From Nitrososphaerota archaeon (GTDB taxonomy: Archaea; Thermoproteota; Nitrososphaeria_A; Caldarchaeales; Caldarchaeaceae): a stretch of DNA of 64,000 nucleotides. Positions 1 to 64,000 of this stretch are shown piece after piece; within the stretch, counting starts at the first letter, position 1, and each line of letters opens with the position of its first letter. Location of the stretch: positions 480,001 through 544,000 of the forward strand of contig JBEPYN010000001.1 in the NCBI GenBank assembly GCA_041641305.1, in the 5' to 3' direction. The position numbers were made by a program, and so were the translations under genes. The notes below the pieces were generated by a model, which worked only from the letters and a program-made list of their open reading frames with translations, made no database searches and had not been told where the DNA came from.

Positions 1-1092
1 GATCCCGGCGAGGTCGTCTATACGGCGTGTCTGGGCTGCGTGTATGAATGCTCCGGCCCCGAGGAAGAGGAGGGCCTTCATGAGAGCGTGGTTGAGGACG
101 TGGAATATTCCTCCCGTCAACCCTGTTACGGTCGCTATGCTAATGCCGAAAACAATGTAGCCGATGTGTGCTATGGAGCTGAAGGCAAGCAGCCTCTTGA
201 CATCCTCCTGCATGAGCGCCAACAAGTTTCCAAGCGACATGGTCAGGATTGCGAAGATAGCCAACCCCAGCTGCCAGCCGAAAAGACTCGGCGGAAACAC
301 CCCCATCAACACCCTAATCATCGCGTAAACACCCGCCTTGATTACTACACCTGAAAGCATGGCGCTTATTGGGCTGGGAGCTGCAGGGTGTGCGTCAGGC
401 AACCAAGAATGAAACGGGGCCATGGCGGCGTTGACACCGAAACCTGTGATGAGAAGAGCGACGGCCAGATAGGCCCATGGCTCGGCAGCCACAGCCGGCG
501 ACGCGAGAATTTCTCCGAGCCTGCTGAGCTCAAGGGTGCCGGCCAGACCGTAAATAAGCGACATCCCGAACAGTATCGCGGCCGCTCCCGCCGCGCTCAT
601 TATCAGATACTTGAGAGAAGCTTCCACGGCCTCCCATGTCCTGTACCTGAAGGCCACGAGAAGATAGGAGGAGATTGACATCAGCTCCCAAAATATGAAG
701 AACGTGAAGAGGTCGCCTGAGTAAACCACGCCGACTAAACCCGTTACCAGAATCATCAGAAGCGGATAGAATTCTGGTTTACGTTCCTCGATGTAGCCGA
801 AGGCAAACAACGTCGATAGAATACCGACCACCAAAAATGTAAGTGCAAAAAATATGGCGAGCCTGTCCACGTAAATCTGCGATCCCGGAGACCCGAATGA
901 GACTGTGTAGACTTTGCCCGCGAAAACTTCCATAGCCTGCGTCAAGGCGATGGCTGTTACAGCCGCCAGCGCCAGAGCCGTGTAAACCTCGACCACTCTC
1001 GGCCTGTTCACGCCCCTGCTTATCAGAGAGAAAATGGGTGAGAGAAGTGTTAGGAATATGAGGGCGTTCAGGGAGGGTGTAAAGTCTATCAT
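1..1092 (-). CDS. MrpD/NuoN-type proton-translocating membrane subunit (3' end runs off the window)
   Basis: Not in the ORF track. Manual translation from ATG at 1092 gives MIDFTPSLNALIF...GDLFTFFIFWELMSISSY...APFHSWLPDAHPAAPSPISAMLSG...KRLLAFSSIAHIG...NHALMKALLFL, the typical antiporter-like subunit motifs. Confidence 0.9.
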   Translation of the reverse strand, partial: MIDFTPSLNALIFLTLLSPIFSLISRGVNRPRVVEVYTALALAAVTAIALTQAMEVFAGKVYTVSFGSPGSQIYVDRLAIFFALTFLVVGILSTLFAFGYIEERKPEFYPLLMILVTGLVGVVYSGDLFTFFIFWELMSISSYLLVAFRYRTWEAVEASLKYLIMSAAGAAAILFGMSLIYGLAGTLELSRLGEILASPAVAAEPWAYLAVALLITGFGVNAAMAPFHSWLPDAHPAAPSPISAMLSGVVIKAGVYAMIRVLMGVFPPSLFGWQLGLAIFAILTMSLGNLLALMQEDVKRLLAFSSIAHIGYIVFGISIATVTGLTGGIFHVLNHALMKALLFLGAGAFIHAAQTRRIDDLAGI

Positions 1093-1134
1093 CGAGACTC
1101 GGTTATCCGACTTTATAGCAGCTTTTTAAGGTAA

Positions 1135-4100
1135 TCAGGAGCAGCCTGTCGTGGCTCCGCAGTTTGTGCAGACATAGCAGGTGCCGCTCCTCGCCATTAT
1201 GCTGCCGCATTCTCTACACGCCGGAGCGTCGGGCGCGGGTGTCGCAGAAACTCTCTTCAAAGTCTCTTCGCCTGCGACAACTTGGGTGTCGACAGCTGCT
1301 TCTGATATGCCCAGCTCAGCTATTTCACTGGCTGGCAGAAACTTTAGCGCAAGCCAGCGGAAAACATAGTCCACGACAGATTTGGCGAAGCGTATCTGCG
1401 GGTTGTCGGTGTAGCCCATAGGCTCGAATCGTGTGTGTATAAACTTCTCAACCAAAACACGTAGCGGAACACCGTATTGTAGAGCTATCGAGGTCACTAT
1501 TGAGAAGGAATCCATCAAACCTGCGAGAGTGCTGCCTTCTTTCGCCATCTTGATGAATATTTCTCCCGGTGTACCGTCCTCGTAGAGGCCTACGGTGATG
1601 TATCCCTCCTGCTCACCGACTCTGAACTTGTGTGTGATGGCTTTTCTTTCAGCGGGTAGGCGGCGCCGCACAGGCCGAGGCGCCTGCTCCTCTGGTTTCT
1701 TAGCCGTCATCAAGGGCTGGGAAAGCTTGCTCCCATCCCTGTATATGGCTATGCACTTTAGGCCGAGCCTCCACGCATCCATGTAAACCTCTGCAACATC
1801 CTCAACCGTCGCATCGTTCGGCATGTTCACCGTCTTGCTTATGGCTCCGCTGAGAAACGGCTGGACAGCAGCCATCATCAAGATATGTGCCTTGTAGTGG
1901 ACAAAGCGTTTACCCTTCCTACCCGATGGAACAGCGCAGTCAAACACTGGGATGTGCTCGGGCTTGATATGTGGCGCATCCTCGACGGTCAACGAGCCGC
2001 AGATAACATCCTCTGAATACCTGATTTCCTCTTCGCTAAAGCCGAGATACTTGAGAAGCGAAAAATCTGGAGACTTGTAGACAGATTCGGGGATGCCGAG
2101 CCTCCGCATAGTCTCGGGGCCAAGGGTCTGCGGGTTGATTACGTCGCTTAGACGGGTGGCGGATACAAGGAGCTGCTCTATCTTTTGTAGATCTGCGTCG
2201 GTGAGCCCGCGTTTCTTTAGCGACTCGTAGTTGATAGGCTGGTTGCCATGTAAAGTGTTTGTCCCGACAACGTATTCGATGATGTCTCTGATTTGTTTCT
2301 CGGTGTATCCGAGTTTTCTCAGCGCGGGTTCAAGTGACCTGTTGACCAGCTTGAAATATCCTCCTCCAACGAGTTTCTTCAGCTTGACTAGCGAGAAGTC
2401 GGGTTCTACGCCAAGTGTGTCGCAGTCCATCAAAAGCCCTATAGTCCCTGTCGGAGCTATCAGTGTCGCTTGAGCGTTTCTAACACCGTATTTTTCCGCC
2501 ATAGCTATTGCACGGTCCCAACTTACCCTTGCAGCGTCGAGCAGATACTTTGGCGCAAGCTCAAGAGGCGGTAAATGTGGCTTAATCTCGAGACCCTCGT
2601 ATTCATGCGGCTTGGCTCCGTAGACGGCTCTCCGATGATTGTTCAAAACCCTAAGAACATGAACACGGTTTTTCTCAAACTCTTCAAACGGGCCAGCAAT
2701 ACTCGCAATCTCAGCCGATGTGGCGTAGACTTCGCCCGTCATCAAAGCCGTTACAACGGCGGCGACAGCACGGCCCTCATCACTATCATATGGGAATCCC
2801 ATTCTCATCAACAGTCCGCCAAGGTTAGCGTATCCAAGGCCAAGACTCCTCGTCCTGTAACTCATTTCCGCAATCTCTGGGCTGGGATACTGAGCCATCC
2901 CAACCGTTATCTCAAGCACAATGGTCCACAGCCTCACGGCATGTCTAAAGGCTTCGACGTCGAACAATCCTTTTTCCTCATCGTAGAATTTCACGAGGTT
3001 TAGTGATGCGAGGTTGCAGGCGGTGTTGTCGAGAAAGTTGAACTCGGAGCAGGGGTTGGTTGCGTTTATCCTACCGGTCTCGGGGCAGGTGTTCCACTCG
3101 TTAATAGTGGTGTCGAACTGCAGGCCTGGGTCTGCGCAAGCCCAAGCAGCCTTAGCAATCTTCTCCCAGAGGTAACGGGCTTTTACAAACTTCGCAGGTT
3201 TACCGTCTGTTCTCCGTATCAGCGCCCAGTCTCTGTCTTCAAGAACTGCGCGCATAAATTCGTTGGTCACTCTGACAGAGTTGTTGGAGTTCTGTCCCGA
3301 GACGGTTTGGTATGCTTCCCCTTCGAAATCGGCTGAATAGCCTGCGGCAACCAAGGCGGCGACTTTCTGCTCCTCCTTCACCTTCCAGTCGATAAACTCC
3401 TCTATCTCCGGGTGGTCGATGTTGAGCACAACCATCTTGGCCGCTCTACGTGTCGTTCCCCCAGATTTGATGGAGCCGGCCACAGCATCTCCAACCTTGA
3501 GGAACGACATCACACCGCTCGAGACTCCTCCTCCCGAAAGAGGCTCACCCTTAGCCCTCAAAGTAGAGTAGTTGCAGCCCTCCCCACTTCCATACTTGTA
3601 AATACGGGCTTGCTTAACCCATGTATCCATAATGCCGCCCGGGTTGACTAGATCATCCTTGATGGAGAGGATGAAACATGCATGCGCCTGTGGACGTGAA
3701 TAAGCATCCTTCGATGGAACAACCTGTTTAAGCTCCTCATCATAGTAGTAGTGGCCTTGTGGTGGGCCAGTTATTCCATAGGCCCAGTGAAGCCCTGTGT
3801 TGAACCATTGTGGAGAGTTGGGCGCACATATCTGGCTAATCAGCATGTACTCAATCTCGTCTTGGAAAGCTTGTGCATCCTCTTGTGACGCGAAGTAGCC
3901 AAACCGCTCTCCCCAGTATCTCCAGCAACCGGCCAGTCTCCTCACAACTTGTTTGAGTGACCTCTCCGGTCCCAGTACTGGTTTGCCGTCTTTGTCAAGT
4001 ATGGGGTTACCGTATTCGTCAAACTGAGGTACACCAGTTTTCCGAAAATATTTCTGCGCAAGGATGTCGGTCGCCACCTGCGACCAGAAGCTGGGAACCT

Positions 4101-4269
4101 CGACATCCTTCATCTCAAAGATGACGTTGCCTGCTAAGTCCTTTATCTGAGAAGTCCTCCTCTCCCACTTGAAATATGAGAAGACATCACGTCCATCAGT
4201 GTAGAAACGATTTATCTTCAAACCTTTTGAAGACCCTTTCTGCTCCACAACAGTCATGGCTTCAATCAC
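1135..4269 (-). CDS. nrdJ: Class II (adenosylcobalamin-dependent) ribonucleotide reductase
   Basis: PNSPQWFN, TNPCSEF, APTGTI, GAISKTVN motifs; C-terminal TSCPD-like domain and CxxC..CxxC. Start may be the ATG at 4257. Confidence 0.95.
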   Translation of the reverse strand: MIEAMTVVEQKGSSKGLKINRFYTDGRDVFSYFKWERRTSQIKDLAGNVIFEMKDVEVPSFWSQVATDILAQKYFRKTGVPQFDEYGNPILDKDGKPVLGPERSLKQVVRRLAGCWRYWGERFGYFASQEDAQAFQDEIEYMLISQICAPNSPQWFNTGLHWAYGITGPPQGHYYYDEELKQVVPSKDAYSRPQAHACFILSIKDDLVNPGGIMDTWVKQARIYKYGSGEGCNYSTLRAKGEPLSGGGVSSGVMSFLKVGDAVAGSIKSGGTTRRAAKMVVLNIDHPEIEEFIDWKVKEEQKVAALVAAGYSADFEGEAYQTVSGQNSNNSVRVTNEFMRAVLEDRDWALIRRTDGKPAKFVKARYLWEKIAKAAWACADPGLQFDTTINEWNTCPETGRINATNPCSEFNFLDNTACNLASLNLVKFYDEEKGLFDVEAFRHAVRLWTIVLEITVGMAQYPSPEIAEMSYRTRSLGLGYANLGGLLMRMGFPYDSDEGRAVAAVVTALMTGEVYATSAEIASIAGPFEEFEKNRVHVLRVLNNHRRAVYGAKPHEYEGLEIKPHLPPLELAPKYLLDAARVSWDRAIAMAEKYGVRNAQATLIAPTGTIGLLMDCDTLGVEPDFSLVKLKKLVGGGYFKLVNRSLEPALRKLGYTEKQIRDIIEYVVGTNTLHGNQPINYESLKKRGLTDADLQKIEQLLVSATRLSDVINPQTLGPETMRRLGIPESVYKSPDFSLLKYLGFSEEEIRYSEDVICGSLTVEDAPHIKPEHIPVFDCAVPSGRKGKRFVHYKAHILMMAAVQPFLSGAISKTVNMPNDATVEDVAEVYMDAWRLGLKCIAIYRDGSKLSQPLMTAKKPEEQAPRPVRRRLPAERKAITHKFRVGEQEGYITVGLYEDGTPGEIFIKMAKEGSTLAGLMDSFSIVTSIALQYGVPLRVLVEKFIHTRFEPMGYTDNPQIRFAKSVVDYVFRWLALKFLPASEIAELGISEAAVDTQVVAGEETLKRVSATPAPDAPACRECGSIMARSGTCYVCTNCGATTGCS

Positions 4270-4368
4270 GCAAGATTCTGATTAAAATCTTTTCTCCCTT
4301 TCTCACCACTGTAGGATGCTAAGACATAGTGCAATTGACGAACATAGGTTCTTGAAACCGCTTTTTGC

Positions 4369-5460
4369 TCATCTAGTGATTTCCTGCGACTTGACGAACT
4401 CGTACAGCTCTCTGGCGCGGCGGTGGGTCTCGAACCAGTTTCTTATTGGTGTCAGGAGCTCATCGAGGTAACGTGCGACAGTGTTTTTGAGGTCGAGTGG
4501 ATGTAGTTTTCCTTCTGTATAGTCTTTCTCGAGTGAGAGATAGTTGGTGTAGGTGACTTCGCCGCCGTATTTCGCGGGCCGCTCAACAACGATTGTTTGT
4601 TTAAGTGGGAAGATGATGTATTTGCAGTATTCGAGGACCGGGTTGCCTGTTGCTTGGCGTGGTGGGCAGTATGCATTGTTTATTTTTCTCTTGATGGTTT
4701 CGGTGTCGTCGTGTACGAAGATGCTTGACTCTGGGATGCTTTTGCTCATCTTCGAGCTTATCTGGATGTCGATGCTCTCCTCCTCCTCGAGGCCCTTTGG
4801 ACCTGTCGGCCCCTCTAATCCCATGAGCATGTGGTGGTGGACTGCCACGGGTTTCCAGAAACCGAGTTTCGGCCCAAGTTCTCTCGCGAGAATGTTGGCC
4901 CGCCGCTGGTCCAGACCGAGCTGACATATCTTGGCCTCGAGCCTGAATATGTCCGCGACCTGCATACCTGGGTAGAGCAACTGAGCGGCTTCTTGAAGCT
5001 CACCCTCCTTCCGGCCCATTATAGGCAAGCATCTAAGCGCACGGCGTAGAGTTGTATTCTGGAGAACCTCGATGACCAGCCGCCAGTAATCTCTGTCCGC
5101 AGCCAAGTCGCTTGCCCAGACAATTTCGACGCGGCTTGTGTCTATGCCCGAGGCTTTCCACACCTCGACAAAGTATTCACCCACTTTTCGGATTTTCTCT
5201 AGATCTCCGCCCATTTTTCTGTTGATTGCTGCATGCCAATCCGCCAGCAGGAGCTTGAAGCGGCAGCCCGCCTCTAGCATGTCGCGGAGCTTAATGGCTC
5301 GGAGAAGGGCGAATGGGATGTGGGCCAAGCCACTTGGCTCAAAACCATCATAGGCGATTGGGGAAGACTCTGTCTCGAGAAGAGCACGTAGCTCCTCGGG
5401 TGTCAAAACCTCCTCAGTCGGCTGCCTCATAATTAGCTCAAGCCTTCTCTCGACATCCAT
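4369..5460 (-). CDS. tyrS: Tyrosyl-tRNA synthetase (archaeal type)
   Basis: [28 protein letters not shown] motifs. Confidence 0.95.
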
Positions 5461-5499
5461 GCACAGCTCAGCCCCATCACCGACGAGAAGCCAAGTTAT

Positions 5500-7584
5500 A
5501 TGAATATGCTCTTTAGCTGGATAAACATGGCTGACGGCATGCAGAAGCCCAACCGGCTAATCAACGAGAAGAGCCCCTACCTACTGCAGCATGCTTACAA
5601 CCCCGTCGACTGGTATCCATGGGGTGAAGAAGCCTTTAGGAAGGCCAAAGAAGAGAACAAACCCATTTTCCTCAGCATAGGATACTCATCATGCCACTGG
5701 TGCCACGTAATGGAGAAAGAGTCTTTTGAGGACGAAAAGATAGCAGAGCTTCTCAACACCTATTTCGTGCCTGTTAAGGTGGACCGTGAAGAAAGACCCG
5801 ACATAGATGATGTATACATGAAGGCTGTCATGATGATGACGGGGCATGGTGGATGGCCTCTCACCGTTTTCCTCACGCCTGACTTGAAACCATTTTTCGG
5901 GGGAACATACTTTCCGCCTAGGAGGAGGGGTGGACTACGTGGTCTCGACGAAATACTGCGGGGAATCGCCGAGCTTTGGAGAAAAGACCCCAAACAGGTT
6001 ATGGATGCCGCTGAACAGAACGTCAGCTTACTCAAATCATTCTACACCACGGAAAGATCTGTTTCCACACCATCCTACAACCTCGTCTTCACAGCTTTTG
6101 ACATCTTAGCCACTTCCTTCGACAGCCTTTACGGAGGCTTCGGCGGAGCGCCCAAATTCCCCATGCCGGTTTACCTCGACTTTCTACAGGTCTTCAGCGT
6201 GTTGGAGAAAGAGTCTGCGGCAGTCCGCATGGTTTCAACAACTCTCGAGAACATGGCCCGCGGAGGGCTGCATGACCATCTTGGCGGCGGCTTCTTCAGA
6301 TATTCCACTGACCGTGTATGGCTAGTCCCACATTTTGAGAAAATGCTCTACGACAACGCCCTGCTCGCCCGTGTATACATGCAGCATTACCAGCTCACCG
6401 GCGACACATTCTACAAAGAAGTCGGGACAGCCACGCTTGACTGGCTGATGAACGAGATGATGTCGCCTGAAGGTGGCTTCTACTCGGCCATGGATGCCGA
6501 CAGCCCCGAGGGCGAGGGAGCATACTATGTCTGGAGGCTCAATGAGTTGGAGCAGGTTCTCGGCCATGAGTTGGCGAAGATTGCTGCAAAAATTTTCGCA
6601 GTAACAGATACGGGCAACTTCGAGCATGGAAAAAACATCCTCACGATGCGGAAGAGGATTGCAGATCTTGCGGTCGAGCTGGGTGTTGATGAGCAGGCGT
6701 TTAAACAAATTCTGGCCGAAGTGAAAAGCAAGCTTTTGGATGCTAGAAGAAAACGGCCAGCACCCGGTGTAGATGACAAGATAATCGCATCTTGGAACGG
6801 CCTCGCTATCTCAGCACTTTGCACAGGATACCGAGCCACAGGCGAGAAACGCTACCTCGACGCAGCGGTGAAAACCACTGACTTCATCGTCTCCGAGATG
6901 TGGCACGAAAACATTCTCTATCGCATCTACAAGAACGACGCATCTATCCCCGGCTTTCTCGACGACTACGCGGCCGTCGTCAACGCTTTGCTCGATGTGT
7001 TTGAGGTATGCTTTGAGCCGAGGTTCCTCGCCACAGCTGTGGACATCGCTAATAGATTGATTGAGCTTTTCTGGGACAACGAGGGCGGGGGGTTCTATTA
7101 CTCTGTTGATGATGTGGCAGGATTTGCACGGATAAAAGATGCCTATGACGGAGCCACCCCATCCGGGAACACACTGGCAGCCGCCGCACTCCTAAAGCTC
7201 TCCGAGCTAACCGGAGAAACAAAATATCTCCAATATGTTGAGGCGACTCTGAAGAGTTTCGCATCCAGGATGGAGACGGCGCCGGCTGAACACACCGGAT
7301 TGATTACTGTGTTGGCGGGCTTCCACACGAGGAGGATGGAGGTTGTGTTGGTCACCGAATCACTGCGGGACGTACAGCCATACCTTACTCATTTGTATAG
7401 AGAATTCAAGCCGTTTAGAAGCGTGGTAGTGGTTCATGGCGGGAACAGTGAGACGCTTCTGAAATACACGGGTCTCGTGGCCGACAAGCCAGCTAAGGGA
7501 CCTGTTACCGCATATGTCTGCGAAAACTACAGCTGCAAAATGCCTGTAACAAGTTTCGAGGAATTCGTCAAAATGCTTAGTTGA
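5500..7584 (+). CDS. YyaL/SPATA20-family thioredoxin-domain protein (DUF255 plus six-hairpin glycosidase-like domain)
   Basis: [40 protein letters not shown]. Confidence 0.92.
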
Positions 7585-7590
7585 GTAGAC

Positions 7591-8760
7591 ATGAGGAAAA
7601 GGTTTGCAGCTCTTTTGCTTACGTGGGTTTCTTGGTTCTGGAGCCATGGTACACGTGTGGGCATATCGGCGATTACGCCATTCATCCGCCAGAGATACAG
7701 CATGTCCACACCCGAGGCCGCCGCGGTGCCCGGAATACTCAACCTCGGCTTCTACGGCTTCGCAGTCTTCTCGGGAAAAGTTCCGTCAAAGACGGGGTAC
7801 AGAAACACGGCAGCGGCTGCAGCCCTCGGCTCCGCAGCCTTCATGTTCTTGGCCGCCCTTTTCGACAACCAACTATTCCTCTACGTGGCCGTGTTCATGA
7901 CAGGAATTTTCCTTTCCCTTCATCTGCCATCTGTGATACCTTGGCTGGGCACACTCTTCAAGGGTAGTCGACAGGGGTTCATCATAGGTGTGCATGAGTC
8001 GGCGGCGCCCGCTGGCCAGACGCTTGGCCCAATCATACTTGCTATTCTCGTATCAACTGTTGGAGTAGCCTACATGTTCGCAGCATGGGCATTCATCCCA
8101 TTCCTCGCAGGCCTCTGCCTATTGCTCCTATTCCGCGGAGACAGGCAAATGCCTGCACAGGTTGTTGGCGGAGGTGGAAAAATTTTTGACACGGAGTTTC
8201 TCGCTCTGACCCTTGTAACGGTAGCCAACCTAGTCGGAAACCTCGGAGTCGTCGCAATTGTGCCGCTGCATCTCGTGGACACCTTCGGATTGGAGAAAAC
8301 CTTCGTGGCTACGGTGGTTGGTGTCAGCAGGTTATTGGGCGTCTTTGGACAGCCTTTAGGCGGATACCTCCACGACAAACACGGTTTCTACAAAGTCGCG
8401 CTAATAGTAACTGTGGCCAACCTCTTTTCCAACATTTACTTGATTCTAGCGCCATACAATCCTCTATACCCTGTTGTCATGACCATCCAAGCATTCGTGA
8501 CAGCAATGTACTTCCCCCTCGTCTACAGTCACCTCGTCAAAACTCATGGCCCACAGGCATCACAATATCTTGGCTCTATGTTCTTCATAGCTGGACTCGC
8601 AGGTCCCACGACCGCGCCAATCTTAGCAGGGTTTATTGCGGAACGGGTTGGTTATGCAGCTGCTCTCGGCTATCCCGCTGCATTGGCTTTGGCCGGTTCT
8701 CTCATGATGCTTTCTTTGCGAAAAGGAAAAAATATGGGTTCGATAGTTAACCATGGCTGA
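7591..8760 (+). CDS. MFS transporter
   Basis: 389 aa, about 12 hydrophobic segments, GGYLHDKHG loop motif. Confidence 0.8.
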   Translation: MRKRFAALLLTWVSWFWSHGTRVGISAITPFIRQRYSMSTPEAAAVPGILNLGFYGFAVFSGKVPSKTGYRNTAAAAALGSAAFMFLAALFDNQLFLYVAVFMTGIFLSLHLPSVIPWLGTLFKGSRQGFIIGVHESAAPAGQTLGPIILAILVSTVGVAYMFAAWAFIPFLAGLCLLLLFRGDRQMPAQVVGGGGKIFDTEFLALTLVTVANLVGNLGVVAIVPLHLVDTFGLEKTFVATVVGVSRLLGVFGQPLGGYLHDKHGFYKVALIVTVANLFSNIYLILAPYNPLYPVVMTIQAFVTAMYFPLVYSHLVKTHGPQASQYLGSMFFIAGLAGPTTAPILAGFIAERVGYAAALGYPAALALAGSLMMLSLRKGKNMGSIVNHG

Positions 8761-8766
8761 TTTGAA

Positions 8767-9903
8767 ATGGTTGTCATCAAGCTTCCGGATGTTGGAGAAG
8801 GAATAGCCGAGGGGGAGGTTCTGAAGTTTCTTGTGAAGGAAGGTGATTTTGTGGAGAAGTATCAGCCGCTCGTCGAGGTTATGACAGTGAAGGTGACGGT
8901 TGAGATTCCATCGCCCGTGAGGGGCCGTGTCACAAAGCTTTTGGCTTCGCCGGGTCAGGTGCTCAAGGTCGGCGACCCATTCATCGAGATAGAGACAGAG
9001 GAAGCCGTTGAATCACCCGTTGAAGATAAGGGGGCTGTTGCGCAGGCTGCTGCACCCACTTCTACGGTTGAGAAGGCTACAAAGGTTCAGGCAACTCCCG
9101 CGGTAAAGAAGCTTGCAAAAGAGCTCGGCGTGGACCTCTCAACAGTTGTGGGAACAGGACCGGGTGGAAGAATCACTGAGGAAGATGTGAGAAGAGCTGC
9201 GTCATCTGAAGAGACACGCATACCCATAAAAGGTCTTCGACGCATCATCGCTGAAAGACTCGTCCAGGCCAAGACACGGGCAGCCCTCGTCACTGTTTTT
9301 GAAAATGTAGACGCCGAGGAGCTTGTCAAGCTCAGAGACGAACTCCGGTCTATGCAGGATGAGAAGGGTGTTAAGATGACGTACTTGCCGCTGGTTATGA
9401 AGGCGGTGGTTGCAGCTGTAAGGGATGTTCCCGCTATGAATGGATGGGTTGATGATGATAGAAACGAGATAGTTTTGTCGAAATCCGTCAACATCGGTAT
9501 AGCCGTCGACACACCCGATGGACTTCTAGTACCAATTGTCAAAAATGTTGAATCAAAAGATGTGTGGAAATTGGCGCGTGAGATAGAGGAGTTGGCTGAG
9601 AAAGCTCGTAGCGGTAAACTCTCTCTCGACGACGTTAGAGGGGGGACCATAAGCATATCCAGTTACGGATCACTCGGCTCGCTGTCAGGAACTCCGATAA
9701 TCAATTACCCGGAGATAGCTATCGTCGGGGTTGGCCGTGTAGAGAAAAGGCCTGTCGTGAAAAACGATGCTGTGGTTGTTGGGCATGTGATGGAGATTGC
9801 TGTTACGATGGACCACAGGGCTGTTGACGGTGGAACGATGGCGAAGTTCGTCAACTCGCTCAAACATCATCTCGAAAACATCAGGGCCGCTGCGGGAGTT
9901 TGA
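8767..9903 (+). CDS. 2-oxoacid dehydrogenase E2 (dihydrolipoamide acyltransferase)
   Basis: Lipoyl domain (LPDVGEGI...MTVKVTVEIPSP), E3-binding GTGPGGRITEED, catalytic DHRAVDG. Confidence 0.92.
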   Translation: MVVIKLPDVGEGIAEGEVLKFLVKEGDFVEKYQPLVEVMTVKVTVEIPSPVRGRVTKLLASPGQVLKVGDPFIEIETEEAVESPVEDKGAVAQAAAPTSTVEKATKVQATPAVKKLAKELGVDLSTVVGTGPGGRITEEDVRRAASSEETRIPIKGLRRIIAERLVQAKTRAALVTVFENVDAEELVKLRDELRSMQDEKGVKMTYLPLVMKAVVAAVRDVPAMNGWVDDDRNEIVLSKSVNIGIAVDTPDGLLVPIVKNVESKDVWKLAREIEELAEKARSGKLSLDDVRGGTISISSYGSLGSLSGTPIINYPEIAIVGVGRVEKRPVVKNDAVVVGHVMEIAVTMDHRAVDGGTMAKFVNSLKHHLENIRAAAGV

Positions 9904-10523
9904 AAAAAGTTTCGGAGCTGGGGTTTAGGACGGACAGCTGGTATGAGGTGATTGTCTCAACCTATTCAGAGCATGGCGAACCACATTTCGCGGCGATGGG
10001 ATGCGGCCTTTCGGATGATGAGCATCTTATCCTGAAACCATACACCAACACAGAGACCTACAGAAACCTACTATCACAAAGGGCCGCGGCCATAAACATC
10101 ACCAACGAACCCGTTCACTTCTACTCTGCAGTTTTCAAAAAACAGCTTCCCCATATACGGAGCGACAAGGTCCCAGCACCACTTCTCGACGGAGCTGACG
10201 CATGGATAGAAGCGGTGGTTGAAAACATCTCCAACGACGCCCCTGATAGAGCCGTAGTCACACTAACCCCAGTCAACATAAAACCCGCCCAGCCATATAT
10301 ACGACCGTATTCACGAGCTCGCCATGCGCTTATTGAGATGCTCATACACTACACTCGGGTCAGGGTTTTCGCGCATACTCCGATGCATCACAGGGCTGTA
10401 GCTTTGGCTGAGAAAATTCTGGACTACGCGGCTCTCGTTAGACGTGTATCCTCCAACTCTGTTTATCTCCATATATGTGAGGAGGTTGTTAATGAGCTGG
10501 GTAAGCTGGGTGTGCTGGGTTGA
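9900..10523 (+). CDS. DUF447-family protein (flavin-reductase-like split barrel)
   Basis: YEVIVST...PHFAAMG...TETYRNL...RARHALIEMLIHYTR pattern; adjacent to RFAP synthase. Confidence 0.75.
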   Translation: MKKVSELGFRTDSWYEVIVSTYSEHGEPHFAAMGCGLSDDEHLILKPYTNTETYRNLLSQRAAAINITNEPVHFYSAVFKKQLPHIRSDKVPAPLLDGADAWIEAVVENISNDAPDRAVVTLTPVNIKPAQPYIRPYSRARHALIEMLIHYTRVRVFAHTPMHHRAVALAEKILDYAALVRRVSSNSVYLHICEEVVNELGKLGVLG

Positions 10524-11455
10524 TTGTAGAAGTAGAGGCCTATGCTAGGCTTCATATGGGGCTGTTCGAGCTTGGGCAACATTTTGGGAGGAGATGGGGA
10601 GGCCTCGGAGTAGCTATAAATCAGCCAAGCCTCCGTATCACCATAAACGCCGAGAATAGTAAACATTTTGAAGGCGTCGATGAAGAGGAGGCCGAGAGGA
10701 TTGTCAACACATTGTGTAAAAATTTTGGGAGAGAGTTCAAGGGAGGTTTGAGGGTGTATTCAGGTATCCCGGTGCATAGGGGGTTTGGGTCGCGTACGCA
10801 GTTTCGACTTGCGTTGGCTACTGCCGTATGCATGGCCGTGAATGTCGAGTGCCCGATTGACCGCCTCGCCGAGATACTGGGAATAGGTGAGGTTTCCACT
10901 GTTGGCACGCATCTGTTTGCTCATGGCGGCTTCGTTGTCCAGCTTCCCAGACAATTTACTCATAAGGGCCTCGGCTCCTTCATCAGGCTTGAGTTTCCAG
11001 AGGACTGGTGGTTTGTCATAGCTTATCCCACTGACGTCAGGGGCCTTGATGAGAATGAGGAGCGGCGGATGTTCAGCACCCTACCACCCCAAGAGAGCGT
11101 GTCATGTATGGAGATAAGCCACCTTATACTCGGCGGCCTTTTACCCTCGCTTATGGAGAGAGACTTGACAGGGTTTGGGGAATGTTTATCGGCTCTTCAG
11201 CGGCTTGTTGGACAGTATTTTGCCTCGGTTCAAGGAGGTGTTTTCAGGGTGGCTGAGGCTGTTCAGCTCCTGAGGATGGCCGGTGCGAAAGGTGTTGGGC
11301 AGAGCTCATGGGGCCCAGCTGTATACGGACTGTTCGGAGCACATTCTGATGCTGAAAAAGCGGCTTCGGAGCTTAAACAACATCTTGGCGACAAGTGGAT
11401 TGTTTATGCAACAACCGCGGTGAACCATGGTGCACGTGTCTCAGTCAGACCTTAG
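10520..11455 (+). CDS. mptG: Beta-ribofuranosylaminobenzene 5'-phosphate synthase family (GHMP kinase fold)
   Basis: ARLHMGL, PVHRGFGSRTQ, HGGFVV, GQSSWGP motifs. Confidence 0.85.
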   Translation: MIVEVEAYARLHMGLFELGQHFGRRWGGLGVAINQPSLRITINAENSKHFEGVDEEEAERIVNTLCKNFGREFKGGLRVYSGIPVHRGFGSRTQFRLALATAVCMAVNVECPIDRLAEILGIGEVSTVGTHLFAHGGFVVQLPRQFTHKGLGSFIRLEFPEDWWFVIAYPTDVRGLDENEERRMFSTLPPQESVSCMEISHLILGGLLPSLMERDLTGFGECLSALQRLVGQYFASVQGGVFRVAEAVQLLRMAGAKGVGQSSWGPAVYGLFGAHSDAEKAASELKQHLGDKWIVYATTAVNHGARVSVRP

Positions 11456-12547
11456 CTCACTAATTATTCTCTCAACCTCGAACCCGCTGAGCCTAACATG
11501 GTCTAGAACGGTGCCTTGTGCCCTCCTTATCTCAAGTGTCTCGACAAGCTCGGAATATTTTCCGCCGCCGAGGCCGTTTGCTATCAGAGCCGCGCCCATA
11601 GCCACATCCTTTGCACGTTTTGCGAAAACATTCGTGGGCCTCCGCGTCTTCAACCCCAGCTTCCTCTGAAGCCATGCGGCCACGGCTTCACGTATAGGCT
11701 CAACCCTCGAGAGACGGCCCGTCAAAATCACCTCCCGCGGCCTCTTCTCCATAACAGCCGCCAGCATGGCGACAGCCTTGCCAACACCCTCGACAAAGCA
11801 GCGGAAAGCATCGGCGTAATCACTGTTTAGGCCTGCGGCCAGTTTTTCGACTTCAACCTTCGTTCCCGCCGCAATCCATGAAACTCCTCCCTCGAAAAGC
11901 GTCTTTTTACTGAAGCCACCAAGAAGATAGGCGAGCTCGCCGTCCATCAGCCCGATAGATAGGTATCCGGGACCTGGGAAAATGGTTCCACCCACTCCGT
12001 CCACGATTTTCCCGTTCTCCACAGCCATGGCTGCGTTGTATCCCAGCCCCATCTCCACGCAAATCAGAGATGTTTCATCATACCTTATGCCATGGACCAT
12101 CGACTGGTCCCAAACCGCATAAGCTGTCACACATGTCTTGTCCGCCGTGCCCATGTCTATTTTGTTGTATTTCCTGTGTGCTGGGACGGTTGGGAGCTGA
12201 ACTACTCCCGGCAGAGTATATCCATTCACACGTCGTTCACGGAGCATGCGGAGCATCGACCTCACACCCGAGAGCACCGGAGCACCATAGTCGCTCCTAC
12301 GCTCCAGAGTAGTCAGAGCAAGATCCTTTTCATCGATTTCGCTCAGCTTCTTGAAGCTTAGGCCATAGCCCGACGGCCCTACAACTAAATCAGGCTTGAC
12401 GGAGAGAACCATTTCTACGACTTCCGCGGGCCTCTCAGCCACTTTAGACGATGGAATCGTCTCGTCGAGAACAACATTGTCCACATCGTCCTCGATGCAG
12501 AGGATGTCGAAGTTACCCGTGCCCGGGTCGATTCCCAAAGCCCTCAT
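11441..12547 (-). CDS. DUF1464-family ASKHA/butyrate-kinase-like protein
   Basis: GIDPGT, GPSGYG, LPGVVQLPTVP..RK.N.IDMGTADK, GKIVDGVGG. Confidence 0.8.
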   Translation of the reverse strand: MRALGIDPGTGNFDILCIEDDVDNVVLDETIPSSKVAERPAEVVEMVLSVKPDLVVGPSGYGLSFKKLSEIDEKDLALTTLERRSDYGAPVLSGVRSMLRMLRERRVNGYTLPGVVQLPTVPAHRKYNKIDMGTADKTCVTAYAVWDQSMVHGIRYDETSLICVEMGLGYNAAMAVENGKIVDGVGGTIFPGPGYLSIGLMDGELAYLLGGFSKKTLFEGGVSWIAAGTKVEVEKLAAGLNSDYADAFRCFVEGVGKAVAMLAAVMEKRPREVILTGRLSRVEPIREAVAAWLQRKLGLKTRRPTNVFAKRAKDVAMGAALIANGLGGGKYSELVETLEIRRAQGTVLDHVRLSGFEVERIISELRSD

Positions 12548-12575
12548 AATGGGTTGAAAAAATGGTGATGGTTTT

Positions 12576-13760
12576 TTAGTTTTTTTGGGATGTTGGGAGG
12601 CTTATTCTTAGGTTTGTCAGTGTTTGTCGGAGGCCTGTGTCGCGGCTTATGCCGAGTGTTATGAGGCCGATGCTGAAGCTCAAGGGCAGCAGGTAAGCTA
12701 GGGTCGGGTTGATGGAGTAGAGGCTGAAGGATGGCAGTATAGGAGGTATGATGGCTCTCCAGAAGTCATAGTGTAGAGCGAGAGTTGGCATGCCGAGGAA
12801 AATTGTCGAGAGCAAGACCGTCATGCTGTAGATGCTGCCGCTTCCTGCTCTCCACTCTGTGCTGTAGATGCATGAACCCGCTAAAGCGATTCCTACGCCG
12901 AAGATCAGGCCGCCCAACGCTATCTGTATTTGGCTGATGTTGGGGACCACGCCGCCGAAGCCTATCGGTATTCCGAGAAGCTGGAGAATGTATATTCCGG
13001 TTGAGAATGTTAGAAGAATTATCCCAATTGCTTTGACGTTGACCCAGCTCGCTATCTGTTTGTTGACTAGGTCTCGGTAGCATGAGCCGAAGCAAATCCC
13101 TGAAAAGGTTCCCAACGCACCAAACGCTATTCCCGCGGCCCAGAACACGGCGACAACAGGTGGCAGAAAAGGTATCAACGCAACACCCAGCACCCCAAGC
13201 AGAATACCCACAACCTTCTGCAAACCTGTGGCCGGTAGGTAGGAGAATTTGTGAGCCCTAGCCCTGAACATGAAGAACTTCTCTGTAACCTTCAAGCCAC
13301 CATACACTCCCACAAGCAGCGCAGCTGTGAAGGTGATTGCGTTGATGCCTGCCGCCGTCCATGCTGATAGGAAGTTTCCGATGTTGCATCCCAGCGCAAG
13401 CCTCGAGCCGTAGCCAAGCAAAAACCCACCAACGATAGCCTGCAAAAGCATCCATCTGTTGGGCAGATGCCGGAGCAGAAACTGTCCAGAGAGTAGGGCT
13501 GGCAACGCTCCTCCCAACAAAATAGCTAGCACGATCGTCTGGGCCGGGTCCGAGAAAACAGGCACGAGCTTGAACTGCTGATAGTAGGTCAGCGACTCGA
13601 CTGGTAGGCCGAGTAGGTTGTAGAGATGGCCACCGATCTTCGATTCACCGCTTGTTATCCCCCAGAGACTGCCGCGTCCCGTCACCGAATAAACGGCAAC
13701 AGCTATTCCGACCGATACGAGCCCTATAAGAAATGCTGATACGTATGTTTTTCGCGACAT
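12576..13760 (-). CDS. YeeE/YedE thiosulfate (sulfur compound) transporter
   Basis: GSRLALGCNIG, ICF and LAGSC Cys-containing loops; divergent from a TusA-like gene. Confidence 0.85.
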   Translation of the reverse strand: MSRKTYVSAFLIGLVSVGIAVAVYSVTGRGSLWGITSGESKIGGHLYNLLGLPVESLTYYQQFKLVPVFSDPAQTIVLAILLGGALPALLSGQFLLRHLPNRWMLLQAIVGGFLLGYGSRLALGCNIGNFLSAWTAAGINAITFTAALLVGVYGGLKVTEKFFMFRARAHKFSYLPATGLQKVVGILLGVLGVALIPFLPPVVAVFWAAGIAFGALGTFSGICFGSCYRDLVNKQIASWVNVKAIGIILLTFSTGIYILQLLGIPIGFGGVVPNISQIQIALGGLIFGVGIALAGSCIYSTEWRAGSGSIYSMTVLLSTIFLGMPTLALHYDFWRAIIPPILPSFSLYSINPTLAYLLPLSFSIGLITLGISRDTGLRQTLTNLRISLPTSQKN

Positions 13761-13809
13761 CTTTTCACCTCTTTTACGCTTCTTGAATATTTCGCCAATA
13801 TAAAAGTAT

Positions 13810-13838
13810 TATTAGGTTTAACTAATAGTAAACTAATA
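13810..13838. promoter_or_regulatory. Candidate operator in the divergent yeeE/tusA promoter region
   Basis: TATTAG-N6-CTAATA inverted repeat (13810-13827) plus AACTAATA direct repeat at 11-bp spacing (13820, 13831) in an AT-rich intergenic region. Confidence 0.35.
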
Positions 13839-13879
13839 CCAAAATAAAGTATTTAAACCACCGAAGATAATCATAAACC

Positions 13880-14152
13880 ATGACACAAAGCATAGAGCAT
13901 ATGCTGAAGAAGGTCGAGGAGAAAAGGTATGTCCTTGATGTCCGCGGCTATTCATGCCCTTACCCACAGCTTTTCCTCGCACAAGCTCTCAAAGCCGTCG
14001 AGAAAGACTCCTTTCTCGAAGTCCTAACGGATAACCCGCCGTCAACAGAAACCCTGCCCCGCTCCATACGCAACAACAAACAAGAATATGTCGGCACCGA
14101 GGTTGTCCAGCCCGGGGTCTGGAAAATAACCGCAAAAAAGGTTACCGCCTAG
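13880..14152 (+). CDS. TusA/YedF-family sulfurtransferase
   Basis: LDVRGYSCPYP motif. Confidence 0.9.
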   Translation: MTQSIEHMLKKVEEKRYVLDVRGYSCPYPQLFLAQALKAVEKDSFLEVLTDNPPSTETLPRSIRNNKQEYVGTEVVQPGVWKITAKKVTA

Positions 14153-15204
14153 ACGAGCAGCAGCGAGCTTTTGATGACTGAGACGTCGGAAACACCCTCC
14201 TCGATATACTTCGCGATTGTCGAGAGGTTGCGTACCTCGGCCTCCTTTAGGTAGATGAAGGCCATGAGGTTCAGCTGTTTGAAGGGTGTCTTGTAGAAGC
14301 TTTGTGAAGCCCATTTCACGCGATAGATCTTCACCGTCTCCTCGATATCTGAAACAACCTGTGCCACATCCTGCTCAGAACGTATTTTGCTAAACAAAGG
14401 GCTCTCCGGCAGTTGGGCCAACACTTTTTTCACATCATCGGCCTCAACCAAATCGTCTAACAACCGTCTAGGCACCTCGACGGTCTCCTCGGGCAAAAAC
14501 TCTCTCAGGTTGCTGGGCACAAGTCCCCACAGCCGACCCCTTATCGCTATCGCAAATGCTCTCAAATCTATTTCGAGAACCATGGCGGGCTGGAGAAGTT
14601 TTCTCTCGTCTCGTGGAGTTTTCTTATATGCTTTGTACAGTTGTTGGATGTAGTCTTTATCTATTACGGCGTCGACTGCGGAGAAATCTCTCCGACTGTT
14701 CCAAACTTCGACCGCCTTCTGCACTATGCTGTGATAGGGTGTGGCGAGAAATTCTTTGAGAAACTCCGCCAAATCCTTGGCCGTTAAAGCTCTTAGGGCA
14801 GTGTCACGGACCCCAAGCAGCTCCTCTGGATAAAGATCTATCCGCTTCAAAACCTCATCCTGTGACAAGCCCAGTGCCCTTGACTTGAGAATGGTCTTGA
14901 TGTTGAAGTAAACGTATCGCATAAACAGCGCTTTCAACAAGTTTGGCCGATTAGCTGTTTGAACCAGTTTATGATGGATGTTTACGAGTCCGTGTGTGAG
15001 AGCTTTTTCGATATCGACGGCGGTGTATGGTTTCTGTAACATGGCGAGAAACGGGCCGTATGTTGTTGCTCGGAGCCTGTCTACGAAGTCTGAAAGGTTT
15101 TTGGAGTATGCAATATCCTCGAGCCCTGTTGGTGTTAATAGCAGTGATTTGAGGGCGTAGACCTTTGTGACTGCGTAGACGGGGTCTCCGCGAAGCGTCA
15201 CCAC
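14149..15204 (-). CDS. A/V-type ATP synthase subunit C
   Basis: N-terminal YAVTKVYALKSLLL, NIKTILKS, D.xNL-like motif, C-terminal YLKEAEVRNL. Confidence 0.85.
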   Translation of the reverse strand: MVTLRGDPVYAVTKVYALKSLLLTPTGLEDIAYSKNLSDFVDRLRATTYGPFLAMLQKPYTAVDIEKALTHGLVNIHHKLVQTANRPNLLKALFMRYVYFNIKTILKSRALGLSQDEVLKRIDLYPEELLGVRDTALRALTAKDLAEFLKEFLATPYHSIVQKAVEVWNSRRDFSAVDAVIDKDYIQQLYKAYKKTPRDERKLLQPAMVLEIDLRAFAIAIRGRLWGLVPSNLREFLPEETVEVPRRLLDDLVEADDVKKVLAQLPESPLFSKIRSEQDVAQVVSDIEETVKIYRVKWASQSFYKTPFKQLNLMAFIYLKEAEVRNLSTIAKYIEEGVSDVSVIKSSLLLV

Positions 15205-15210
15205 GGCTGC

Positions 15211-15540
15211 TCAGCTCCGAATGCCTAGAAGGGCTTTTCTCACAAGTTCTTCGGCCTGAGGCTTGACCTGCTCAGCTCTTCTCCTCACCTTCTCAACCTC
15301 ATACACACCCCTAGCCTGAATCTCCCGAGCCGCTTCCTCTGCTTTGCCAACCTCCTCATCATACAGCCTGCTCTGCCAAGCCCTCATCTCCTCCAAAACA
15401 GCCTGCCTTCTCTTCTCCGCCTCAACATACGCCATGTCGAGAAGAGCACGTCTCATCGAGTTAGCGAGGTCATTAACTTCGTCGATAACTTTCTCAACCT
15501 GCTGAAGCTCATCAAGTATTTTCCGTAGCTCGTCGACCAC
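15211..15540 (-). CDS. Probable A-type ATP synthase subunit H (peripheral-stalk coiled coil)
   Basis: 109-aa charged helical protein directly upstream of subunit C. Confidence 0.6.
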   Translation of the reverse strand: MVDELRKILDELQQVEKVIDEVNDLANSMRRALLDMAYVEAEKRRQAVLEEMRAWQSRLYDEEVGKAEEAAREIQARGVYEVEKVRRRAEQVKPQAEELVRKALLGIRS

Positions 15541-15590
15541 GGAAAACCCCTATACACCCCCGTTATAACCTTATTTCGGTCCAGCACCAT

Positions 15591-15884
15591 ATGCCGACGA
15601 TGACGGACATCGCCGACGAAGTGAGAAAAGCTCTCGCTATGCTGCGGGACCCAGTCTCAAACGCTCCAGCGATCTTTCTCGAATGCAAAGTCGTGATAGA
15701 GAAAGTTGAGGAGAACATTCTACACATCATATTGTATGCACGTGACCCCTATTCTCCGAAGATGCTAGCCTATGCGGAGGCGGCAAAAAGAATTGCATCC
15801 AAAACAGTTGGGGTCGCTAAGGTGTACGTCGAGGTACGCAACCATTTCATGGCTGAGCAGATCAACCTAATGCTGAATGGATAA
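15591..15884 (+). CDS. DUF59/MIP18-like Fe-S assembly domain protein
   Basis: VRKALAMLRDP..., GVAKVYVEV, NHFMAEQIN pattern; the usual Cys appears replaced by Ser (PYSP). Confidence 0.55.
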   Translation: MPTMTDIADEVRKALAMLRDPVSNAPAIFLECKVVIEKVEENILHIILYARDPYSPKMLAYAEAAKRIASKTVGVAKVYVEVRNHFMAEQINLMLNG

Positions 15885-15916
15885 TCATCCTTTTATCCAA
15901 CCATATAGGCTGTTGG

Positions 15917-17110
15917 ATGGACATGAGCACGAACTTTTTCGGCGAGAGAACCGTTTTGATGATTCCTGGTCCAACGGAGCTTCATCCGGCTGTCCAGCGT
16001 GTGCTCAACTCGCCTATTATGGCGCATTACGGTCCCGAGTGGGCTCCCATCTACAACGAAACCCTCAAGCTCGCGGCCTCCATCTTCAAGACAAAGCAGG
16101 AGGTTTTCATGATGCCGACACCCGGCACAGTTGCTTTAGAGACGGGTGTGGTTAGCCTGGTTGAGCCTGGTGAGAAGGTTGCGGCGGTTGTCAATGGGTT
16201 TTTCAGCGAAAGGCTAGCCGAAATAGCGTCTTTAACAGGAGCGGAGACCATAAAGGTGACGGCTGAGCTGGGCAAGGTCGTCGACCCCAACGAGCTTGAC
16301 AACGTGCTGAGCAAAAACAAAGATGTGAAGGCTGTTCTCGCTGTCCAAAACGAGACGTCAACGGGTGTGTTGAACCCTATTCCCGAGTACGCCAAAGTTG
16401 CTAAGCAGCATGACGCTCTCGTCATCGTGGACGCTATCTCATCCTACGGCGGAGTTGAGATGGAGTTCGACAGCTGGGATATCGACTTCTGCGTGGGATA
16501 TGCCAACAAGTGTCTCGGCAGCATCCCCGGCACAGTCCCAGTGGCCGTAAGCGAGAAGGGCTGGGAAACCTTTAGGAGGAGAAAAAAACAGCCAAGGTCC
16601 TTTTTCACCAACCTCGGCGTCTGGCGACACTATATCGACGAATGGGCTCCAATCGGTCACCCCTATCCCACAACCATAAGTCCCCACGCAGTTCTGTGCT
16701 TCAAAGCCGCCGCAGAGGCCCTGCTTCAAGAGGGGCTGGAAAACCGTTACAGACGCCACCGGCTTGTGTCTGCAGCTTTTAGAAAAGCTGTAAGAGCCAT
16801 GGGCCTCGAAACACTGCCCGACGAAAGAGACGCATCACCCGTGGTTACCGCAGTCGCCCTACCATCATCACTCTGGAAAGACGGTGGAAAAGTCGGCCAA
16901 ATAATGCTGCAGAAACACCGCATCATGATAGGCGGAGGACTCGCACAACTACATAACAAAATAATCCGCATAGGACACATGTGCGTAACGGCGAGCAGCA
17001 GATACATCGTACCAACCCTGGCAGCACTTAGAGACACCTTCCAACAACTCGGCTACAGCCTAAACGACGGCGTAGAACCCTTCATGAATAATTTGAAGGA
17101 TGCAAGCTAA
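15917..17110 (+). CDS. Class V aminotransferase (alanine-glyoxylate/serine-pyruvate type)
   Basis: LMIPGP, NETSTGV, VDAISS, NKCL (PLP Lys), IRIGHM. Confidence 0.92.
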   Translation: MDMSTNFFGERTVLMIPGPTELHPAVQRVLNSPIMAHYGPEWAPIYNETLKLAASIFKTKQEVFMMPTPGTVALETGVVSLVEPGEKVAAVVNGFFSERLAEIASLTGAETIKVTAELGKVVDPNELDNVLSKNKDVKAVLAVQNETSTGVLNPIPEYAKVAKQHDALVIVDAISSYGGVEMEFDSWDIDFCVGYANKCLGSIPGTVPVAVSEKGWETFRRRKKQPRSFFTNLGVWRHYIDEWAPIGHPYPTTISPHAVLCFKAAAEALLQEGLENRYRRHRLVSAAFRKAVRAMGLETLPDERDASPVVTAVALPSSLWKDGGKVGQIMLQKHRIMIGGGLAQLHNKIIRIGHMCVTASSRYIVPTLAALRDTFQQLGYSLNDGVEPFMNNLKDAS

Positions 17111-17141
17111 GCCTTAAATCAGTCAAAGCACCATCAATTGT

Positions 17142-17786
17142 ATGCCACTACTTAGTGAGAGAGACCGGAAAGCTGTTAGAGGCAGGCTCGAGAGTAATCT
17201 TGTTACCCCTGTCACGATGCGGGTTTTCACTCAGGAGTTTGAGTGCCAGTACTGCGCAGACCTTCGTACATTGGCTGAGGAGCTTGTCGAGATTGGTAAT
17301 GGGAAGCTTAGGCTTGAGGTTTATGATTTTGAGCGTGATGCAGATAAGGCCTCTGTATGGGGTGTGGACAAGATTCCAGCGCTGCTTCTACATGGTGCTA
17401 AGGAATACAAGGTTAGGTACTTTGGGCTGCCTGCGGGCTACGAGTTCGCGGCCCTTCTTGACGACATCATAGACGTGAGCAAGGGAGCCTCGCGTCTTTC
17501 GCCCAGCGTCAGGTCCAAGGTTAAGGAAATCAACAAACCTGTCCACATACAGGTCTTCGTCACACCCACTTGCCCATATTGTCCACGGGCTGTCCGGACA
17601 GCACATCAAATGGCGATAGAAAATGAGCTTATTACGGCTGACATGGTGGAGGCGATCGAGTTTCCGCATCTCGCCAACAAATACGACGTCATGGCCGTGC
17701 CCAAAGTCGTTATAAACGATAAAGTATCCTTCGAAGGGGCGTTGCCCGATACACATTTTCTCGAGCATGTTTTGATGGCTATTTGA
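17142..17786 (+). CDS. Protein disulfide oxidoreductase (two thioredoxin folds)
   Basis: CQYC and CPYC motifs, GLPAGYEF. Confidence 0.92.
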   Translation: MPLLSERDRKAVRGRLESNLVTPVTMRVFTQEFECQYCADLRTLAEELVEIGNGKLRLEVYDFERDADKASVWGVDKIPALLLHGAKEYKVRYFGLPAGYEFAALLDDIIDVSKGASRLSPSVRSKVKEINKPVHIQVFVTPTCPYCPRAVRTAHQMAIENELITADMVEAIEFPHLANKYDVMAVPKVVINDKVSFEGALPDTHFLEHVLMAI

Positions 17787-17803
17787 TGGAAAATCGTTAA
17801 AGC

Positions 17804-18736
17804 TTGGCTTGGCCGGTCTTCACCGGCTTGAAGGCTGTCTGGATGGATGGTGAGCTTGTTCCCTGGGAGCAGGCTAAGGTCCATGTGACCGTCAACGCTC
17901 TACACTATGGTACGGCTGTCTTCGAAGGCATAAGGGGCTACAGCCAAAACGAGGAGGTCTATGTTTTCCGTCTCCGAGACCATCTAAAAAGACTTGTTGA
18001 ATCCGCGAAAATAGTCATGTTCAACAACCCCTACACCGTTGAGCAGCTACAAGACGCGGTTATCAAAACCATAAGGGCCAACGGATACCGGTCAAACATC
18101 TACATCCGGCCGATAATTTACGCAGGTGAAAACATCATGTCGCTCAACGCAAGAGATCTGCCGATAAGAGTGTCGGTCATAGTTTTTCCGCTCGACAAGT
18201 TTTTCGGGAAAACTGGTTTGCGTGTGTGTGTTTCGTCTTGGCGAAGGCTTCCCGACACCTCTATGCCGCCGCGGGCGAAGGCCGCCGCCAATTATCTAAA
18301 CTCAATTCTTGCATCCACCGAGGCCAAGATGATGGGCTATGACGAGGCGCTGCTGCTTGACCACCAAGGCTACGTAAGCGAGGGAGCGGGTGAGAACCTT
18401 TTCCTCGTCAAAAACGGTGTTTTGGCGACCCCACCTACCTCTTCATCAATTCTCGAAGGAATAACGCGGGACACGGTGATAAAAATCGCCACTGACCAGG
18501 GCTTCAGGGTTGTTGAGCGGCCTATTTCGCGGACGGAGCTTTACACAGCCGATGAGCTGTTTTTCACGGGGACGGCGGCTGAAATAACTCCAATAGTGGA
18601 GGTTGATGGCAGGAAAATCGGCGACGGAGCAGCAGGCCTTATCACTAGCAGACTGAGCAAGCTCTACGAAAACATAGTTAGAGGCCTTGAGCCGCGTTAC
18701 AGAGAATGGCTCACACCGGTGTATGGTTCCCAGTAG
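17804..18736 (+). CDS. ilvE: Branched-chain amino acid aminotransferase
   Basis: LHYGTAVFEGIR, YIRP, AKAAANY, EGAGEN, LEGITR, GTAAE. Confidence 0.95.
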   Translation: MAWPVFTGLKAVWMDGELVPWEQAKVHVTVNALHYGTAVFEGIRGYSQNEEVYVFRLRDHLKRLVESAKIVMFNNPYTVEQLQDAVIKTIRANGYRSNIYIRPIIYAGENIMSLNARDLPIRVSVIVFPLDKFFGKTGLRVCVSSWRRLPDTSMPPRAKAAANYLNSILASTEAKMMGYDEALLLDHQGYVSEGAGENLFLVKNGVLATPPTSSSILEGITRDTVIKIATDQGFRVVERPISRTELYTADELFFTGTAAEITPIVEVDGRKIGDGAAGLITSRLSKLYENIVRGLEPRYREWLTPVYGSQ

Positions 18737-18748
18737 GGGTGGTTTGGG

Positions 18749-19072
18749 TTGAAATGTGATGTCTGCGGCGAGTCTGTGCCATATTTGTTGTTGAGGCTGG
18801 ATAAGCCGCGTTGCTCCAAGGGTCACGAGCTGGGTGTATGGGTCGCGTGCGGGAACCCCGAGGAGAGCCATGTCTATCTCTGGAAAGAAGGTATGAAATG
18901 CCCCTACTGCGGTGACGAAAAACATCAGCCCATGTCTCGAGGCGTTAAGGTCAGATGCCTAAACGTGGGTCCGAGCGGTCCATGCAACTATCCCTACTAC
19001 ACCTGGCTCGAAGACGGGCCACCCTGCCACATGAACCACCTGAGCAAAATAGCGGTGGTGAAAAACGCATAG
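18749..19072 (+). CDS. Small Cys/His-rich putative multi-zinc-binding protein
   Basis: CDVC, CSKGH, CGN..H, CPYC, CLN..C, PCH in 107 aa; co-oriented between ilvE and sua5. Confidence 0.65.
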   Translation: MKCDVCGESVPYLLLRLDKPRCSKGHELGVWVACGNPEESHVYLWKEGMKCPYCGDEKHQPMSRGVKVRCLNVGPSGPCNYPYYTWLEDGPPCHMNHLSKIAVVKNA

Positions 19073-19079
19073 ACACCCT

Positions 19080-19676
19080 TTGCTTGCGGCCGTAAACGCC
19101 GCGGCAGAGGCCATAAAACGCGGTGGCGTGATAATTTACCCGACTGATACGGTTTACGGTATTGGCTGCGACCCCTTCAACCTCGACGCAGTACAACGGG
19201 TTATCGATGCTAAGAAGCGGGAGAAGAAGCCCGCCCCGGTTCTGGTAAGCGACCTGGACCAGCTTAACGAGGTTGCTGAGCCGACTGAGGAGGAGCTGGA
19301 GGCCGCTATTCGTCTCTGGCCCGGGGCTGTAACAATCGTGATGGCTAAGAGACCTGAACTGCCTGATCTGGTCACGGCGGGTGAGAAAACAGTAGGGGTG
19401 AGGATGCCCGCACACATGGTTCCTCTCATGATTATGCAGAAGACCCGCAGACCCTTGGTTGGCACGAGCGCCAACATATCCGGAGAACCGGCGGCAACAA
19501 CCGTGGACCAAATACCCTCAAGCGTCCTCGAGAGTGTGGACGTTGTCGTAGACGCTGGCAAAACACCTCATCAACTACCGTCGACCGTTGTGAGAATTCA
19601 GCGAGGTGATGTTATTGTTTTGCGTGAGGGCGCGGTGTCCCGCGAAGAGATTATGCGGAGGATTGGGCTTAGATGA
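19080..19676 (+). CDS. sua5: L-threonylcarbamoyladenylate synthase (TsaC/Sua5, YrdC domain only)
   Basis: YPTDTVYG, KKR, WPGAVT, TSANISG, PST. Confidence 0.92.
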   Translation: MLAAVNAAAEAIKRGGVIIYPTDTVYGIGCDPFNLDAVQRVIDAKKREKKPAPVLVSDLDQLNEVAEPTEEELEAAIRLWPGAVTIVMAKRPELPDLVTAGEKTVGVRMPAHMVPLMIMQKTRRPLVGTSANISGEPAATTVDQIPSSVLESVDVVVDAGKTPHQLPSTVVRIQRGDVIVLREGAVSREEIMRRIGLR

Positions 19677-20211
19677 GGGTTGAGGCTATTTTCTGCATTA
19701 TTGCGAGCTTGAGTGCTTCGGTGCTTGTTTTCGCTTGGACGGATTTGTAAATTTTGTCGCTAATTCCGTAGAGTTCAGCGAACCGTGTTGGGTTAGGGTT
19801 TTTCGGCAAATCTATCTCACCGCCCTCAGCAAGAGACAGAACCGTCGCCGCCTTCTCCTTAACCTGTTCCAGAGAACCTCCCAGCACAAGAAAAACCGCC
19901 CTATCGCATCCGGGGTTAAGCCCAACCTTCTCGATGGCTTCGCTGATTTGTGTGGTCGCGGCAAGCCGTATCAACACCTCATTGGACAGAGTGCGCGCCC
20001 TCTGTCGGCCAGCCCGTATGGCCAAGACCGCGTTCACGAGAGCAGCGTCGAAAACGTCCCAGTCAAGTACAGAGTCTGCGTCAAAGACCTGCGCATCATC
20101 CACGCTGCCACGCACCCTCTCCACAAAATCTTGGACAGCTTTGTCACGCAGCCTAACGACGCCGGCGGCGAAAAACAAATCCAAAACTTTTCCCACCCTC
20201 ATCTCAGCCAC
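19669..20211 (-). CDS. cgi121: KEOPS complex subunit Cgi121
   Basis: AQVFDAD, ARTLSNEVLIRLAATTQISEAIEKVG. Confidence 0.85.
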   Translation of the reverse strand: MAEMRVGKVLDLFFAAGVVRLRDKAVQDFVERVRGSVDDAQVFDADSVLDWDVFDAALVNAVLAIRAGRQRARTLSNEVLIRLAATTQISEAIEKVGLNPGCDRAVFLVLGGSLEQVKEKAATVLSLAEGGEIDLPKNPNPTRFAELYGISDKIYKSVQAKTSTEALKLAIMQKIASTLI

Positions 20212-20470
20212 CGTGGATGGAGGGTATCACCGTAACCACATCATCCTCGTCAACCACTGTGTCCAGCCAAGTTAGATACCGCACGTCAATACCGTTAACC
20301 AGTATAAGCAGCCCAGGCTGAGGCCGCCCAGCCTCATCCATAATCATCCGCCGAACCTCCTCACCAAACATCATAAAAACATCCCTCAACCGAATCGGCT
20401 CCTTCAACTCCATTTCGACGTACCTCTTCCCCACCACCGCCCTCAGAGGACCCAGCAACTCAACCCTCAA
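20204..20470 (-). CDS. Urm1/SAMP/MoaD-like ubiquitin-fold sulfur carrier
   Basis: C-terminal VTVIPSIHGG and PGLLILVNG; start reassigned to the TTG at 20470 because the longer ORF overlaps the next gene. Confidence 0.85.
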   Translation of the reverse strand: MRVELLGPLRAVVGKRYVEMELKEPIRLRDVFMMFGEEVRRMIMDEAGRPQPGLLILVNGIDVRYLTWLDTVVDEDDVVTVIPSIHGG

Positions 20471-20545
20471 CACAGACCACTCAAGCAACGCTGTAAAAAA
20501 CTTATCAGAAGAAAATTTTTTAGATATTCCTCCAAACTCAAGGCC

Positions 20546-21049
20546 GTGAAGGTTCCGGAAGAACGTTTGAAGATATTCTTCGAGATGGAGGAAAAATTCA
20601 GGCAGAAAGATGCAGAATATTTCAGGACTCTGCTGAAGAGCGATGACTTCGTTATCCGCGCACGGGCCACATGTATTTTGGCTGAGATAGGTGGCAGAGA
20701 CTATATACCGGATCTCGCAGAGGTTCTGCTTCACGATGACAACCCCATTGTACGTCACGAGGCGGCGTACAGTCTTGGGCAGCTTGGCTACCGCGAAGCT
20801 ATTCCCTACCTAGTCGAATCCATGAAAAAAGACCTGCATCCCATAGTCCGCCATGAGTCAGCCATAGCCCTTGGGGTAATAGGTAGAACAGACCCTGTCC
20901 CAGACCTGCTCGAGGCTTTGAAGGACGCGGCTCCCGAGGTGGTGGACTCTGCCATCATAGCGCTGAGCAACATAGAGTTCTGCAGAAGGCTTTTCACACA
21001 ACCAGTGGGCGATGAGGCGGCGGAGTTCGCCCGCAAAACAGGAGGCTGA
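20546..21049 (+). CDS. HEAT-repeat protein resembling one half of deoxyhypusine hydroxylase
   Basis: EZ-HEAT repeats with VRHEAAYSLGQ (H71-E72) and VRHESAIALG (H103-E104). Confidence 0.75.
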   Translation: MKVPEERLKIFFEMEEKFRQKDAEYFRTLLKSDDFVIRARATCILAEIGGRDYIPDLAEVLLHDDNPIVRHEAAYSLGQLGYREAIPYLVESMKKDLHPIVRHESAIALGVIGRTDPVPDLLEALKDAAPEVVDSAIIALSNIEFCRRLFTQPVGDEAAEFARKTGG

Positions 21050-21088
21050 AAAACGGGAGGATATATTAAGGTCGTATAGACGGTATAT

Positions 21089-21559
21089 GTGATGAGGTAT
21101 TCCCGTGTTGAAAAAGAATTTACCTTCAAGCTGAACGGTGAAGAGGTGAGGATTAGGGCGCCGCCGGGGTACACTCTTCTCGAGGTCCTGCGCCATGTTC
21201 TTCATTTGACAGGTACAAAGGATGGATGCAGCAGCGGCGACTGCGGAGCATGCACAGTATTGCTGGATGGCCGCGCTGTACATAGTTGTTTGACTCTTAT
21301 TTCTCAGGTTGAGGGGAGGGAGGTGACAACTGTCGAGGCTATTGATGAAAAGGTTGCGGAGGCCTATGCTCGGCATGGGGCGGTGCAGTGCGGATACTGT
21401 ACACCCGGGTTTGTGGTGGCCACGGCGTCTTTGCTAAACAAGATTCATAACCCTTCTACATCGGAAATAAGGGAGTGGCTGAGGGGCAACCTCTGCAGAT
21501 GCACCGGCTACGTCAAGATCGTGAAGGCTGTCGAGTCGCTGGCCGGTGAAGGCGGTTGA
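21089..21559 (+). CDS. Mo-hydroxylase small [2Fe-2S] subunit (CoxS/XdhC-like)
   Basis: GCSSGDCGAC, QCGYCTPG, NLCRCTGY. Confidence 0.95.
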   Translation: MMRYSRVEKEFTFKLNGEEVRIRAPPGYTLLEVLRHVLHLTGTKDGCSSGDCGACTVLLDGRAVHSCLTLISQVEGREVTTVEAIDEKVAEAYARHGAVQCGYCTPGFVVATASLLNKIHNPSTSEIREWLRGNLCRCTGYVKIVKAVESLAGEGG

Positions 21560-22428
21560 AATCCCTCAGCTACATCGAAGTCTTCACACCTAGGAACCTC
21601 GAGGAGGCGCTGGATCTTCTCGATAAACATAGAGGAGAGTTGGCTGTTTTGGCGGGCGGCACCGACCTCATAATCCAGCTGAGGAAATCCCAGCAACGGG
21701 CACCCAACCTGCTCAACATCTACATGCTCGACGAGCTCAGATACATCAAACTGGAAAACGGGTTAATCAAAATCGGGGCTCTCACAGACTTCGCGACGAT
21801 AACGGAGTCGCCGATTATCCAGAGGCATGCGACGGTTTTGGCCGAGGCGGCGGCCACCATAGGGTCTGTCCAGATACTGAACAAGGCCTCGATAGGAGGA
21901 AACATAGTAAACGCTTCACCTGCCGCAGACTCTCTACCGGCCCTCTACGTTCTCAACGCAACACTAACACTTAGAAGCAAGACGGAGACACGGAAAGTGG
22001 CTATCGAACAGTTCTACAAAGGATACAAGAAGCTCGACCTTCGGAGCGGCGAACTGTTAACAGAGGTCTCCTTCCCAGCCATAAAGCAAAACCAGGTGGG
22101 TATGTTTTTTAAACATGGGCTTAGGCAGGGGGATGCGATATCTGTTGTAAACGGCGCCATACTTCTCGATGTTTTGAACGGCTTTGTCAAAGACGCTAGA
22201 ATAGCGCTTGGAGCTGTTGCGCCGACAGTCGTACGTGCCACGGAATCTGAGAAAATCCTCATCGGCAAACGCCTTGATGAACAGGTTATCCGTGAAGCTT
22301 CACAAGCATGTCTCAGCTCCATTTCGCCGATAGATGATGTGAGAGGTTCCGCGGATTATAGGAAAGAGATGTGTGTCAACTATCTCTACATGACTCTTTG
22401 GCAAATCATGAGGATGGTGAATCCATGA
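21556..22428 (+). CDS. Mo-hydroxylase FAD subunit (CoxM/XdhB-like)
   Basis: LAGGTDL, IGSVQILNKASIGGN, DDVRGSADYR. Confidence 0.93.
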   Translation: MKSLSYIEVFTPRNLEEALDLLDKHRGELAVLAGGTDLIIQLRKSQQRAPNLLNIYMLDELRYIKLENGLIKIGALTDFATITESPIIQRHATVLAEAAATIGSVQILNKASIGGNIVNASPAADSLPALYVLNATLTLRSKTETRKVAIEQFYKGYKKLDLRSGELLTEVSFPAIKQNQVGMFFKHGLRQGDAISVVNGAILLDVLNGFVKDARIALGAVAPTVVRATESEKILIGKRLDEQVIREASQACLSSISPIDDVRGSADYRKEMCVNYLYMTLWQIMRMVNP

Positions 22429-24695
22429 ACCAGTCTGCTGCATGGGTTGGTAAAGAGGTTGTGAGGAGAGATGCGTTGGAGAAGGCGCGGGGGCTGACGA
22501 AATATGCCTCCGACATTTTTTTGGACAACATGCTCTGGGTGATGGCGTGTAGAAGCAAGTATCCTCACGCGGCGATAAAGCGGATAGATGTTTCAAACGC
22601 TTTGAGGAGCCCGGGGGTAGTGGCTGTTTTCACGCATCGTGACATACCCAACAACAGGTATGGCGTCTTCGTCAAAGACAGGCCCGTGCTCTGCGACGAT
22701 AGAGTGCGTTACATCGGAGACCCTGTAGCTCTGGTGGCGGCTGAGTCTAAGGAGGAGGCTGAGCAGGCTGTTGAGGAAATTGTTGTGGAGTATGAGCCGC
22801 TGCCGGTTGTCTCGGACCCTTTGGAAGCCATGAAGCCAGATGCATTCCCCATCCATGAAGGTGGAAACGTTTCGCGAAGCACTCGCATATCCTTCGGCAA
22901 CGTGGAGGAGGGTTTCATGGCCTCGAAGGTAGTCGTCGAAAACGAGTACCGCACCGCGCCGCAGATACATATGTTTCTCGAGACGGAGGCGGGCGTCTCC
23001 TACATAGATGAGAAGGGTGTGATAACTGTTGTTGCAGGCGGCCAGTCACCATACAGAGACCATCACGAGATTGTTTCCACGCTTCAGCTTCCCCCCGAGA
23101 AGGTGAGAGTTGTCATCCCCCATGTGGGCGGGGCCTTCGGTGGAAAAGACGATGTCTCGGTCCAGATTTATCTCGCGCTCGTGACTTGGAAAACGGGGAG
23201 ACCGGCCCGCTTCGTCTGGAACAGAGACGAGTCAACCATAGCGGGAACAAAGCGTCACGGCTCAATAGTCAGAATGAAGACAGGTGCTTCGGCGGATGGA
23301 AAACTTCTGGCAAACGACGTAGAAATCATCTACGACACAGGCGCCTACACCGCTCTCGGACACGCTGTCCTCGACGTCGCCATAGAGAACTGCAACGGCC
23401 CCTATAAAATACCTAACATAGACATCAAGGCATGGCTCGTATACACCAACAACATGGTCGCGTCTGCGTTCCGCGGGTTCGGCGCACCGCAGGTGATGTT
23501 CGCGATGGAGCAGCAGGTTGACCAGCTTGCACACGACCTTGGCCTGGACCCGATAGAGTTCAGGCTCCGCAACGCGTTGAGAAAAGGGGATGTTATGGTC
23601 TTCGGCAACAAGCTTGAAACCAGTGTGGGGATAGCGCAGTGTCTCGAAGCGGCGCGAAACCACCCAGTCTGGCGTAACAGAGACACGGTAAAGACTGAGC
23701 CTAGTCTGCCCTGGATTAGGAGAGGCGTAGGCGTTGCGGCTGCGATAAAGGGGTTCACGCTTGGAGCTTTGCCCGACAGGGGGAGCGTGGCTGTCGAGCT
23801 GCGGCTTGACGGAGGCATAACAGTAAAGGGTAGTTTTACAGAGATTGGGCAAGGCGTCATACAGGCAGTTGCTCAGCTGGCCGCCGAGCTCTTCAAAACC
23901 GACATAGAGAATGTGGAAGTTGTCTTTGCAGACACGGGCAAAACACCTGACACGAGCGTGACATCAGCGTCCCGGCAGCTATTTCTCGCAGGAAACGCGT
24001 TGAAAAAGGCGGCCGAGAACATGCTCAACCACATCCGAGAATTTCTGGCATCACAGTATGGACATAAAGTGACAGAGGCCCGGTTCGAGAACGGATGCGT
24101 TGTTGGACCTGGCTTCAGCCACTCGTTTAAGGAGATTGCGCAGATGCTTGAGGAGCATGGCCTCTCTAGAGAGGTTGTGGGTGTGTATGATGTTCCACGG
24201 GTCGAGCCTATTCCAGGTTCTCTTGAGATACCGCATCTATTCTACATGTTCGGCGCAACCCTGGCCCTTGTCGAGGTCAACATCTTGACAGGTGCTGTGA
24301 CCGTGCCCAAGCTCGTCAGCATAGCAGACGTAGGTAAAGTGGTCAACCCTCAGACTTTGACAGGTCAGCTGGAGGGGGCGGCGGCTCAGGGGCTTGGATT
24401 CGCACTCACCGAAGAGCCGAAGATAGACAAAGGCATATTGAAGACCACCAACCTCTCCACCTACCTCATCCCAAGCATAAAAGACGTCAACGAAATAGAC
24501 GTCATCCCGGTTGAGAGCCTCGAGGACGAGGGGCCATTCGGCGCCAAAGGCATAGGCGAGATAGGCATAATCTCAGTAGCACCCGCAATCGCCAACGCCA
24601 TATACGATGCCGTCGGAGTTCGCCCAAAATCTGCGCCCATGACACCTGAGAAGGTTTACTGGCTACTCAAGCAAGCCGGTATAACCGTTAAATAA
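22425..24695 (+). CDS. Xanthine dehydrogenase/aldehyde oxidoreductase-family molybdopterin subunit
   Basis: GGAFGGK, AFRGFG, IGQG, GQLEG, AKGIGE; start placed at ATG 22425 overlapping the stop of the FAD subunit. Confidence 0.92.
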   Translation: MNQSAAWVGKEVVRRDALEKARGLTKYASDIFLDNMLWVMACRSKYPHAAIKRIDVSNALRSPGVVAVFTHRDIPNNRYGVFVKDRPVLCDDRVRYIGDPVALVAAESKEEAEQAVEEIVVEYEPLPVVSDPLEAMKPDAFPIHEGGNVSRSTRISFGNVEEGFMASKVVVENEYRTAPQIHMFLETEAGVSYIDEKGVITVVAGGQSPYRDHHEIVSTLQLPPEKVRVVIPHVGGAFGGKDDVSVQIYLALVTWKTGRPARFVWNRDESTIAGTKRHGSIVRMKTGASADGKLLANDVEIIYDTGAYTALGHAVLDVAIENCNGPYKIPNIDIKAWLVYTNNMVASAFRGFGAPQVMFAMEQQVDQLAHDLGLDPIEFRLRNALRKGDVMVFGNKLETSVGIAQCLEAARNHPVWRNRDTVKTEPSLPWIRRGVGVAAAIKGFTLGALPDRGSVAVELRLDGGITVKGSFTEIGQGVIQAVAQLAAELFKTDIENVEVVFADTGKTPDTSVTSASRQLFLAGNALKKAAENMLNHIREFLASQYGHKVTEARFENGCVVGPGFSHSFKEIAQMLEEHGLSREVVGVYDVPRVEPIPGSLEIPHLFYMFGATLALVEVNILTGAVTVPKLVSIADVGKVVNPQTLTGQLEGAAAQGLGFALTEEPKIDKGILKTTNLSTYLIPSIKDVNEIDVIPVESLEDEGPFGAKGIGEIGIISVAPAIANAIYDAVGVRPKSAPMTPEKVYWLLKQAGITVK

Positions 24696-24791
24696 TCGGC
24701 GACCTTTCCGAAGACGTCGAAATTGAACGGAGAAGCTGCGGCGAAGATGTCTGCCTGGTTTTGTGGCTGAGTCTCTGCCGGGGGTGCTTAG

Positions 24792-26012
24792 TTGGGTAAA
24801 TATGTTGTCAAGCTTGGTGGGTCGGTTCTCGCCGATGAGGTGAGCATTGAGCGGGCTGCTTCTTGGATAAAGGGTCTCGTGGAGAAGGGTAATAGGGTGG
24901 TGGTCGTGGTCTCTGCTCTCAAGGGTGTTACGGATGAGCTTCTCCGCAGCGCCCAGAGGCTACATCCCGACGCGCCTCCGGAAATGCTTGACGAAATCTT
25001 GGCCATGGGTGAGAGAACGAGTGCGAGGCTCTTCATACTCGCTCTCAGGAGACAGGGTGTCGACAGCGTTTTGGTCGACCCCGCTTCACCCCACTGGCCC
25101 ATTATCACGAACAACCAGCATCTCGACGCCACACCCATCCTCGAAACATGCAGACAAAAAGTCTCAGAGGGCCTCGCCAAGCTCGTTGAACAGGGTAAAG
25201 TCCCCGTCGTATGCGGATACGTAGGTGTCACGGTCGACGGCAAAATCACAACCATGGGCCGCGGAGGCAGCGACACGACAGCCGTCGTGCTCGCCAATTG
25301 TCTCGACGCTGACGAGGTCATACTGGTAAAAGACGTTTCAGGAGTATATTCAACAGACCCGCGTAAAGATGCTGAGGCACAGGTGCTTGAAGTGTTGACA
25401 GCAGACGAGGTTTTCCGCCTAAGCAAAGGCGGCGCCAAAGTGATACACGCTAAAGCACTCCTCTACCTCCATCCACGGGGGAAAATAAGAATCGGCTCCC
25501 TTGACACTCTCGAAACAACAGGAACACTCATCCTCGGCTCAGACATCCCCCGGCTCAGCGTCGCCGTAGATGACACAAACGTCACCATGGTCACAATAAT
25601 CGGAGAATCGATGGGCGAACCCTCCAAGATAGCCGCCGCGGTCAAAGCCGTTGAAAGCGCTGGCGGAAAGCTCGCCGCAGCCTCGGTAGAAGAAGAATCG
25701 CTGATACTCTATCTCCGTGGGGACGGAGAGATAGTTGAGAAGCTTCACGACTACTTTGTCCAGAACAGGTTGGGAAAAGCTGTGAGCCACTTTCCCAACC
25801 TCAGTATGATAAAGATCTATGGGGCCATGCTTGAGCTTGTTCCCGGCGTTGTCTTCAAAGCTGTGCAGCCACTCGCCACACAAGGGGTTAACCTCTTCGG
25901 GGTTCTGACGATAAGCTCATCCATCCGCATCTTCGTCTCAACAAAGGATGTCGAAAAAGCTCTCCACCTAATCAAAAACAATCTATCCGAATACATGACC
26001 CCGGAGACATAA
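24792..26012 (+). CDS. lysC: Aspartate kinase with C-terminal ACT domains
   Basis: VKLGGS, VVSA, MGRGGSDTTA, KDVSGVYSTDP, GAKVIH. Confidence 0.9.
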   Translation: MGKYVVKLGGSVLADEVSIERAASWIKGLVEKGNRVVVVVSALKGVTDELLRSAQRLHPDAPPEMLDEILAMGERTSARLFILALRRQGVDSVLVDPASPHWPIITNNQHLDATPILETCRQKVSEGLAKLVEQGKVPVVCGYVGVTVDGKITTMGRGGSDTTAVVLANCLDADEVILVKDVSGVYSTDPRKDAEAQVLEVLTADEVFRLSKGGAKVIHAKALLYLHPRGKIRIGSLDTLETTGTLILGSDIPRLSVAVDDTNVTMVTIIGESMGEPSKIAAAVKAVESAGGKLAAASVEEESLILYLRGDGEIVEKLHDYFVQNRLGKAVSHFPNLSMIKIYGAMLELVPGVVFKAVQPLATQGVNLFGVLTISSSIRIFVSTKDVEKALHLIKNNLSEYMTPET

Positions 26013-26014
26013 GC

Positions 26015-26977
26015 CTACTCGAATTCCTCCAGAAGCGCCAGCACAAGCAGAGGCAGTGCAACCGTGGCATCCGTTTTCACGAAGACATGACGCCCCTTTG
26101 ACGAGATTTTATGCCATGTAATTGCTTCCTTTGGCCTCGCCCCGCTCAGGCTGCCGTCATATTCATCAGCCGTTGAGATGTAAACCGCTGTGTCAAGCCC
26201 CTCTCCACCGAACTGAGACCACCATAGAAGATGATGCTTCGATATTCCTCCACCAAGTATAAGCCCCGCTTTTCGGCGGCTACTCCACATCATCTCGTTG
26301 AGCAGGTCCTGGTCTCTTTCATACTGCAGCCTAATTCCCATACTTCTTCCACGAAGCCACATCTGATATCCAAAGGCGCCGTCAAAAATTCCCGGAACCA
26401 TGACGGGAACCCTGTGTCTATAACACCAGTAAAGCCATGAGTTTTCGGAGCCCAGCCTCTCCCCAACTCTCCACAAAACCTCATACACAGGAAGATCTGC
26501 TCCGGAGCCAAGCATGGTTACAAGGTCTGCGACCTCGCGCTCAACCACCAGACCATAGCTTGACTGGTCGATGTAGACGTTGCCGAGACGGTGGATGTTT
26601 TTCTCGGCCAACTCCCAGTCATCGGCGTCAAAGCTGCCAACCATGTACCGTGACCTTGTGCGGGCGATGTCGTGGTCCACGGCCCCGCACGTTGTAAACA
26701 CCAAGTCAAACCATTTTCTCCGCAGCATCTCCACAAGAACCCCGCGGAGACCTGTCGCCACGAGGTTGCCTGTAAAAGAGACCATCCTCAAACATTCTCG
26801 TTCGGATAACATGTCTCTGAGAAGCTGACATGCCTCAGCGAGATGAGCCCCCATGAACCCGCCCATCCTACCCATCATGCGCAGAAGCTCCGCCGCCGAA
26901 CACCCCTTCACCAGCTTCACATCCTCAACATACATAGATGTATCCGCTGAATCGCCGGCTATAAACCCGCGAAACAA
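26015..26977 (-). CDS. dys: Deoxyhypusine synthase
   Basis: SFTGNLVATG, HRLGNV, GGGISKHH, DGSLSGA..EAITWHK (catalytic Lys retained), DAT. Start may be the ATG at 26935. Confidence 0.92.
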   Translation of the reverse strand: MFRGFIAGDSADTSMYVEDVKLVKGCSAAELLRMMGRMGGFMGAHLAEACQLLRDMLSERECLRMVSFTGNLVATGLRGVLVEMLRRKWFDLVFTTCGAVDHDIARTRSRYMVGSFDADDWELAEKNIHRLGNVYIDQSSYGLVVEREVADLVTMLGSGADLPVYEVLWRVGERLGSENSWLYWCYRHRVPVMVPGIFDGAFGYQMWLRGRSMGIRLQYERDQDLLNEMMWSSRRKAGLILGGGISKHHLLWWSQFGGEGLDTAVYISTADEYDGSLSGARPKEAITWHKISSKGRHVFVKTDATVALPLLVLALLEEFE

Positions 26978-27007
26978 TTAAGAAACCCCAATCACACAAC
27001 CGTTTAC

Positions 27008-27250
27008 ATGACACTTGTAGGGATTTTTCTTGCTGTTGTGGGCGGCCTGCTGACTGCCGGCGGGTTCTGGCTATGCTGGGACGTTTACAAGACACAGCAA
27101 TACGAGGGAGGCGGAGCCGAGACCCCATTCCCACTCCCCTTTTTCTCAAAATATCTCAAACGCGACGCAGCCTTCGACCTCGGCGTCTCCATGGGCGTAT
27201 CCGGATACCTCCTAGGACTATTGGGCGTCCTCTTCTTCTGTCAAACATAA
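27008..27250 (+). CDS. Small two-TM membrane protein
   Basis: 80 aa with two hydrophobic helices; fills the intergenic gap. Confidence 0.55.
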   Translation: MTLVGIFLAVVGGLLTAGGFWLCWDVYKTQQYEGGGAETPFPLPFFSKYLKRDAAFDLGVSMGVSGYLLGLLGVLFFCQT

Positions 27251-27294
27251 AAGGTGGATAAATCAACAAAACCTAGGAAAATAGAGGAAAAGAA

Positions 27295-28548
27295 ATGGAG
27301 ATAACTTTTCTAGGAGGATGCCTAGAGGTTGGTAGGTCAGCGATACTAGTCAGCTACAAAAACACTAGGATTCTTCTCGACTATGGGGTCATGCTCAACG
27401 ACCATCCCGAGTTCCCTATGCCGGTCGAAACAAAGAAGCTCAACGCAATAATCCTTACTCACGCACATCTCGACCACTCAGGCGGAATCCCCATGCTCTA
27501 CATTAACAGAAACCCAAAACTCTACACAACATCTATGACGATAGACACTGCGACGCTTCTCGTAAAAGATTTCATAAAACTCTCCGGACAACATCTCCTC
27601 TTTGAACACCAAGAGCTGGAAAAAATGCTGCGAAACACGCGAACCGCATACTATCGTGAACCCTTCACAGTCGGCGACCTTGAAATAGAGCTAATAGACG
27701 CCGGCCACATTCCTGGAAGCGCCCAAATACTGGTGAACGGTGACAAAACGCTCGTTTACACAGGCGACTTCACAACTGTAAAAACGCGGATGCTTGACGG
27801 AGCTGACACAACAATAGGTGACGTGGACGCAGTAATAATAGAATCGACCTATGCACACGAGGATCATCAGCCGCGGCCTGAGCTGGAGAAAGACTTTGTC
27901 AAAGCCTGTCGTGAGGTGGTGGAAAATGGTGGAAGAGTCTTGGTGCCAGCTTTCTCCGTGGGCCGTTCGCAGGAGATACTTTGCATACTCGCCGCCCACA
28001 ACTTCCCCCACCCCATCTGGCTCGACGGCATGGCGAAGAAAGCACTAGAATCATATTTGTCGGATAAGAGGTTCGTGGACAACGCAGACATTCTCGAAAA
28101 AGCCAGCAGAAAAACACGTTTCGTAAAAGGACGCAGAGGAAGAGAGACAGCGCTCTCGGAGCCGGGTGTGATCGTGACACCTGCAGGCATGCTGAAGGGA
28201 GGCCCTGCTCTCTACTACGCACCGGAGATAGTTGAGGACGAGAAGTCGGCGATCTTCCTCGCAAGCTTCCAGATACCGGGGACACCTGGTGAAATTCTCC
28301 TCAACCAAGGGAGACTAGTAGTCGACGACCTGGACAAGCCAGCCAACTGCATCGTCAAACAGTTCAGGTTCTCTGGACACGCGGGCAGATCACAGCTACA
28401 CGACTACCTGAAAAAAATCGAGACAAACGCCAAAGTCTTCACGGTCCACGGCGAGCCTGAGATGTGCAAAACCCTCTCAACATGGGCCCAGCAAGAACTG
28501 GGGCTCGAAGCCACAGCCCCCCAAATCAACGAAACAGTCACCCTTTAG
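27295..28548 (+). CDS. Beta-CASP metallo-beta-lactamase ribonuclease (aCPSF2-like)
   Basis: EVGRS, THAHLDHSG, AGHIPGS, YTGD, ESTY, FSGHA, VHGE. Confidence 0.92.
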   Translation: MEITFLGGCLEVGRSAILVSYKNTRILLDYGVMLNDHPEFPMPVETKKLNAIILTHAHLDHSGGIPMLYINRNPKLYTTSMTIDTATLLVKDFIKLSGQHLLFEHQELEKMLRNTRTAYYREPFTVGDLEIELIDAGHIPGSAQILVNGDKTLVYTGDFTTVKTRMLDGADTTIGDVDAVIIESTYAHEDHQPRPELEKDFVKACREVVENGGRVLVPAFSVGRSQEILCILAAHNFPHPIWLDGMAKKALESYLSDKRFVDNADILEKASRKTRFVKGRRGRETALSEPGVIVTPAGMLKGGPALYYAPEIVEDEKSAIFLASFQIPGTPGEILLNQGRLVVDDLDKPANCIVKQFRFSGHAGRSQLHDYLKKIETNAKVFTVHGEPEMCKTLSTWAQQELGLEATAPQINETVTL

Positions 28549-28592
28549 CCAGAAAATCCTTTAAATAAATCGCCTACCACCAATACAAACGC

Positions 28593-28666
28593 GCGGCGGT
28601 CGTCTAGCCTGGTAGGACACCAGCCTGCCACGCTGGGAGTCGCGGGTTCAAATCCCGCCCGCCGCA
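28593..28666 (+). tRNA. tRNA-Gly(GCC)
   Basis: Acceptor GCGGCGG/CCGCCGC, anticodon arm CCAGC-CTGCCAC-GCTGG, T-loop GTTCAAATC; TTTAAATA about 30 bp upstream. Confidence 0.97.
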
Positions 28667-28685
28667 CGCAAACACTTTTGAGAAG

Positions 28686-30065
28686 GTGTTTTGTGGTTTG
28701 ACCGGTTTGAGGGCTTCGGCTGTTCTGCTATTGATAGGGTTATCGTTTTTGTTGGTTGCGGGTGTTGAGGGGTTGTCGCCGCCTCGGCTGATCGAGGTTG
28801 GGTTCAGCGGCACCGTTTCACGTGTCGACTCGGACGGCGCCTCGGTTGTTGCGTTGGCTTTCAGCGACAAAGATGTGCTGGGTCTATACTATGAGGAGAT
28901 TGGGTCGTATGTAGAGGTTGAGGTTGGGGCTCCTGTTGTGATGACTGTTTTTTCCAAGAACGTTGCTGCAGCACTTCTCCAAGGCGGTGAAAGAATCGCT
29001 CTAATCGACTTAGTTTCGAAAAAAGTTGACACCTTGGATTTGGAAGCTTCTGCCTCGGCACTGGCGGCTGACGAGACAGGTGTGTATGTTGTTTATCCAC
29101 GGATTGGACGTGTTGGGAAGCTCGACCCGACGTCGAGGCAGTTTGTGGCCAGTTGGGATATCCGTGTTGCCGATAATGTTAAAGGTGTGTCAGCCGCCGG
29201 CGGATTATTTTACGGTCTCTCCGAATCTCTTGATGAGCTTGTCATACTGGGAAACGGTGTATCACGTGTGAGACTGGATGGTTTAGGCTCGATTGTCAGA
29301 GCCTCTAAACAGGTGGTCTGGGTTGTCAGAAACGACGACACCATTCTACGGGTCGTCGGTTCATCGGTCACCTCGAGAACCGCCTTACCGAGAGCCACAT
29401 TCGTCACAGAGGCCGCTGCTATGGCTGATAAGCTTGTTTATGTAAGCATTTCTCGCAGGGTTGTTGGTGTCGTCGACCATACAGGTTTCAGAGAGAGTAG
29501 GCTAACTGAACAGGTTCCAGTCTCGGTGGCTGCATCAAGCGGTGGCCGGATATGGTTTCTCGACGGGCAGAGCAACAAGCTATACCTCTTGTTCGACTCG
29601 GTGCCTCCGGTAATTTTGGAAAAGAAGCTGGAAACCTCCGCCGACCGCTCGACAACTATCAGGGTCAGGGCCACTGACCCCGACAACGACCTTGACAAAG
29701 TCGTGATGCAGCTATACGAGTACCAGGGCACTTTCCCGCTTGACCCACGCACAATCTCCATGGATGTTGTGGAGGGGGTTTGGGTGGCTGTTTATCGCCC
29801 AGGCGAAGCAGTGACAAGGGCCGAGTTTTTCGTCAACGCAACAGACAAGGCGGGCAACAGCGTGTTCGAGAAAGTAGGTGAAGCCGACTACAGAAGCTCT
29901 CCGACAAGTGTCCAAGTAACGGTTATCCAAACCACTGCTCCACCGAACCAAGCCGCCGCACCCCTACTATTCGCTGAACTGCTCCTCCTCATCCCGCTAA
30001 TACTCGTAGCCACGTTGTTTGTCTTTGCGAGAAGAGGTAGACGAAAGAGACCTAAGAAGAGATAG
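28686..30065 (+). CDS. Secreted, membrane-anchored surface protein (probable beta-propeller plus Ig-like domain)
   Basis: Signal peptide, beta-rich repeats, C-terminal TM followed by basic tail RRGRRKRPKKR. Confidence 0.75.
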   Translation: MFCGLTGLRASAVLLLIGLSFLLVAGVEGLSPPRLIEVGFSGTVSRVDSDGASVVALAFSDKDVLGLYYEEIGSYVEVEVGAPVVMTVFSKNVAAALLQGGERIALIDLVSKKVDTLDLEASASALAADETGVYVVYPRIGRVGKLDPTSRQFVASWDIRVADNVKGVSAAGGLFYGLSESLDELVILGNGVSRVRLDGLGSIVRASKQVVWVVRNDDTILRVVGSSVTSRTALPRATFVTEAAAMADKLVYVSISRRVVGVVDHTGFRESRLTEQVPVSVAASSGGRIWFLDGQSNKLYLLFDSVPPVILEKKLETSADRSTTIRVRATDPDNDLDKVVMQLYEYQGTFPLDPRTISMDVVEGVWVAVYRPGEAVTRAEFFVNATDKAGNSVFEKVGEADYRSSPTSVQVTVIQTTAPPNQAAAPLLFAELLLLIPLILVATLFVFARRGRRKRPKKR

Positions 30066-30587
30066 GTCACGTGGCTTGTCTACATCAAAGGCCGTGCCCA
30101 ATTCATAGTATATCTTTGCTGAGGGGTTTTGACGCAGATGTTTGATCAAGCTGTTTGATCCGAAGCATGGGCGATATCCACCCCACATGCTGACGTATAC
30201 GATGTTTGTTCCACGGAGAGTTTTATCCGGGCAGACAACGTATTCGGCGCCTAATTCATGAATCGCCTTCAAGTTTGCGGCTGTTAACATAGGCAAGTCC
30301 GGCAAGATGATGAAGTAACTTGTGGGCCTCAGTGTTTTAATGGCGTGTTCTATAGCCTTGTTCAGCCCACGCCCCGGTTCCACTATCGCGTGTTTGCCCA
30401 GCTTATCTGCGAGGCTACTGTCCGAGGTCACCGCATAGGGCCGCAGACCAGCTTCTAGACATGTTTCCCACACATGGTCAAACATTTTTTCCGCGAGTCT
30501 TCTACGCTGGCTCGTCGAGAGAACAGACGATAACCTTGTCTTCGCTTCCGATAATTTCTTGATTGGCAGAATGGCTGCTTCTTTCAA
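29997..30587 (-). CDS. cofC: Phospholactate/PEP guanylyltransferase (F420 biosynthesis)
   Basis: ILPIKKLSEAKTRLS, GLNKAI, DLP, GTN, FGSNSL.KH, FDVD. Confidence 0.9.
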   Translation of the reverse strand: MKEAAILPIKKLSEAKTRLSSVLSTSQRRRLAEKMFDHVWETCLEAGLRPYAVTSDSSLADKLGKHAIVEPGRGLNKAIEHAIKTLRPTSYFIILPDLPMLTAANLKAIHELGAEYVVCPDKTLRGTNIVYVSMWGGYRPCFGSNSLIKHLRQNPSAKIYYELGTAFDVDKPRDLSLLRSLSSTSSRKDKQRGYEY

Positions 30588-31516
30588 CTTCTGTATCCAA
30601 CGGCCTTCAGACAGAATTCTGCAAGCTTTACTCTATCCTCAAAGCGCTCCATGATTGTCCTTGTTGTCAACGGCTTCACTCCCAGAGCCTTGACATCATT
30701 CACCAGCTCCTCGTCAGCAGTGTCGAAAACGAGTATGTCGAGAAAATCGCAGTACATTTCAGCCACTCCGACAGGAGAAGGATCGTGTCCCAAGCTTTTC
30801 ATCAGCTCGGCGGCCGGGCCCCGCAGAGCCTGGCCTCTTACTATGGGTGAGACCGCGAGGATTGTCGCCCCGCTGTTCCTCAGTAAATCTCTCACCCCTG
30901 ATAATGCAAGAATGGGTCCGATGCTTACGACTGGGTTGCTTGGCGGGATAATGATGTACTCGGCTTCGCTGAGTGCGGTGATGACCTCTTTTGTTGGCTT
31001 GGCTTTCTCTATGCCCTGGAAACGTATGCCGCGAGCTAGTATGCTGTGACCGTGTTTGACAAAGTATGTTTGGAAAGGCATTATTCCATTCTCTGTTTCG
31101 ACGATGGTTTTGACGGGGTCGTTGGACATCGGCAGTATTCTCCACCTGACTCCAAGCTTTTCCGCAAGTTCTGCTGTGACCTGTGTAAGTGATGCGCCCT
31201 CGTTTAGCCTATTTGTTCGGTAAAGGTGTATGGCGAGGTCTCTGTCACCTATCTTAAACCATGTCTCGAGACCCAGGCGGCCAAGCATCTCCAGGGTGTT
31301 GAAAGTGTCATCCTTGATGCCCCATCCCTTGACATCGTCGCCGACGCCCGCAAGCTGGTAGAGCATGGTGTCTACATCGGGTGAGACGTATAGTCCGTAG
31401 AATGTTTCGTCATCGGCTGTGTTGACCACCACAGTCCCTATATCGGGATGTATGACGTGGCAGAGGCCTGTGACCAGTTTTGAGCCACCTACTCCTCCCG
31501 CGAGGGCTGTCAACAA
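30584..31516 (-). CDS. cofD: 2-phospho-L-lactate transferase (F420 biosynthesis)
   Basis: LAGGVGGSK, VNTADD, SPDVDT, GDRD, PSNPVVSIGPI, VSPIV...GPA. Confidence 0.95.
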   Translation of the reverse strand: MLTALAGGVGGSKLVTGLCHVIHPDIGTVVVNTADDETFYGLYVSPDVDTMLYQLAGVGDDVKGWGIKDDTFNTLEMLGRLGLETWFKIGDRDLAIHLYRTNRLNEGASLTQVTAELAEKLGVRWRILPMSNDPVKTIVETENGIMPFQTYFVKHGHSILARGIRFQGIEKAKPTKEVITALSEAEYIIIPPSNPVVSIGPILALSGVRDLLRNSGATILAVSPIVRGQALRGPAAELMKSLGHDPSPVGVAEMYCDFLDILVFDTADEELVNDVKALGVKPLTTRTIMERFEDRVKLAEFCLKAVGYRS

Positions 31517-32127
31517 ACTGGTTCACCCCATCGGTTGAGCGCCGCAACCTCGTGTAACGGTTTTCTTCTTCCCTGTGTCTCTCCTCCTCTCATCCCAATT
31601 TCTACAAGAGCCATAGGCTCGAAGTCCTTCGGCAGCTCCAGCACACGTTTTACCGCATCGGGGGCGAAAAGTGGTGAGCAACGCCAACACGCGCCATAGC
31701 CCAGAGCATGAACAGCGAGGAGAATGTTCTGCACAGCCGCCGCCACGCTTTGAACAGCCATTATATACTCACATCTACTGCGTTTCGCATCCCAGTAAAC
31801 ATCCATCTCACGCATACACAGGCATGCGACGATCAAGTACGCGGCTTTCATGCTTCTGCCGTTGGATGATTCAATTATCTGCCGCGCTTTCTCTTGGTCG
31901 ATGCCGTCTGCCAGGAGGTCGGTGAGCCACTCCTTACCCATCTCCTCGAGAAGCCGCCTCTTCACATCAGGGTCGGAGACCACGACAAACCGCCACGGCT
32001 GCGCGTTGTGTGCATTAGCGGCCCAAACACCCGCCTCCAAAGCCTTTAAAACAACCTCGAAAGGAATCTCACCAACACCAAGGTTCTTCGAGCTCCGCCT
32101 ACTCTTTATCATCGTGAGAAAATCCAT
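31510..32127 (-). CDS. Nitroreductase-family protein resembling the FbiB C-terminal domain
   Basis: SRRS, ANAHNAQPWRF, AVQSVAAAVQNILLA, GACW; start set at MDFLTMIKSRR; first gene of the cofD-cofC operon. Confidence 0.85.
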   Translation of the reverse strand: MDFLTMIKSRRSSKNLGVGEIPFEVVLKALEAGVWAANAHNAQPWRFVVVSDPDVKRRLLEEMGKEWLTDLLADGIDQEKARQIIESSNGRSMKAAYLIVACLCMREMDVYWDAKRSRCEYIMAVQSVAAAVQNILLAVHALGYGACWRCSPLFAPDAVKRVLELPKDFEPMALVEIGMRGGETQGRRKPLHEVAALNRWGEPVC

Positions 32128-32180
32128 CAAACAAGCAAACAGCAAAACCCTATTTATGTTAGCCGCTGAAATAAAACTGG

Positions 32181-33245
32181 ATGGTCGAGCTCTGGCTACG
32201 CTATGGGCGGACAATGGTCTTCACAGACCTCGAGGACAACTTCGAGGTCCTACAGTCAGCGAAACAATGGAACGAACCTGAGAAACTGTCGGAGAATATT
32301 GCGCCACTCATTTCTCCAGAAACACGAGCCATTATCATCGATTATGTGCATGGCTTGACAGGATTTGATAAAGTGGTTGAAACGGTTCTCGATGTGGTCA
32401 GAAAAGCCGGGGCTGACTTGGATAGTTTGGAAGTATTTGCCTCGGGGTGGAGGTATTGCGACGAAAACATTGAGAGAGTATTAGTGAACATAGTGAAAAC
32501 AATTGTTTCCGAACACGGTGTCGGGAAAATTTCGCCACTCACGTCCTATGATCCGGACAAGTATCCCGAAGCTGTCGTCATCTCTCCAGCCGTTTACTGG
32601 AATGGCGAGGCTTTAACTCATGGAGATTTTCTCGAAGCTGTTGGGCTTGACGGTTTCAGCTGCTTCGTTGCGCCGGTTGTGGGTAGAGGTGGGGTGGTGT
32701 CTGAGGTCTATTCAGGCGACGATGTTCTAGACTCTGTTGTCAGGGATGCGGCGATGAAGTTATCTGTGTACACACCTTCTAAAGAGCCGCAGGTTGTGGT
32801 AGTTGGAGGCCCCGGCCACCCAGTTGACTCGAGGTTTCAAACATGTGTAAATATTGCCAGCGCTGGACTGGAGCTCTCTGAGAACAAGGTCCTTGTTTTT
32901 GCGCTGGAATGCTCCGAGGGACTTGGAGGAAACGAGTTCATCAACACTCTTCTAAACAAGTCTCAGCCAAACAATCGTTGTTTGGCAAAGGACATCGAGT
33001 CGTGGCGTGTGGTTGCGGCCCGCCAAAAAATATGTCTCGTCACCGCTCTCCCTTCATCGCTTGTAAGCCATCTACTCGCCGCGAGACAGTTTGATACGCT
33101 GGACCAGGCCATGACCTATGCTAGGCGGCTCAAATCAAGGGAGGCCCATGTCCTTTTTGTGGAGAACGGTGTAGGGACGCGGATTTTAGAATATGCGGCT
33201 GAGAGGGACGAAGCTAAGGACAAACATGGCGGCAACGCCGAATAG
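32181..33245 (+). CDS. Divergent LarA (lactate racemase/DUF2088)-like protein
   Basis: N-terminal LRYG; C-terminal VVVGGPGHPVD...LVFALECSEGLGG resembles the LarA GGYPxD...ECxEGxG motif. Confidence 0.55.
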   Translation: MVELWLRYGRTMVFTDLEDNFEVLQSAKQWNEPEKLSENIAPLISPETRAIIIDYVHGLTGFDKVVETVLDVVRKAGADLDSLEVFASGWRYCDENIERVLVNIVKTIVSEHGVGKISPLTSYDPDKYPEAVVISPAVYWNGEALTHGDFLEAVGLDGFSCFVAPVVGRGGVVSEVYSGDDVLDSVVRDAAMKLSVYTPSKEPQVVVVGGPGHPVDSRFQTCVNIASAGLELSENKVLVFALECSEGLGGNEFINTLLNKSQPNNRCLAKDIESWRVVAARQKICLVTALPSSLVSHLLAARQFDTLDQAMTYARRLKSREAHVLFVENGVGTRILEYAAERDEAKDKHGGNAE

Positions 33246-34280
33246 CGATATTTTTCTCCAGAATGAGAGTGGGGAAACCTCATCCAGCGGTATGATGTCA
33301 ACGCTACGCCCCATCATCAGAATAAGCAGAAGAGCCATGAAATAATAGCCTGCGAAAACCAGAACAGCCAGCGCAACGTAAGATGCTATTAGGTGTTGTC
33401 TACGTGTGAGGAAGCTTCTAAATATTCTGCCGCCGTCGAGCTGCCAAATCGGCATAAGGTTCAAAGCAGTCACCACCATTCCGAGCCAAGCTGCAAATCC
33501 GACGGTCATGAAAAACGGGACATAGCCGGGTCTCTCATAAAACATCCCAATCAGGTAAAAGATCAGAGGTGGTTGCACGAAGGCGCCTTGACCAGCGATA
33601 GCTTCCAAAATTTGTTCATAACGGTTCTCAGGCACCCAGACGGCAGTCTCAAAAGCGAGGAAAGTAACCAAAACGGCCACAACAAAACCAGCAACAGGAC
33701 CACTAACACCCAAGTCAAACATATCGTCCCTGTTAGCCAGCGGCTCCTTCTGGAATATAACAGCCCCAAGAGTTGGTAAAATGCCGGGCAACCCCGGAAT
33801 AAAGTAGGGAAGGCTTGCGGCGACGCCGTCTATTTTGGCGGAAATCTTGTGACCCATTTCGTGGATAAAAATTATACCAAGCAACGCTAATGAAAAAAGC
33901 ACTCCGTTGGTGATGATGGAGTTTAGTCCAAACCCTTGGGAAATGATGCTGAAGATTGGGCTGCTTGACCTGAGGATGCCGTCCACGGTTACTGTTCCCA
34001 CGGTTGCGGCGGCGAGGACTAATGGTATCTTGACATCGTTTTTAGCCGGCCTGCTGTACGGAAAAACTCGCAACTTGATAACAGATTGTTCACGGCGTGC
34101 AGAGGCGAGAAAACCCATTTTCTTGAGCTCAGCCAAACAACTTTTGAACGCGGCCTTGATGTCGTTGTCGAGAACCTCAAACGTCAACACACCAGCCTCA
34201 AAATATGTGTTAGCCACGTTGAAGTGCCGCTCCACGGTCAGCTTCAACGAGTCGATGACGCCGTCGTAGACAAAACTCAT
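33186..34280 (-). CDS. Site-2 protease (peptidase M50)
   Basis: HEMGH, GVSGPVAG, LNLMPIWQLDGG. Confidence 0.92.
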   Translation of the reverse strand: MSFVYDGVIDSLKLTVERHFNVANTYFEAGVLTFEVLDNDIKAAFKSCLAELKKMGFLASARREQSVIKLRVFPYSRPAKNDVKIPLVLAAATVGTVTVDGILRSSSPIFSIISQGFGLNSIITNGVLFSLALLGIIFIHEMGHKISAKIDGVAASLPYFIPGLPGILPTLGAVIFQKEPLANRDDMFDLGVSGPVAGFVVAVLVTFLAFETAVWVPENRYEQILEAIAGQGAFVQPPLIFYLIGMFYERPGYVPFFMTVGFAAWLGMVVTALNLMPIWQLDGGRIFRSFLTRRQHLIASYVALAVLVFAGYYFMALLLILMMGRSVDIIPLDEVSPLSFWRKISLFGVAAMFVLSFVPLSRIF

Positions 34281-34550
34281 GAACAGATGACATGTAACAA
34301 TCCAATCTAAAAAGGTTACCGAGACATCGCTGATTGGTTAATGCGCTGACAAAGGGATAACATCCGCAACGAGGGATGCAAACTTGTCGGAGAATGTTAC
34401 CTAGCTGTATTGGCCGGGATATTGAGACTGGGTGGGCACCTCCATGCATTCAACCCTATTTAGGTCTAGAGACGTATCTCGTTGTATAAGCATATGTGCC
34501 TATTCTGCATGACACGAATCAGATTGCATAGCTCTCTATGATAAGAACCG

Positions 34551-34626
34551 TGGGGCCGGTGGGATTTGAACCCACGACCTCGCGGGCCCAAGCCGCGCAT
34601 CTTAGACCAAGCTGGACCACGGCCCC
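34551..34626 (-). tRNA. tRNA-Pro(TGG)
   Basis: Minus strand GGGGCCG...CGCGG-CTTGGGC-CCGCG...GGTTCAAATCC...CGGCCCCA. Confidence 0.97.
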
Positions 34627-34667
34627 TTGAGAAAAAGGCTCCATAACCCGAATAAATACCAGCCGTT

Positions 34668-35357
34668 TTAGGGCAGGAGTTCTATGCCGTGTAAGCCGAT
34701 GACGTATTCGCTCCATTCAGTTGGATGCCGCACTCCGCGTAGAAAACGTATTCGGAGAAAACGCCGCAGGTTGCCGCCCATCTCCTCCATCATCATCTCC
34801 ACGACGCCGTCCGAGAGGCTGTAGAGGAGATTGGTGAGTTTCTGCTCGAGAATGTCTGGAACAATAATTGCGACACAGGTGCCGCCGTTCCTTCTCACGT
34901 CTGATGCGACGGCCTGGTAGAACTTGAAGGCGTTCTCCGAAGGAATGTATGCGAGAAGCGTGCTCAGGTCATCGATGACGAGAAAATAGTTGGACGAGTA
35001 GTCGGCTGCTTCGAGGAAGGTCTGCCGTATCTCAAGCAGGCTCGCCTCGGGGCTTATGCTGTAACGTGCTGGATACGCGTTTTCTCCCCGGGTGTGACAG
35101 TCAACGATAACAAGTTTACCTGTCTCGAGGTGGTTGTCAAAATCGACGCCGATGGATTTGGCGAGTTCGATGAAGTTTTGGGGAGACATGGTTGTGAGGA
35201 CGTATACCGTTTTCCTATCCTTGGACAACGCGGTTTCAACGGCTTGTATCGATAGGAGGGTTTTTCCGACGCCGTTGGGGCCCGTGAAGATTATCGACCC
35301 TGTTTTGCCGAGAATTGTCTCAATTATCCACTCGACGCTTACCTGCATCTCCCCCAC
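34668..35357 (-). CDS. Single-domain KaiC/RAD55-like RecA-superfamily ATPase
   Basis: Walker A GPNGVGKT, Walker B LVIDD, SDGVVEM...RFLRIRFLRG. Confidence 0.85.
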   Translation of the reverse strand: MGEMQVSVEWIIETILGKTGSIIFTGPNGVGKTLLSIQAVETALSKDRKTVYVLTTMSPQNFIELAKSIGVDFDNHLETGKLVIVDCHTRGENAYPARYSISPEASLLEIRQTFLEAADYSSNYFLVIDDLSTLLAYIPSENAFKFYQAVASDVRRNGGTCVAIIVPDILEQKLTNLLYSLSDGVVEMMMEEMGGNLRRFLRIRFLRGVRHPTEWSEYVIGLHGIELLP

Positions 35358-35532
35358 CCCTCTTAACAGGCTCAGTCAGAGAAACTCTCCGCCAGTCGCG
35401 TAGAAGAGCCCAGAAAGCGGCCGTCAAGAAAATGAAGAAGACGAGGCCTGACACGATGTCTATGCCCTGCGGTATCCCCGTTAGACGGCCGCTTAGCTGC
35501 AGCAGGACTAACCCCCTCCCCGCAACCGACAC
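35320..35532 (-). CDS. Small membrane ORF, possibly the 3' remnant of a degraded membrane-protein gene
   Basis: Hydrophobic C-terminal helix overlapping the ATPase start; the frame stays open further upstream but has no start codon before a TGA. Confidence 0.3.
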   Translation of the reverse strand: MSVAGRGLVLLQLSGRLTGIPQGIDIVSGLVFFIFLTAAFWALLRDWRRVSLTEPVKRGGGDAGKRRVDN

Positions 35533-35854
35533 CGCCGCGGCGACTATTATAACTTGTGGCCTAATTTGCTCGACTCTATGCCCTATTCTCCCGCCGCTCG
35601 CTCTCCTCCAGTAGGACTTAGAGGGGTGAGAGTGAAGGTAGGTCGTAAGCCTTACTGTTCATATGCAACCAACATTGAGACCTGAGAAGCGCCGAGACAA
35701 AGCCGTAGAAAGGCCTCGAAAACCGGAAAAGTAAGAGAAGAAAAGGCATCTTTTAAGAGATTATCCTATCCTTACCAGCCTCTAATATACTCTCTTTATG
35801 CAACCAGTAAAGAAGTGAACATCAGGAAGAGTCATAAGGCATAAATAATTAAGG

Positions 35855-35991
35855 AAAAAATGAGGGGATGGTTGGCTGGCAGGCACCCAACCAACAACAT
35901 CTAGGAAACCCAAAAAGAAGCCGGCCGTTTAAGAGTTTAGCGAGGCGTAGACATCGCCCGTTTAATAGTCGGGCGTACCGGCTTCTGGGTT
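35855..35991 (-). ncRNA. Putative structured RNA 3' of the IS110/Tas-like gene
   Basis: Stems AAACCCA/TGGGTTT (35906-12/35986-92) and GAAGCCGG/CCGGCTTC (35917-24/35978-85), internal duplicated motif, a further hairpin (35869-93) and a T-run. Confidence 0.5.
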
Positions 35992-36837
35992 TTATCCTTG
36001 TTGTTGGGCCGGTACGCCTGCCAGCCTCTCCTGGGTTTCCCGTCTGATTGTCAGCCAGATTGTTTTTAGTAGTTCTTGTTGTTGTTTTCCTCGAGGTATC
36101 CCATGTAGGACCATTGTTAGCCTTGTCAGGGCCTGTCTGACACCATGGTTGTATCTCTTCTCCCGTCTATTGCCATGGAGTTTTAGATAGTTTCTCACCT
36201 TTGTGAAGGATTTGCTGAAGTCTATAAATGTCAAGAGCTCCGCCAAAGCCTCCCTAGACGTCAAATGATTGTCACCAGATAATCCAAGTTCTTCTACAAG
36301 CCTGTTGTAGACTGGGTATCTTATGCCAGCCTCCTCCGAAATAATTTCTGCCAGCTCTCTCATTCTCTCCTCGTTGAACCTTATCACCGTCCTCAGTATT
36401 CTTCTCTCCATCTCCGAGACTGCCTTAGACATGTTGAGTAGTCTTTGATGAGTTTTTAGGAGGCTTCGGAAAGCGGCTATCATCCTCCTCATTATGAGGA
36501 AGTCTTCATCAACTCTGCGGAACCACTTCTCTTCAATAGCCATCAGAGCCTTGATGTCAGCTCTCGCGGACTTGGATTTTATGTTCAGCCTCTGCCTCAC
36601 CACCTCAATCATCGATAATCTCCGAAGATAGTAGACCTCTGCGCCTCTCCTCAGAAGCATTATGAAACCATCTGTGTGGATTATTGGGATGGTGTCGACG
36701 AATACCTTGTCTCCCGGGCCTGCCGGTATATCCACCGGAGAATCAACATGCCTAAAGTTTTCACCGTCCGTAGTGTAGGTTACCCGGTATCCGGTGTCAT
36801 CCCTCTTCCTGTGAACATCGCAGTAGAACCTCATCTA
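35898..36837 (-). mobile_element. Candidate minimal IS110-family-like element
   Basis: Transposase-like ORF plus structured 3' non-coding end, bounded by a TAGATG (minus) direct repeat at 36832-36837 and 35898-35903; no terminal inverted repeats. Confidence 0.5.
35992..36834 (-). CDS. Short IS110-like / Tas-like protein (RuvC-like DEDD domain, coiled coil, truncated Tnp/Nop-like domain)
   Basis: YCDVH, VFVDT, KSARADIKAL (cf. KTDxxDA); LAELLTFIDF..F..VRNYLKL...YNHGVRQAL (cf. LLAEIGD.RF...L.SYAGL...GN..LR.AL). Confidence 0.65.
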   Translation of the reverse strand: MRFYCDVHRKRDDTGYRVTYTTDGENFRHVDSPVDIPAGPGDKVFVDTIPIIHTDGFIMLLRRGAEVYYLRRLSMIEVVRQRLNIKSKSARADIKALMAIEEKWFRRVDEDFLIMRRMIAAFRSLLKTHQRLLNMSKAVSEMERRILRTVIRFNEERMRELAEIISEEAGIRYPVYNRLVEELGLSGDNHLTSREALAELLTFIDFSKSFTKVRNYLKLHGNRREKRYNHGVRQALTRLTMVLHGIPRGKQQQELLKTIWLTIRRETQERLAGVPAQQQG

Positions 36838-37209
36838 CACCACCTTCCTTAGGACTATGGCGTATTCGTGGTAGAGGTCGTGGTTATGACCCTTGACTGT
36901 ATGGTATTTGGCGAAGTGGCCGTTTGAAAGCCTGAACTTCAAGGCCTCGACATGCCGGAGACCAACGTATTCTGCGAGCTCCTTGGTAAGCTCTACGAGG
37001 TTCTTACCTCGTCTGCATCTGTCGCAATTCCTCATCCTGCTTCCGCAGTGGTCGCAGTATGTAGAGAGCCATCTCTGCAGCAAGTATTCTCCGTAGAATC
37101 CGCCTAGGATGCCCACAACCATCAGAAGAACACCCTCGAACAAACGCCCCTCATTGACCAACTGAATCCCGTAGACAAGAGCTATCGCAACCAGCGCAGG
37201 CATCAGCAT
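36835..37209 (-). CDS. Small two-TM protein with CxxC...CxxC zinc-ribbon and His-rich tail
   Basis: C-terminal part of track ORF 36835..37656: MLMPALVAIALVYG...CDHCGSRMRNCDRC...HNHDLYHE; the N-terminal extension lies in the structured non-coding region. Confidence 0.6.
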   Translation of the reverse strand: MLMPALVAIALVYGIQLVNEGRLFEGVLLMVVGILGGFYGEYLLQRWLSTYCDHCGSRMRNCDRCRRGKNLVELTKELAEYVGLRHVEALKFRLSNGHFAKYHTVKGHNHDLYHEYAIVLRKVV

Positions 37210-37249
37210 ACTGCTGGACACCCTCTGCACCCCCACACCATTCCTCCGC

Positions 37250-38820
37250 GGCCGATGGGCAGTGTTTCCACGGATGGGTCGGACCCGCCCATCCGCAGAG
37301 TCCCTGGCCATCCAGACGACCTTACCCCCGGGAACCAGGGGTTTTGGAGGGCTTGGAGACACATATTCCCTCCCCATGAATGGGGGAGGCGGCCTATGAC
37401 AGCCGAGAAAATCTCCAAACCCTCTCAAAGCCGTCTGGAGAATGGTGTGGAGAACGTTAACAGAACATCGTAACCATCTGTCCCCGCCCACGGATTTGGA
37501 GCCGCTCCCACCAAGCGCCTCCATGACGCCATGATAGGGAGAACCCGTGGAGGAGACACCATGCCTCCCCCATGGAAAAACAGGCTCCAAGAATTCCCAG
37601 GCGGAGTATCTGAACAAACGTCTGACTATCTTCTGCCGGTCGCCTGTCCTGTCCACGGTGTCTAGGGGGCTGTGTAGTCATGCGTAGCACGGCCTACACA
37701 CCCCGCCATGCCAACCATGCGTAGCACGAGAAGGCATGCTTTGTCGAGACACCTGGACAGGCTTCAGCCGCATCGGCTCCGCCCCGGCTCCGTCATGCGT
37801 AGCACGGCCGAAGCCTTTCCCATCCCATGCATCCCGGAGAAGCCTGTCATGCGTAGCACGGCCAGGCAACTCCACAGAGACACCCGTCATGCATGGCACG
37901 GCCGGGTATCTGGGGCGGCAGATGCATGGGCTGGAGCGGAGCCGGAAGCCAGCCAACCACCCCCGCCACCCCACAAACAATTGAATGGGGTGGACGCCAT
38001 CTCTCAGGCGTATATGGGAAAAAACAAGGAGTGTTTGGATGGCTGGAGTTGTTCAGCTATGTTTGAATTAAAATTCTCCCGTTATGGGCTCAGGATGGCG
38101 GGGAGAGTCAGCCAACCTTCCCCCTCTATCCGGGCTTGTAGCCGTTTCTTCGACCCCTTTCCCCTGCTGCGGCTTGGGGATTTCCTTTGCGAGGGGTCTT
38201 TGGGCGAACGGCGGTCAGCCCGGCGCGGACGCCCAGCAAAACATGGAGAAGAGAAGGGTTCTAACGGGTTAGAATCATGTTATTGCCCCAGCCTATTCCA
38301 CCCCCTTGGATGAACCGTCCAGCACCCGTCTTTCCCCGGAGCGGTCTAGTGCCCAGGGCTTGGATAAATCATCCATGCACCGGAGCGTCCCCGAGCCTCA
38401 CCGGACCATGCCCTTAGCGGGCAAGCCATCAACCCGGAGAACCCTAGACCATATCCGGAGAGGCGGCAGCTCATCCAAGGGAGCAGCCCATCATCCCGCG
38501 GAGACGCTCAGGCAAAGCCTATAAGGAGGACTCTACTCCTCCCTATGGGCATCCCTGCCACGCCTCTGTGGTTCGGGGGGAACTCTGGGCGGCTGGGGTG
38601 CCCTCTCCACTCCATGTCCGCAGCGCTCCTATGCTTGCCGGCTTCGACGACCTGCGTGAATGTCGGGGGACTTTGGGGACAGGTTTGCCGGCACCCATCC
38701 CCTCGCCGCAGCCTTTTCAGGCTGTGGACCGGTTCCGCATCCGGCTCCCCAGCTCAGCCCCGTCGCCGGGGCTTCATGGGAAGCTCACGCAAGCCAGCCA
38801 ACCCCTTGGAGAGGCTGGTC
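37250..38820 (-). ncRNA. Putative large (~1.6 kb) structured non-coding RNA locus
   Basis: GC-rich, no credible ORF, many nested 7-11 bp helices; BRE/TATA at 38846-38859 oriented into it. Strand is less certain for the right half. Confidence 0.55.
37671..37907. repeat. Five copies of hairpin motif GTCATGC-GTA-GCACGGCC with irregular spacing
   Basis: Exact 18-mer at 37677, 37792 and 37846; variants at 37716 (CATGCGTAGCACG) and 37886 (GTCATGCATGGCACGGCC). Confidence 0.9.
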
Positions 38821-38845
38821 TAACATCATTTCCCCAACCTCCCCC

Positions 38846-38859
38846 ATATAAAGTTTTGG
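38846..38859 (-). promoter_or_regulatory. Candidate leftward archaeal promoter (BRE CCAAAAC plus TATA TTTATAT)
   Basis: Resembles the BRE/TATA consensus; predicted start near 38820 coincides with the edge of the structured region. Confidence 0.55.
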
Positions 38860-39044
38860 TGGCAAACCTGAACGAGATTTGAACGAGAGTTGAACGAGAA
38901 ATGTACGACGGCGGCTAATATTGTTCAACGCCTCTCTGGTGAGCCAAAAATCCGGCGAATCAGGCTGACCATAATTGTTCAATCTCGTACAAATCTCGTT
39001 CAGTTCTCGTTCATTTCTCGTTCAAGTTTGCCACCAAAAGTTTA
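38849..39044. repeat. 60-bp imperfect inverted repeat containing TGAACGAGA repeats at an 11-bp period
   Basis: Arms 38849-38908 and 38985-39044; TGAACGAGA at 38869, 38880 and 38891 plus TGTACGA at 38902, mirrored on the right arm. Confidence 0.92.
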
Positions 39045-39047
39045 TCT
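39034..39047 (+). promoter_or_regulatory. Candidate rightward archaeal promoter (BRE CCAAAAG plus TTTATCT)
   Basis: Mirror copy of the leftward promoter in the other inverted-repeat arm. Confidence 0.4.
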
Positions 39048-39448
39048 AGGGTTCCTTACGTCTCAGACTAACCTATTTAAAGGTATATGGTTGAAAACCG
39101 CGGACAAGCAACCCCAATTCCAGGAAATTTCGGGGTTCTGGAGAGACCTAAAATTTCCTGTAAACGCTGTTTTTCAGCCAAGTGTCTATCGGTTGACAAA
39201 TTATAGTCAACCCCCTTCCGTAGAAGGGTGAAATTTCGGGGAATTAGGCGCGGTAATACGGTGACCAAAATTACTTGGCTATGGTAATGCCTCTTGTCTC
39301 TATGGCTTGTAGAGGCGATTTTTCAGCTTTCTGGGACGGGTTTTTGAGATTTTTTGTGGGCTGCTCGTCGTTTGTCGATTCTGAGGAGACGATATGTGGA
39401 GGCTCGTGGTTTATCCGTCTATATGCTTGCCGCCGTATCTGCTTCTAT

Positions 39449-40009
39449 GTGAAGAATAGGAAACAGGGTAGAGGGCGGTACATTGTTCTCGTCCCAGCGG
39501 TGTTGCTGATGGTTTTCACAATATACCTTATGCTGACCCCTCCTCAGACAACGGACTCAGTTAATGTGACGAACAGAGCCACAGCACCAGACTTCACGCT
39601 CGAAACAATAGACGGCAAAGGGTTGACAGGCGGAACACTATCCTTCTCAAGCCTGCGGGGAAAACCCATACTCATAGACTTCGTATTCGAATGGTGTCCA
39701 CACTGCAACAACATGGCGCCTATCATGGAGAGGCTCCACAAAGAGTATGGAGACAGGGTAACATTTGTCACGGTCATGGGCTCTCAGAACACCAATCCCG
39801 AGAAGTCTGCAGAGTTCCTAGCTAGACATGGCGTAAAATGGGCGGCGGTATACGACAAAACGATGAAGACATTCATTGACTACGGTGTGAGGGGGACGCC
39901 TACATACGTATTCATACGACCAGACGGGACAATACTACGCAAATTACCGGGAGAACCGCCATACGAGACACTCAAGCTCTCCGTAGAGGAGCTATTAACA
40001 GGGCTCTAA
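39449..40009 (+). CDS. TlpA/ResA-like membrane-anchored thiol-disulfide oxidoreductase
   Basis: N-terminal TM, APDFTL, EWCPHC, YGVRGTPTY; start reassigned to GTG 39449. Confidence 0.88.
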   Translation: MKNRKQGRGRYIVLVPAVLLMVFTIYLMLTPPQTTDSVNVTNRATAPDFTLETIDGKGLTGGTLSFSSLRGKPILIDFVFEWCPHCNNMAPIMERLHKEYGDRVTFVTVMGSQNTNPEKSAEFLARHGVKWAAVYDKTMKTFIDYGVRGTPTYVFIRPDGTILRKLPGEPPYETLKLSVEELLTGL

Positions 40010-40104
40010 ACGCCCTCTGAGTTAGCAGACAAGTTGAGAAAGAAATGGCTTCTGAGGTGGAGAAGAGGAAGACAATACGAGTCAGGCATTAAAACCATAT
40101 AAAC

Positions 40105-40830
40105 TTGGACAATAGCTCTTCGTCATTGGCGATGCCGAGGAAAACAAATCGCTCATATATACTGCATCGAGGTATTGGGAAAGTTGAGAAAAAAGCTACT
40201 TATGAGGAGCTAAACCTGAAACTGCTTGAACTCTTATCCGACTGCTGGGACAGAGTCATATCGCTCGATTTTGAGACATACGTTGTCGAAAACAGATTCT
40301 TGAACGATGAGAAAATACTGTCAGTTAGTTTCGCTAGGAGGGTTTCGGGGAAAACAATGCAGGCTGAAGGTATCGAGGTTAAGTCTAATGTTTTAAATAA
40401 AGAAGACAAAGACTCTGAAAAACAAATGCTTGATTGGTTGGATGAGGAGCTGGGGAAGATTAATCCTCTCGGAGTCGTAGGATATATGCTCAGAGCGTAC
40501 GATATTCCGCTTTTAATAATGAAAAAAGAGCGCAACAAGGTGGAAGGCTCACCGTACTGGAAAATAATAGACCTAACAGAGAACGCAGTACATGTGGACC
40601 TCTACCACCTGCTCAGGGACAGAGGTTACAATAATCTGTACGACGCCATATCATCACTATCCCAAAATCTTCCTCTAAAGAAAGTAGAAGATTACTTATC
40701 TCAAAATAGAGAAATGAAGGGAAAAGCTGTCAAAGAGTTATGGGAAAAAGGGGCACTCAAAGAATACAACGAAGGACATGCATATAACATGTTGCTGATT
40801 GCGGAATGGCTCACATTCGGAGGAGAGTAA
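40105..40830 (+). CDS. DnaQ/RNase H-like (DEDD) 3'-5' exonuclease-family protein
   Basis: SLDFET (Exo I), GYMLRAYDIP (Exo II), HVDLY, YNEGH (Exo III position); true start probably downstream of 40105. Confidence 0.65.
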   Translation: MDNSSSSLAMPRKTNRSYILHRGIGKVEKKATYEELNLKLLELLSDCWDRVISLDFETYVVENRFLNDEKILSVSFARRVSGKTMQAEGIEVKSNVLNKEDKDSEKQMLDWLDEELGKINPLGVVGYMLRAYDIPLLIMKKERNKVEGSPYWKIIDLTENAVHVDLYHLLRDRGYNNLYDAISSLSQNLPLKKVEDYLSQNREMKGKAVKELWEKGALKEYNEGHAYNMLLIAEWLTFGGE

Positions 40831-41233
40831 TGACAACCGTATACTATTCCGATTGTCCATCCGAGAGGCTCGCTGTACTCCTTCACAATCTCGTCATATG
40901 TTGTGAAAACCCTTCTCTTCACCAACTTTGACCTGCTCTTCACCAACCCATCACATCATGTAATAATCCTCCCATATAACGCTAGGATGCCATCATATAG
41001 AAGTGCTTCCTTGACCATGTTTTGGCAGACTCAGCAGCCAAATATAGCCGTGTCTACCGCAGTCTCTTTCTCCAGGGTAGGTTAACGAGTCGGCTTCAGA
41101 TACACCAACACCGCCATATACTATCTATCAGCGTTTTCGATAACGCTTCTGCTCGCCAACATGGGTATGAGCTATGGGTTCTTCGGATTCTTCAAACTAT
41201 GAGGATGTAATCGCTCATCGGGCGAAACAATGA

Positions 41234-41587
41234 CTAGAGCCAGACTCCTTTCGCCCCGACGCATCTGAGAACCATCAAGTTTTTCTCGTTGTCGGGAATA
41301 TTTTTGCCAGAAACAGACGCTCTCTGCGGGGCCGAAAGCACGTAGAACAGCTCTTCACCAACCTCTGCTATGTCTCCTACAGTGAACTTCAGCAGCCACT
41401 TCCTCAGAAGCTCGAGCGTCGGAGCATGTCTGACGTATACGATGACTTTATCATATTTCTTAGCGTCGGCCGCGAGCTCATCGAGAGAAGAGCTGCTAAC
41501 CTGTATACAGAAGCTTGGAAAAAGGCTAGAGAAAGCTGACGGCGGCAAAGACGGCAACACCTTAAGGACATTCTTTCTCGCACTCAT
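41234..41587 (-). CDS. DUF1874 (STIV B116/AcrIII-1/Crn2)-like protein
   Basis: 117 aa; IVYVRHAPTLELL resembles family motif SAIGHxATAELL; later LSAPQR resembles LKQR. Confidence 0.5.
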   Translation of the reverse strand: MSARKNVLKVLPSLPPSAFSSLFPSFCIQVSSSSLDELAADAKKYDKVIVYVRHAPTLELLRKWLLKFTVGDIAEVGEELFYVLSAPQRASVSGKNIPDNEKNLMVLRCVGAKGVWL

Positions 41588-41631
41588 GAAGTCGATTTCT
41601 CAGCCGAAAAATAAAAGGCATCATCTGCATA

Positions 41632-42354
41632 ATGGAACCGTCAGAAATTGTTGAATGCAACCTTGCCCGGGTGGTCTACGTTTGGCCGGAAACGGTTAAT
41701 ACTGGGAGAAGTTTTATGATGGCGATGAATCCCGGCAAGGTATTGCCGGCTATCCTGCTTGTTGTAGGCCTGTTGGCCGGGTTCTTCAGCGGCTCGGTTC
41801 TAAGCCCCGTAACAGTCACCAGCACGTTGGTCAAAACCTCCATTTCGACAAGCGTAAGCACGGAGCAGGTGACAAAAACTGTGTCCACCACCGTGACTTC
41901 GTACGAGACCCTTAGATGGTCTACTACGCTTTTCGTAACGGCCCGCACCACGTTAACTTCGGTCTCAACCAGTATCTCCACCCGGACAACCACGGTTACA
42001 TCGACCACTACCGCAACCACTACAATGGTTTCAACCGTTTACCCCGCCGTCTCGGGAACCGTGCTGGTGAGAGACAGAGGCAGCGGCTCTAAGGAGACGC
42101 CGCCGTTCACGCTCGAGGCGACCTCAGACCTAAGGATAAAAATCACGATAAGGGCTACGGCCGACCTCCGATACGTCGGCTTATATTGGTACCTGTATGA
42201 AGTGGGCGATGACCTATCCTATAAGAGGGGCTCTATTCTAGAGGAGCAGGGGTCCTTCGAGTTCTACGCCGCAGCCATTCCGCCCGGTAACTGGTACATA
42301 CAGGTGAACGCCGCCAACTGCAACTGGGAAATCACTGTCGAAAAAGTTACTTGA
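41632..42354 (+). CDS. Membrane-anchored surface protein with Thr/Ser-rich stalk and C-terminal beta-sandwich
   Basis: TM segment, about 80-aa T/S/V-rich linker, PPGNWYIQV...WEITVE; start probably near MAMNPGK (~41716). Confidence 0.75.
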   Translation: MEPSEIVECNLARVVYVWPETVNTGRSFMMAMNPGKVLPAILLVVGLLAGFFSGSVLSPVTVTSTLVKTSISTSVSTEQVTKTVSTTVTSYETLRWSTTLFVTARTTLTSVSTSISTRTTTVTSTTTATTTMVSTVYPAVSGTVLVRDRGSGSKETPPFTLEATSDLRIKITIRATADLRYVGLYWYLYEVGDDLSYKRGSILEEQGSFEFYAAAIPPGNWYIQVNAANCNWEITVEKVT

Positions 42355-43957
42355 CAGATTCCGAGAACTCTCTCCATCTTTCCAGCATAATTTTCCGCCT
42401 CTCCTTCAGGAATTCTTCATAGTTCTCGCGTTTCCATAGCTCAGGGTCGAGCGGAATGCAGTGCTCCCGTAACAGAGCAGGGTCCTGGTCGTAGAGTTTG
42501 CTGAGATACTCCGACGGCTCTTTATCCCTCAGAGTCTTGTTACTCAGGCTTGAGAGAAATGTGATGTTTGCCGCATCATTCTCCAGCTCGGGGTCTAGCA
42601 ACTTCCTTTTGAAAAGGTATTGTGGGAAGATGTGGTGCTCGTTTATCTCACTATCTCTTAGCTCCCATATCTTATCCGGGTCACCCCCATCCCTGGGCGT
42701 CCAGTCACGGGCATTATAAGATTTGAGGAGAATAGATAGCAGGGTTCGGTGCTCGTCGGAGAATTCCCGCTCCAGATAGTCGGGCAAGAGCTCCTTCACC
42801 TTCAGATTTTCTACTAGTCGTCCAACATCCCAACTATTCTTCACCGATTCCAAGTCTTCTAAGAGGTCGCTCTCCAGCCGTCCAGTATATCTGCCATTGA
42901 ACGATGCCAGTACAAGCCACTTAACCAGCTCATGTTTAAACTTCTTGTCAACCAGCTTGCCCTGTGACAGATAGTTGTTATGCATGATTATCGCGGGCAT
43001 GACGGGGAGGTAATGCGATACCAAGAACTTCGGCCTGGCTCCGTATTCCTGGAATATGTCGAGAACACTCTGGATAGCCTTGAACGTATTGTTTAAGTAT
43101 TTGAGCAAAGTCTCGGAATTGTTCCTCATCAGCTCATTCAGAGCCGGCTTAAATTTTACCTGACCAGTTGCAATGGCTAAGTATGCCCGTATAAGAGGCG
43201 GGGCGTCGACATCATATCCCCTGGTTTGCAAGTCGCTCAGCAATGTTTCAAACTGGTCCCTGAACCTCTTTCCCTGTTCATGTATGATTTTACCGGACAG
43301 GAGCGCTAATACGAGGTCGTGTAGCTTCACCTTGGTTCCCTGGCTGTTCAAGGCCACGAACATCCGCGAGATATTCTCGAAGGCCTCGAGATGGTTATCC
43401 CTGCTCCACTTTATCGTAACCTCCATGAAGGTCACCTTGTAATCGTTGAAACGCTGCCAAAGCCTCGTCAGGCTATCGTAGATTTTCGGTTGTCTCACAG
43501 AATGCTTCTGAACCAATTCAGAATATTCCCTCGCCTGCAACACCTCTGACACTTTGTACAAGTTACCGCCTGGATTAGTTCTGCCTCGGCCAAGAATGAA
43601 TTTCTCGTTCAATGCATCGAATAGAAGGTTAATCCTTTTTGTTTCCTGGTTTATGGTTATTTCGCCATTATTTATCAGGAGTAGAGATGTCAGCCTCTGT
43701 CTGCCATCAATCACCATGTAGCGTCCGTTCTTTAAATTCATGTTATCGGCGATTGGCCTGAAAATGTTTTCGAGCTCCTCACGCACATCCGTAGGTATCT
43801 CGGCCACGCATATCGACCCTATTGGAAAACCGTTGTAAATAGACTCCGCGAGCTCCAGCACCTGCCTGTTACGCCATACAAAGGGTCTCTGAATATCAGG
43901 GACTATGAACTCACCCTGCTCAAGCTTAGACATCAAATCCCTAAGGAGCATATCCAT
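42347..43957 (-). CDS. GmrSD-like DUF262 plus DUF1524(HNH) modification-dependent restriction nuclease
   Basis: PDIQRPFVW, IDGRQRLTSL, FVALNSQG; C-terminal EHHIFP...NITFLS...N. Confidence 0.85.
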   Translation of the reverse strand: MDMLLRDLMSKLEQGEFIVPDIQRPFVWRNRQVLELAESIYNGFPIGSICVAEIPTDVREELENIFRPIADNMNLKNGRYMVIDGRQRLTSLLLINNGEITINQETKRINLLFDALNEKFILGRGRTNPGGNLYKVSEVLQAREYSELVQKHSVRQPKIYDSLTRLWQRFNDYKVTFMEVTIKWSRDNHLEAFENISRMFVALNSQGTKVKLHDLVLALLSGKIIHEQGKRFRDQFETLLSDLQTRGYDVDAPPLIRAYLAIATGQVKFKPALNELMRNNSETLLKYLNNTFKAIQSVLDIFQEYGARPKFLVSHYLPVMPAIIMHNNYLSQGKLVDKKFKHELVKWLVLASFNGRYTGRLESDLLEDLESVKNSWDVGRLVENLKVKELLPDYLEREFSDEHRTLLSILLKSYNARDWTPRDGGDPDKIWELRDSEINEHHIFPQYLFKRKLLDPELENDAANITFLSSLSNKTLRDKEPSEYLSKLYDQDPALLREHCIPLDPELWKRENYEEFLKERRKIMLERWREFSESVK

Positions 43958-44162
43958 GTCGTGGAAAAAATCAACGAGAAGTATAAATCTTAAGCGACAT
44001 TTTTCTCAACCCCTGCCTCCAATGCTTCGTTCTCCGCCACTAGACAGACTGAGCTGCCACCCATTATTCCACAGAATCATATGTTCCTACCGTTCCCATC
44101 AACCCTCTGAAACAGCCACGTTCTCTTAAAACTTAATTTTTAAGGTCAGGATTATAGTTTTC

Positions 44163-47100
44163 ATGAATTTTGGGCTTGATTTCTGGGTGGCTTGTTTATC
44201 TGAGAGAGGCTACCAACTTCATAGAGACAAGCTTGACATCGAAACTCTGTTCAAGACAAGGGTTCTTCTCAGCAGTGATGTGAAGGAGGCTTACCTACTC
44301 TATAGAGATGATTTTGTAGAGGTTGTGGCACTAATTTTTGACGAGCTTCCAGGCAGGGGTTATTGCGCTAGGATTGCTCGGCGATGGCGTGAAAAAAGAC
44401 TGCTTAGGCCTTTCCTGATATTTACCGACAATATTTCGTCTTATGCGGTGATTGTTAGAGGGCCGGGGCTGGGTGAGGAGGTTAGAGTGCTGCATTTAGA
44501 GGGGCAGTTGTATAGAACAGATTTGGAGGCTCTCGAGTCAGTAACCCATCCAGGAAAACCTGACGAGCTCAGGAAGAAATATGATACGGAGTTCTTCCCA
44601 TATGAAAAGGTTAGGGAAGAGTTTTTCCAGCAGTATAAGAAACTGTTTGAGAAAGTCATTGAAATCGTTAAACCCGTTTTCGGAGAGAACCGTGCTAAAG
44701 AATATGCTCAACGGTTTCTAGGCAGGCTGATGTTTCTCTACTTTCTCCAGAGAAAGGGGTGGTTAAACAACGATAGACAGTTCATAAACAAGTTGTCCGG
44801 TTTCAGAGAGCTTAACAGAGTCTTCTATGAGCTTTTAAACAAACCGGGGGGAGGAGACGGTGTACCATATCTAAACGGCAGCCTCTTTGACAGGGAGGAG
44901 TATCTAACAGCTGAGGCTGAGAGAAAGATAGAGAAGAAAATGGATAGTTTGTTTAATGAAGCTAGGGAGGTGTTTAACCGATACAACTTCACCGTCAACG
45001 AGACTTCGCCGCTGGAGGTTGAGGTAAGCGTAGACCCTCTGCTGCTGGGAACAGTTTTGGAGAACATGCTTCCCGAGCATGAGAGGGGAGCCAAAGGAAC
45101 CTTCTACACACCGGTCAACGAGATAAACTTCATCTGTAGAAAAGCTATACAGGCTTGGCTGGGCCTAGAGGACAGGGTAGACGAGACAGGGACCAGGCTA
45201 ATCGACGGGCTCGAGGAATACATCAACCAGTTAAAAGAAAGGCGGGACGAGGCGGAGATAAGAGAGTTCAGGAACAGGCTTCTATCTTTGAAAGTATGTG
45301 ATCCCGCCGTCGGCTCGGGAGGGTTCCTCGTGGTGATGATGCAGACGATACTGAGCCTTATTCAGGAGGTTGAGGAGGCTGTAGGCTGGCACGCCGACCC
45401 AGCTATCTACAAGTCGAGAATCCTACCCAACCTCTATGGATTCGACATAGAGCCCGAGGCCGTCGAGATAGCGAGACTCCGTCTATGGCTCTCCCTCGTA
45501 GTTGACCAGAAGAAACCCGAGCCACTCCCCAACCTAGACCTAAACATCATGGTGACAAGCGACTCCCTCAGCCTCCCACAAGGTGGACAATCCCTTATCG
45601 ACCAATACTACACATCTAGCAGGATTAGAGAACTGGTCGACAACCTGAACGAGCTTAAAAAGAAATACACAACCGAACACAATCCAACAGCGAAGAAAGA
45701 GCTTCAGAACCGCATCGAGAAAATCTGGCGAAAACTTGTGGAGGAATTTGGGAGCGAAGAATTAAAGACTCTACCGCTTGAGCTAATCATGATGAGCCGA
45801 CCAGACATAATAGTGATGAATCCACCCTACGTAAGACAGGAGAAAATACCTCCTAGAACAAAGGAGCACTATGTAAAGAGCTATAGACTGGACAGGACAT
45901 CGGACATCTACGCATTCTTCATGAAAAGAGCCCTTAACTTACTTAATGAGAAGGGTGCAGCATCCATAATATCATCCGACAAGTGGCTCGAGGTCGGGTA
46001 CGGCTTAAAGCTGCAGGAGACGCTGAAACCCCATCTCCTGGCTGTCTACGGCCAGCGTGAAAGAAGCTTCGGAGCAGACATAAACACAGTAATAACAGTG
46101 CTCAGAAAAGAAAAACTACCAGACAACCACAGCATACAGTTCATCTACCTAAGCAAATACGGCGAAAAAACAGTCATCAACCACAAATCCATACCAAGAG
46201 GAGAGCTCAAGCCAGGGAAATGGTACTACCTAAGAGCACCGAAAATATTCGAAGAAACCCTACTACCAAAACTAACCCACAAGCTGAAAGACTTCGCCGA
46301 AATAAAATTCGGCATTAAGACCGGTGCTAATGAGTTCTTCTACATGAAGGACGTCAGCCACCTATACGAGGCAGACTACCTAGCAAACCCAAGAAGATTC
46401 CACGAATGGGGAGTAAATGCACGAAACCAAAAAGAACTCGAAGAACAAGAACTTATATACATAGAGAATGAAGCAGGAAAAAGATTCGTGATAAATAAAA
46501 AAGATGTAAGACCTATTCTCCGGTCGCCAGAAGAAATTCACGAATATATGTTTTCACAATTCAAGAAACTCTGTCTGTATACAAGCAATCCAGGTTCATT
46601 AACCACAAAATACATTAGAAAATATGAAAAAGAGGGAATACACCGCCGATCCACTCTCAGAAATAGGTCACCTTGGTGGAAACTTCCAGAGTTAGAAACC
46701 ACTAGTATCGTTTTGATAAAGTCATTCCACAATGTAATTTATGAACCGATATGTCCTAAACCCGTTCTCGTGGACCAGAGAGCTTATGTATTTAAGCCCC
46801 GCAACCTCAAATCATTAGAAGATGTGTGGAAGTACTTCAACAGCACGATTTTTTACTTAACTATCGAACTTTATTGTGATAGGTTGGGCGGAGGAGCGAC
46901 AGATATCAGGGTCGAAGATTACAAAGAAATGCCAGTCCCCGACTTGTCCCGATTACATATAGCGTTTGACGCTAAAAGGTTGTGGAATAGAAAACCATTA
47001 CCTTACAATGAGGAGGTGCAGCAGGCTGATAGACGAGAATTAGACAAAGCTGTGCTTAGAGTCCTAGGCTTCCCCGAATCCGAACTAGATAGGCTTGTCG

Positions 47101-47210
47101 ATGAACTTCACAAGGCTTTTGTATGGGTTGTCGAGGACCGCTTGATAAAATCCGGCAGACCTCTACACGTAGAAGAAGAGGAAGGGGCTGTGGTTGACGA
47201 AGATAGTTGA
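44163..47210 (+). CDS. Large N6-adenine DNA methyltransferase (Eco57I/type IIG-like) with target recognition region
   Basis: RLMFLYFLQRKGW, PYLNGSLF, GTFYTP, DPAVGSGGF, NPPY. Confidence 0.9.
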   Translation: MNFGLDFWVACLSERGYQLHRDKLDIETLFKTRVLLSSDVKEAYLLYRDDFVEVVALIFDELPGRGYCARIARRWREKRLLRPFLIFTDNISSYAVIVRGPGLGEEVRVLHLEGQLYRTDLEALESVTHPGKPDELRKKYDTEFFPYEKVREEFFQQYKKLFEKVIEIVKPVFGENRAKEYAQRFLGRLMFLYFLQRKGWLNNDRQFINKLSGFRELNRVFYELLNKPGGGDGVPYLNGSLFDREEYLTAEAERKIEKKMDSLFNEAREVFNRYNFTVNETSPLEVEVSVDPLLLGTVLENMLPEHERGAKGTFYTPVNEINFICRKAIQAWLGLEDRVDETGTRLIDGLEEYINQLKERRDEAEIREFRNRLLSLKVCDPAVGSGGFLVVMMQTILSLIQEVEEAVGWHADPAIYKSRILPNLYGFDIEPEAVEIARLRLWLSLVVDQKKPEPLPNLDLNIMVTSDSLSLPQGGQSLIDQYYTSSRIRELVDNLNELKKKYTTEHNPTAKKELQNRIEKIWRKLVEEFGSEELKTLPLELIMMSRPDIIVMNPPYVRQEKIPPRTKEHYVKSYRLDRTSDIYAFFMKRALNLLNEKGAASIISSDKWLEVGYGLKLQETLKPHLLAVYGQRERSFGADINTVITVLRKEKLPDNHSIQFIYLSKYGEKTVINHKSIPRGELKPGKWYYLRAPKIFEETLLPKLTHKLKDFAEIKFGIKTGANEFFYMKDVSHLYEADYLANPRRFHEWGVNARNQKELEEQELIYIENEAGKRFVINKKDVRPILRSPEEIHEYMFSQFKKLCLYTSNPGSLTTKYIRKYEKEGIHRRSTLRNRSPWWKLPELETTSIVLIKSFHNVIYEPICPKPVLVDQRAYVFKPRNLKSLEDVWKYFNSTIFYLTIELYCDRLGGGATDIRVEDYKEMPVPDLSRLHIAFDAKRLWNRKPLPYNEEVQQADRRELDKAVLRVLGFPESELDRLVDELHKAFVWVVEDRLIKSGRPLHVEEEEGAVVDEDS

Positions 47211-50200
47211 CAATTCAAAGGAAACTCTGCAGAGTGTTCTTTTGAAGGAGTTACAGGAGGTTTCTGAGGTTGCTATCGCGACAGCGTACTTCAACATCAC
47301 GGGCTTCGGCGACATAGAGCCCGGCTTAGCAGACAAACCTCTACGCCTCCTACTAGGCAGGCCTCCCACCGAGCAGATAGAATGGGAGGAAGAAGTTCTT
47401 AGAGAGCTTGAGGAATATGAGGATGACCCTCGATACTTCAGTCTTCTGCAGAGAGTGATAACGTTTTTTGAACATTATTCTAGGGAGGTGAGAATAGTTG
47501 ATGGAAAGTTTTTCCACGGCAAGGCGTTTCTGGGAGTTCACCCGTCTTTCCAAGACGTTAGGAGGGGGTTTGCATCCGTGGGCTCAAGCAACTTCACCCA
47601 TGGAGGACTGGTTACCAACAGGGAGCTGAACATGTTCACAACGGATAGGGAGACTGTTCAAGAGCTGGCGGAATGGTTTCAAAAACAGTGGAGCGATATG
47701 TTTTCAAGAGACTATAAGAACGAGTTCCTAAGCCTTCTAAAAACATACGTCACCTCATGGAGTCCATACGAGGTCGCGGCCAAAGCATTGTGGGAAACCT
47801 ATAAAAAAGATTGGGAAACCAAGAGGCCGAATATACTCAAAAACCTGTACCCGCATCAGCAGCTAACCTTCATAGACGCATTAGACAAGCTGGAAAAATA
47901 CGGCGGCGTAGTTATCGCCGATTCCACGGGTCTTGGAAAAACCCTTACGGCCTTGGCCATAGCTCACTACTATAAGGGTCTTGGTGTCAAGTCTCTGCTC
48001 ATAGCTCCCAAAAGCATACTCGACACTACTTGGATGACCGAGATGGATAGCTCCGACATATGGGTTAAGTGGATAAACTCCGAGAAACTTTCAGCAGACC
48101 CAGAAATAGTGGAACAATATGTAAACAATGATAAAAGCATTGGGTTGATTATCGTTGATGAGGCGCATTATTTCCGCAATCCTGCAACAAACCGTTACAA
48201 CGCACTAAGCAAGCTGATTAAACTTACCAGGTCCAAGGTGGTTCTGGTAACTGCCACACCTGTAAACACAAGCCTCATGGACCTGTACCACATAATGGCG
48301 CTCTATCTTCCAGACAACATCATATTTGACGAATACAGAACTACGCTGGGAGAATATTTCATACAGAGCCAGAAAAAATGGCTGAACAACGAGCCAGTAG
48401 ACATGGAAGATATTCTGAGGAAATTCGTGGTGAGACACTCTAGACAATTAGCAAAGGCGCTGGACAGGGAGGGCAGGATAAAATTCCCGGAGAGACAACT
48501 ACACACCATAAAATACGACCTGCCACTCGACGTGGAAAAACTATACAATCTCCTCGACAAACTTAACCTATATTTCTACGAGCTCAGCGTAGACAAGCTC
48601 TCTCAACAGTTCAGGCTACCTGATGGAACACCCGCCATAAAATATGAGAAACAAGCCGAAAACCTGAAAGACCTGATAAAGGTGATACAGAAGATAGGTC
48701 TTCTCAAAAGACTGGAAAGCAGCATACATGCGTTCAGAGAATCCATCAACAGAATTAAGAAATACATTGAGTACGCAACAATCTATGCAGAAAAAGAATC
48801 CATATTCATACCTCCCAAGCTCAAAGGGGACCTGTTCGCTCTGCTCGGCGAAGAAGAGGAACAGGCAACCCTTCCAACAATGGAGGACCTATTCTATAAA
48901 CATCGACACCTTCTCGAAAAATGCAGTCTAAGCAACCATGAGAAACAAAAACTTATCCAGAGCAACAGGGAAGACCTGAAGACAATTGAAGAAGTGATAT
49001 CGCTGCTACCCGCCAGAGACACAAAAATTGATGCTTTTCTAAAGGAAGTTAGCGATGTCGCCAAAAAATTGTCAAAAAGGAACGGCATAATAATATTCAC
49101 CCAATACATCGACACAGCAAAATACGTTTTCGATGCCCTCAGAAACAGCTACCCGTACTCTATCCTCGTAACAGGCGAGGGCGGAAGAGATAGCAGTGGT
49201 AAGAGAATTGAGGAGGCCGAGGCTGTTGAACACTTTCAGAAAAACGGAGGCATATTGGTTAGCACAGACGTTTTGAGCGCCGGGCAAAACCTCCAAAACG
49301 CTCAATACATAGTCAACTACGACTTCCCATGGAACCCCGTAATACTTATACAAAGGGCTGGGAGAGTTGACCGAATAGGCTCCCCCTATGACAGCGTCTA
49401 CCTCTTCAACGTTCTACCCCATCAAGGAGGCCCCGACGACCCAACCAGCCTCGAATACTTCCTGGGCCTCATGACGAGGCTCTACCAGAGACTTGAGGCC
49501 ATCAGAGCCACCATAGGGCTTGACGCATCAACCCTGGGTGAAGAAGCCATACCTAGAGACTATACAGAGCAGAGAAGAATAGCCGCCGAGGACAAAAAAG
49601 TTTTAGCGGAGCTTGAGAAAAAACTTGAGCAATTCACGAAAGACCCGTTGGACGACCTAGCCCAAATAATCAACGAGAGAGGAATAGACTGGGTTGAGAA
49701 GCTTCCCAACGGAATAGGAGCGTTGAAAAAAGACAGCTTCGACGCTGTTTTCGCCCTCTTCACAGACGGGCAACAGCACTACTGGAGGTTGAAAAACCTA
49801 GACACGGGCGAGACCTTGACGAAGCCGTCCGAGATAGTTCCTATCCTGCTCCGCGGGGACGTTCACAGCAAAGGAGAGAGGATAAACTACGACATATTAG
49901 TGGATAAGCTGAGACAATTAAAAGAGGAGCTCAGAACAGAGCTGTTGAAAAAACAGACAATAACCACAACCATAGAAGACATCCCAGTATCGGTTACCAA
50001 AATCGTTAAAGAAATATACGAGGCACTAGAGAGGTTGGGAGAGGAGGGAATAGTTTTAGCCGCAAGGTTCAGAAAACAAGCCAACAACCCAACCACCGTC
50101 AAAATACTGAAAAAAGCACTAGAGGAGGGAAAACTACTCGAAGAAGCAAGGAAAATCCTCAAAGAAGACACCCAAACCAAAGCATCAAACAACAACCAGA

Positions 50201-50265
50201 CACTAAAAATCAAAAGAATATGCTGGTGCTACATAAGGAAGGAAAACCAACCCAACAACCCGTAA
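47194..50265 (+). CDS. PLD-nuclease plus SNF2/SF2 helicase fusion
   Basis: FHGK...GSSNFT...N.E (PLD), DSTGLGKT, DEAH, TATP, AGQNLQ, QRAGRVDR. Confidence 0.9.
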   Translation: MTKIVDNSKETLQSVLLKELQEVSEVAIATAYFNITGFGDIEPGLADKPLRLLLGRPPTEQIEWEEEVLRELEEYEDDPRYFSLLQRVITFFEHYSREVRIVDGKFFHGKAFLGVHPSFQDVRRGFASVGSSNFTHGGLVTNRELNMFTTDRETVQELAEWFQKQWSDMFSRDYKNEFLSLLKTYVTSWSPYEVAAKALWETYKKDWETKRPNILKNLYPHQQLTFIDALDKLEKYGGVVIADSTGLGKTLTALAIAHYYKGLGVKSLLIAPKSILDTTWMTEMDSSDIWVKWINSEKLSADPEIVEQYVNNDKSIGLIIVDEAHYFRNPATNRYNALSKLIKLTRSKVVLVTATPVNTSLMDLYHIMALYLPDNIIFDEYRTTLGEYFIQSQKKWLNNEPVDMEDILRKFVVRHSRQLAKALDREGRIKFPERQLHTIKYDLPLDVEKLYNLLDKLNLYFYELSVDKLSQQFRLPDGTPAIKYEKQAENLKDLIKVIQKIGLLKRLESSIHAFRESINRIKKYIEYATIYAEKESIFIPPKLKGDLFALLGEEEEQATLPTMEDLFYKHRHLLEKCSLSNHEKQKLIQSNREDLKTIEEVISLLPARDTKIDAFLKEVSDVAKKLSKRNGIIIFTQYIDTAKYVFDALRNSYPYSILVTGEGGRDSSGKRIEEAEAVEHFQKNGGILVSTDVLSAGQNLQNAQYIVNYDFPWNPVILIQRAGRVDRIGSPYDSVYLFNVLPHQGGPDDPTSLEYFLGLMTRLYQRLEAIRATIGLDASTLGEEAIPRDYTEQRRIAAEDKKVLAELEKKLEQFTKDPLDDLAQIINERGIDWVEKLPNGIGALKKDSFDAVFALFTDGQQHYWRLKNLDTGETLTKPSEIVPILLRGDVHSKGERINYDILVDKLRQLKEELRTELLKKQTITTTIEDIPVSVTKIVKEIYEALERLGEEGIVLAARFRKQANNPTTVKILKKALEEGKLLEEARKILKEDTQTKASNNNQTLKIKRICWCYIRKENQPNNP

Positions 50266-50316
50266 CAACATGAACCTGTGAAAAAACGTATAAAGCCACT
50301 GACCAAGTATTTAGAC

Positions 50317-50535
50317 GTGGCTGCTATCTAGGAAATTACCAGAATCTATCTTGAGACAGCTCAGACAGACTTGGGTGCGGCCAACTTCCTCTACCAGAAG
50401 GAATTCTACCCGCATGCTTTAGACAAGTATTCGAACTACGATAAACCTGGGGAAATAATCAGAGGCGCCAAACAGATTCTAAGGAGCCTGATTTTTAACC
50501 AGAATTTGAGCGCTGTACCTTCTCCACGCAATTAG
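50317..50535 (+). pseudogene. HEPN-domain gene remnant
   Basis: GTG GCT GCT ATC TAG, then in frame EITRIYLETAQTDLGAANFLYQKEFYPHA (HEPN N-terminal helix pattern); central part missing. Confidence 0.55.
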
Positions 50536-50578
50536 GCCTCATCCGTTTTTATGCCTGTATGTTTGGGTTACTATCTCG

Positions 50579-50956
50579 ATGAAGTGTGGTTTGGCTGTTT
50601 TGCTTGTTTTGCTGGCTTTTTTGCCTCTGGCAGCTGCTGAGCCGGGGTTCTTCTTCAGAGTAACCGACTGCGCCACCGGAGAGCCCATTGCCGGGGCGTT
50701 GGCGGCCATCATACGCGGAAGCTATGGCAACGGCGTGTCCACTAACGCAACCGTATACGCATACTTCGATTCACCTTACGGAGAATACACCTATTATATT
50801 TCCATGCAGGGCTACAGGATGGGAGGCGGGGAAGAAGTGAAAAGCATGAAGAAACCCTCCAGATACAGAAATACAGCAGATATTTCACCTCATCGAAGGT
50901 ACGGGCTGAGACATAATAGCTACTTGACAGGTTTTCATTCACGCCATGAAGCCTGA
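50579..50956 (+). pseudogene. Truncated paralogue of the N-terminus of the 834-aa surface protein
   Basis: AAEP..RVTDCATGEPIAGA...YTYYISMQGYR versus AAEP..RVTDCITGAPIQGA...YSYYVTASGYR, followed by an unrelated tail. Confidence 0.6.
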
Positions 50957-51189
50957 GAATTTCAGATTTTCGTGGCCAAACATCCTTATTCCTTGAAATT
51001 TTGCCTCTCTAAGGTTTACGGATAGGGAATCTTCGACTTTAGTCCCTCTCGAAAGATTATATGCTGTTTAGCGGTGGTGTTTACGCTGGTGGGCTGAGTT
51101 TGACCCATCAGCATTGTATATCGGATTTCTTTCCCCGAGAGGGTTTTTGAGAATATTGAGACTCACCCGTCTATGAGGCCACGGGCACG

Positions 51190-51630
51190 ATGAGGCTAAA
51201 GGTGAGCAAAAAGGTCTGGAAAGAGCTTAACATCCCAGATAAGGGTGATTTCAAGGCTGTTGTAAGGGGTAGGATGTTTAAAAGCAGGTATGATACTACG
51301 GCTGGTCTAAGGCTGCGGATACCCAGCCACTATACATACCTGTTTAGGGAAAACGGCTTCATGGAGAATGGGGAAAATAATGGTCAAAGGAGTTTGTTTA
51401 TTGACCTTTGGGTTGAGGACGGTATGCTATGCATGTCATACAAGCCTGACGAGGAATATGACCATTACGAGAATATACCGATTTTTAAAGCACCTAATTA
51501 TGGGAAAGGAGTTGGTTTCTGCGCAAGATGCCAAATAGGATATATTATCGAATTTTCTCCTAAGTGTCCTATTCATGGTATAACTAAGAACAAAACCAAG
51601 AAAAAGAAAAACAACAACATAACTAATTAA
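51190..51630 (+). CDS. Hypothetical protein with C-terminal zinc ribbon (CARC...CPIH)
   Basis: 146 aa, low GC; N-terminal RLKVSKKVWKELNI resembles AbrB-like DNA-binding segments. Confidence 0.55.
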   Translation: MRLKVSKKVWKELNIPDKGDFKAVVRGRMFKSRYDTTAGLRLRIPSHYTYLFRENGFMENGENNGQRSLFIDLWVEDGMLCMSYKPDEEYDHYENIPIFKAPNYGKGVGFCARCQIGYIIEFSPKCPIHGITKNKTKKKKNNNITN

Positions 51631-51781
51631 TCATGCGGCGGGCGCCATTGAGTTTAAAGAAGCGTCTGAAGATACCCAGGTTCAGCTCCCTCGCTATGCC
51701 GTAAACCATCCAGGTCAGGACAAGCGTCAAAATGAGCGTGACGAAGACCATCACAAACTCCAAGTCGGTGGACGACGTCAT
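51623..51781 (-). CDS. Small single-TM protein (52 aa)
   Basis: Not in the track: MTSSTDLEFVMVFVTLILTLVLTWMVYGIARELNLGIFRRFFK..., starting 4 bp after the stop of the upstream gene. Confidence 0.5.
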   Translation of the reverse strand: MTSSTDLEFVMVFVTLILTLVLTWMVYGIARELNLGIFRRFFKLNGARRMIN

Positions 51782-51785
51782 CTTT

Positions 51786-54290
51786 TCACACCATCCCCTT
51801 AGCCCTCTTTCTTCTCTGCCCAGCGGCCCTGCGCAGCCCTATCACCGAGGCCACAGCCACCGCAGCCACAGCTATCGGCATCAGCATGGTTAGGAGATCT
51901 GATGAGGACAAGGCGATGTTTCCCAGCACAAGCGTGACTGGAACCTTTATGACAAACTCCTGCCCATCGGCGAGGAGGTTAACCTGCTGCACGGCCTGCT
52001 TGGTTCCGACAGACGCTTTTAAGACATAGGGGCCGGGTGGGAGCAGAGGGTAGAATGCTTCGGAGCCTGTGAATGTTCCCAGAGAGACATCTCCCCTTGA
52101 AAGTGTGATGGATGCCTCTATGGGTGAACCAAGCTCGTTGACCGCGGCTGCCCTGAGGCCGTAGAGAGGCAGAGTAAACTCGGTTCTGTTCCCCGCTTTG
52201 GCCATGCCCTCGAAAACCGTGAACCCTCTGTAACGTGCGGTGAAGCCGTAGGAGCCGGCGGGTTTCTGGCCTAGCCTCACAACGCCGTCCGCGCCTGTTT
52301 TCTGGGAGCCGAGGCCGGCGGCCTCAACCTCTACACCGCTTATCGGCGCACCGTTTTGGTCATGGAAAAACAGCTCAACCCATCCAGCCTCCACGACAAC
52401 ACTCACTTCTTCAGCGGCCTTCACGGTGCCGTTGAAAACAGCTACGTCATCTAAAAAGATGATAAGCTGATGTGTACCAGCCGGCACTTGGTCAAAGACA
52501 GCCGACCCGTTTACAACAGGCTGCTGCTCCGATGACTGGCCCCGCCACAGCATGGCGGAGGCCTTTATCAAAGGCTGGCCATCGACGCCGAGAACAATTA
52601 GACGCATTTTGTAAACCTCAGCCTCAAGCCTCAGAGTCTCTCCCGGCATCGGCTCAACCACTGTGCCGAGGACTTTGTAGCCGTTCCAAGATGCTTCAAA
52701 CCTGTAGGGCCCGGGTGTGAGGTTGCTTAGGGTTGCTTTGCCGCCGCGAAGTGTGAGAGGTTTGCCCTCAACCGTCAACTCAGCATCTATGAGCCGACCC
52801 TCCTTATCCACCATCTCGACAACAGCGTCAAACACGTTCACCCTCATAACATGTTGTCCATGGTCGCGGGGAAGCGTGAAAACCTGCTCACCAACGTCAA
52901 CGTATCTCTCCCTGTAAAAGTCGTAAGCCTGCACCTGGACAACGTATTCGCCTCGTGGAAGCCTGTCGAAAACGGTTGATGAAATATTTTCAGCTAAACG
53001 GTTCAACGGCTTGAGCATGATTTTGACCGGTATGTTAACTTGTTTGCCCTCTACTGTCTCGAGCCTGACGCCGATGTCGCCGACGTCCACAGTTGCTTGG
53101 AGTTCTCCACCTGGGCTGTTGATTACCAGAGGTTCGGAGACACGTACCTGCGATGCATAGACTTCTACATCCATCCAGCGCACCGAGACGCTGTAATCGC
53201 CCGGCGGCACGTTGACAAACCTCGCTAAACCATTCTCTGAAAAAGCTCTCACACCGTTCAGGAAAACGTCCGTTTCCAAAGGCCTGTTGGCGAGGTCCCT
53301 CACCTCCACATGCACCTCATAGAGGGAAGATCTTAGGAAGGGTTGTTTGACAAGGTCTATGAGTATTGTGTATTGCTGTGAGACGAGGTAGACTTTTTCA
53401 TCGTATGGAGATAGGTATGTGATGCGGGTTAGGTAGGCCCCGTCATTCATTCTCCTGACATCTATGTATCCGTTTTCGTCGGCTTGGTAGGTGAATGAGC
53501 CCTGTATGTTGGGGAGTGTGGGGATGAATTCTACCACCGCTCCTGGCACGGGGTTCTGGCCCCACTTATCCATCACCTGTACCCTGAAGCTTCGGTAGGG
53601 AGTTATCACTACGTAGTCTAGGTCTGTGGAGATGGTCAGCGGCCCTATGCTTCTGCCATCAGCCCCTGTGAAAACCGCTCTGAACCGCAGCTCTGCCTTC
53701 AGCCTGCCCGTGGGGACGTCGGGACGCGGGTTGACGGATATGTTGAAGCTTTGTTCGACAAGCCTGTCCAAGACAGCTCCCCTGGGAACCGTGTATGTTA
53801 TGGCGGGGCCGTCGTATCCAGCCACCCATATCTGAAACTCCGTGATGTTGAACACACCAGCCTCCAAGTTCTTCAATCTGATGATTGCCCAGCCGCTTCC
53901 ACCGGCGTGTATATCTCCCTGCCATGCGAGAACATCGGCCACAACCCGCCAAAAACCAGCGGCCTCGGGAACCAGACACACATTAAACACCTCATCGAGC
54001 GAAAACCTTCTCTCACCGGCGTCTATACGGTAACCCGAGGCTGTCACATAATAGGAGTAAAACCATGCAAAAGCCTCGATAGACGCGTATCCGGTCGAGT
54101 TGGTGATTCCTCCGGTCTGATGGGTTGGGTTGTCGAGGTTGACAGACGCTCCCTGAATAGGTGCCCCTGTTATGCAGTCCGTGACACGGACGTAAACCGT
54201 GCCAAACGGTGTCCCGGGCGGAATAGGTTCAGCAGCATATGCTGAGAAGAGAAGCAGAAAAACACCTGTGATAAGAATCTTTGAGCGCAT
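51786..54290 (-). CDS. Large cell-surface protein with repeated carboxypeptidase-regulatory/Cna-B-like beta domains
   Basis: Signal peptide, repeated V.D..G.P...A.V...G.A.F..LP.G.Y units, C-terminal TM plus basic tail. Confidence 0.82.
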   Translation of the reverse strand: MRSKILITGVFLLLFSAYAAEPIPPGTPFGTVYVRVTDCITGAPIQGASVNLDNPTHQTGGITNSTGYASIEAFAWFYSYYVTASGYRIDAGERRFSLDEVFNVCLVPEAAGFWRVVADVLAWQGDIHAGGSGWAIIRLKNLEAGVFNITEFQIWVAGYDGPAITYTVPRGAVLDRLVEQSFNISVNPRPDVPTGRLKAELRFRAVFTGADGRSIGPLTISTDLDYVVITPYRSFRVQVMDKWGQNPVPGAVVEFIPTLPNIQGSFTYQADENGYIDVRRMNDGAYLTRITYLSPYDEKVYLVSQQYTILIDLVKQPFLRSSLYEVHVEVRDLANRPLETDVFLNGVRAFSENGLARFVNVPPGDYSVSVRWMDVEVYASQVRVSEPLVINSPGGELQATVDVGDIGVRLETVEGKQVNIPVKIMLKPLNRLAENISSTVFDRLPRGEYVVQVQAYDFYRERYVDVGEQVFTLPRDHGQHVMRVNVFDAVVEMVDKEGRLIDAELTVEGKPLTLRGGKATLSNLTPGPYRFEASWNGYKVLGTVVEPMPGETLRLEAEVYKMRLIVLGVDGQPLIKASAMLWRGQSSEQQPVVNGSAVFDQVPAGTHQLIIFLDDVAVFNGTVKAAEEVSVVVEAGWVELFFHDQNGAPISGVEVEAAGLGSQKTGADGVVRLGQKPAGSYGFTARYRGFTVFEGMAKAGNRTEFTLPLYGLRAAAVNELGSPIEASITLSRGDVSLGTFTGSEAFYPLLPPGPYVLKASVGTKQAVQQVNLLADGQEFVIKVPVTLVLGNIALSSSDLLTMLMPIAVAAVAVASVIGLRRAAGQRRKRAKGMV

Positions 54291-54406
54291 TCTATCGAGA
54301 TTCCGCCAACGTCTGCTTATATCTATTTTCTGTGTTTCAGTTCGGCGGCGGTGCGGTGGAGCGACGAGATTATATAGCGATGATTCCGTTGATTGGTAGG
54401 TAGGGT

Positions 54407-54595
54407 TTGGTTTCCGCGAGGAATGTTGTTAGGCTGTTGATTAAGGCCGTGGCTGGGCTGCTTCTCATAGGCTCCGCGATAATTGCCTACAATCTTTCCA
54501 CAACGCCGTTGGCCTCCATACCCGTCATAGGCACTTTAACGATTTTCTTCACCGCCCTCCTCGTCATCGGAGCCGTGCTGATACTTATCTACTGA
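54407..54595 (+). CDS. Small two-TM membrane protein
   Basis: 62-aa hydrophobic ORF co-oriented with thrC. Confidence 0.55.
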   Translation: MVSARNVVRLLIKAVAGLLLIGSAIIAYNLSTTPLASIPVIGTLTIFFTALLVIGAVLILIY

Positions 54596-54603
54596 CAACG
54601 GCC

Positions 54604-55815
54604 TTGAATCCTCCATACCTAAGATGCATATCATGCGGCGCCGAATGGAGCGGTGACGAAATAATCTACACATGCAGCAGATGCGGCGCTCTTCTCGAGG
54701 TTGTGCTGCCCAGTCTCGAGGAAATGGATGGAAGAAAGGTGGCGGCCAAATGGAGTGGAAGAGAGAGGACGATGTGGCGATACCGTGAGCTGCTTCCCGT
54801 TGACAAGGCTGTTGTCTCCTTGAGGGAGGGCGGCACACCTCTGTACGAGGCCCCTGCTGCCGCGAAATGGGCTGGTGTAAAGAGGCTATACGTCAAGTTT
54901 GAGGGGATGAACCCGACGGGTAGCTTCAAGGACCGCGGCATGAGCGTCGCAGTATCCAAGGCAGTTGAGCTCGGTAAACGTGTAGTGGTATGCGCTTCCA
55001 CCGGGAACACATCATCATCGATGGCGGCTTACGCTGCAGCGGCTGGGCTGAAAGCTGTGGTCGTGGTCCCCAAATCAGGAGTAGCCGCGGGAAAAATTTT
55101 CCAAACAATTCTACACGGCGCGCAGACTGTTCAGATACCTGAAGGGTTTGACAAGGCTTTGAGCACCGTGATCTCGGCGGCCCTAGGCTCCGAGGCTTAT
55201 CTGCTCAACTCAGTCAACCCATGGCGCATCGAGGGACAGAAAACCCTTGCCTACGAGCTTTGGAGCGACCTCGGCGACACCACGTTCCACCTCTCAGTCC
55301 CAGTAGGCAACTGCGGAAACATCTCAGCCATCTGGAAAGGCTTCAAAGAACTACAGACACTCGAGCTGGTAAACAATCCACCGCGTCTGATAGCTGTACA
55401 GGCGGAGGGTGCGTCACCCTTCGTCGACATGATGAAACGAGGTGACAACCTGTTGAGGCCTGTGGAGAAGCCCATGACCATCGCTTCAGCCATCAGGATA
55501 GGCAAGCCCGTCAACTGGACAAAAGCCCTCAAAGCCATGAAGGAGTCTGAGGGGCTCGCGGAAAAGGTTAGCGACCAGCTGATACTCGAGGCTCAGCGTG
55601 TCCTCGCATCATCCGTTGGAGTAGGTGTCGAACCCGCTTCAGCGGCATCTCTCGCAGGCGTTAAGAAGCTTGTAGAGAGCGGCGACCTAGACGCCTCCGA
55701 AACAGTTGTCTGTGTAGCAACTGGACACGCTCTCAAAGACCCGAACCCCGACATAATCGCACCATACCTCATCCGAGAAAACATTCCACTCGAGAAACTT
55801 CTAAAGAGCGTTTAA
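54604..55815 (+). CDS. thrC: Threonine synthase
   Basis: N-terminal Zn ribbon, NPTGSFKDRG, CASTGNT, EGQKT, PVGNCGN, TGHALKD. Confidence 0.95.
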   Translation: MNPPYLRCISCGAEWSGDEIIYTCSRCGALLEVVLPSLEEMDGRKVAAKWSGRERTMWRYRELLPVDKAVVSLREGGTPLYEAPAAAKWAGVKRLYVKFEGMNPTGSFKDRGMSVAVSKAVELGKRVVVCASTGNTSSSMAAYAAAAGLKAVVVVPKSGVAAGKIFQTILHGAQTVQIPEGFDKALSTVISAALGSEAYLLNSVNPWRIEGQKTLAYELWSDLGDTTFHLSVPVGNCGNISAIWKGFKELQTLELVNNPPRLIAVQAEGASPFVDMMKRGDNLLRPVEKPMTIASAIRIGKPVNWTKALKAMKESEGLAEKVSDQLILEAQRVLASSVGVGVEPASAASLAGVKKLVESGDLDASETVVCVATGHALKDPNPDIIAPYLIRENIPLEKLLKSV

Positions 55816-55843
55816 ATCCAACTACTCGGACACATCTATACAG

Positions 55844-58732
55844 GTGGTCTCCATGGCACCTCCTCTCGAGAAAATAGGCAACAACACTTGGCGCATCCCC
55901 CAAACATACCGAAGAGACATGCGCGTCCCCGTCATAGTCTACGCGTCTGAGAAGCTTCTCGAAAAAATGAAAACCGACAGAACGCTTGAGCAGGCAGTTA
56001 ACGTCTCCACACTTCCCGGCATAGTGAAGCAGATGACGGTTCTCCCAGACGCGCATGAAGGATATGGTTTCCCAATAGGCGGCGTCGCAGCCATGGATGC
56101 TACCGAGGGCGTTATCTCACCAGGCGGAGTAGGATATGACATCAACTGCCTCCCTAGTGGAACACCAATACTCACAGAGCTAGGCTATACAAAACCAATA
56201 AAAAAGTTTGAAGGGCTAGAGAGAATTGTCGCCATACACGACGCTAAAGCAACAGATGCTGGGATCGACTTGATATTTAAGAAGGAGGAAAAGAGGCTTC
56301 TTAAGATAACGACAGAGTCTGGATTCACACTAAAAGTTACGACTGATCATCCAATATTAACCAAGAAGGGGATGCTGGAGGCGCATAGGCTTAAGGTAGG
56401 TGATTATGTAGCTCTACATCCATTCGAAGGCCTACCCTACGAAACACCTGCAGAATTTACGATACTAGACGGAAAAACATTACCTACTACAGTTGCAGCC
56501 CAACTCAGGAAACGTGGCCTACTTCCGTTGACTTCCAGAAACCCAAAACTACCTTACCTAATCCGTCTATTGGGATACTTCACGGGAGACGGTGCCTTCG
56601 ACGGGAAGTCAACAGTATTCTACGGAAGTATAGAAGGCCTTAAGTACATACGGCGAGACATAGAGAAGATAGGCTACAAACCATCAAAGATATACACTAG
56701 GAGAAGAAAAACAATCATTGGAGGGAAAACAACCGAAGGTCAGGAAAACTCTGTACGAGTCAACGCAAGGAGCTTTACAGCACTCCTCCAATACCTAGGC
56801 GCTCCAAAGAGGAGGAAAAAAGACACTGAATACCTAGTTCCAAGCTGGCTCTTCAACCTACCCAAATGGATGAAACGACTCTACTTAGCTGGTCTCTTCG
56901 GCGCCGAGCTTAACAAACCCCAAACAATAAACGGGTACAACTTCACCATTCCGCAGCTATCTCTAACCAAGACGATTGAACTTGAAGAAAATGGAAGAAA
57001 ATTCCTAAACGAGATAAGCATGTTGTTACAGGAGATCGGCGTAGAGACAACCGGCATAAACACTGTTATAGAAGGAAATTCAATAAGGTTGCGTTTACTA
57101 ATATCTGAGAAACCTGAGAACCTCAAGACTCTATGGAGCAGAGTAGGATACGAGTATAACCCAGCTAGGAGACGACTAGCGTTAGCCGCGGTGGTATGGA
57201 TAAGTTTGAAGCAGAAAATTGTAGAGGAACGTAGAAAAGCTCAGGAACTAGCAGTAATTCTACATAGCAACGGAGCACAAAAACAGGAGATAATGGAAGC
57301 GTTGAAATCAGAACATGTAAATGGGAGGTTTATAGAACGTTCACTCTACGAAGGTAGAAAAACAGGTCCCAGAGTCCCAAGAAGCCTTCCAGAATTTGAA
57401 AAATGGGTGAAGGAACACATGCATGGCGACATAATATGGGATAGCATTGAGAAGATAGAGGAGATAGAAGCAGAGGAGGAGGTATATGACTTCACAGTAG
57501 ACCATGAAAGCCATAACTTCATCGCCAACGGATTCGTAGTATCCAACTGTGGCGTCCGACTGATGGTGACGAACCTCACCATAGATGAGGTGCGGCCTAG
57601 AATAGTGGAGCTGGTTAACACAGTTTTCAGAAATGTTCCTGCTGGTCTTGGTTCGCGGCGTAAGGATTTCGTTGTCACCCACTCTGACTTGGATAGGGTG
57701 GCTTTGGAGGGCGCCCGCTACGTCATCGAAAAATATGGACTAGGCTGGGCCGACGACTATAAGAAGATGGAGGAGGAGGGCCGCTACCCCAGCTACAAAA
57801 CCGGAAACATCCCCGACCCAGACCCTTCCATAGTCTCGAGAGAAGCCAAAGCACGCGGAGAATCGCAGATAGGAACGCTTGGAAGCGGCAACCACTTCCT
57901 CGAGATACAGCGCGTCGACAAAATCTACGACCCACGAGCAGCCAAAGCCATGGGCATAACACAGGAGGGGCAGATAACGGTGTTGATACACTGTGGAAGC
58001 AGGGGATACGGCCATCAGATATGCAGCGACTTTCTCAGAATCATGGAGAGAGCTGTCAACAAGTATAACCTTAGACTGCCTGACAGGGAGCTGGCCTGCA
58101 CACCAGCCAGCAGCCCCGAAGCAACACAATATCTCAAAGCCTTCGGATGCGCGGTCAACTTCGCCTTCGCCAACAGACAAGCAATAAGCCACTGGGTTAG
58201 GCAGAGCTTTGAACAGGTCTTCAAACGCTCGGCCGACGACATGGGAATGCAGATTGTCTACGATGTCTGCCACAACATCGTCAAACTCGAGAAACACAAG
58301 GTAGACGGAAGCGATATAGACGTCTTCGTCCACCGCAAGGGCGCGACACGCAGCTTCCCAGCAGGCCATCCGCTCATCCCGCAGGTCTACCGCGAAATAG
58401 GACAGCCCGTCCTCATCCCAGGCTCCATGGGCACAGCAAGCTGGGTTCTCCTAGGCAACGAGAAAGCCATGACACTCAGCTTCGGAAGCACAGCCCACGG
58501 CGCGGGAAGAGAGATGAGCAGAAGCGGAGCCAAGAGACGATACCGCGGAGACCAGGTTCTCCGTGAGCTCGAGAGCCGCGGCATCTACGTCAAAGGCGAC
58601 AGCATGGAAACAGTCGTGGAGGAAGTTGACGCCGCATACAAATCAGTCGACGAAGTGGTTGAAGTCAGCCACCAAGTCGGGATAGGGACAAAGGTCGCGA
58701 GACTCGTCCCAATAGGCGTGGTCAAAGGATAA
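55844..58732 (+). CDS. rtcB: RNA-splicing ligase RtcB interrupted by an intein
   Basis: PDAHEGYGFPIGG, GYDIN|CGVR, GSGNHFLE, HCGSRG, HN, HRKGAT, HGAGR. Confidence 0.97.
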   Translation: MVSMAPPLEKIGNNTWRIPQTYRRDMRVPVIVYASEKLLEKMKTDRTLEQAVNVSTLPGIVKQMTVLPDAHEGYGFPIGGVAAMDATEGVISPGGVGYDINCLPSGTPILTELGYTKPIKKFEGLERIVAIHDAKATDAGIDLIFKKEEKRLLKITTESGFTLKVTTDHPILTKKGMLEAHRLKVGDYVALHPFEGLPYETPAEFTILDGKTLPTTVAAQLRKRGLLPLTSRNPKLPYLIRLLGYFTGDGAFDGKSTVFYGSIEGLKYIRRDIEKIGYKPSKIYTRRRKTIIGGKTTEGQENSVRVNARSFTALLQYLGAPKRRKKDTEYLVPSWLFNLPKWMKRLYLAGLFGAELNKPQTINGYNFTIPQLSLTKTIELEENGRKFLNEISMLLQEIGVETTGINTVIEGNSIRLRLLISEKPENLKTLWSRVGYEYNPARRRLALAAVVWISLKQKIVEERRKAQELAVILHSNGAQKQEIMEALKSEHVNGRFIERSLYEGRKTGPRVPRSLPEFEKWVKEHMHGDIIWDSIEKIEEIEAEEEVYDFTVDHESHNFIANGFVVSNCGVRLMVTNLTIDEVRPRIVELVNTVFRNVPAGLGSRRKDFVVTHSDLDRVALEGARYVIEKYGLGWADDYKKMEEEGRYPSYKTGNIPDPDPSIVSREAKARGESQIGTLGSGNHFLEIQRVDKIYDPRAAKAMGITQEGQITVLIHCGSRGYGHQICSDFLRIMERAVNKYNLRLPDRELACTPASSPEATQYLKAFGCAVNFAFANRQAISHWVRQSFEQVFKRSADDMGMQIVYDVCHNIVKLEKHKVDGSDIDVFVHRKGATRSFPAGHPLIPQVYREIGQPVLIPGSMGTASWVLLGNEKAMTLSFGSTAHGAGREMSRSGAKRRYRGDQVLRELESRGIYVKGDSMETVVEEVDAAYKSVDEVVEVSHQVGIGTKVARLVPIGVVKG
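56147..57547 (+). mobile_element. Intein (467 aa) with LAGLIDADG homing endonuclease in rtcB
   Basis: Begins CLPSGT, block B TTDHPIL, LLGYFTGDG and YLAGLFGAE motifs, ends VYDFTV..HNFIANGFVVSN before Cys; more AT-rich than the exteins. Confidence 0.95.
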
Positions 58733-58764
58733 TTATATACAGCGGAGAAGCACATACTAAACAC

Positions 58765-60291
58765 ATGGGTATCTCGCTTAGCAGAATTTTTTCAGACCTC
58801 TACATAGAGGATGAGGATGGCGTACCTGTCTTCGGGAGCTTTGTAGGCGGCTCGTGGCATGTTTCCAAAGATAAGCCATCATTCAACGTCGTCACACCGA
58901 TAGACGGCACGGTTGTTGCCAAAGTTCAGAGGTGCGGAGCAGCCGAGGTTGCGGAGGCTGTTAAGACGGCGAAGGAGAACCAGCACAAAATACGCTCGCT
59001 CGCGGCAATCGACCGCGTCGAGATAATGGAGGAGGCCGCACAGATATTAAAGAACCACGTAGAAGACATCGCCTCAGTCATCACCCATGAAATGGGGAGA
59101 CCCTTGGCTGACTCGCCGGGCGAAGTGAACGCGGTCGTTGAACGGCTTGAGCTCTCAATGGAGGATGCGCGGAAGATAAGCGGCGAATACATTCCCGGCG
59201 ACTGGTCACCTGACACCGTGGGAAAGATAGCGGTTGTTCTCCGTGAACCCGTCGGCGTAGTCGGCGCAATCGGACCCTTCAACTACCCACTTTTCATCCC
59301 AGCAGCCAAGATTATTCCCGCAGTATTGGGCGCGAACTCTGTTGTAGCCAAGCCCGCAAGCGCTACACCAATATCCTTGCTTCTCTTCGCCCGTGTGCTG
59401 CAGCTTGCCGGACTTCCCGACGGTGTGTTGAACGTTGTCACAGGCCCTAGCGAGGTTGGCGCGGCTCTGGCTAGTCACCCCGACGTTGGGATGATAAGCT
59501 TCACGGGAAGCACCGAAGTGGGAAAGGAGATTGCCCGAAACGCGGTCAACAAGAGGCTGCATCTCGAACTGGGTGGAAAAGGCTATGCAATTGTATTGGA
59601 CGATGCTGACATCGATTTGGCTGCGAGGAAATGTGTGGACGGGGCTCTCCGCAACGCGGGCCAGAGATGCGACGCGGTGAGCATGGTTCTTGTCCAAGAA
59701 CAGGTGGCAGACGAATTTGTAGAAAAGGTGTTGCAGAATGTTGAGGCATGGAGGATGGGTGACCCGCGTGACATGTCCACACGGCTAGGCCCACTTGTCA
59801 GCGCCTCCGCAGCGAAAAGAGTGAACACGCTGGTGAAACAGTCTATAGAAAAAGGTGCCAAACTCGCCTACGGCGGAGAAGTGGACAACGCCTACCATCA
59901 GCCAACAGTTTTGACAAACGTCCCCGAGCAAGCGCCCATAGTTTGGGAGGAGACCTTCGGACCCGTTGTGCCAATCATGCCCGTCAAAAGCGACGCCGAC
60001 GCCCTCTCCATCGCATCGCGCTCCCGCTACGGCTTAGACGCAGCGGTCTTCACCAACAACTTCTACAGAATGTGGAAAGTTGCCAAGGCCTTGACAGTCG
60101 GCGAAGTAACGATAAACGATTATCCACGACACGGCGTCGGCTTCTTCCCCTTCGGCGGCGTCAAAGACTCGGGCATAGGACGGGAAGGAATCGGATACAG
60201 CATCGAGGAAATGATGGTCCTCAAAACCATCGTCTTCAACCTCGAGCCCGCAGGACTCGGAAAACTCCGCAGACCACGCCAAACCACCTAA
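58765..60291 (+). CDS. gapN: Non-phosphorylating glyceraldehyde-3-phosphate dehydrogenase (GAPN, ALDH family)
   Basis: GEYIPGDW, PFNYPL, FTGST, LELGGK, GQRCDA, EETFGP, PRHGVGFFPFGG...REGIGY as in crenarchaeal GAPN. Confidence 0.8.
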   Translation: MGISLSRIFSDLYIEDEDGVPVFGSFVGGSWHVSKDKPSFNVVTPIDGTVVAKVQRCGAAEVAEAVKTAKENQHKIRSLAAIDRVEIMEEAAQILKNHVEDIASVITHEMGRPLADSPGEVNAVVERLELSMEDARKISGEYIPGDWSPDTVGKIAVVLREPVGVVGAIGPFNYPLFIPAAKIIPAVLGANSVVAKPASATPISLLLFARVLQLAGLPDGVLNVVTGPSEVGAALASHPDVGMISFTGSTEVGKEIARNAVNKRLHLELGGKGYAIVLDDADIDLAARKCVDGALRNAGQRCDAVSMVLVQEQVADEFVEKVLQNVEAWRMGDPRDMSTRLGPLVSASAAKRVNTLVKQSIEKGAKLAYGGEVDNAYHQPTVLTNVPEQAPIVWEETFGPVVPIMPVKSDADALSIASRSRYGLDAAVFTNNFYRMWKVAKALTVGEVTINDYPRHGVGFFPFGGVKDSGIGREGIGYSIEEMMVLKTIVFNLEPAGLGKLRRPRQTT

Positions 60292-60375
60292 ACCCTACAA
60301 AGATTTGCCCCATAATTTGGAAGCCATAGCGCTGCACTTATAAGGAACTTCGATTACTTACCAAACAGGATAGAA

Positions 60376-60483
60376 ATGGAGAAAATCAGAATTGTTTCGT
60401 TAAGTGAAGAAGAGTTGAGGCGGTTTGTTCATAGAGAAATAAGTGAACATAAGAAAATTTTCGATGAGCTTGCTAAGCTTTGA
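60376..60483 (+). CDS. Putative minimal antitoxin for Doc (35 aa)
   Basis: Not in the track: MEKIRIVSLSEEELRRFVHREISEHKKIFDELAKL; its stop overlaps the toxin start (TTGA). Confidence 0.6.
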   Translation: MEKIRIVSLSEEELRRFVHREISEHKKIFDELAKL

Positions 60484-60971
60484 AGAGAGGCCCATATATC
60501 ACGCCATCTATTGAAAACGTACTCTTCCTACATCGACTAGTTGAGGAATATGGTGCTGAGAGAGGGTTTTCAAAAAGTTTAGTCGAGGCATGTCTTAACT
60601 TTCCATTCACAGAAACTTATCGACACACACCTTACAAAGACGTTTTTGCCAAGGCTGCAGCCCTGTTATACGCGGTGATAAGCTTCCATCCCTTCGTTGA
60701 TGGAAATAAACGAACCGCATTGCTGGTAACCTCTCCTTTTTTGGCGTTGAATGGTTATCAATTCAGATACCCAAGCGATACTGTTGAAAAGACAATAGCA
60801 ATAGCTGAGGGAAAAATAGACATTCCTGCCATAGCCAACTGGCTTAAGTCCAACTGTGTAAAACGAAGAAAAAATACGATCTTTTACATAGAGATAGGCA
60901 AAGATTATCCACGGCCTCAAATTGATCTAAAACACCTATTGAAGCGTAAGAGCGGCAAAAACAAAATTTGA
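60480..60971 (+). CDS. doc: Doc/Fic-family toxin
   Basis: KAAALL...HPFVDGNKRTA (Doc-type Lys motif). Confidence 0.9.
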   Translation: MKRGPYITPSIENVLFLHRLVEEYGAERGFSKSLVEACLNFPFTETYRHTPYKDVFAKAAALLYAVISFHPFVDGNKRTALLVTSPFLALNGYQFRYPSDTVEKTIAIAEGKIDIPAIANWLKSNCVKRRKNTIFYIEIGKDYPRPQIDLKHLLKRKSGKNKI

Positions 60972-61174
60972 AAAAGGATACAACAAGTTGGTACGTTTTG
61001 ACTTTTTCGAGGCTAGAGAAGATGTAGCCCGTATTTTCAGCCTATACCTAACAGTTCTAGCAGTGGTTCGGTAAAACCTGCCATAGGCTTAAATGTAGCT
61101 TTTGGTTTTTTAGCTACGGGGGTGCCGGCCCAGCGAACCCGCGCCTCCACAGCAAGCCGGTGTAACCTGCCCAT

Positions 61175-61249
61175 AGCGGGGTAGGGTAGCCAGGTTAACC
61201 CGCCGGGCTCATAACCCGGAGATCGGTGGTTCAAGTCCACCCCCCGCTA
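61175..61249 (+). tRNA. Initiator tRNA-Met(CAT)
   Basis: A1-U72 pair, anticodon stem CCGGG-CTCATAA-CCCGG with three G-C pairs, GGTTCAAGTCC. Confidence 0.97.
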
Positions 61250-61384
61250 AGTTATCCCTAGCGGGTGACGCTAGCTATAAACAAAATTTGCTAAACAATT
61301 GGTTGATGTCTCCATCCCCCTGTCCGCTATCGTCTTCATGCCGCATGAGCCTGGCCCAAGCCATCATCATCTAGAACAGATAGT

Positions 61385-61996
61385 TTATGGGGTGTATCCT
61401 AGCGCGGCTTTTTGGTCGAAGAGTTTTGCGCATGAGTTGCAGCATAGGTAGTATTCGTGTTCTTCTATCGTCCTCTTTATTGGACGCCCCTCTATCTCTT
61501 TGCCGCATATTATGCAGAATATTCTTATGCCTGTTCCGGGTTTGAGCCGTGGCCCGGGCTCGTCTTTGACCACGTTTACCACGATGTTTGTTTTTATCCC
61601 CTGTATGCCGTTGAGGGTTGAGAGCTTGCTGGCGATGAAGTCGTCCAGCTCGGCGTAGCTCTGGACTGAGAGCCTCACGAGTAGGTCGTGTTCTCCAACT
61701 GTGCGGTAGACGCCCAGAACCTCGTCAATGTTCCGCAGCTTCTCCACGACAGCCGCTATGTCTGATGGCTTGACGCTTAACCCTATGAAGATGTCATAGC
61801 CTGTCACACGTTTCGGGTTGAGCAATATCGTGAAACGCTGTATCACACCCTCTTTCACGAGCCTGTTGAGCCTCTGCCTCGCCGTGGGGACGCTGACCCT
61901 GGCTTTACGCGCAAGCTTGCTGACGGGTATTCTGCCATCCTCCTGAAGTATGGCCAGTATTCGGTAGTCTATCTGGTCCAGCTCCAAGGCATCCAT
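61385..61996 (-). CDS. Lrp/AsnC regulator with C-terminal TRASH/YHS metal-binding domain (CopR/CopT-like)
   Basis: LDQIDYRIL.ILQEDGR HTH, AsnC domain, CIICG...YYLCCNSC; downstream of copA. Confidence 0.88.
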   Translation of the reverse strand: MDALELDQIDYRILAILQEDGRIPVSKLARKARVSVPTARQRLNRLVKEGVIQRFTILLNPKRVTGYDIFIGLSVKPSDIAAVVEKLRNIDEVLGVYRTVGEHDLLVRLSVQSYAELDDFIASKLSTLNGIQGIKTNIVVNVVKDEPGPRLKPGTGIRIFCIICGKEIEGRPIKRTIEEHEYYLCCNSCAKLFDQKAALGYTP

Positions 61997-62026
61997 TTAT
62001 CCACGGCCATCCCGTATATAGTTTGT

Positions 62027-62248
62027 CTATCCGCCCAGTCTGCGCTTTAGACGCGGCAGTAGAAGGGGCATGGATACGATGAATGAGATTGTGAAGAACC
62101 ATACAGCGCCTATCGCTATGTCCAGGAAATTGTATGTGCCGATTAGTGTGGCCGCGGCTATGAACAGGGCTGTTGTAGCAGTCGCCGATGCTAGACATGA
62201 GCCGAGCATGAGTACCGTGCGATATCTCTTCGACATCTCTTTTCTCAC
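62027..62248 (-). CDS. Small two-TM membrane protein in the copper operon
   Basis: 73 aa hydrophobic; overlaps the copA stop. Confidence 0.6.
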
Positions 62249-64000
62249 CTCATCATGGGCTTGACCCTTGTGAGCGTCAAGCTGTTGAGTGTGACGGAGA
62301 CGCTGCTCAGGGCCATAAGCAGCGCGGCCAGCTCAGGGCTCACAATGAATCCTGTCGCGGGGTAGAGAGCGCCGGCAGCTATTGGGATGGCTGCGGCATT
62401 GTATCCAAACGCCCAGAGAAGGTTCTGCTTAATCTTCTGCATTGTCTTCCTGCTCAAGTGTATCGCGTTAACGACGTCGCGGAGGTCGTCTTTGACGAGG
62501 ACGATTTTGCCCGCCTCCATCGCTATGTCTGTGCCGCTTCCCAACGCTATTCCAACATCTGCCTGTGTGAGCGCCGGTGCGTCGTTTATGCCGTCGCCGA
62601 CGAAGCCGACCCTTTTACCCTCTTGCTGTAGCTTCTTCACCTCCTCCGCCTTTTCGCCGGGAAGCACCTCCGCCAAGACACGTGTAATCCCCAGCTGCCT
62701 CGCTATCGCACGCGCTGTCCGCTCGTTGTCTCCCGTGAGCATGGCGACCTCCACGCCCATGTCCCGGAGAGCTTTCACAGCATCAGCCGAGTTCTCCTTC
62801 AGCGTGTCGGCCACGGCCACAAGCCCAAGTGGGGCACCGTCGTAGGCAACTATCATCACAGTTTTACCCTCATCCTCCAACATCCGTATACTCTCCTCAA
62901 GCTCAGCAACATCCACACCATATCTCTCCATCAGCTTCCTATTCCCCACAAGTATCGTTTTTCCACCATAAGATGCTCGGACACCATGGCCCGGGATTGC
63001 CTCAAACTCCTCCGGCTCCGGTATCTCGAGACCAAGCATCCTCGCATGCTCCACTATTGCCTGCGCAAGCGGGTGCTCTGAACGTGTCTCCGCTATAGCC
63101 GCTATCAGTAGTAGGTCCCGCTCATCCTCGATTGGACGCGGGTTGGCAAACATCTTGATAGCAGGTTTCTGCAAAACCAGGTCGGTGACCGAGGGCTTAC
63201 CCCTTGTAAGCGTCCCAGTCTTATCGAAAATTATCACGTCAAGCTTGTGGCATATCTCCAAGGCGGCTCCATCGCGTATGAGTATGCCGTTCTCCGCTGC
63301 TTTCCCTGTACCTATCATTACAGCCGCTGGTGTGGCCATGCCTACGGCGCATGGACATGCTATGACGAGTATTGATGTTGCTATGATGAGTGCGAATATT
63401 CCTGCTGTCGTGTCTGGGGCCACGATTCTCCAGAACCCGGCCCACATCTCTCCACCGCGTGGAACAAAGTAGAGCTGGTGGCCTGCGAAGAACCAGAAGG
63501 CGAAGGCAAGCATCGAGATTATTAGTGAGGCTGTTATGAAGTGGCCTGCAACCCAGTCGGCCAGCCTCTGAATCGGGAGCTTCGTCTGCTGCGCCTCCTC
63601 CACCATCTTAACTATCTGGGCCAGCGCCGTGTCTTTCCCAACCTTCGTAGCTCTAACCTTCAGGAACCCTGTCTTATTCACAGTGGCGCCTATAACCTCA
63701 TCCCCAACCTTCTTTTCTACGGGTATGCTTTCGCCGGTGATCATGGACTGGTCGACAGAGGAGTAGCCCTCTATCACCACACCATCTACGGGAATTTTTT
63801 CGCCAGGTCTCACGAGGACTGTATCCCCTATTTGAACCTCGTCCGCAGGTATCTCTATCTCCTCGCCGTCCCTTATCACCCGCGCCGTCAAGGGCTTAAG
63901 CTCCATCAACCTTCTGACGGCCTCTGATGTCCTCCCTCTCGCAACTGTCTCCATCAACCTGCCCAGCACTATGAACGCTACTAGGAGGGCGACTTCCTTG
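62245..64000 (-). CDS. copA: Cu(I)-exporting P1B-1 ATPase (5' end outside the window)
   Basis: TGES, CPC, DKTGT, SEHPLA, GDGIND, YN, MALSS. Confidence 0.96.

Follow-up and report, generated by a model that had tools for sequence, protein, structure and literature searches.

A 167-aa protein of four HEAT repeats, encoded at 20546..21049 (+) of the window (the whole 64,000-nucleotide stretch analyzed, from a hot-spring archaeon of the Caldarchaeales), is by homology very probably a real and conserved member of the deoxyhypusine hydroxylase (DOHH) lineage. We assign a probability of about 60% to its putative function, predicted from sequence, as a homodimeric diiron hydroxylase acting on deoxyhypusine of aIF5A. 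The argument draws on homology, the conserved positions of ligand residues, a predicted fold resembling one lobe, a fused form found in nature, and a genomic context that includes genes for deoxyhypusine synthase (DHS), IF5A-like proteins, and polyamine enzymes. From these we infer dimerization, iron binding, O2 chemistry, and an aIF5A substrate for the half-size protein.

The ORF has a GTG start consistent with the N-termini of orthologues, and its product comprises an N-terminal helix, four HEAT repeats, and a C-terminal tail (Pfam HEAT_2, 7.9e-25; HEAT_PBS, 4.2e-16). Two His-Glu motifs are present, VRHEAAYSLGQ (residues 69-79; 20750..20782, +) and VRHESAIALG (residues 101-110; 20846..20875, +). 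They contain H71-E72 and H103-E104, respectively, with H71 and H103 separated by 32 residues, as the earlier note had described for a 167-aa HEAT protein. Orthologues in Caldarchaeales and ammonia oxidizers are 162-170 aa long and 44-92% identical to the protein; close relatives carry the names Candidatus Caldarchaeum or Caldiarchaeum subterraneum, and Nitrosopumilus and other ammonia oxidizers have relatives of 162 aa at ∼50% identity. The source organism is itself a Candidatus Caldarchaeum. When conservation was checked in 68 aligned orthologues, both motifs were invariant, at V69, R70, H71, E72, A73, L77, G78, and Q79 in the first and at V101, R102, H103, E104, A108, L109, and G110 in the second. 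The A-L-G-V that follows the second His-Glu is also invariant in the alignments of 19 and 68 orthologues, as are the N-terminal residues R7, M14, and E15. The tail, FARKTGG (residues 161-167; 21026..21046, +), ends in Gly-Gly and has the family consensus F-A-[KR]-x-T-G-G. In 19 orthologues there is no variation at F161, A162, T165, G166, or G167; in the 68, conservation at F161, T165, G166, and G167 is at least 90%. The Gly-Gly end is absent from the full-size forms of eukaryotes and DPANN archaea.

DOHH is an enzyme whose single chain of eight HEAT repeats forms two lobes of four in a symmetrical dyad (PMC8153317, PMC9117371). Six residues of its His-Glu motifs anchor the diiron center, and Glu residues together with two Gly residues bind the deoxyhypusine side chain (PMC9117371, PMC8153317); the Gly pair, given as G65 and G214 in PMC9117371, corresponds to human G63/G214. 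In alignments, H71-E72 and G78 of the half-size protein are equivalent to H56-E57/G63 and to H207-E208/G214 of human DOHH (residue roles from PMC9117371), and H103-E104 is equivalent to H89-E90 and H240-E241. Both motifs fall on the invariant His-Glu columns of DOHHs from Galdieria, plants, yeasts, and a nematode, and G78, located seven residues after H71 within L-G-Q, aligns with an invariant DOHH Gly. The spacing from His to His is 32 residues in the half-size and DPANN forms and 33 in most eukaryotic DOHHs examined. The earlier note's view of the protein as half of a DOHH is thus upheld at the level of sequence, with one lobe and with the iron-ligand and substrate-binding residues at equivalent places.

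The likeness extends to the organization of the repeats. DOHH (human 4D4Z/4D50, yeast Lia1; EC 1.14.99.29) and the half-size protein are both built of E-Z/PBS-type HEAT hairpins in a four-repeat lobe, have His-Glu in repeats 2 and 3 of each lobe at a distance of 32-33 residues, and have in common the signatures H-E-x-[AG]-[YF]-x-[LF]-G-Q and V-R-H-E-x-A-x-A-L-G. In both, the fourth repeat departs from the canonical form and has the pattern [DE]-S-[AC]-x-x-A-L; that of the half-size protein, V-V-D-S-A-I-I-A-L-S-N-I-E-F, looks like the corresponding repeat of DOHH lobes and is unlike the generic A-L-G-x-I-G. The proteins differ in that DOHH has ∼300 aa, eight repeats, and four motifs in one chain, whereas the half-size protein has 167 aa, four repeats in a single lobe, and two motifs, so that a dimer would be needed to supply the four motifs of DOHH. 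Being half the length of DOHH, the half-size protein would have to pair with itself. A heterodimer is unlikely in the source genome because no second HEAT protein of the half-size kind, as a candidate hetero-partner, was found there. The F-A-[KR]-x-T-G-G tail is likewise a feature of the half-size family and not of DOHH, and the half-size protein is archaeal, dispensable within its genus, and known here from sequence and models.

Generic HEAT_PBS proteins (CpcE/CpcF lyases, NblB, Escherichia coli YibA, and designed alphaReps) have the repeat type and solenoid fold in common with the half-size protein but almost entirely lack its motifs. As a control for motif rarity, we used the 148 strongest generic HEAT-protein matches from an exhaustive HMMER search, which together have 1,428 repeats. 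His-Glu occurs at the equivalent repeat position in only 2 of the 1,428; at that position His is first in 1.3% and Glu second in 5.3%. The His-Glu signature is therefore specific and no mere property of the repeat type. The exhaustive search covered 1.84 billion representatives and was dominated by very large HEAT proteins with many repeats, and the only sequence of use that it yielded was a fused protein, P0128, described below.

In a comparison with all PDB sequences, no natural protein matches the half-size protein better than human DOHH (4d4z; E 2.5e-24 from the single sequence); the only entries ranked above DOHH are designed alphaRep consensus proteins. With the family profile, 4d4z is matched in both lobes at E 6.7e-35. 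Domain scores for that profile overlap between eukaryotic DOHH lobes (50-93 bits) and generic HEAT segments (40-69 bits), and the link to DOHH consequently rests on motifs, lobe architecture, and genomic context and not on how similar the sequences are overall. Eukaryotic DOHHs rank right behind members of the family, a ranking that is not independent evidence since sequences were preselected by shared five-residue words such as VRHEA. The AF2 model of the monomer is all-helical and of high confidence (pLDDT 93, pTM 0.87). It superposes on one lobe of 4d4z at 2.7 Å over 138 columns, versus about 7-8 Å over a similar aligned length for most alphaRep chains, and DOHH has the highest query TM-score (0.71) among the structural matches listed.

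P0128 is a natural tandem fusion of two half-size units, 363 aa in length and with four His-Glu motifs. Its halves are 46% and 45% identical to the half-size protein of the window; the C-terminal half keeps the tail as FARLIGG, and the N-terminal half is without one. It thus has the motifs and tail of the half-size protein but is a single chain of two lobes with the predicted architecture of DOHH. In structure modeling, P0128 was used as a stand-in for the half-size homodimer. The AF2 model of P0128 (pTM 0.79) aligns to 4d4z_A over 302 columns at a TM-score of 0.83, a result that is consistent but not independent because the modeling alignment contained eukaryotic DOHHs. Every other HEAT or alphaRep structure scores 0.54 or less against the model, because these structures are continuous solenoids that do not have two facing lobes. 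Full-size relatives of ∼280 aa with four His-Glu motifs were found, in a scan of one genome per species, in Woesearchaeota/Nanoarchaeia MAGs and in one complete genome of this group. These DPANN relatives (e.g., P0297 and P0304) are archaeal like the half-size protein and have His-Glu motifs at equivalent positions with 32-residue spacing, but they combine eight repeats in one chain and have V-[IK]-H-E-[CG]-L as second and fourth motifs. The neighborhood of P0304, the one full-size DPANN locus examined, gave no functional pointer. A metagenome scan for further fused forms found only two short contigs of the ammonia-oxidizer type with half-size genes.

These data suggest how the half-size protein would work. 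Each chain would hold one iron via H71, H103, and E104, and two chains would meet head to head in the manner of the lobes in eukaryotic DOHH. The twofold homodimer would create the His4Glu2 diiron site known from DOHH, whose holoenzyme has two iron atoms and forms a peroxo-diiron(III) intermediate, with E72 and G78 of both chains lining a pocket for the deoxyhypusine side chain. The diiron site would activate O2 as a peroxo-diiron species, and the homodimer would hydroxylate deoxyhypusine on aIF5A, the product of the nearby DHS, to hypusine.

That DHS, a paralogue of 320 aa designated 'a', is located downstream at 26015..26977 (−), 4,966 bp from the stop codon of the half-size gene. It matches PF01916 (9.2e-90) over profile positions 1-286 of 288, and the intact DHS that the earlier note had placed ∼5 kb away is therefore present. 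DHS 'a' would make the presumed substrate, deoxyhypusine-aIF5A. The aIF5A gene itself is single, has the canonical SKPGKHGSAK loop, and is outside the window at G000:C2:149933-150103 (contig 2). The source genome has two DHS paralogues; 'b' is also on contig 2 (G000:C2:239759-240787) and is only 23-28% identical to 'a'. In G193, a genome from the same family but a different genus, the DHS located one gene from the half-size gene is 61% identical to DHS 'a'; identity of DHS 'a' to a DPANN DHS is 33-36%.

Other neighbors in the window are of diverse types. The half-size gene diverges from a Urm1/ThiS-like gene (20204-20485, −) across an AT-rich intergenic region of 60 bp (20486..20545; TTTTTTAGATATT) that presumably holds the promoters. 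In the source genus, the half-size protein and this divergent neighbor both end in Gly-Gly. Beside the Urm1-like gene, at 19080-20211, the genes for Sua5/YrdC (+) and the KEOPS subunit CGI-121 (−) converge with an overlap of 8 bp, and the three form a small cluster of tRNA-modification and sulfur-carrier genes; CGI-121 and Sua5 have KEOPS and t6A functions. Directly downstream of the half-size gene, at 21089-24695, is a CoxS/CoxM/CoxL-like operon (2Fe-2S, FAD, and molybdopterin subunits), and an aspartate kinase gene is also among the neighbors. In relatives within the genus, CoxS is separated from the half-size gene, or from the site where that gene is missing, by an extra CoxL paralogue (∼32% identity). 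The block from a V-ATPase subunit gene to DHS is syntenic in three further genomes of the genus, with DHS about 5-7 kb away.

Across the family, linkage to DHS recurs in three separate gene arrangements. In G193, DHS 'a' (7736-8659, +) is followed by DHS 'b' (8642-9676, −), and the half-size gene (9752-10252, +) starts 76 bp from the divergent DHS 'b'; genes for SLOG/LOG-like, ferritin-like, and SCO1 proteins follow. DHS 'b' adjoins the half-size gene in this genus (G193 and G374), and the copy in G374 matches residues 3-75 only and has a TAG stop inside. A coupling of the half-size gene to DHS 'b' was considered and rejected because, in Caldarchaeales, 'b' is present in 43 of 75 genomes and the half-size gene in 12 of 75. 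In 82 loci, mostly of ammonia oxidizers and including six DPANN loci, no DHS or IF5A gene is located within 10 kb. Neighborhoods in ammonia oxidizers instead have genes for redoxin, plastocyanin-like, Rad50/Mre11/HerA, and L15e proteins. A divergent gene for a redoxin/AhpC-TSA-like protein (∼220-230 aa) adjoins the half-size gene in 8 of 14 sampled ammonia-oxidizer loci and on two metagenomic contigs (L009:8998-9699, L027:834-1493, and L028:452-1108); it could encode a reductant partner or simply reflect conserved synteny.

The strongest functional link found for the half-size family is the cluster around P0128, which is encoded on an 18-kb DPANN-like metagenomic contig (locus L023). The DHS of this locus has 73-77% identity to other DHS proteins, and NCBI names some of these Woesearchaeota or Nanoarchaeota. 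A co-directional run with gaps of 5-171 bp encodes DHS, an Orn/Arg decarboxylase, a CN-hydrolase, an agmatine deiminase, and P0128. It is flanked by two genes with an IF5A-like N-domain, one on the minus strand before the run with a KAGKHGG loop and one after it with KTGKQGH. The flanking proteins have a long acidic N-terminal region followed by the IF5A-like N-domain only, and a C-terminal OB domain was not detected in either; they may be noncanonical substrates of hypusination. Judged by its gene content, the locus (L023:3857-10902) is an apparent hypusination cassette, in which the modifying enzyme and a DOHH-like protein are encoded together with enzymes of putrescine synthesis and candidate substrates.

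The half-size family is found only in Nitrososphaeria (ammonia oxidizers and some Caldarchaeales) and in a few DPANN relatives. It is present in 68 of 400 genomes spread evenly over the phylum Thermoproteota and its 61 sampled families, and has no match in 56 of these families. The gene is in 54 of 56 genomes of one family of aerobic ammonia oxidizers (Nitrosopumilaceae-like), in two and one genomes of two further ammonia-oxidizer families, and in 8 of 15 and 2 of 15 genomes of two Caldarchaeales families; across the whole order Caldarchaeales it is in 12 of 75. Half-size genes also turned up in Nitrosotenuis, Cenarchaeum, Nitrososphaera, and Nitrosotalea when one genome per species was scanned. 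All 12 Caldarchaeales carriers encode heme-copper oxidase subunit I, and the half-size gene is in none of 30 oxidase-less genomes. The association fits an O2-dependent enzyme, but it is nested in related families and hence confounded by phylogeny.

Within the genus of the source genome, two members (G230 and G344) have the syntenic locus intact but without the half-size gene. The order is Sua5-CGI121-Urm1, a gap of 91 to 211 bp (L113:5031-5242 and L114:2585-2676), then the CoxL paralogue and CoxS. Since these genomes keep the locus and not the gene, the half-size gene is dispensable within the genus. DOHH of yeast (LIA1) is likewise nonessential (PMC8153317).

For these reasons the protein is not "the" missing archaeal DOHH for which the earlier note had made it a candidate. 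According to the statement in PMC5178350 that cites Bartig 1990, Sulfolobus acidocaldarius contains hypusine. The S. acidocaldarius control genome had no HEAT_2 or HEAT_PBS match; its DHS, IF5A, and oxidase families were matched. The half-size family therefore cannot explain the hypusine of Sulfolobales. Neither can it explain that of the anaerobes Thermoproteus and Pyrodictium, in which an O2-dependent enzyme would fail.

Other functions can be considered for a protein with these features. It is unlikely, though worth weighing, that the protein is a DOHH-related iron oxygenase, either a dimeric diiron enzyme or a monomeric mononuclear enzyme of the 2-His-1-carboxylate type, with a substrate other than aIF5A, such as a free polyamine, the product of DHS 'b', or another protein with an IF5A-like loop. 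A single chain supplies a classical 2-His-1-Glu set, the gene can be lost within the genus, and its immediate neighbor in G193 is DHS 'b', which is only 23-28% identical to canonical DHS; the DPANN cluster, with polyamine genes and unusual proteins that have only the IF5A-like N-domain and altered loops, could be read in the same way. Yet DHS 'b' and the half-size gene are uncoupled in Caldarchaeales (43/75 versus 12/75), and a site made of two lobes is favored by the fact that two are retained in the natural fusions and in every full-size relative. The residues that contact substrate in DOHH are also invariant; these are the Glu directly following the first His and the Gly at His+7.

Less likely again is a noncatalytic HEAT protein, for example a metal-binding scaffold, chaperone, or sensor, in which His-Glu is kept for metal binding. 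Proteins of the HEAT_PBS type are mostly binders or adaptors, overall similarity is as high to generic HEAT repeats as to DOHH lobes, and in ammonia oxidizers there is no linkage to DHS within 10 kb. Against this, exactly the catalytic and substrate residues are invariant between Caldarchaeales and ammonia oxidizers at ∼50% identity, placement with DHS and IF5A-like genes is operon-like, and in Caldarchaeales the half-size gene is restricted to genomes that encode the oxidase. Names in Pfam ("PBS lyase HEAT-like repeat") and weak NCBIfam matches to NblB, CpcE, CpcF, and CpeY would suggest a phycobilisome lyase or NblB-type protein, an identity so improbable that we rejected it. The host is a nonphotosynthetic archaeon, and scores are about a tenth of the curated cutoffs (NF045915, NF058502, and NF058515; NblB, 31.3 versus 300 bits; CpcE, 25.7 versus 330; third model, 17.1 versus 220). 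Because none reaches the family threshold, these matches reflect the shared repeat type only.

With a homodimeric deoxyhypusine hydroxylase as the preferred reading, relationships among lobes bear on how the two-lobe enzyme arose. In a tree of four-repeat units (118 columns, with many forks not resolved), eukaryotic N and C lobes group together (88/92), and the N and C lobes of full-size DPANN proteins group with each other (100/97) and not with eukaryotic N or C lobes. The eukaryotic and DPANN groups are sisters (100/99), and the two halves of P0128 are together inside the ammonia-oxidizer clade (94/78). Forcing eukaryotic N and DPANN N lobes into one clade, equivalent to a single shared duplication, cost 46 log-likelihood units (AU p = 0.016), a constraint that was picked after the tree was seen. 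On the basis of these sequences, the tree favors a half-size ancestor that was duplicated independently more than once, or else lobes that evolved in concert. It does not show DOHH lobes to be closer to the half-size family than generic HEAT segments are, and the three groups meet at an unresolved node. The pre-duplication homodimer proposed in the earlier note fits both the natural tandem fusion and the tree of half-size units. More tentatively, and at somewhat less than even odds, the half-size homodimer would be both the ancestral DOHH and a working hydroxylase, the aerobic Nitrososphaeria, including the globally abundant ammonia oxidizers, would have fully hypusinated aIF5A, and the two-lobe chain would have arisen at least three times. 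The three duplications would have occurred in eukaryotes, in DPANN archaea, and in the lineage of P0128 after transfer of a gene of the ammonia-oxidizer type.

That no archaeal DOHH has been established, as the earlier note had stated, agrees with papers from 2012 to 2021, both reviews and primary studies, which report no archaeal orthologue (PMC3306375, PMC5178350, PMC6105217, PMC8153317). Our literature search found no paper tying hypusine or DOHH to Thaumarchaeota, Aigarchaeota, DPANN, or Asgard archaea, and none on the half-size family. The idea is not entirely new to databases, which have moved ahead of published work: several orthologues carry the JGI name "deoxyhypusine monooxygenase," and clusters in the ESM Atlas are automatically named "putative HEAT repeat-containing PBS lyase (DOHH)."

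The absence of an archaeal DOHH orthologue has left the formation of hypusine in archaea without explanation (PMC3306375, PMC5178350, PMC6105217, PMC8153317). The half-size family is a candidate for aerobic Nitrososphaeria only and no general answer to this problem, and it provides a concrete candidate gene in cultured ammonia oxidizers. If the protein is active, the hydroxylation step would be older than eukaryotes, and the family would show what a two-lobe diiron enzyme was like before duplication, as a homodimer. It would also represent an O2-dependent route that is separate from the enzyme making hypusine in Sulfolobales and in anaerobic Thermoproteota, groups without the half-size family.

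What the first reader, a model, noticed from the sequence alone, without database searches (positions are those of the whole stretch)
37250..38820. ~1.6-kb non-coding locus of nested helices: candidate undescribed giant structured RNA
Seen: in an otherwise gene-dense window, this GC-rich stretch has no credible protein but is tiled by complementary pairs forming multibranch domains. Examples: CGGATGGG/CCCATCCG (37271/37288), TCCAGACG/CGTCTGGA (37311/37432), TTGGAGCC/GGCTCCAA (37496/37583), CCTGTCCA-C-GGTGTCT/AGACACC-TGGACAGG (37648/37747), CGGCTCCGC/GCGGAGCCG (37774/37936), CCCATGCATC/GATGCATGGG (37824/37921), CCGGGCT/AGCCCGG (38130/38217), CCCCAGCC/GGCTGGGG (38286/38591), CCCTTGGATGA/TCATCCAAGGG (38303/38471), CCTCTCCA/TGGAGAGG (38602/38807). 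In the left half, several plus-strand C.A mismatches become G.U pairs on the minus strand, and a BRE/TATA points into the right edge. Wobble polarity is mixed in the right half, so two RNAs or a folded ssDNA are alternatives. It does not resemble rRNA, RNase P, SRP or a group I/II intron that I can recognise.
Basis: partly seen in the sequence, partly recalled or inferred. Interest (0 to 1): 0.88.

Follow-up and report, generated by a model that had tools for sequence, protein, structure and literature searches.

The report
Structured leader RNA of RNA-guided element
The GC-rich "gene-less" 1.6 kb is a real, heavily folded minus-strand RNA region, but it is a chain of RNA modules in front of an IS110/TasR-like RNA-guided protein gene inside a 16-kb mobile island, and RNAs of this size and build are not described for such systems.

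Summary
All ten listed helices are present, the stretch is 58-65% GC against about 48% in its flanks, and it folds far better than shuffled sequence. Nothing in Rfam or Pfam matches it.

- The RNA strand is the minus strand throughout.
- The locus is modular, not one proven giant RNA. It has a lineage-specific 5' block (38825-38238), a conserved block U (38237-38085) and a conserved ~550-nt core (38015-37455). The core contains two 5' hairpins, a G-rich tract, five capped hairpins and a 3' domain.
- U and the core have relatives with compensatory base changes in three genera of two Caldarchaeales families, at 1-9 copies per genome.
- In 17 loci the core's 5' module is followed 0.3-1.2 kb downstream, on the same strand, by a homologue of the 280-aa protein at 35992-36834. 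That protein's model matches the IS621 and ISCro4 bridge-RNA recombinases and TasR.
- The protein's 3' dual-guide hairpin spells the exact site where a 16.1-kb island (35550-51648) is inserted. The RNA locus lies inside that island.
- One metatranscriptome contig covers 37539-37972.

Function is unproven. My best guess is an accessory RNA partner of the element. This scan had already seen the same RNA type in Ca. Caldarchaeum subterraneum.

The parts
38844..38857 (-). BRE/TATA-like promoter element pointing into the locus. It is the outer end of the left arm of a 67-nt palindrome. The predicted start is near 38820.
   Evidence: Sequence read directly; inverted repeat I1. No transcript 5' end was mapped.
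38238..38825 (-). Block T: a lineage-specific structured segment. It opens with a short stem made of the element's CCAGCC/GGCUGG end motif.
   Evidence: Minus strand -308.7 kcal/mol, z -7.2; plus strand -264.3, z -4.1. No homologue in 40 relatives apart from a 23-nt motif, so it has no comparative support.
38085..38237 (-). Block U: a conserved module of two stacked helices around an internal loop, plus an invariant possible pseudoknot.
   Evidence: Ten copies aligned: 94% of cells paired, 7 of 14 nested pairs changed on both sides, 0 of 500 shuffles as good, slid controls 22-50% paired. Model R2 finds it in 9 of 75 genomes, all of which also carry the 5' module.
38021..38050 (-). C-rich tract complementary to the G-tract at 37948-37964, followed by a T6 run (38026-38021) that could end a first transcript.
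   Evidence: Sequence. A C-rich tract precedes hairpin 1 in all copies inspected. The T-run is present only in the window and the C2 copy.
37948..38011 (-). 5' module of the core: hairpin 1, hairpin 2 and a G-rich tract.
   Evidence: Model R1. 30 copies in 13 of 75 genomes. 6 of 13 pairs changed on both sides, 0 of 500 shuffles as good. The G-tract is the reverse complement of the tract near the element's other end and co-varies with it by subfamily.
37668..37911 (-). Five hairpins (37911-37877, 37871-37837, 37817-37783, 37739-37705, 37702-37668). Their basal stems differ, but all carry the same 13-nt apical mini-hairpin.
   Evidence: The cap occurs only here and in the 90% paralogue. Other subfamilies carry arrays with their own caps. 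Orthologous stems keep pairing through double changes.
37455..37646 (-). 3' domain of the core: a long branched hairpin with two AUGG-type loops.
   Evidence: DNA variants in two runs replace 37486-37612 by 4 nt, a clean loss of one arm.
37215..37454 (-). Proximal structured segment. It may overlap the 5' end of the small-protein gene.
   Evidence: z down to -6.6. 76% identical to the C2 copy across 37028-37427. It could be coding from about 37311.
36835..37209 (-). Small protein P1: two predicted membrane helices, a Cys4 motif, and a C-terminal 57 aa shared with the gene that precedes the 280-aa protein in other copies.
   Evidence: No Pfam or NCBIfam hit.
35992..36834 (-). 280-aa IS110/TasR-like protein (P0002).
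   Evidence: AlphaFold2 pLDDT 89.9. Foldseek hits 9T56, 8WT6, 8WT9 and 9MTY at E 4e-7 to 2e-5, TM 0.60-0.66. Multi-copy in this genome and its relatives.
35858..35985 (-). 3' RNA of the element: a dual-guide hairpin (guides at 35971-35963 and 35938-35930) and a terminal hairpin that carries the C-rich tract.
   Evidence: z -3.7 and -5.4. Guide-to-flank matches.
35541..35549 (+). Left half of the insertion site, identical to guide A. The insertion begins at 35550.
   Evidence: The only exact match in the window outside the guide itself. It coincides with the end of homology to G005 and to contigs of runs X3 and X16.
51649..51668 (+). Right flank of the insertion. It is the sequence that directly follows the left half-site in genomes without the insertion.

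Best explanation
The stretch encodes minus-strand structured RNA that belongs to a mobile element, not to the cell's core machinery.

Order along the minus strand:
- a promoter at about 38850;
- a lineage-specific block T;
- conserved block U;
- a conserved ~550-nt core (two hairpins, a G-rich tract, five capped hairpins, a branched 3' domain);
- a small membrane/zinc-finger protein gene;
- the gene of an IS110/TasR-like RNA-guided protein;
- that protein's dual-guide hairpin.

All of this lies at one end of a 16.1-kb island inserted at exactly the 16-bp site the dual guide spells.

Shown: the structure, the strand, the covariation, the copy-number pattern, the linkage to the protein gene, the protein's fold, the insertion site, and the presence of the core in an RNA library.

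Inferred: the RNA is an accessory partner of the element. I think it most likely acts as a protein-binding scaffold. The repeated caps would be binding sites. The G-rich tract would pair with, or mirror, the complementary tract at the element's other end, so marking the element's own DNA or RNA. The 3' hairpin would supply target recognition. The locus may give two or more RNAs rather than one.
For: Structure and strand.

Covariation:
- 5' module: 6 of 13 pairs changed on both sides, 0 of 500 shuffles as good.
- Block U: 7 of 14 nested pairs, 0 of 500.
- Core across two genera: 147 consensus pairs, 28 with compensatory changes and many conserved G.U pairs.

Not a known family. RNase P and SRP RNAs lie elsewhere in the genome.

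Mobile-element behaviour: the 5' module occurs in 13 of 75 genomes, 3 of 15 genera, at 1-9 copies. Block U occurs only in genomes that also have the 5' module.

Linkage: a P0002 homologue starts 306-1178 nt downstream on the same strand in 17 of the 30 loci; most of the other 13 have too little downstream sequence to tell. Protein identity falls as low as 30%. Two of five metagenome copies show the same arrangement.

Protein fold.

End complementarity that co-varies by subfamily.

Insertion site spelled by the guides, with an empty site in G005.

RNA library: a 460-nt contig at depth 139 on 37539-37972.
Against: - Six of the seven further P0002 paralogues examined in G009 have AT-rich, weakly structured upstream DNA, as does copy C2a in this genome. 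The RNA is therefore dispensable for the protein family.
- No copy-specific guide-like loop was found in the 5' RNA; differences between copies are compensatory.
- Block T has no homologues, so its structure rests on energy alone.
- Eight 5' modules with 1.5 kb or more of sequence downstream have no P0002 gene there; three of these are followed by a P1-like gene.
- The RNA evidence is one assembled contig, from a relative, with no strand information.
- Palindromic protein-binding sites in DNA would give the same two-sided changes in hairpins 1 and 2.
- No binding between the RNA and any protein was tested.
Confidence: 0.55

Rival explanations
1. A cis-acting leader. The folded region is the 5' untranslated part of the mRNA for the small protein and the 280-aa protein. 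It only tunes their translation or stability, for instance keeping the nuclease or recombinase low or temperature-dependent.
For: Same strand and always upstream. The only good promoter is at the far end. The RNA is absent from many paralogues, as expected of a dispensable regulator.
Against: Length of 0.5-1.6 kb, and conserved modules far from the start codon. A T6 run lies inside the locus. In the C2 copy, 9.35 kb of other genes separate the RNA from the protein gene.
Confidence: 0.15
2. Stacked relics. The 1.6 kb is a pile of left-end fragments from successive insertions of related elements at one spot. It looks structured only because each end carries palindromic motifs and hairpins, and it has no present function as a whole.
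For: The end motif occurs three times in the G-rich orientation (about 38805, 38123 and 37964) and twice in the C-rich orientation (about 38818 and 38050). Spacing between block U and the core varies from about 45 to 820 nt among copies, with a gene-bearing insert in the C2 copy. Block T is unique to this lineage.
Against: U and the core are conserved with compensatory changes across two families. The order U then core recurs in at least 10 loci. Folding z-scores are strong for the unique block too.
Confidence: 0.12
3. Independent RNA genes. They are cellular or selfish in their own right, and the IS110/TasR-like element merely tends to land next to them.
For: Eight 5' modules with enough downstream sequence lack the protein gene. 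In G009 one copy lies inverted, 1.9 kb from the nearest paralogue.
Against: In the window the RNA lies inside the inserted DNA, 1.9 kb from the site the guides specify. Distribution is patchy and copy number variable. Orientation and side are constant.
Confidence: 0.06
4. Folded single-stranded DNA. The hairpins act in DNA during replication or transposition, or are double-stranded palindromic protein-binding sites, and no functional RNA is made.
For: Sub-terminal repeated motifs are typical of transposon ends. Hairpins 1 and 2 show almost no G.U pairs.
Against: 70 G.U pairs on the minus strand against 33 on the plus strand, and a 105 kcal/mol strand difference. Conserved G.U pairs in U and the core. 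An RNA-library contig covers the core.
Confidence: 0.05
5. A missed or decayed protein-coding gene, for example the 201-aa ORF at 37708-38313 on the plus strand.
For: Long ORFs exist on both strands.
Against: GC-rich DNA gives such ORFs by chance. There is no Pfam hit. An 11-nt indel separates copies that are 90% identical. Substitutions are paired across helices.
Confidence: 0.02

Closest known systems
Bridge RNA of IS110 elements (IS621) and seekRNA of IS1111 elements (ISCro4 and others)
   Same: A structured RNA encoded in the non-coding end of the element, beside a protein of the same fold. The element is inserted at a site spelled by RNA guides. It has sub-terminal complementary tracts, as ISfinder describes for IS1111 (my own knowledge).
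   Different: Bridge and seek RNAs are about 150-250 nt and consist of two guide-bearing internal loops. Here the guides sit in a separate 3' hairpin. The 5' RNA is 0.55-1.6 kb, has no copy-specific loops, and carries hairpin arrays with constant caps.
Stem-loop TIGR arrays of TIGR-Tas systems (Faure et al. 2025, PMC12045711; bioRxiv 10.64898/2026.09.09.750476)
   Same: Tandem hairpins with variable palindromic stems next to a Nop-domain, TasR-like protein gene, upstream of that gene.
   Different: Each TIGR unit holds two variable 8-12-nt spacers framed by box C and box D. Here the only sequence between the stem arms is an invariant 16-18 nt mini-hairpin, so there is no room for spacers. The single spacer-bearing unit of this element is the 3' hairpin.
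omegaRNA/HEARO of IscB and the reRNA of TnpB
   Same: A large structured RNA encoded at a transposon end that partners the element's RNA-guided nuclease.
   Different: No sequence or structure match (Rfam). The protein fold is different. Those RNAs carry the guide themselves.
Large bacterial RNAs of mobile DNA (GOLLD, ROOL) and multi-hairpin sponge RNAs (CsrB/RsmZ)
   Same: Size, GC-rich multi-domain fold and location in mobile DNA, as for GOLLD and ROOL. Repeated hairpins with a constant loop on varying stems, as in protein-sequestering RNAs.
   Different: No Rfam match. Archaeal host. No partner protein has been shown. These are resemblances of form recalled from my own knowledge, not tests.

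Membership tests
IS110 bridge RNA / IS1111 seekRNA | Encoded in the non-coding end next to an IS110-fold protein gene | tested here: met
   Foldseek hits to 9T56, 8WT6 and 8WT9. The RNA lies upstream on the same strand in 17 loci.
IS110 bridge RNA / IS1111 seekRNA | Internal loops whose strands match the target and donor DNA of that copy | tested here: not met
   For the 5' RNA, differences between copies inserted at different places are compensatory stem changes. The flank-matching 9-mers lie in the 3' hairpin.
IS110 bridge RNA / IS1111 seekRNA | Compact size of about 150-250 nt (my own knowledge of IS621) | tested here: not met
   The core alone is about 550 nt and the locus about 1.6 kb.
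TIGR array, stem-loop type | Units with two 8-12-nt variable spacers framed by box C (CNA) and box D (YG) (PMC12045711; bioRxiv 10.64898/2026.09.09.750476) | tested here: not met
   Only 16-18 invariant nt lie between the stem arms of all five hairpins.
TIGR array, stem-loop type | Adjacent Tas (Nop-domain) protein | tested here: met
   Match to 9MTY TasR, TM 0.61-0.64.
Rfam families (rRNA, RNase P, SRP, group I/II introns, GOLLD, ROOL, HEARO, OLE, raiA, C/D and H/ACA sRNAs) | Covariance-model score at or above the gathering threshold | tested here: not met
   No hit in 36800-39300 at gathering. The best E-values are 7-10. RNase P and SRP RNAs are found elsewhere in the genome.
CRISPR array | Regularly spaced identical repeats with unique spacers | tested here: not met
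   Cap spacing is 37, 78, 54 and 40 nt, and the flanking arms of each cap are self-complementary.
Box C/D sRNA or K-turn reading of the hairpin caps | RUGAUGA and CUGA boxes forming tandem G.A pairs | tested here: inconclusive
   By eye only. The caps have GA on one strand but GU, not GA, on the other, and the G013 caps lack both. Box-like words occur near the 5' ends of some subfamilies.

The most novel reading that the evidence does not exclude
These are members of a new class of large (0.5-1.6 kb) modular RNAs that work as a second RNA subunit of archaeal IS110/TasR-like RNA-guided machines. The 3' hairpin would read the target. The 5' RNA, through its G-rich tract and its array of capped hairpins, would recognise the element's own ends and assemble several protein copies. 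That would be a split, scaffold-plus-guide version of the bridge-RNA mechanism.
Probability: 0.3. Interest if true: 0.85.

Novelty: new variant of a known kind. Interest (0 to 1): 0.62.

Why it matters
RNA-guided recombinases and nucleases of the IS110/TIGR-Tas lineage are being developed as genome-editing tools, and their known RNAs are small: 36-nt tigRNAs and roughly 180-nt bridge RNAs. A conserved, much larger RNA that travels with a minimal 280-aa member of this lineage would point to an unrecognised layer, such as assembly, self-recognition or control.

The locus also gives a concrete archaeal test case. It has a defined protein, a defined guide, a defined 16-bp target with an empty allele in a sister species, and a 16-kb cargo of defence genes.

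If the RNA is only a leader or a relic, the finding is still a clean example of covariation-supported large RNA structure in Aigarchaeota, where I found no paper describing structured RNAs.

Tried and rejected
- Exact 14-mer scan of genome contigs with the cap motif: only single chance hits in unrelated bacteria.
Only 5 good hits (plus one marginal) to model R1 were found among the 80 loci listed.
- Profile search of P0002 against PDB sequences: only chance coiled-coil hits. Pfam and NCBIfam gave nothing.
- Weak Rfam matches (Flavi_CRE, sR32 and others, E 7-10): treated as chance.
- Divergent RNase P or SRP RNA: rejected, because both are found elsewhere in the genome.
- The five hairpins as TIGR units or as guides: rejected. 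There is no spacer room, and the stems are the same in copies at different sites.
- The caps as K-turns, or as mimics of the guide-flanking boxes: the patterns are not consistent across subfamilies, so this was left open.
- The loose end at 38847 in run X3 as an element boundary: rejected. It is a 50-nt match to a paralogous repeat region with foreign DNA on both sides.
- Absence of RNA-library contigs over the P0002 coding region: not usable. The run's organism is a relative whose gene is probably below the 85% identity cut-off.
- A palindromic extension on the RNA contig at 37972: could be a cDNA snap-back artefact, so it was not interpreted.
- Whether G-tract/C-tract mismatches are wobble-only (RNA pairing) or random (DNA repeat): mixed, so inconclusive.
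- Literature searches for structured or non-coding RNAs, or IS110, in Aigarchaeota or Caldarchaeum: nothing relevant.

Full report
**What is there.** The window comes from a 1.66-Mb Caldarchaeum-type (Aigarchaeota) genome. Relatives of its proteins are named Candidatus Caldarchaeum and Calditenuaceae. Between 37215 and 38850 the GC content rises to 0.58-0.65, from about 0.44-0.50 on either side. The internal ORFs have no Pfam hit. Rfam gives only three tRNAs in the window and nothing here, even at E up to 10. The genome's RNase P and SRP RNAs lie elsewhere.

**Is it more than chance, and which strand.** In 200-nt windows, z-scores against dinucleotide shuffles are about 0 in the flanking genes and -2 to -6.6 inside the stretch, mostly lower on the minus strand.
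- 37455-38015, minus strand: -289 kcal/mol, z -7.4.
- 38238-38825: -309 kcal/mol, z -7.2 on the minus strand; -264, z -4.1 on the plus strand.
- The whole stretch: -830 kcal/mol with 70 G.U pairs on the minus strand; -725 with 33 on the plus strand.

The only block whose single-sequence fold favours the plus strand (38020-38240) has conserved U.G and G.U pairs on the minus strand in its relatives. I therefore read the whole locus on the minus strand.

**Anatomy on the minus strand.**
- A BRE/TATA at 38857-38844 points into the locus. It is the outer end of one arm of a 67-nt palindrome with 11-nt tandem repeats (38842-39051).
- Block T (38825-38238) follows. It has no homologue in 40 relatives.
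- Block U is 38237-38085.
- Next come a C-rich tract and a T6 run (38050-38021).
- The core is 38015-37455. It holds hairpin 1, hairpin 2 and a G-rich tract (38011-37948). Then come five hairpins whose basal stems differ but whose 13-nt apical mini-hairpin is constant (37911-37668). It ends in a branched 3' domain (37646-37455).
- A further structured piece (37454-37215) may overlap the start of the next gene.

**Relatives and covariation.** The genome holds a 90% identical copy of the core at C1:441168-441709, and a collinear, more diverged copy of U, the core and the proximal piece on contig C2.

A covariance model of the 5' module (R1) finds 30 copies in 13 of the 75 genomes held for the order. 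These fall in three genera of two families, at 1-9 copies per genome. On the resulting alignment, 6 of 13 pairs have changes on both sides and 95% of cells pair. No shuffle of 500 does as well, and slid controls reach 40-64%.

Ten copies of block U give 7 of 14 nested pairs changed on both sides and 94% paired, against 22-50% when slid. A possible pseudoknot in U is invariant, so it is neither supported nor contradicted.

An RNAalifold consensus of the core across two genera has 147 pairs, 28 of them with compensatory changes.

Other subfamilies carry hairpin arrays at the same place, each with its own repeated cap. Two DNA runs contain variants in which 37486-37612 is replaced by four bases, a clean loss of one arm.

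**What it belongs to.** Downstream on the same strand lie a small protein (36835-37209 or to about 37311) and a 280-aa protein, P0002 (35992-36834). Neither has a Pfam or NCBIfam hit.

P0002 is multi-copy: four full copies here, nine matches in G009, 24 in G003, and more than 500 homologues, essentially all annotated as hypothetical. Its AlphaFold2 model (pLDDT 89.9) matches the bridge-RNA recombinases ISCro4 and IS621 and the TIGR nuclease TasR (E 4e-7 to 2e-5, TM 0.60-0.66).

In 17 of the 30 loci with a 5' module, a P0002 homologue starts 306-1178 nt downstream on the same strand, even where the proteins are only 30-45% identical. Most of the other 13 have too little downstream sequence to tell. 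Two of five metagenome copies show the same arrangement, and two more are followed by a relative of the small protein. Block U occurs only in genomes that also have the 5' module, almost always just upstream of it.

The reverse does not hold. Six of the seven further P0002 paralogues examined in G009, and one copy here, have AT-rich, weakly structured upstream DNA. The RNA is thus an accessory of some lineages of the element, not a requirement of the protein family.

**The element and its insertion site.** The hairpin just 3' of P0002 carries two framed 9-mers (35971-35963 and 35938-35930).
- The first 9-mer is identical to 35541-35549 on the plus strand. That is its only other exact occurrence in the window. 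It sits exactly where homology to a sister species (G005) and to contigs of two sequencing runs stops.
- In those contigs the sequence continues with the reverse complement of the second 9-mer, overlapping the first by TA.
- The same continuation is found in this window at 51649.
- G005 has the uninterrupted site beside its KaiC-like gene.

So 35550-51648, 16.1 kb, is an insertion at the site the guide RNA spells. It contains P0002, the small protein, the whole GC-rich locus, the palindromic promoter and a set of defence-type genes: GmrSD, an Eco57I/MmeI-type methylase and a PLD-SNF2 helicase. The arrangement KaiC, P0002, RNA is shared with Ca. C. subterraneum (G009).

The G-rich tract of the 5' module is the reverse complement of a C-rich tract in the terminal hairpin beyond P0002. 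The two co-vary between subfamilies, as sub-terminal repeats of a transposon or a 5'-3' RNA pairing would. In the C2 copy, 9.35 kb of other genes lie between the RNA and P0002. The window's small protein looks like a fusion across a deletion of such cargo.

**Expression.** One metatranscriptome run holds a 460-nt contig, at depth 139 and about 92% identity, on 37539-37972. It also holds short contigs on the P0002 3' end. Contigs give no strand and no ends, and the organism is a relative. This shows only that the core is present in an RNA library.

**Interpretation.** I take the locus to be the structured 5' RNA region of an IS110/TasR-like RNA-guided element (confidence about 0.55). It probably gives more than one RNA. 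The core and U are functional, because they are conserved with covariation across families. Block T is a lineage-specific addition, or a relic.

The mechanism is inference only. The caps would be repeated protein-binding sites, and the G-rich tract would be a self-recognition element that complements the target-reading 3' hairpin.

The rivals are a plain cis-regulatory leader, a stack of decayed element ends, independent RNA genes, DNA-level structure, and missed coding sequence. Their evidence is given in the Rival explanations section.

The locus is not a bridge or seek RNA: it has no copy-specific guide loops and is several times too large. It is not a TIGR array either, because the hairpins have no spacer room.

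**Relation to earlier notes of this scan.** The scan had already described the P0002 family with its dual-guide RNA in this and other genomes. It had also described a roughly 720-nt leader RNA in front of such a gene in Ca. C. subterraneum. I re-tested the fold, the guide-to-target relation and the RNA homology here, and they hold. Papers I could search describe bridge RNAs, seekRNAs and tigRNAs, but nothing like this RNA.

Noticed in passing
window 35550-51648: A 16.1-kb island inserted exactly at the 16-bp site spelled by the two 9-nt guides next to P0002. The sister species G005 and contigs of runs X3 and X16 have the empty site. It is unclear whether the whole island or only a roughly 3-kb unit is the mobile entity.
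   Followed up: partly
window 38842-39051: A 67-nt inverted repeat whose arms each hold three or four 11-nt tandem repeats and end outward in a BRE/TATA-like motif. It looks like a divergent, factor-controlled promoter pair. One side drives the RNA locus and the other faces the thioredoxin-like gene.
   Followed up: partly
window 42347-50265: A defence-type gene set inside the island: a GmrSD-like nuclease (42347-43957, minus strand), an Eco57I/MmeI-type methylase (44163-47210) and a PLD plus SNF2 helicase fusion (47194-50265).
   Followed up: partly
G000:C2:450221-462816 (L175): A second long copy of the RNA locus. About 9.35 kb of genes lie between the N-terminal and C-terminal parts of the small-protein homologue. 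A 760-nt insert carrying a small membrane-protein ORF lies between block U and the core.
   Followed up: partly
window 37486-37612: DNA contigs in runs X5 and X7 lack this 127-nt hairpin arm and carry 4 nt in its place. This is a natural deletion of one structural arm of the core.
   Followed up: no
G003 copies (L148, L160, L166, L168-L171), about 170 nt upstream of hairpin 1: Another subfamily replaces block U with a different conserved block. That block has a TATA-like box, box C/D-like words and a 13-15-nt segment that varies between copies in one genome, which makes it a possible guide-like segment.
   Followed up: no
window 37972 (run X16 contig end): The RNA-library contig continues beyond 37972 with a 25-nt extension that, with the first five aligned bases, forms a perfect 30-nt palindrome built from the sequence near 37655-37670. 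It could be a cDNA snap-back artefact or a real rearranged RNA.
   Followed up: no
window 34551-35357: A tRNA gene (34551-34626, minus strand) and a KaiC-like ATPase gene (34668-35357, minus strand) form the conserved flank of the island. The ATPase is 92% identical in Ca. C. subterraneum.
   Followed up: partly

What the first reader, a model, noticed from the sequence alone, without database searches (positions are those of the whole stretch)
37671..37907. Five hairpins with a constant cap on different but self-complementary basal stems
Seen (minus strand): core GC-CGTGC-TAC-GCATG-A, closed in each copy by a different helix: TGTGTAG/CTACACA, CATGCC/GGCATG, GGCTTCG/CGGAGCC (with G.U), GCCTG/CAGGC and ACCCG/CGGGT. 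This is internal compensatory variation, which argues for selection on structure rather than simple duplication. Copies 1-2 and 4-5 sit as pairs inside larger helices, and spacing (37, 78, 54, 40 bp) is irregular. Inference: a multivalent protein-binding scaffold or sponge (CsrB-like logic), packaging signals, or attC/REP-like ssDNA recombination sites.
Basis: seen in the sequence. Interest (0 to 1): 0.82.

Follow-up and report, generated by a model that had tools for sequence, protein, structure and literature searches.

The report
Hairpin-arm array in TasR-linked archaeal RNA
The five hairpins are real and are the arms of a previously undescribed, roughly 520-base folded RNA that hot-spring archaea (Caldarchaeales) carry next to an IS110/TasR-like RNA-guided gene; the arm tips stay identical within each copy and are replaced together between copies, which points to a repeated docking site whose partner is still unknown.

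Summary
Observation confirmed. Five minus-strand hairpins (37671-37911) share the apex CGUGC-YAY-GCAUG on five different self-complementary basal stems. The core occurs nowhere else in the genome except in one paralogous array.

- **Setting:** they sit in a conserved ~520-nt non-coding element (38012 to 37490, minus strand) with no Rfam match. It has 3 copies in this genome and occurs in 14 of 100 relatives, all within the order. It usually lies upstream of a 280-aa gene with the IS110/TasR fold.
- **Generality:** across 22 arrays (111 hairpins), each array has its own constant cap on variable, paired stems.
- **Strand:** G·U pairs outnumber A·C 98 to 24, so the fold belongs to the sense-strand RNA (or ssDNA), not to duplex DNA.
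- **Concerted change:** positionally equivalent arms in different elements keep their stems but swap all caps together (cap identity 0.96 within arrays, 0.58 between).
- **Not TIGR units:** only 16-19 constant bases lie between the stems, so there are no spacers. attC, REP and CRISPR are also excluded.

Best reading (about 0.45): a multivalent docking platform on the left-end RNA of a TasR-like mobile module. Transcription and the binding partner are untested. The scan noted the paralogous array and the neighbouring effector and guide before.

The parts
37671..37700 (-). Hairpin 1: stem UGUGUAG/CUACACA, junction GC/A, apex CGUGC-UAC-GCAUG
37707..37738 (-). Hairpin 2: stem CAUGCC/GGCAUG, deviant junction UUCU/GUU, same apex
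37786..37815 (-). Hairpin 3: stem GGCUUCG/CGGAGCC (one U.G pair), junction GC/A, same apex
37842..37867 (-). Hairpin 4: stem GCCUG/CAGGC, junction GC/A, same apex
37878..37911 (-). Hairpin 5: 9-bp stem AGAUACCCG/CGGGUGUCU (one G.U pair), junction GC/A, apex variant CGUGC-CAU-GCAUG
37490..38012 (-). Whole conserved structured non-coding element that holds the array. Order along the minus strand: 5' domain, hairpin array, 3' multi-helix domain. It is 90% identical to the paralog at G000:C1:441188-441709, more conserved than the adjacent protein gene (80% at DNA level)
   Evidence: no Rfam family at E<=1
37945..38012 (-). 5' domain: hairpin P1 (CGCC/GGCG), hairpin P2 (CCACCCC/GGGGUGG), then the single-stranded motif CGGGGGUGGUUGGCUGG. 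This is the signature of the RNA family (model R1)
   Evidence: 96.6% of cells paired and 13 cells with changes on both sides, versus 3.2 in shuffles
37948..37964 (-). 17-nt motif complementary (16 of 17) to the tail at 35864-35880. Either the left inverted repeat of the unit or an anti-tail that pairs with the guide RNA's 3' tail
36835..37209 (-). Small ORF with TM helices and a CxxC...CxxC motif. Its last 66 residues are the C-terminus of a DNA methyltransferase that is full length in related loci (L088, L123, L052)
35992..36834 (-). 280-aa protein with the IS110/TasR fold: RuvC-like domain, coiled coil, helical Nop-like domain. It has no beta/Ser loop. D6, D47, K88 and D93 are invariant
35917..35985 (-). 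Guide-type hairpin downstream of the gene. The basal stem is conserved, the two internal-loop strands vary between paralogs
   Evidence: lead from earlier scan notes
35864..35880 (-). Tail GCCAGCCAACCAUCCCC followed by a U-run; complementary to 37948-37964

Best explanation
The five hairpins are the arms of a multi-branched domain in a ~520-nt structured non-coding RNA (38012 to 37490, minus strand). This RNA is the left-end module of a Caldarchaeales mobile or defence-island unit. The right end of that unit encodes an IS110/TasR-fold protein, its dual-strand guide hairpin, and a tail complementary to the RNA's 5' motif.

In each arm the lower stem only has to pair. The small junction (5'-G|GM|C ... 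G|A|C-3' in most arrays) and the apical mini-hairpin are identical in all arms of one element and are replaced together between elements. That is the signature of a repeated recognition site.

I therefore propose that each arm tip docks one copy of a sequence-specific partner. The partner is most likely an element-encoded protein: the TasR-like oligomer or a cofactor. The RNA would then act as a multivalent platform that assembles, concentrates or titrates the ribonucleoprotein. It may be tethered to the guide RNA through the 17-nt pairing.

- **Shown:** the hairpins exist, the structure lies on the sense strand, the RNA family exists and has a limited distribution, it is linked to the TasR-like gene, and the caps evolve in concert.
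- **Inferred:** transcription, the identity of the partner, and the assembly or titration role.
For: 1. The fold is real and strand-specific.
   - z = -5.8 on the minus strand.
   - In 111 hairpins of 22 arrays the best helices hold 98 G.U pairs, against 24 A.C when the antisense rule is applied.
   - A cap's own flanks pair over 5.8 bp on average, against 3.5 bp for swapped flanks. Helices of 5 bp or more occur in 70 of 111 hairpins against 19% of controls.
2. Four orthologous arrays share a 102-pair multi-branch fold with 29 compensatory pairs.
3. Caps evolve in concert. Cap identity is 0.96 within arrays and 0.58 between. Basal flanks are at random level within an array (0.26) but 0.65 identical to the positional counterpart in other arrays.
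4. At least 12 different caps exist, each a small stable hairpin. Many share the GGA/AC junction.
5. The RNA family (model R1) has 3 copies here and occurs in 14 of 100 relatives, all in the same order, at 1-9 copies. About half of 30 loci have the TasR-like gene downstream on the same strand.
6. The protein model has pLDDT 93.5. It matches IS621/ISCro4 at TM 0.58-0.65 over full length and TasR at 0.63.
7. A 17-21-nt complementarity links the 5' motif and the tail after the guide hairpin, with matched differences between elements.
Against:
- No partner is identified.
- Arrays are dispensable. G003-type and other copies have 0-1 arms.
- Many TasR-like genes lack this RNA nearby: 2 of 4 in this genome, L088, and most copies in G009.
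- The caps are simply very stable mini-hairpins (UUCG tetraloop, GC-rich triloops), which also fits a purely structural role.
- Cap homogeneity could come from short-patch gene conversion without any partner.
- The arms lack the boxes that flank the spacers of the system's own guide hairpin, so the TasR-like guide-binding site is probably not what they bind.
Confidence: 0.45

Rival explanations
1. Purely architectural arms. The caps are thermostable nucleation hairpins that staple the long arms of a large RNA in a hyperthermophile, with no sequence-specific partner. Their identity within an array would come from origin by local duplication plus short-patch gene conversion.
For: - Caps are generic stable mini-hairpins: C(UUCG)G-like, GC-rich triloops and tetraloops.
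- Arm number varies from 0 to 8.
- Mosaic arrays carry contiguous blocks of two cap variants (L183: four GCCCGUG then three GCCCUUG; G009a: two and two). These look like recombination products.
- Very short homology suffices for recombination in Sulfolobus (my own knowledge, not checked here).
Against: - The same compensatory base-pair change (G-C to A-U) plus loop changes occur in all six caps of an array, while the stems around them stay orthologous. That asks a lot of conversion tracts of about 16-19 nt bounded by unrelated sequence.
- The conserved GGA/AC junction across different caps suggests a read-out site.
Confidence: 0.22
2. A degenerate or spacer-less relative of stem-loop TIGR arrays. 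The units descend from dual-spacer guide units of a TasR system and are still bound or processed like tigRNAs, but they carry no guides.
For: - A TasR-fold protein is encoded nearby.
- The units are tandem, with variable palindromic stems around a constant core. In stem-loop TIGR arrays the stems also diverge within an array.
- The same locus has a genuine dual-strand guide hairpin downstream of the gene.
Against: - Only 16-19 constant nucleotides lie between the stems.
- A TIGR stem-loop unit needs two intervals of box C (CNA) + about 9 nt + box D (YG) plus a loop, so at least about 30 nt with variable spacers.
- The arms are integrated in one conserved multi-branch fold with long-range helices, not strung as independent units with linkers.
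- The boxes seen in the locus's own guide hairpin are absent from the arms.
Confidence: 0.15
3. DNA-level sites. The constant 13-19-bp cores are sub-terminal binding sites for a transposition protein at the left end of the element (as in Tn7 or Mu ends), or the hairpins form in single-stranded DNA as recombination sites (attC- or REP-like).
For: - The cores are direct repeats with irregular spacing, just inside a 17-bp inverted repeat of the unit.
- The family behaves as mobile DNA: multi-copy, patchy, and one MAG has at least 30 gene copies, many at contig ends.
- G.T pairs would also be tolerated in ssDNA.
Against: - Duplex binding sites do not explain flank complementarity, compensatory changes or the 98:24 excess of G.U over A.C.
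- There are no cassettes between units, no dispersal of the core in the genome, and no tyrosine recombinase or HUH protein in the unit.
- No matching repeats were seen at the right end.
Confidence: 0.08

Closest known systems
Stem-loop TIGR arrays of TIGR-Tas systems (Faure et al. 2025, PMC12045711; Xu et al. 2026, bioRxiv 10.64898/2026.09.09.750476)
   Same: - Tandem hairpin units next to a gene for a RuvC + coiled-coil + Nop-fold protein.
- Stems are palindromic and differ from unit to unit, while a small core is constant.
   Different: - No spacers: 16-19 constant nt between the stems instead of two box C-spacer-box D intervals.
- Units are arms of one large conserved fold with a 5' and a 3' domain.
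- Caps differ between elements and change in concert.
- The host is a free-living archaeon (Caldarchaeales), not a phage or CPR bacterium.
IS110/IS1111 bridge RNA or seekRNA elements (IS621, ISCro4; PMC11208160; PDB 8WT6, 9T56)
   Same: - A structured non-coding RNA is encoded in the left part of the unit, upstream of and on the same strand as a protein of the same fold.
- The family is multi-copy and patchy, with sub-terminal inverted repeats.
   Different: - The protein lacks the Ser loop.
- The RNA is about three times longer.
- The hairpin arms have no target or donor guide loops.
- The guide-type hairpin lies downstream of the gene instead.
CsrB/RsmZ-type multivalent protein-sponge RNAs
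   Same: The logic only: many hairpins presenting the same short motif on one RNA.
   Different: - No GGA-loop motif of the CsrA type.
- Bacterial system.
- Here the motif is an entire apical mini-hairpin plus a junction, and it is element-specific.
Integron attC sites and REP/BIME elements
   Same: Imperfect palindromes with conserved structure, variable stem sequence and asymmetric extra-helical bases.
   Different: - No cassettes, no IntI or RAYT gene.
- Not dispersed: two arrays in 1.66 Mb.
- Units are 26-34 nt, spaced 37-78 nt, and embedded in a conserved RNA fold.

Membership tests
Stem-loop TIGR array | Adjacent Tas protein with a Nop-type RNA-binding domain | tested here: met
   The AF2 model (pLDDT 93.5) matches TasR 9mty at TM 0.63 and IS621/ISCro4 at 0.58-0.65. 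The gene lies about 840 nt downstream of the array on the same strand.
Stem-loop TIGR array | Each unit carries two spacers of 8-12 nt, each flanked by box C (CCA/CGA/CUA/CAA) and box D (UG/CG) | tested here: not met
   Only 16 nt (GC + 13-nt apex + A; 19-20 in hairpin 2) lie between the basal stems, and they are the same in all units.
Stem-loop TIGR array | Variable palindromic stems flanking each unit | tested here: met
   Five different stems here; 111 hairpins in 22 arrays.
Stem-loop TIGR array | Array processed into unit-length guide RNAs | not testable with these tools
IS110 bridge RNA | Two internal loops whose strands are complementary to the target and donor flanks | tested here: not met
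   The arms have a 2x1 junction only. The one larger internal loop in the 3' domain turned out to be a mismatched helix that varies by compensation (and reading of the strands).
IS110 bridge RNA | Partner recombinase with a DEDD RuvC domain and the catalytic Ser of the Tnp domain | tested here: not met
   The C-terminal half is all-helical with no beta hairpin. There is no conserved Ser in the C-terminal domain. D6, D47 and D93 are invariant. Pfam PF01548 gives only weak hits in 5 of 44 members.
Rfam families (all 4227) | Covariance-model match | tested here: not met
   Only a tRNA at 34551-34626 was found in 30000-45000 at E<=1.
REP/BIME | Tens to hundreds of copies dispersed in intergenic regions of the genome | tested here: not met
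   The core with up to 1 mismatch gives 9 sites in 1.66 Mb. Eight of them lie in two paralogous arrays.
Integron attC | Sites separated by gene cassettes, next to an intI gene | tested here: not met
   Spacing is 37-78 nt. No integrase appears among the neighbouring ORFs.
CRISPR array | Regular repeat-spacer period with repeats of 23 nt or more | tested here: not met
   The constant part is 13-16 nt, spacing is irregular (37, 78, 54, 40), and the 'spacers' pair across the repeat.

The most novel reading that the evidence does not exclude
Guide-less hairpin arms are a third kind of RNA component in the Nop-domain RNA-guided superfamily (IS110, TIGR-Tas, box C/D).

- They would form a scaffold RNA that pairs with the guide RNA through a 17-nt anti-tail, much as a tracrRNA pairs with a crRNA.
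- The scaffold would present 3-8 identical, element-specific docking hairpins.
- This would act as a specificity code that keeps coexisting elements from cross-talking, and it would build a higher-order complex for RNA-guided insertion of mobile islands in archaea.
Probability: 0.25. Interest if true: 0.85.

Novelty: new variant of a known kind. Interest (0 to 1): 0.66.

Why it matters
RNA partners of the IS110/TasR/Nop5 superfamily are under intense study as programmable genome-editing tools and as a window on the origin of box C/D snoRNPs.

- This locus shows an archaeal branch of that superfamily with a large extra RNA, beside a compact Ser-less effector and its guide.
- The repeated arm tips of that RNA evolve in concert. 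If the arms are docking sites, they would define an orthogonal RNA-protein recognition code, with at least 12 natural variants in hand.
- They could also explain how these small effectors assemble into larger complexes.
- Even under the structural reading, this is a new large structured RNA family from hyperthermophilic archaea. Its internal, natural compensatory series makes it a ready target for structure probing and cryo-EM.

Tried and rejected
- **Rfam:** scan of 30000-45000 at E<=1 found nothing but a tRNA.
- **Exact core in relatives:** the search in 40 relatives gave only single 1-mismatch hits, at the level of the reversed-pattern control. The cap sequence itself is not conserved.
- **Single-sequence AF2:** useless (pLDDT 45). 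It was repeated with a 44-sequence alignment.
- **K-turn/K-loop (L7Ae site):** the 3' strand has 1 nt where a K-turn needs a 3-nt bulge plus GA. Rejected by reading the sequence.
- **BHB splicing motif:** both unpaired parts lie on the same side of the apical helix. Rejected.
- **Guide loop in the 3' domain:** the 11 x 9-nt region between CUCCGCC/GGCGGGG and GGAGCC/GGCUCC looked like box C/D-flanked spacers. The two strands are largely complementary, and only 5 sequences share the pattern, so it is not supported.
- **Cap versus guide hairpin:** a shared 6-mer (CUACGC) in the window is absent from the other three elements compared (the script stopped after four), so it is taken as chance.
- **Guide-loop matches near the tRNA and the far island end:** only scattered 7-8-mers, inconclusive. 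I did not reproduce the earlier notes' insertion-site claim.
- **Genome-wide scan for the 5' motif with 2 mismatches:** too noisy to use.
- **First related-loci run:** failed because the alignment was too divergent. It was redone with closer sequences.
- **Literature:** searches found no description of this RNA.
Full report
**1.

On the minus strand the 13-nt core CGTGCTACGCATG occurs four times exactly (37679, 37716, 37794, 37848) and once with two changes (37888, CGTGCCATGCATG). The spacing is 37, 78, 54 and 40 nt, as reported.

Each core is a 5-bp helix with one G.U pair and a 3-nt loop. Each is closed by a different helix of 5-9 bp. In four of the five hairpins the two helices are joined by a 2x1 junction (GC on the 5' side, A on the 3' side). 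Hairpin 2 has UUCU/GUU instead.

Folding 37640-37990 as minus-strand RNA gives all five hairpins. Hairpins 5+4 and 2+1 are nested in larger helices. The energy is -188.5 kcal/mol (z = -5.8, and no shuffle folds as well). The plus strand folds clearly worse (-154.1, z = -3.5).

In the whole 1.66-Mb genome the core (up to 1 mismatch) occurs only here, in a paralogous array at G000:C1:441375-441557, and once in isolation. The reversed control pattern gives zero hits.

**2. What surrounds the hairpins**

The organism is a Candidatus Caldarchaeum relative (Aigarchaeota/Caldarchaeales), judged from the source names of the best protein hits.

The array lies in a GC-rich stretch (0.59 against about 0.51) without a credible ORF. 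Comparison with the paralog shows about 520 nt of near-identical sequence, from 38012 down to about 37490. This stretch is 90% identical, more conserved than the neighbouring protein gene at 80%. A third, diverged copy lies at G000:C2:451195-451760.

Downstream on the same strand come four features.
- A small ORF with TM helices and a Zn-ribbon motif (36835-37209). Its last 66 residues are the C-terminus of a DNA methyltransferase that is full length in related loci.
- A 280-aa gene (35992-36834).
- A guide-type hairpin (35917-35985).
- A tail followed by a U-run.

**3. The protein**

Pfam finds nothing for the 280-aa protein. The family is small: 103 representatives at 50% clustering. It is multi-copy in Caldarchaeum and common in hot-spring metagenomes.

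With a 44-sequence alignment AlphaFold gives pLDDT 93.5. Foldseek places it with the bridge-RNA recombinases ISCro4 and IS621 (TM 0.58-0.65, full length) and with TasR 9mty (0.63). The next unrelated hits have TM below 0.25.

The C-terminal half is all-helical, with no beta hairpin and no conserved serine. D6, D47, K88 and D93 are invariant among close relatives. The protein is therefore TasR-like in architecture (RuvC-like domain, coiled coil, Nop-like domain) and not a serine-bearing IS110 recombinase.

**4. The hairpin array is a general feature of an RNA family**

Related loci came from three sources: DNA search of relatives, protein-anchored scans of genomes and metagenomes, and a covariance model of the 5' domain (R1).

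The family signature is hairpin P1, hairpin P2 and the motif CGGGGGUGGUUGGCUGG. In 16 sequences 96.6% of cells are paired, and 13 cells changed on both sides against 3.2 in shuffles.

R1 finds 3 copies in this genome. It matches 14 of 100 related genomes, all within the order, at 1-9 copies, and none in other orders of the phylum. About half of 30 RNA loci have the TasR-like gene downstream on the same strand within 0.3-1.2 kb. Several of the remaining loci are cut by contig ends.

Between the 5' domain and a 3' multi-helix domain these RNAs carry 0-8 hairpins of the kind found here. Each element uses its own constant cap. Examples follow.
- CGUGC-UAC-GCAUG (this window and its paralog).
- CGUGC-UUAU-GCAUG.
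- CUUGCCCGUG(A/U)GCGG (the third copy in this genome).
- GGUGC-CAU-GCGCC.
- GGA-CGGUUC-GCUC-GGACCG-AC.
- GGG-CAGUUC-ACAC-GGACUG-AC.
- GGA-CAGCC-ACUU-GGUUG-AC.
- CCGG-UUCG-GG.
- GGGG-UGG-CCCC.

Many of these share the junction 5'-G|GA|C...G|A|C-3'. The window has GGC...AC.

**5. Tests of structure**

The first test used 111 hairpins from 22 arrays.
- The two flanks of a cap form a contiguous helix of mean 5.8 bp (median 6). Seventy of 111 have 5 bp or more.
- The left flank of one cap paired with the right flank of another cap of the same array gives 3.5 bp, with 19% at 5 bp or more.
- The helices hold 98 G.U pairs. Allowing A.C instead (the antisense rule) shortens them to 4.4 bp and finds only 24.

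The structure therefore belongs to the strand that also carries the gene. It is not a property of duplex DNA.

The second test aligned four orthologous six-arm arrays (L037, L175, L180, L177). They share a consensus fold of 102 pairs, including long-range helices that enclose pairs of arms. Twenty-nine pairs have compensatory changes.

The opposite is seen.

**6. Concerted evolution of the caps**

In the six-arm subfamily the arms sit at nearly the same positions in different elements, and their basal stems are recognisably orthologous. Flank identity to the positional counterpart is 0.65. Between different arms of one array it is 0.26.

The caps behave the other way: 0.96 identical within an array and 0.58 between arrays. 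The same compensatory G-C to A-U change, plus loop changes, appears in all six caps of an array.

Mosaic arrays exist, and the variants sit in contiguous blocks.
- L183 has four GCCCGUG caps followed by three GCCCUUG caps.

So some force keeps all arm tips of one element alike. It is either a sequence-specific partner or a homogenising recombination process.

**7. What the hairpins are not**

- **Stem-loop TIGR unit.** By the authors' own detection rule such a unit needs two intervals of box C + about 9 nt + box D plus a loop between stems of 5 bp or more. Here only 16-19 constant nucleotides separate the stems. There is no room for spacers and nothing varies there.
- **Decoy for the guide-binding site.** The locus's own guide hairpin and its paralogs have conserved boxes around variable 7-nt stretches. 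The arms lack those boxes.
- **K-turn, BHB, attC, REP and CRISPR** readings fail on defining features (see the membership table).
- **Guide loop in the 3' domain.** The candidate dissolved into a mismatched helix.

**8. Wider architecture (partly followed)**

The 17 nt after P2 (37948-37964) are complementary (16 of 17) to the tail after the guide hairpin (35864-35880). The same relation holds in other elements over 17-21 nt, with matched differences.

Nearly all TasR-like genes carry the tail about 115-135 nt after the stop codon.

In this genome the orphan RNA at C2:451195 lies on the same strand as the gene copy at C2:461971-462816, which has no RNA of its own. They are about 10 kb apart. 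The RNA's 5' motif lies at 451245, and that gene copy's tail motif lies near 462941. This suggests units of variable cargo bounded by the two motifs.

Several RNA copies, including the window's, are preceded within 10-15 nt by another tail plus T-run.

In the complete sister genome G009 the tRNA + KaiC-like + TasR-like + RNA block lies at a different chromosomal place. The chromosomal tRNA next to the site-2 protease stands alone there. That fits a mobile island that integrates at a tRNA gene.

Whether the 17-nt repeats act as DNA termini or as an RNA-RNA tether between the left-end RNA and the guide RNA cannot be decided here.

**9. Explanation and ranking**

| Reading | Confidence |
|---|---|
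| Repeated docking sites on a left-end scaffold RNA of a TasR-like module | about 0.45 |
| Purely architectural arms, homogenised by short-patch conversion | 0.22 |
| Spacer-less TIGR derivative | 0.15 |
| DNA-level sites | 0.08 |

The broader statement is much firmer, at about 0.85. It says the hairpins are selected RNA (or ssDNA) structure inside a new non-coding RNA family linked to IS110/TasR-like genes.

**10. Novelty**

There is no Rfam family, and no description turned up in the TIGR-Tas, IS110-Nop5 or non-coding atlas papers that I read or searched.

I class the finding as a new variant of a known kind, namely the RNA components of the IS110/TasR superfamily. The unexplained and interesting property is the concerted evolution of the arm tips.

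The scan had already noted the paralogous array and, in separate follow-ups, the effector and the guide hairpin of this locus. I used those notes as leads. I re-tested the inverted-repeat note and the paralog note myself. I did not test the insertion-site claim.

Noticed in passing
window 37948-37964 and 35864-35880: A 17-nt motif after hairpin P2 is complementary (16 of 17) to the tail after the guide hairpin. The relation holds over 17-21 nt in other elements, with matched differences. It could be the inverted repeats of a mobile unit or an RNA-RNA tether between the scaffold RNA and the guide RNA.
   Followed up: partly
window 36835-37032; loci L088, L123, L052: The small TM/Zn-ribbon ORF ends with the C-terminal 66 residues of a DNA methyltransferase (SPPY motif in L088). 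That gene is full length directly upstream of the TasR-like gene in related loci. The RNA-bearing segment seems to have replaced most of the methyltransferase gene here.
   Followed up: partly
window 38030-38806 (minus strand): Upstream of P1 lies another non-coding unit. It begins with a 5'-type motif (AGGGGTTGGCTGG at 38794-38806) and ends with a tail-like CCAGCCATCC plus a T-run about 10 nt before P1. The same tail plus T-run precedes P1 in L170, L037, L179 and L187. This may reflect tandem or nested units, or a right-end/left-end junction.
   Followed up: partly
G000:C2:451195-462941: An orphan scaffold RNA (with its own 7-arm array of a different cap) lies on the same strand as, and about 10 kb from, a TasR-like gene that has a guide and tail but no RNA of its own. 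Together they would bound an 11.7-kb unit with cargo genes.
   Followed up: no
G009:C1:16822-27818 versus G009:C1:1202108-1204538: In the complete sister genome the tRNA + KaiC-like + TasR-like + RNA block lies at a different chromosomal place from the site-2 protease/tRNA locus that flanks it in this window. A second tRNA copy is present. This fits an island that integrates at a tRNA gene.
   Followed up: partly
loci L057-L087 (MAG Caldarchaeales PSS.bin.6): One genome holds at least 30 copies of the TasR-like gene, about 75-90% identical to each other at DNA level. Many lie at contig ends, with conserved upstream blocks of variable length. This looks like an active proliferating element with a divergent, lower-GC upstream RNA region.
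   Followed up: partly
L183 (G009:C1:18519-21584) and L172: Mosaic arrays. The first four caps are GCCCGUG and the last three GCCCUUG. In G009a two caps are ...UUAUGCAUG and two are ...UUAGCCAUG. The block-wise pattern suggests recombination between arrays.
   Followed up: no
window 42347-47210: A GmrSD-type restriction gene (PF03235) and a 1015-aa methyltransferase/restriction-like ORF lie a few kb from the module, in a lower-GC stretch (about 39-52 kb). This fits a defence island.
   Followed up: no
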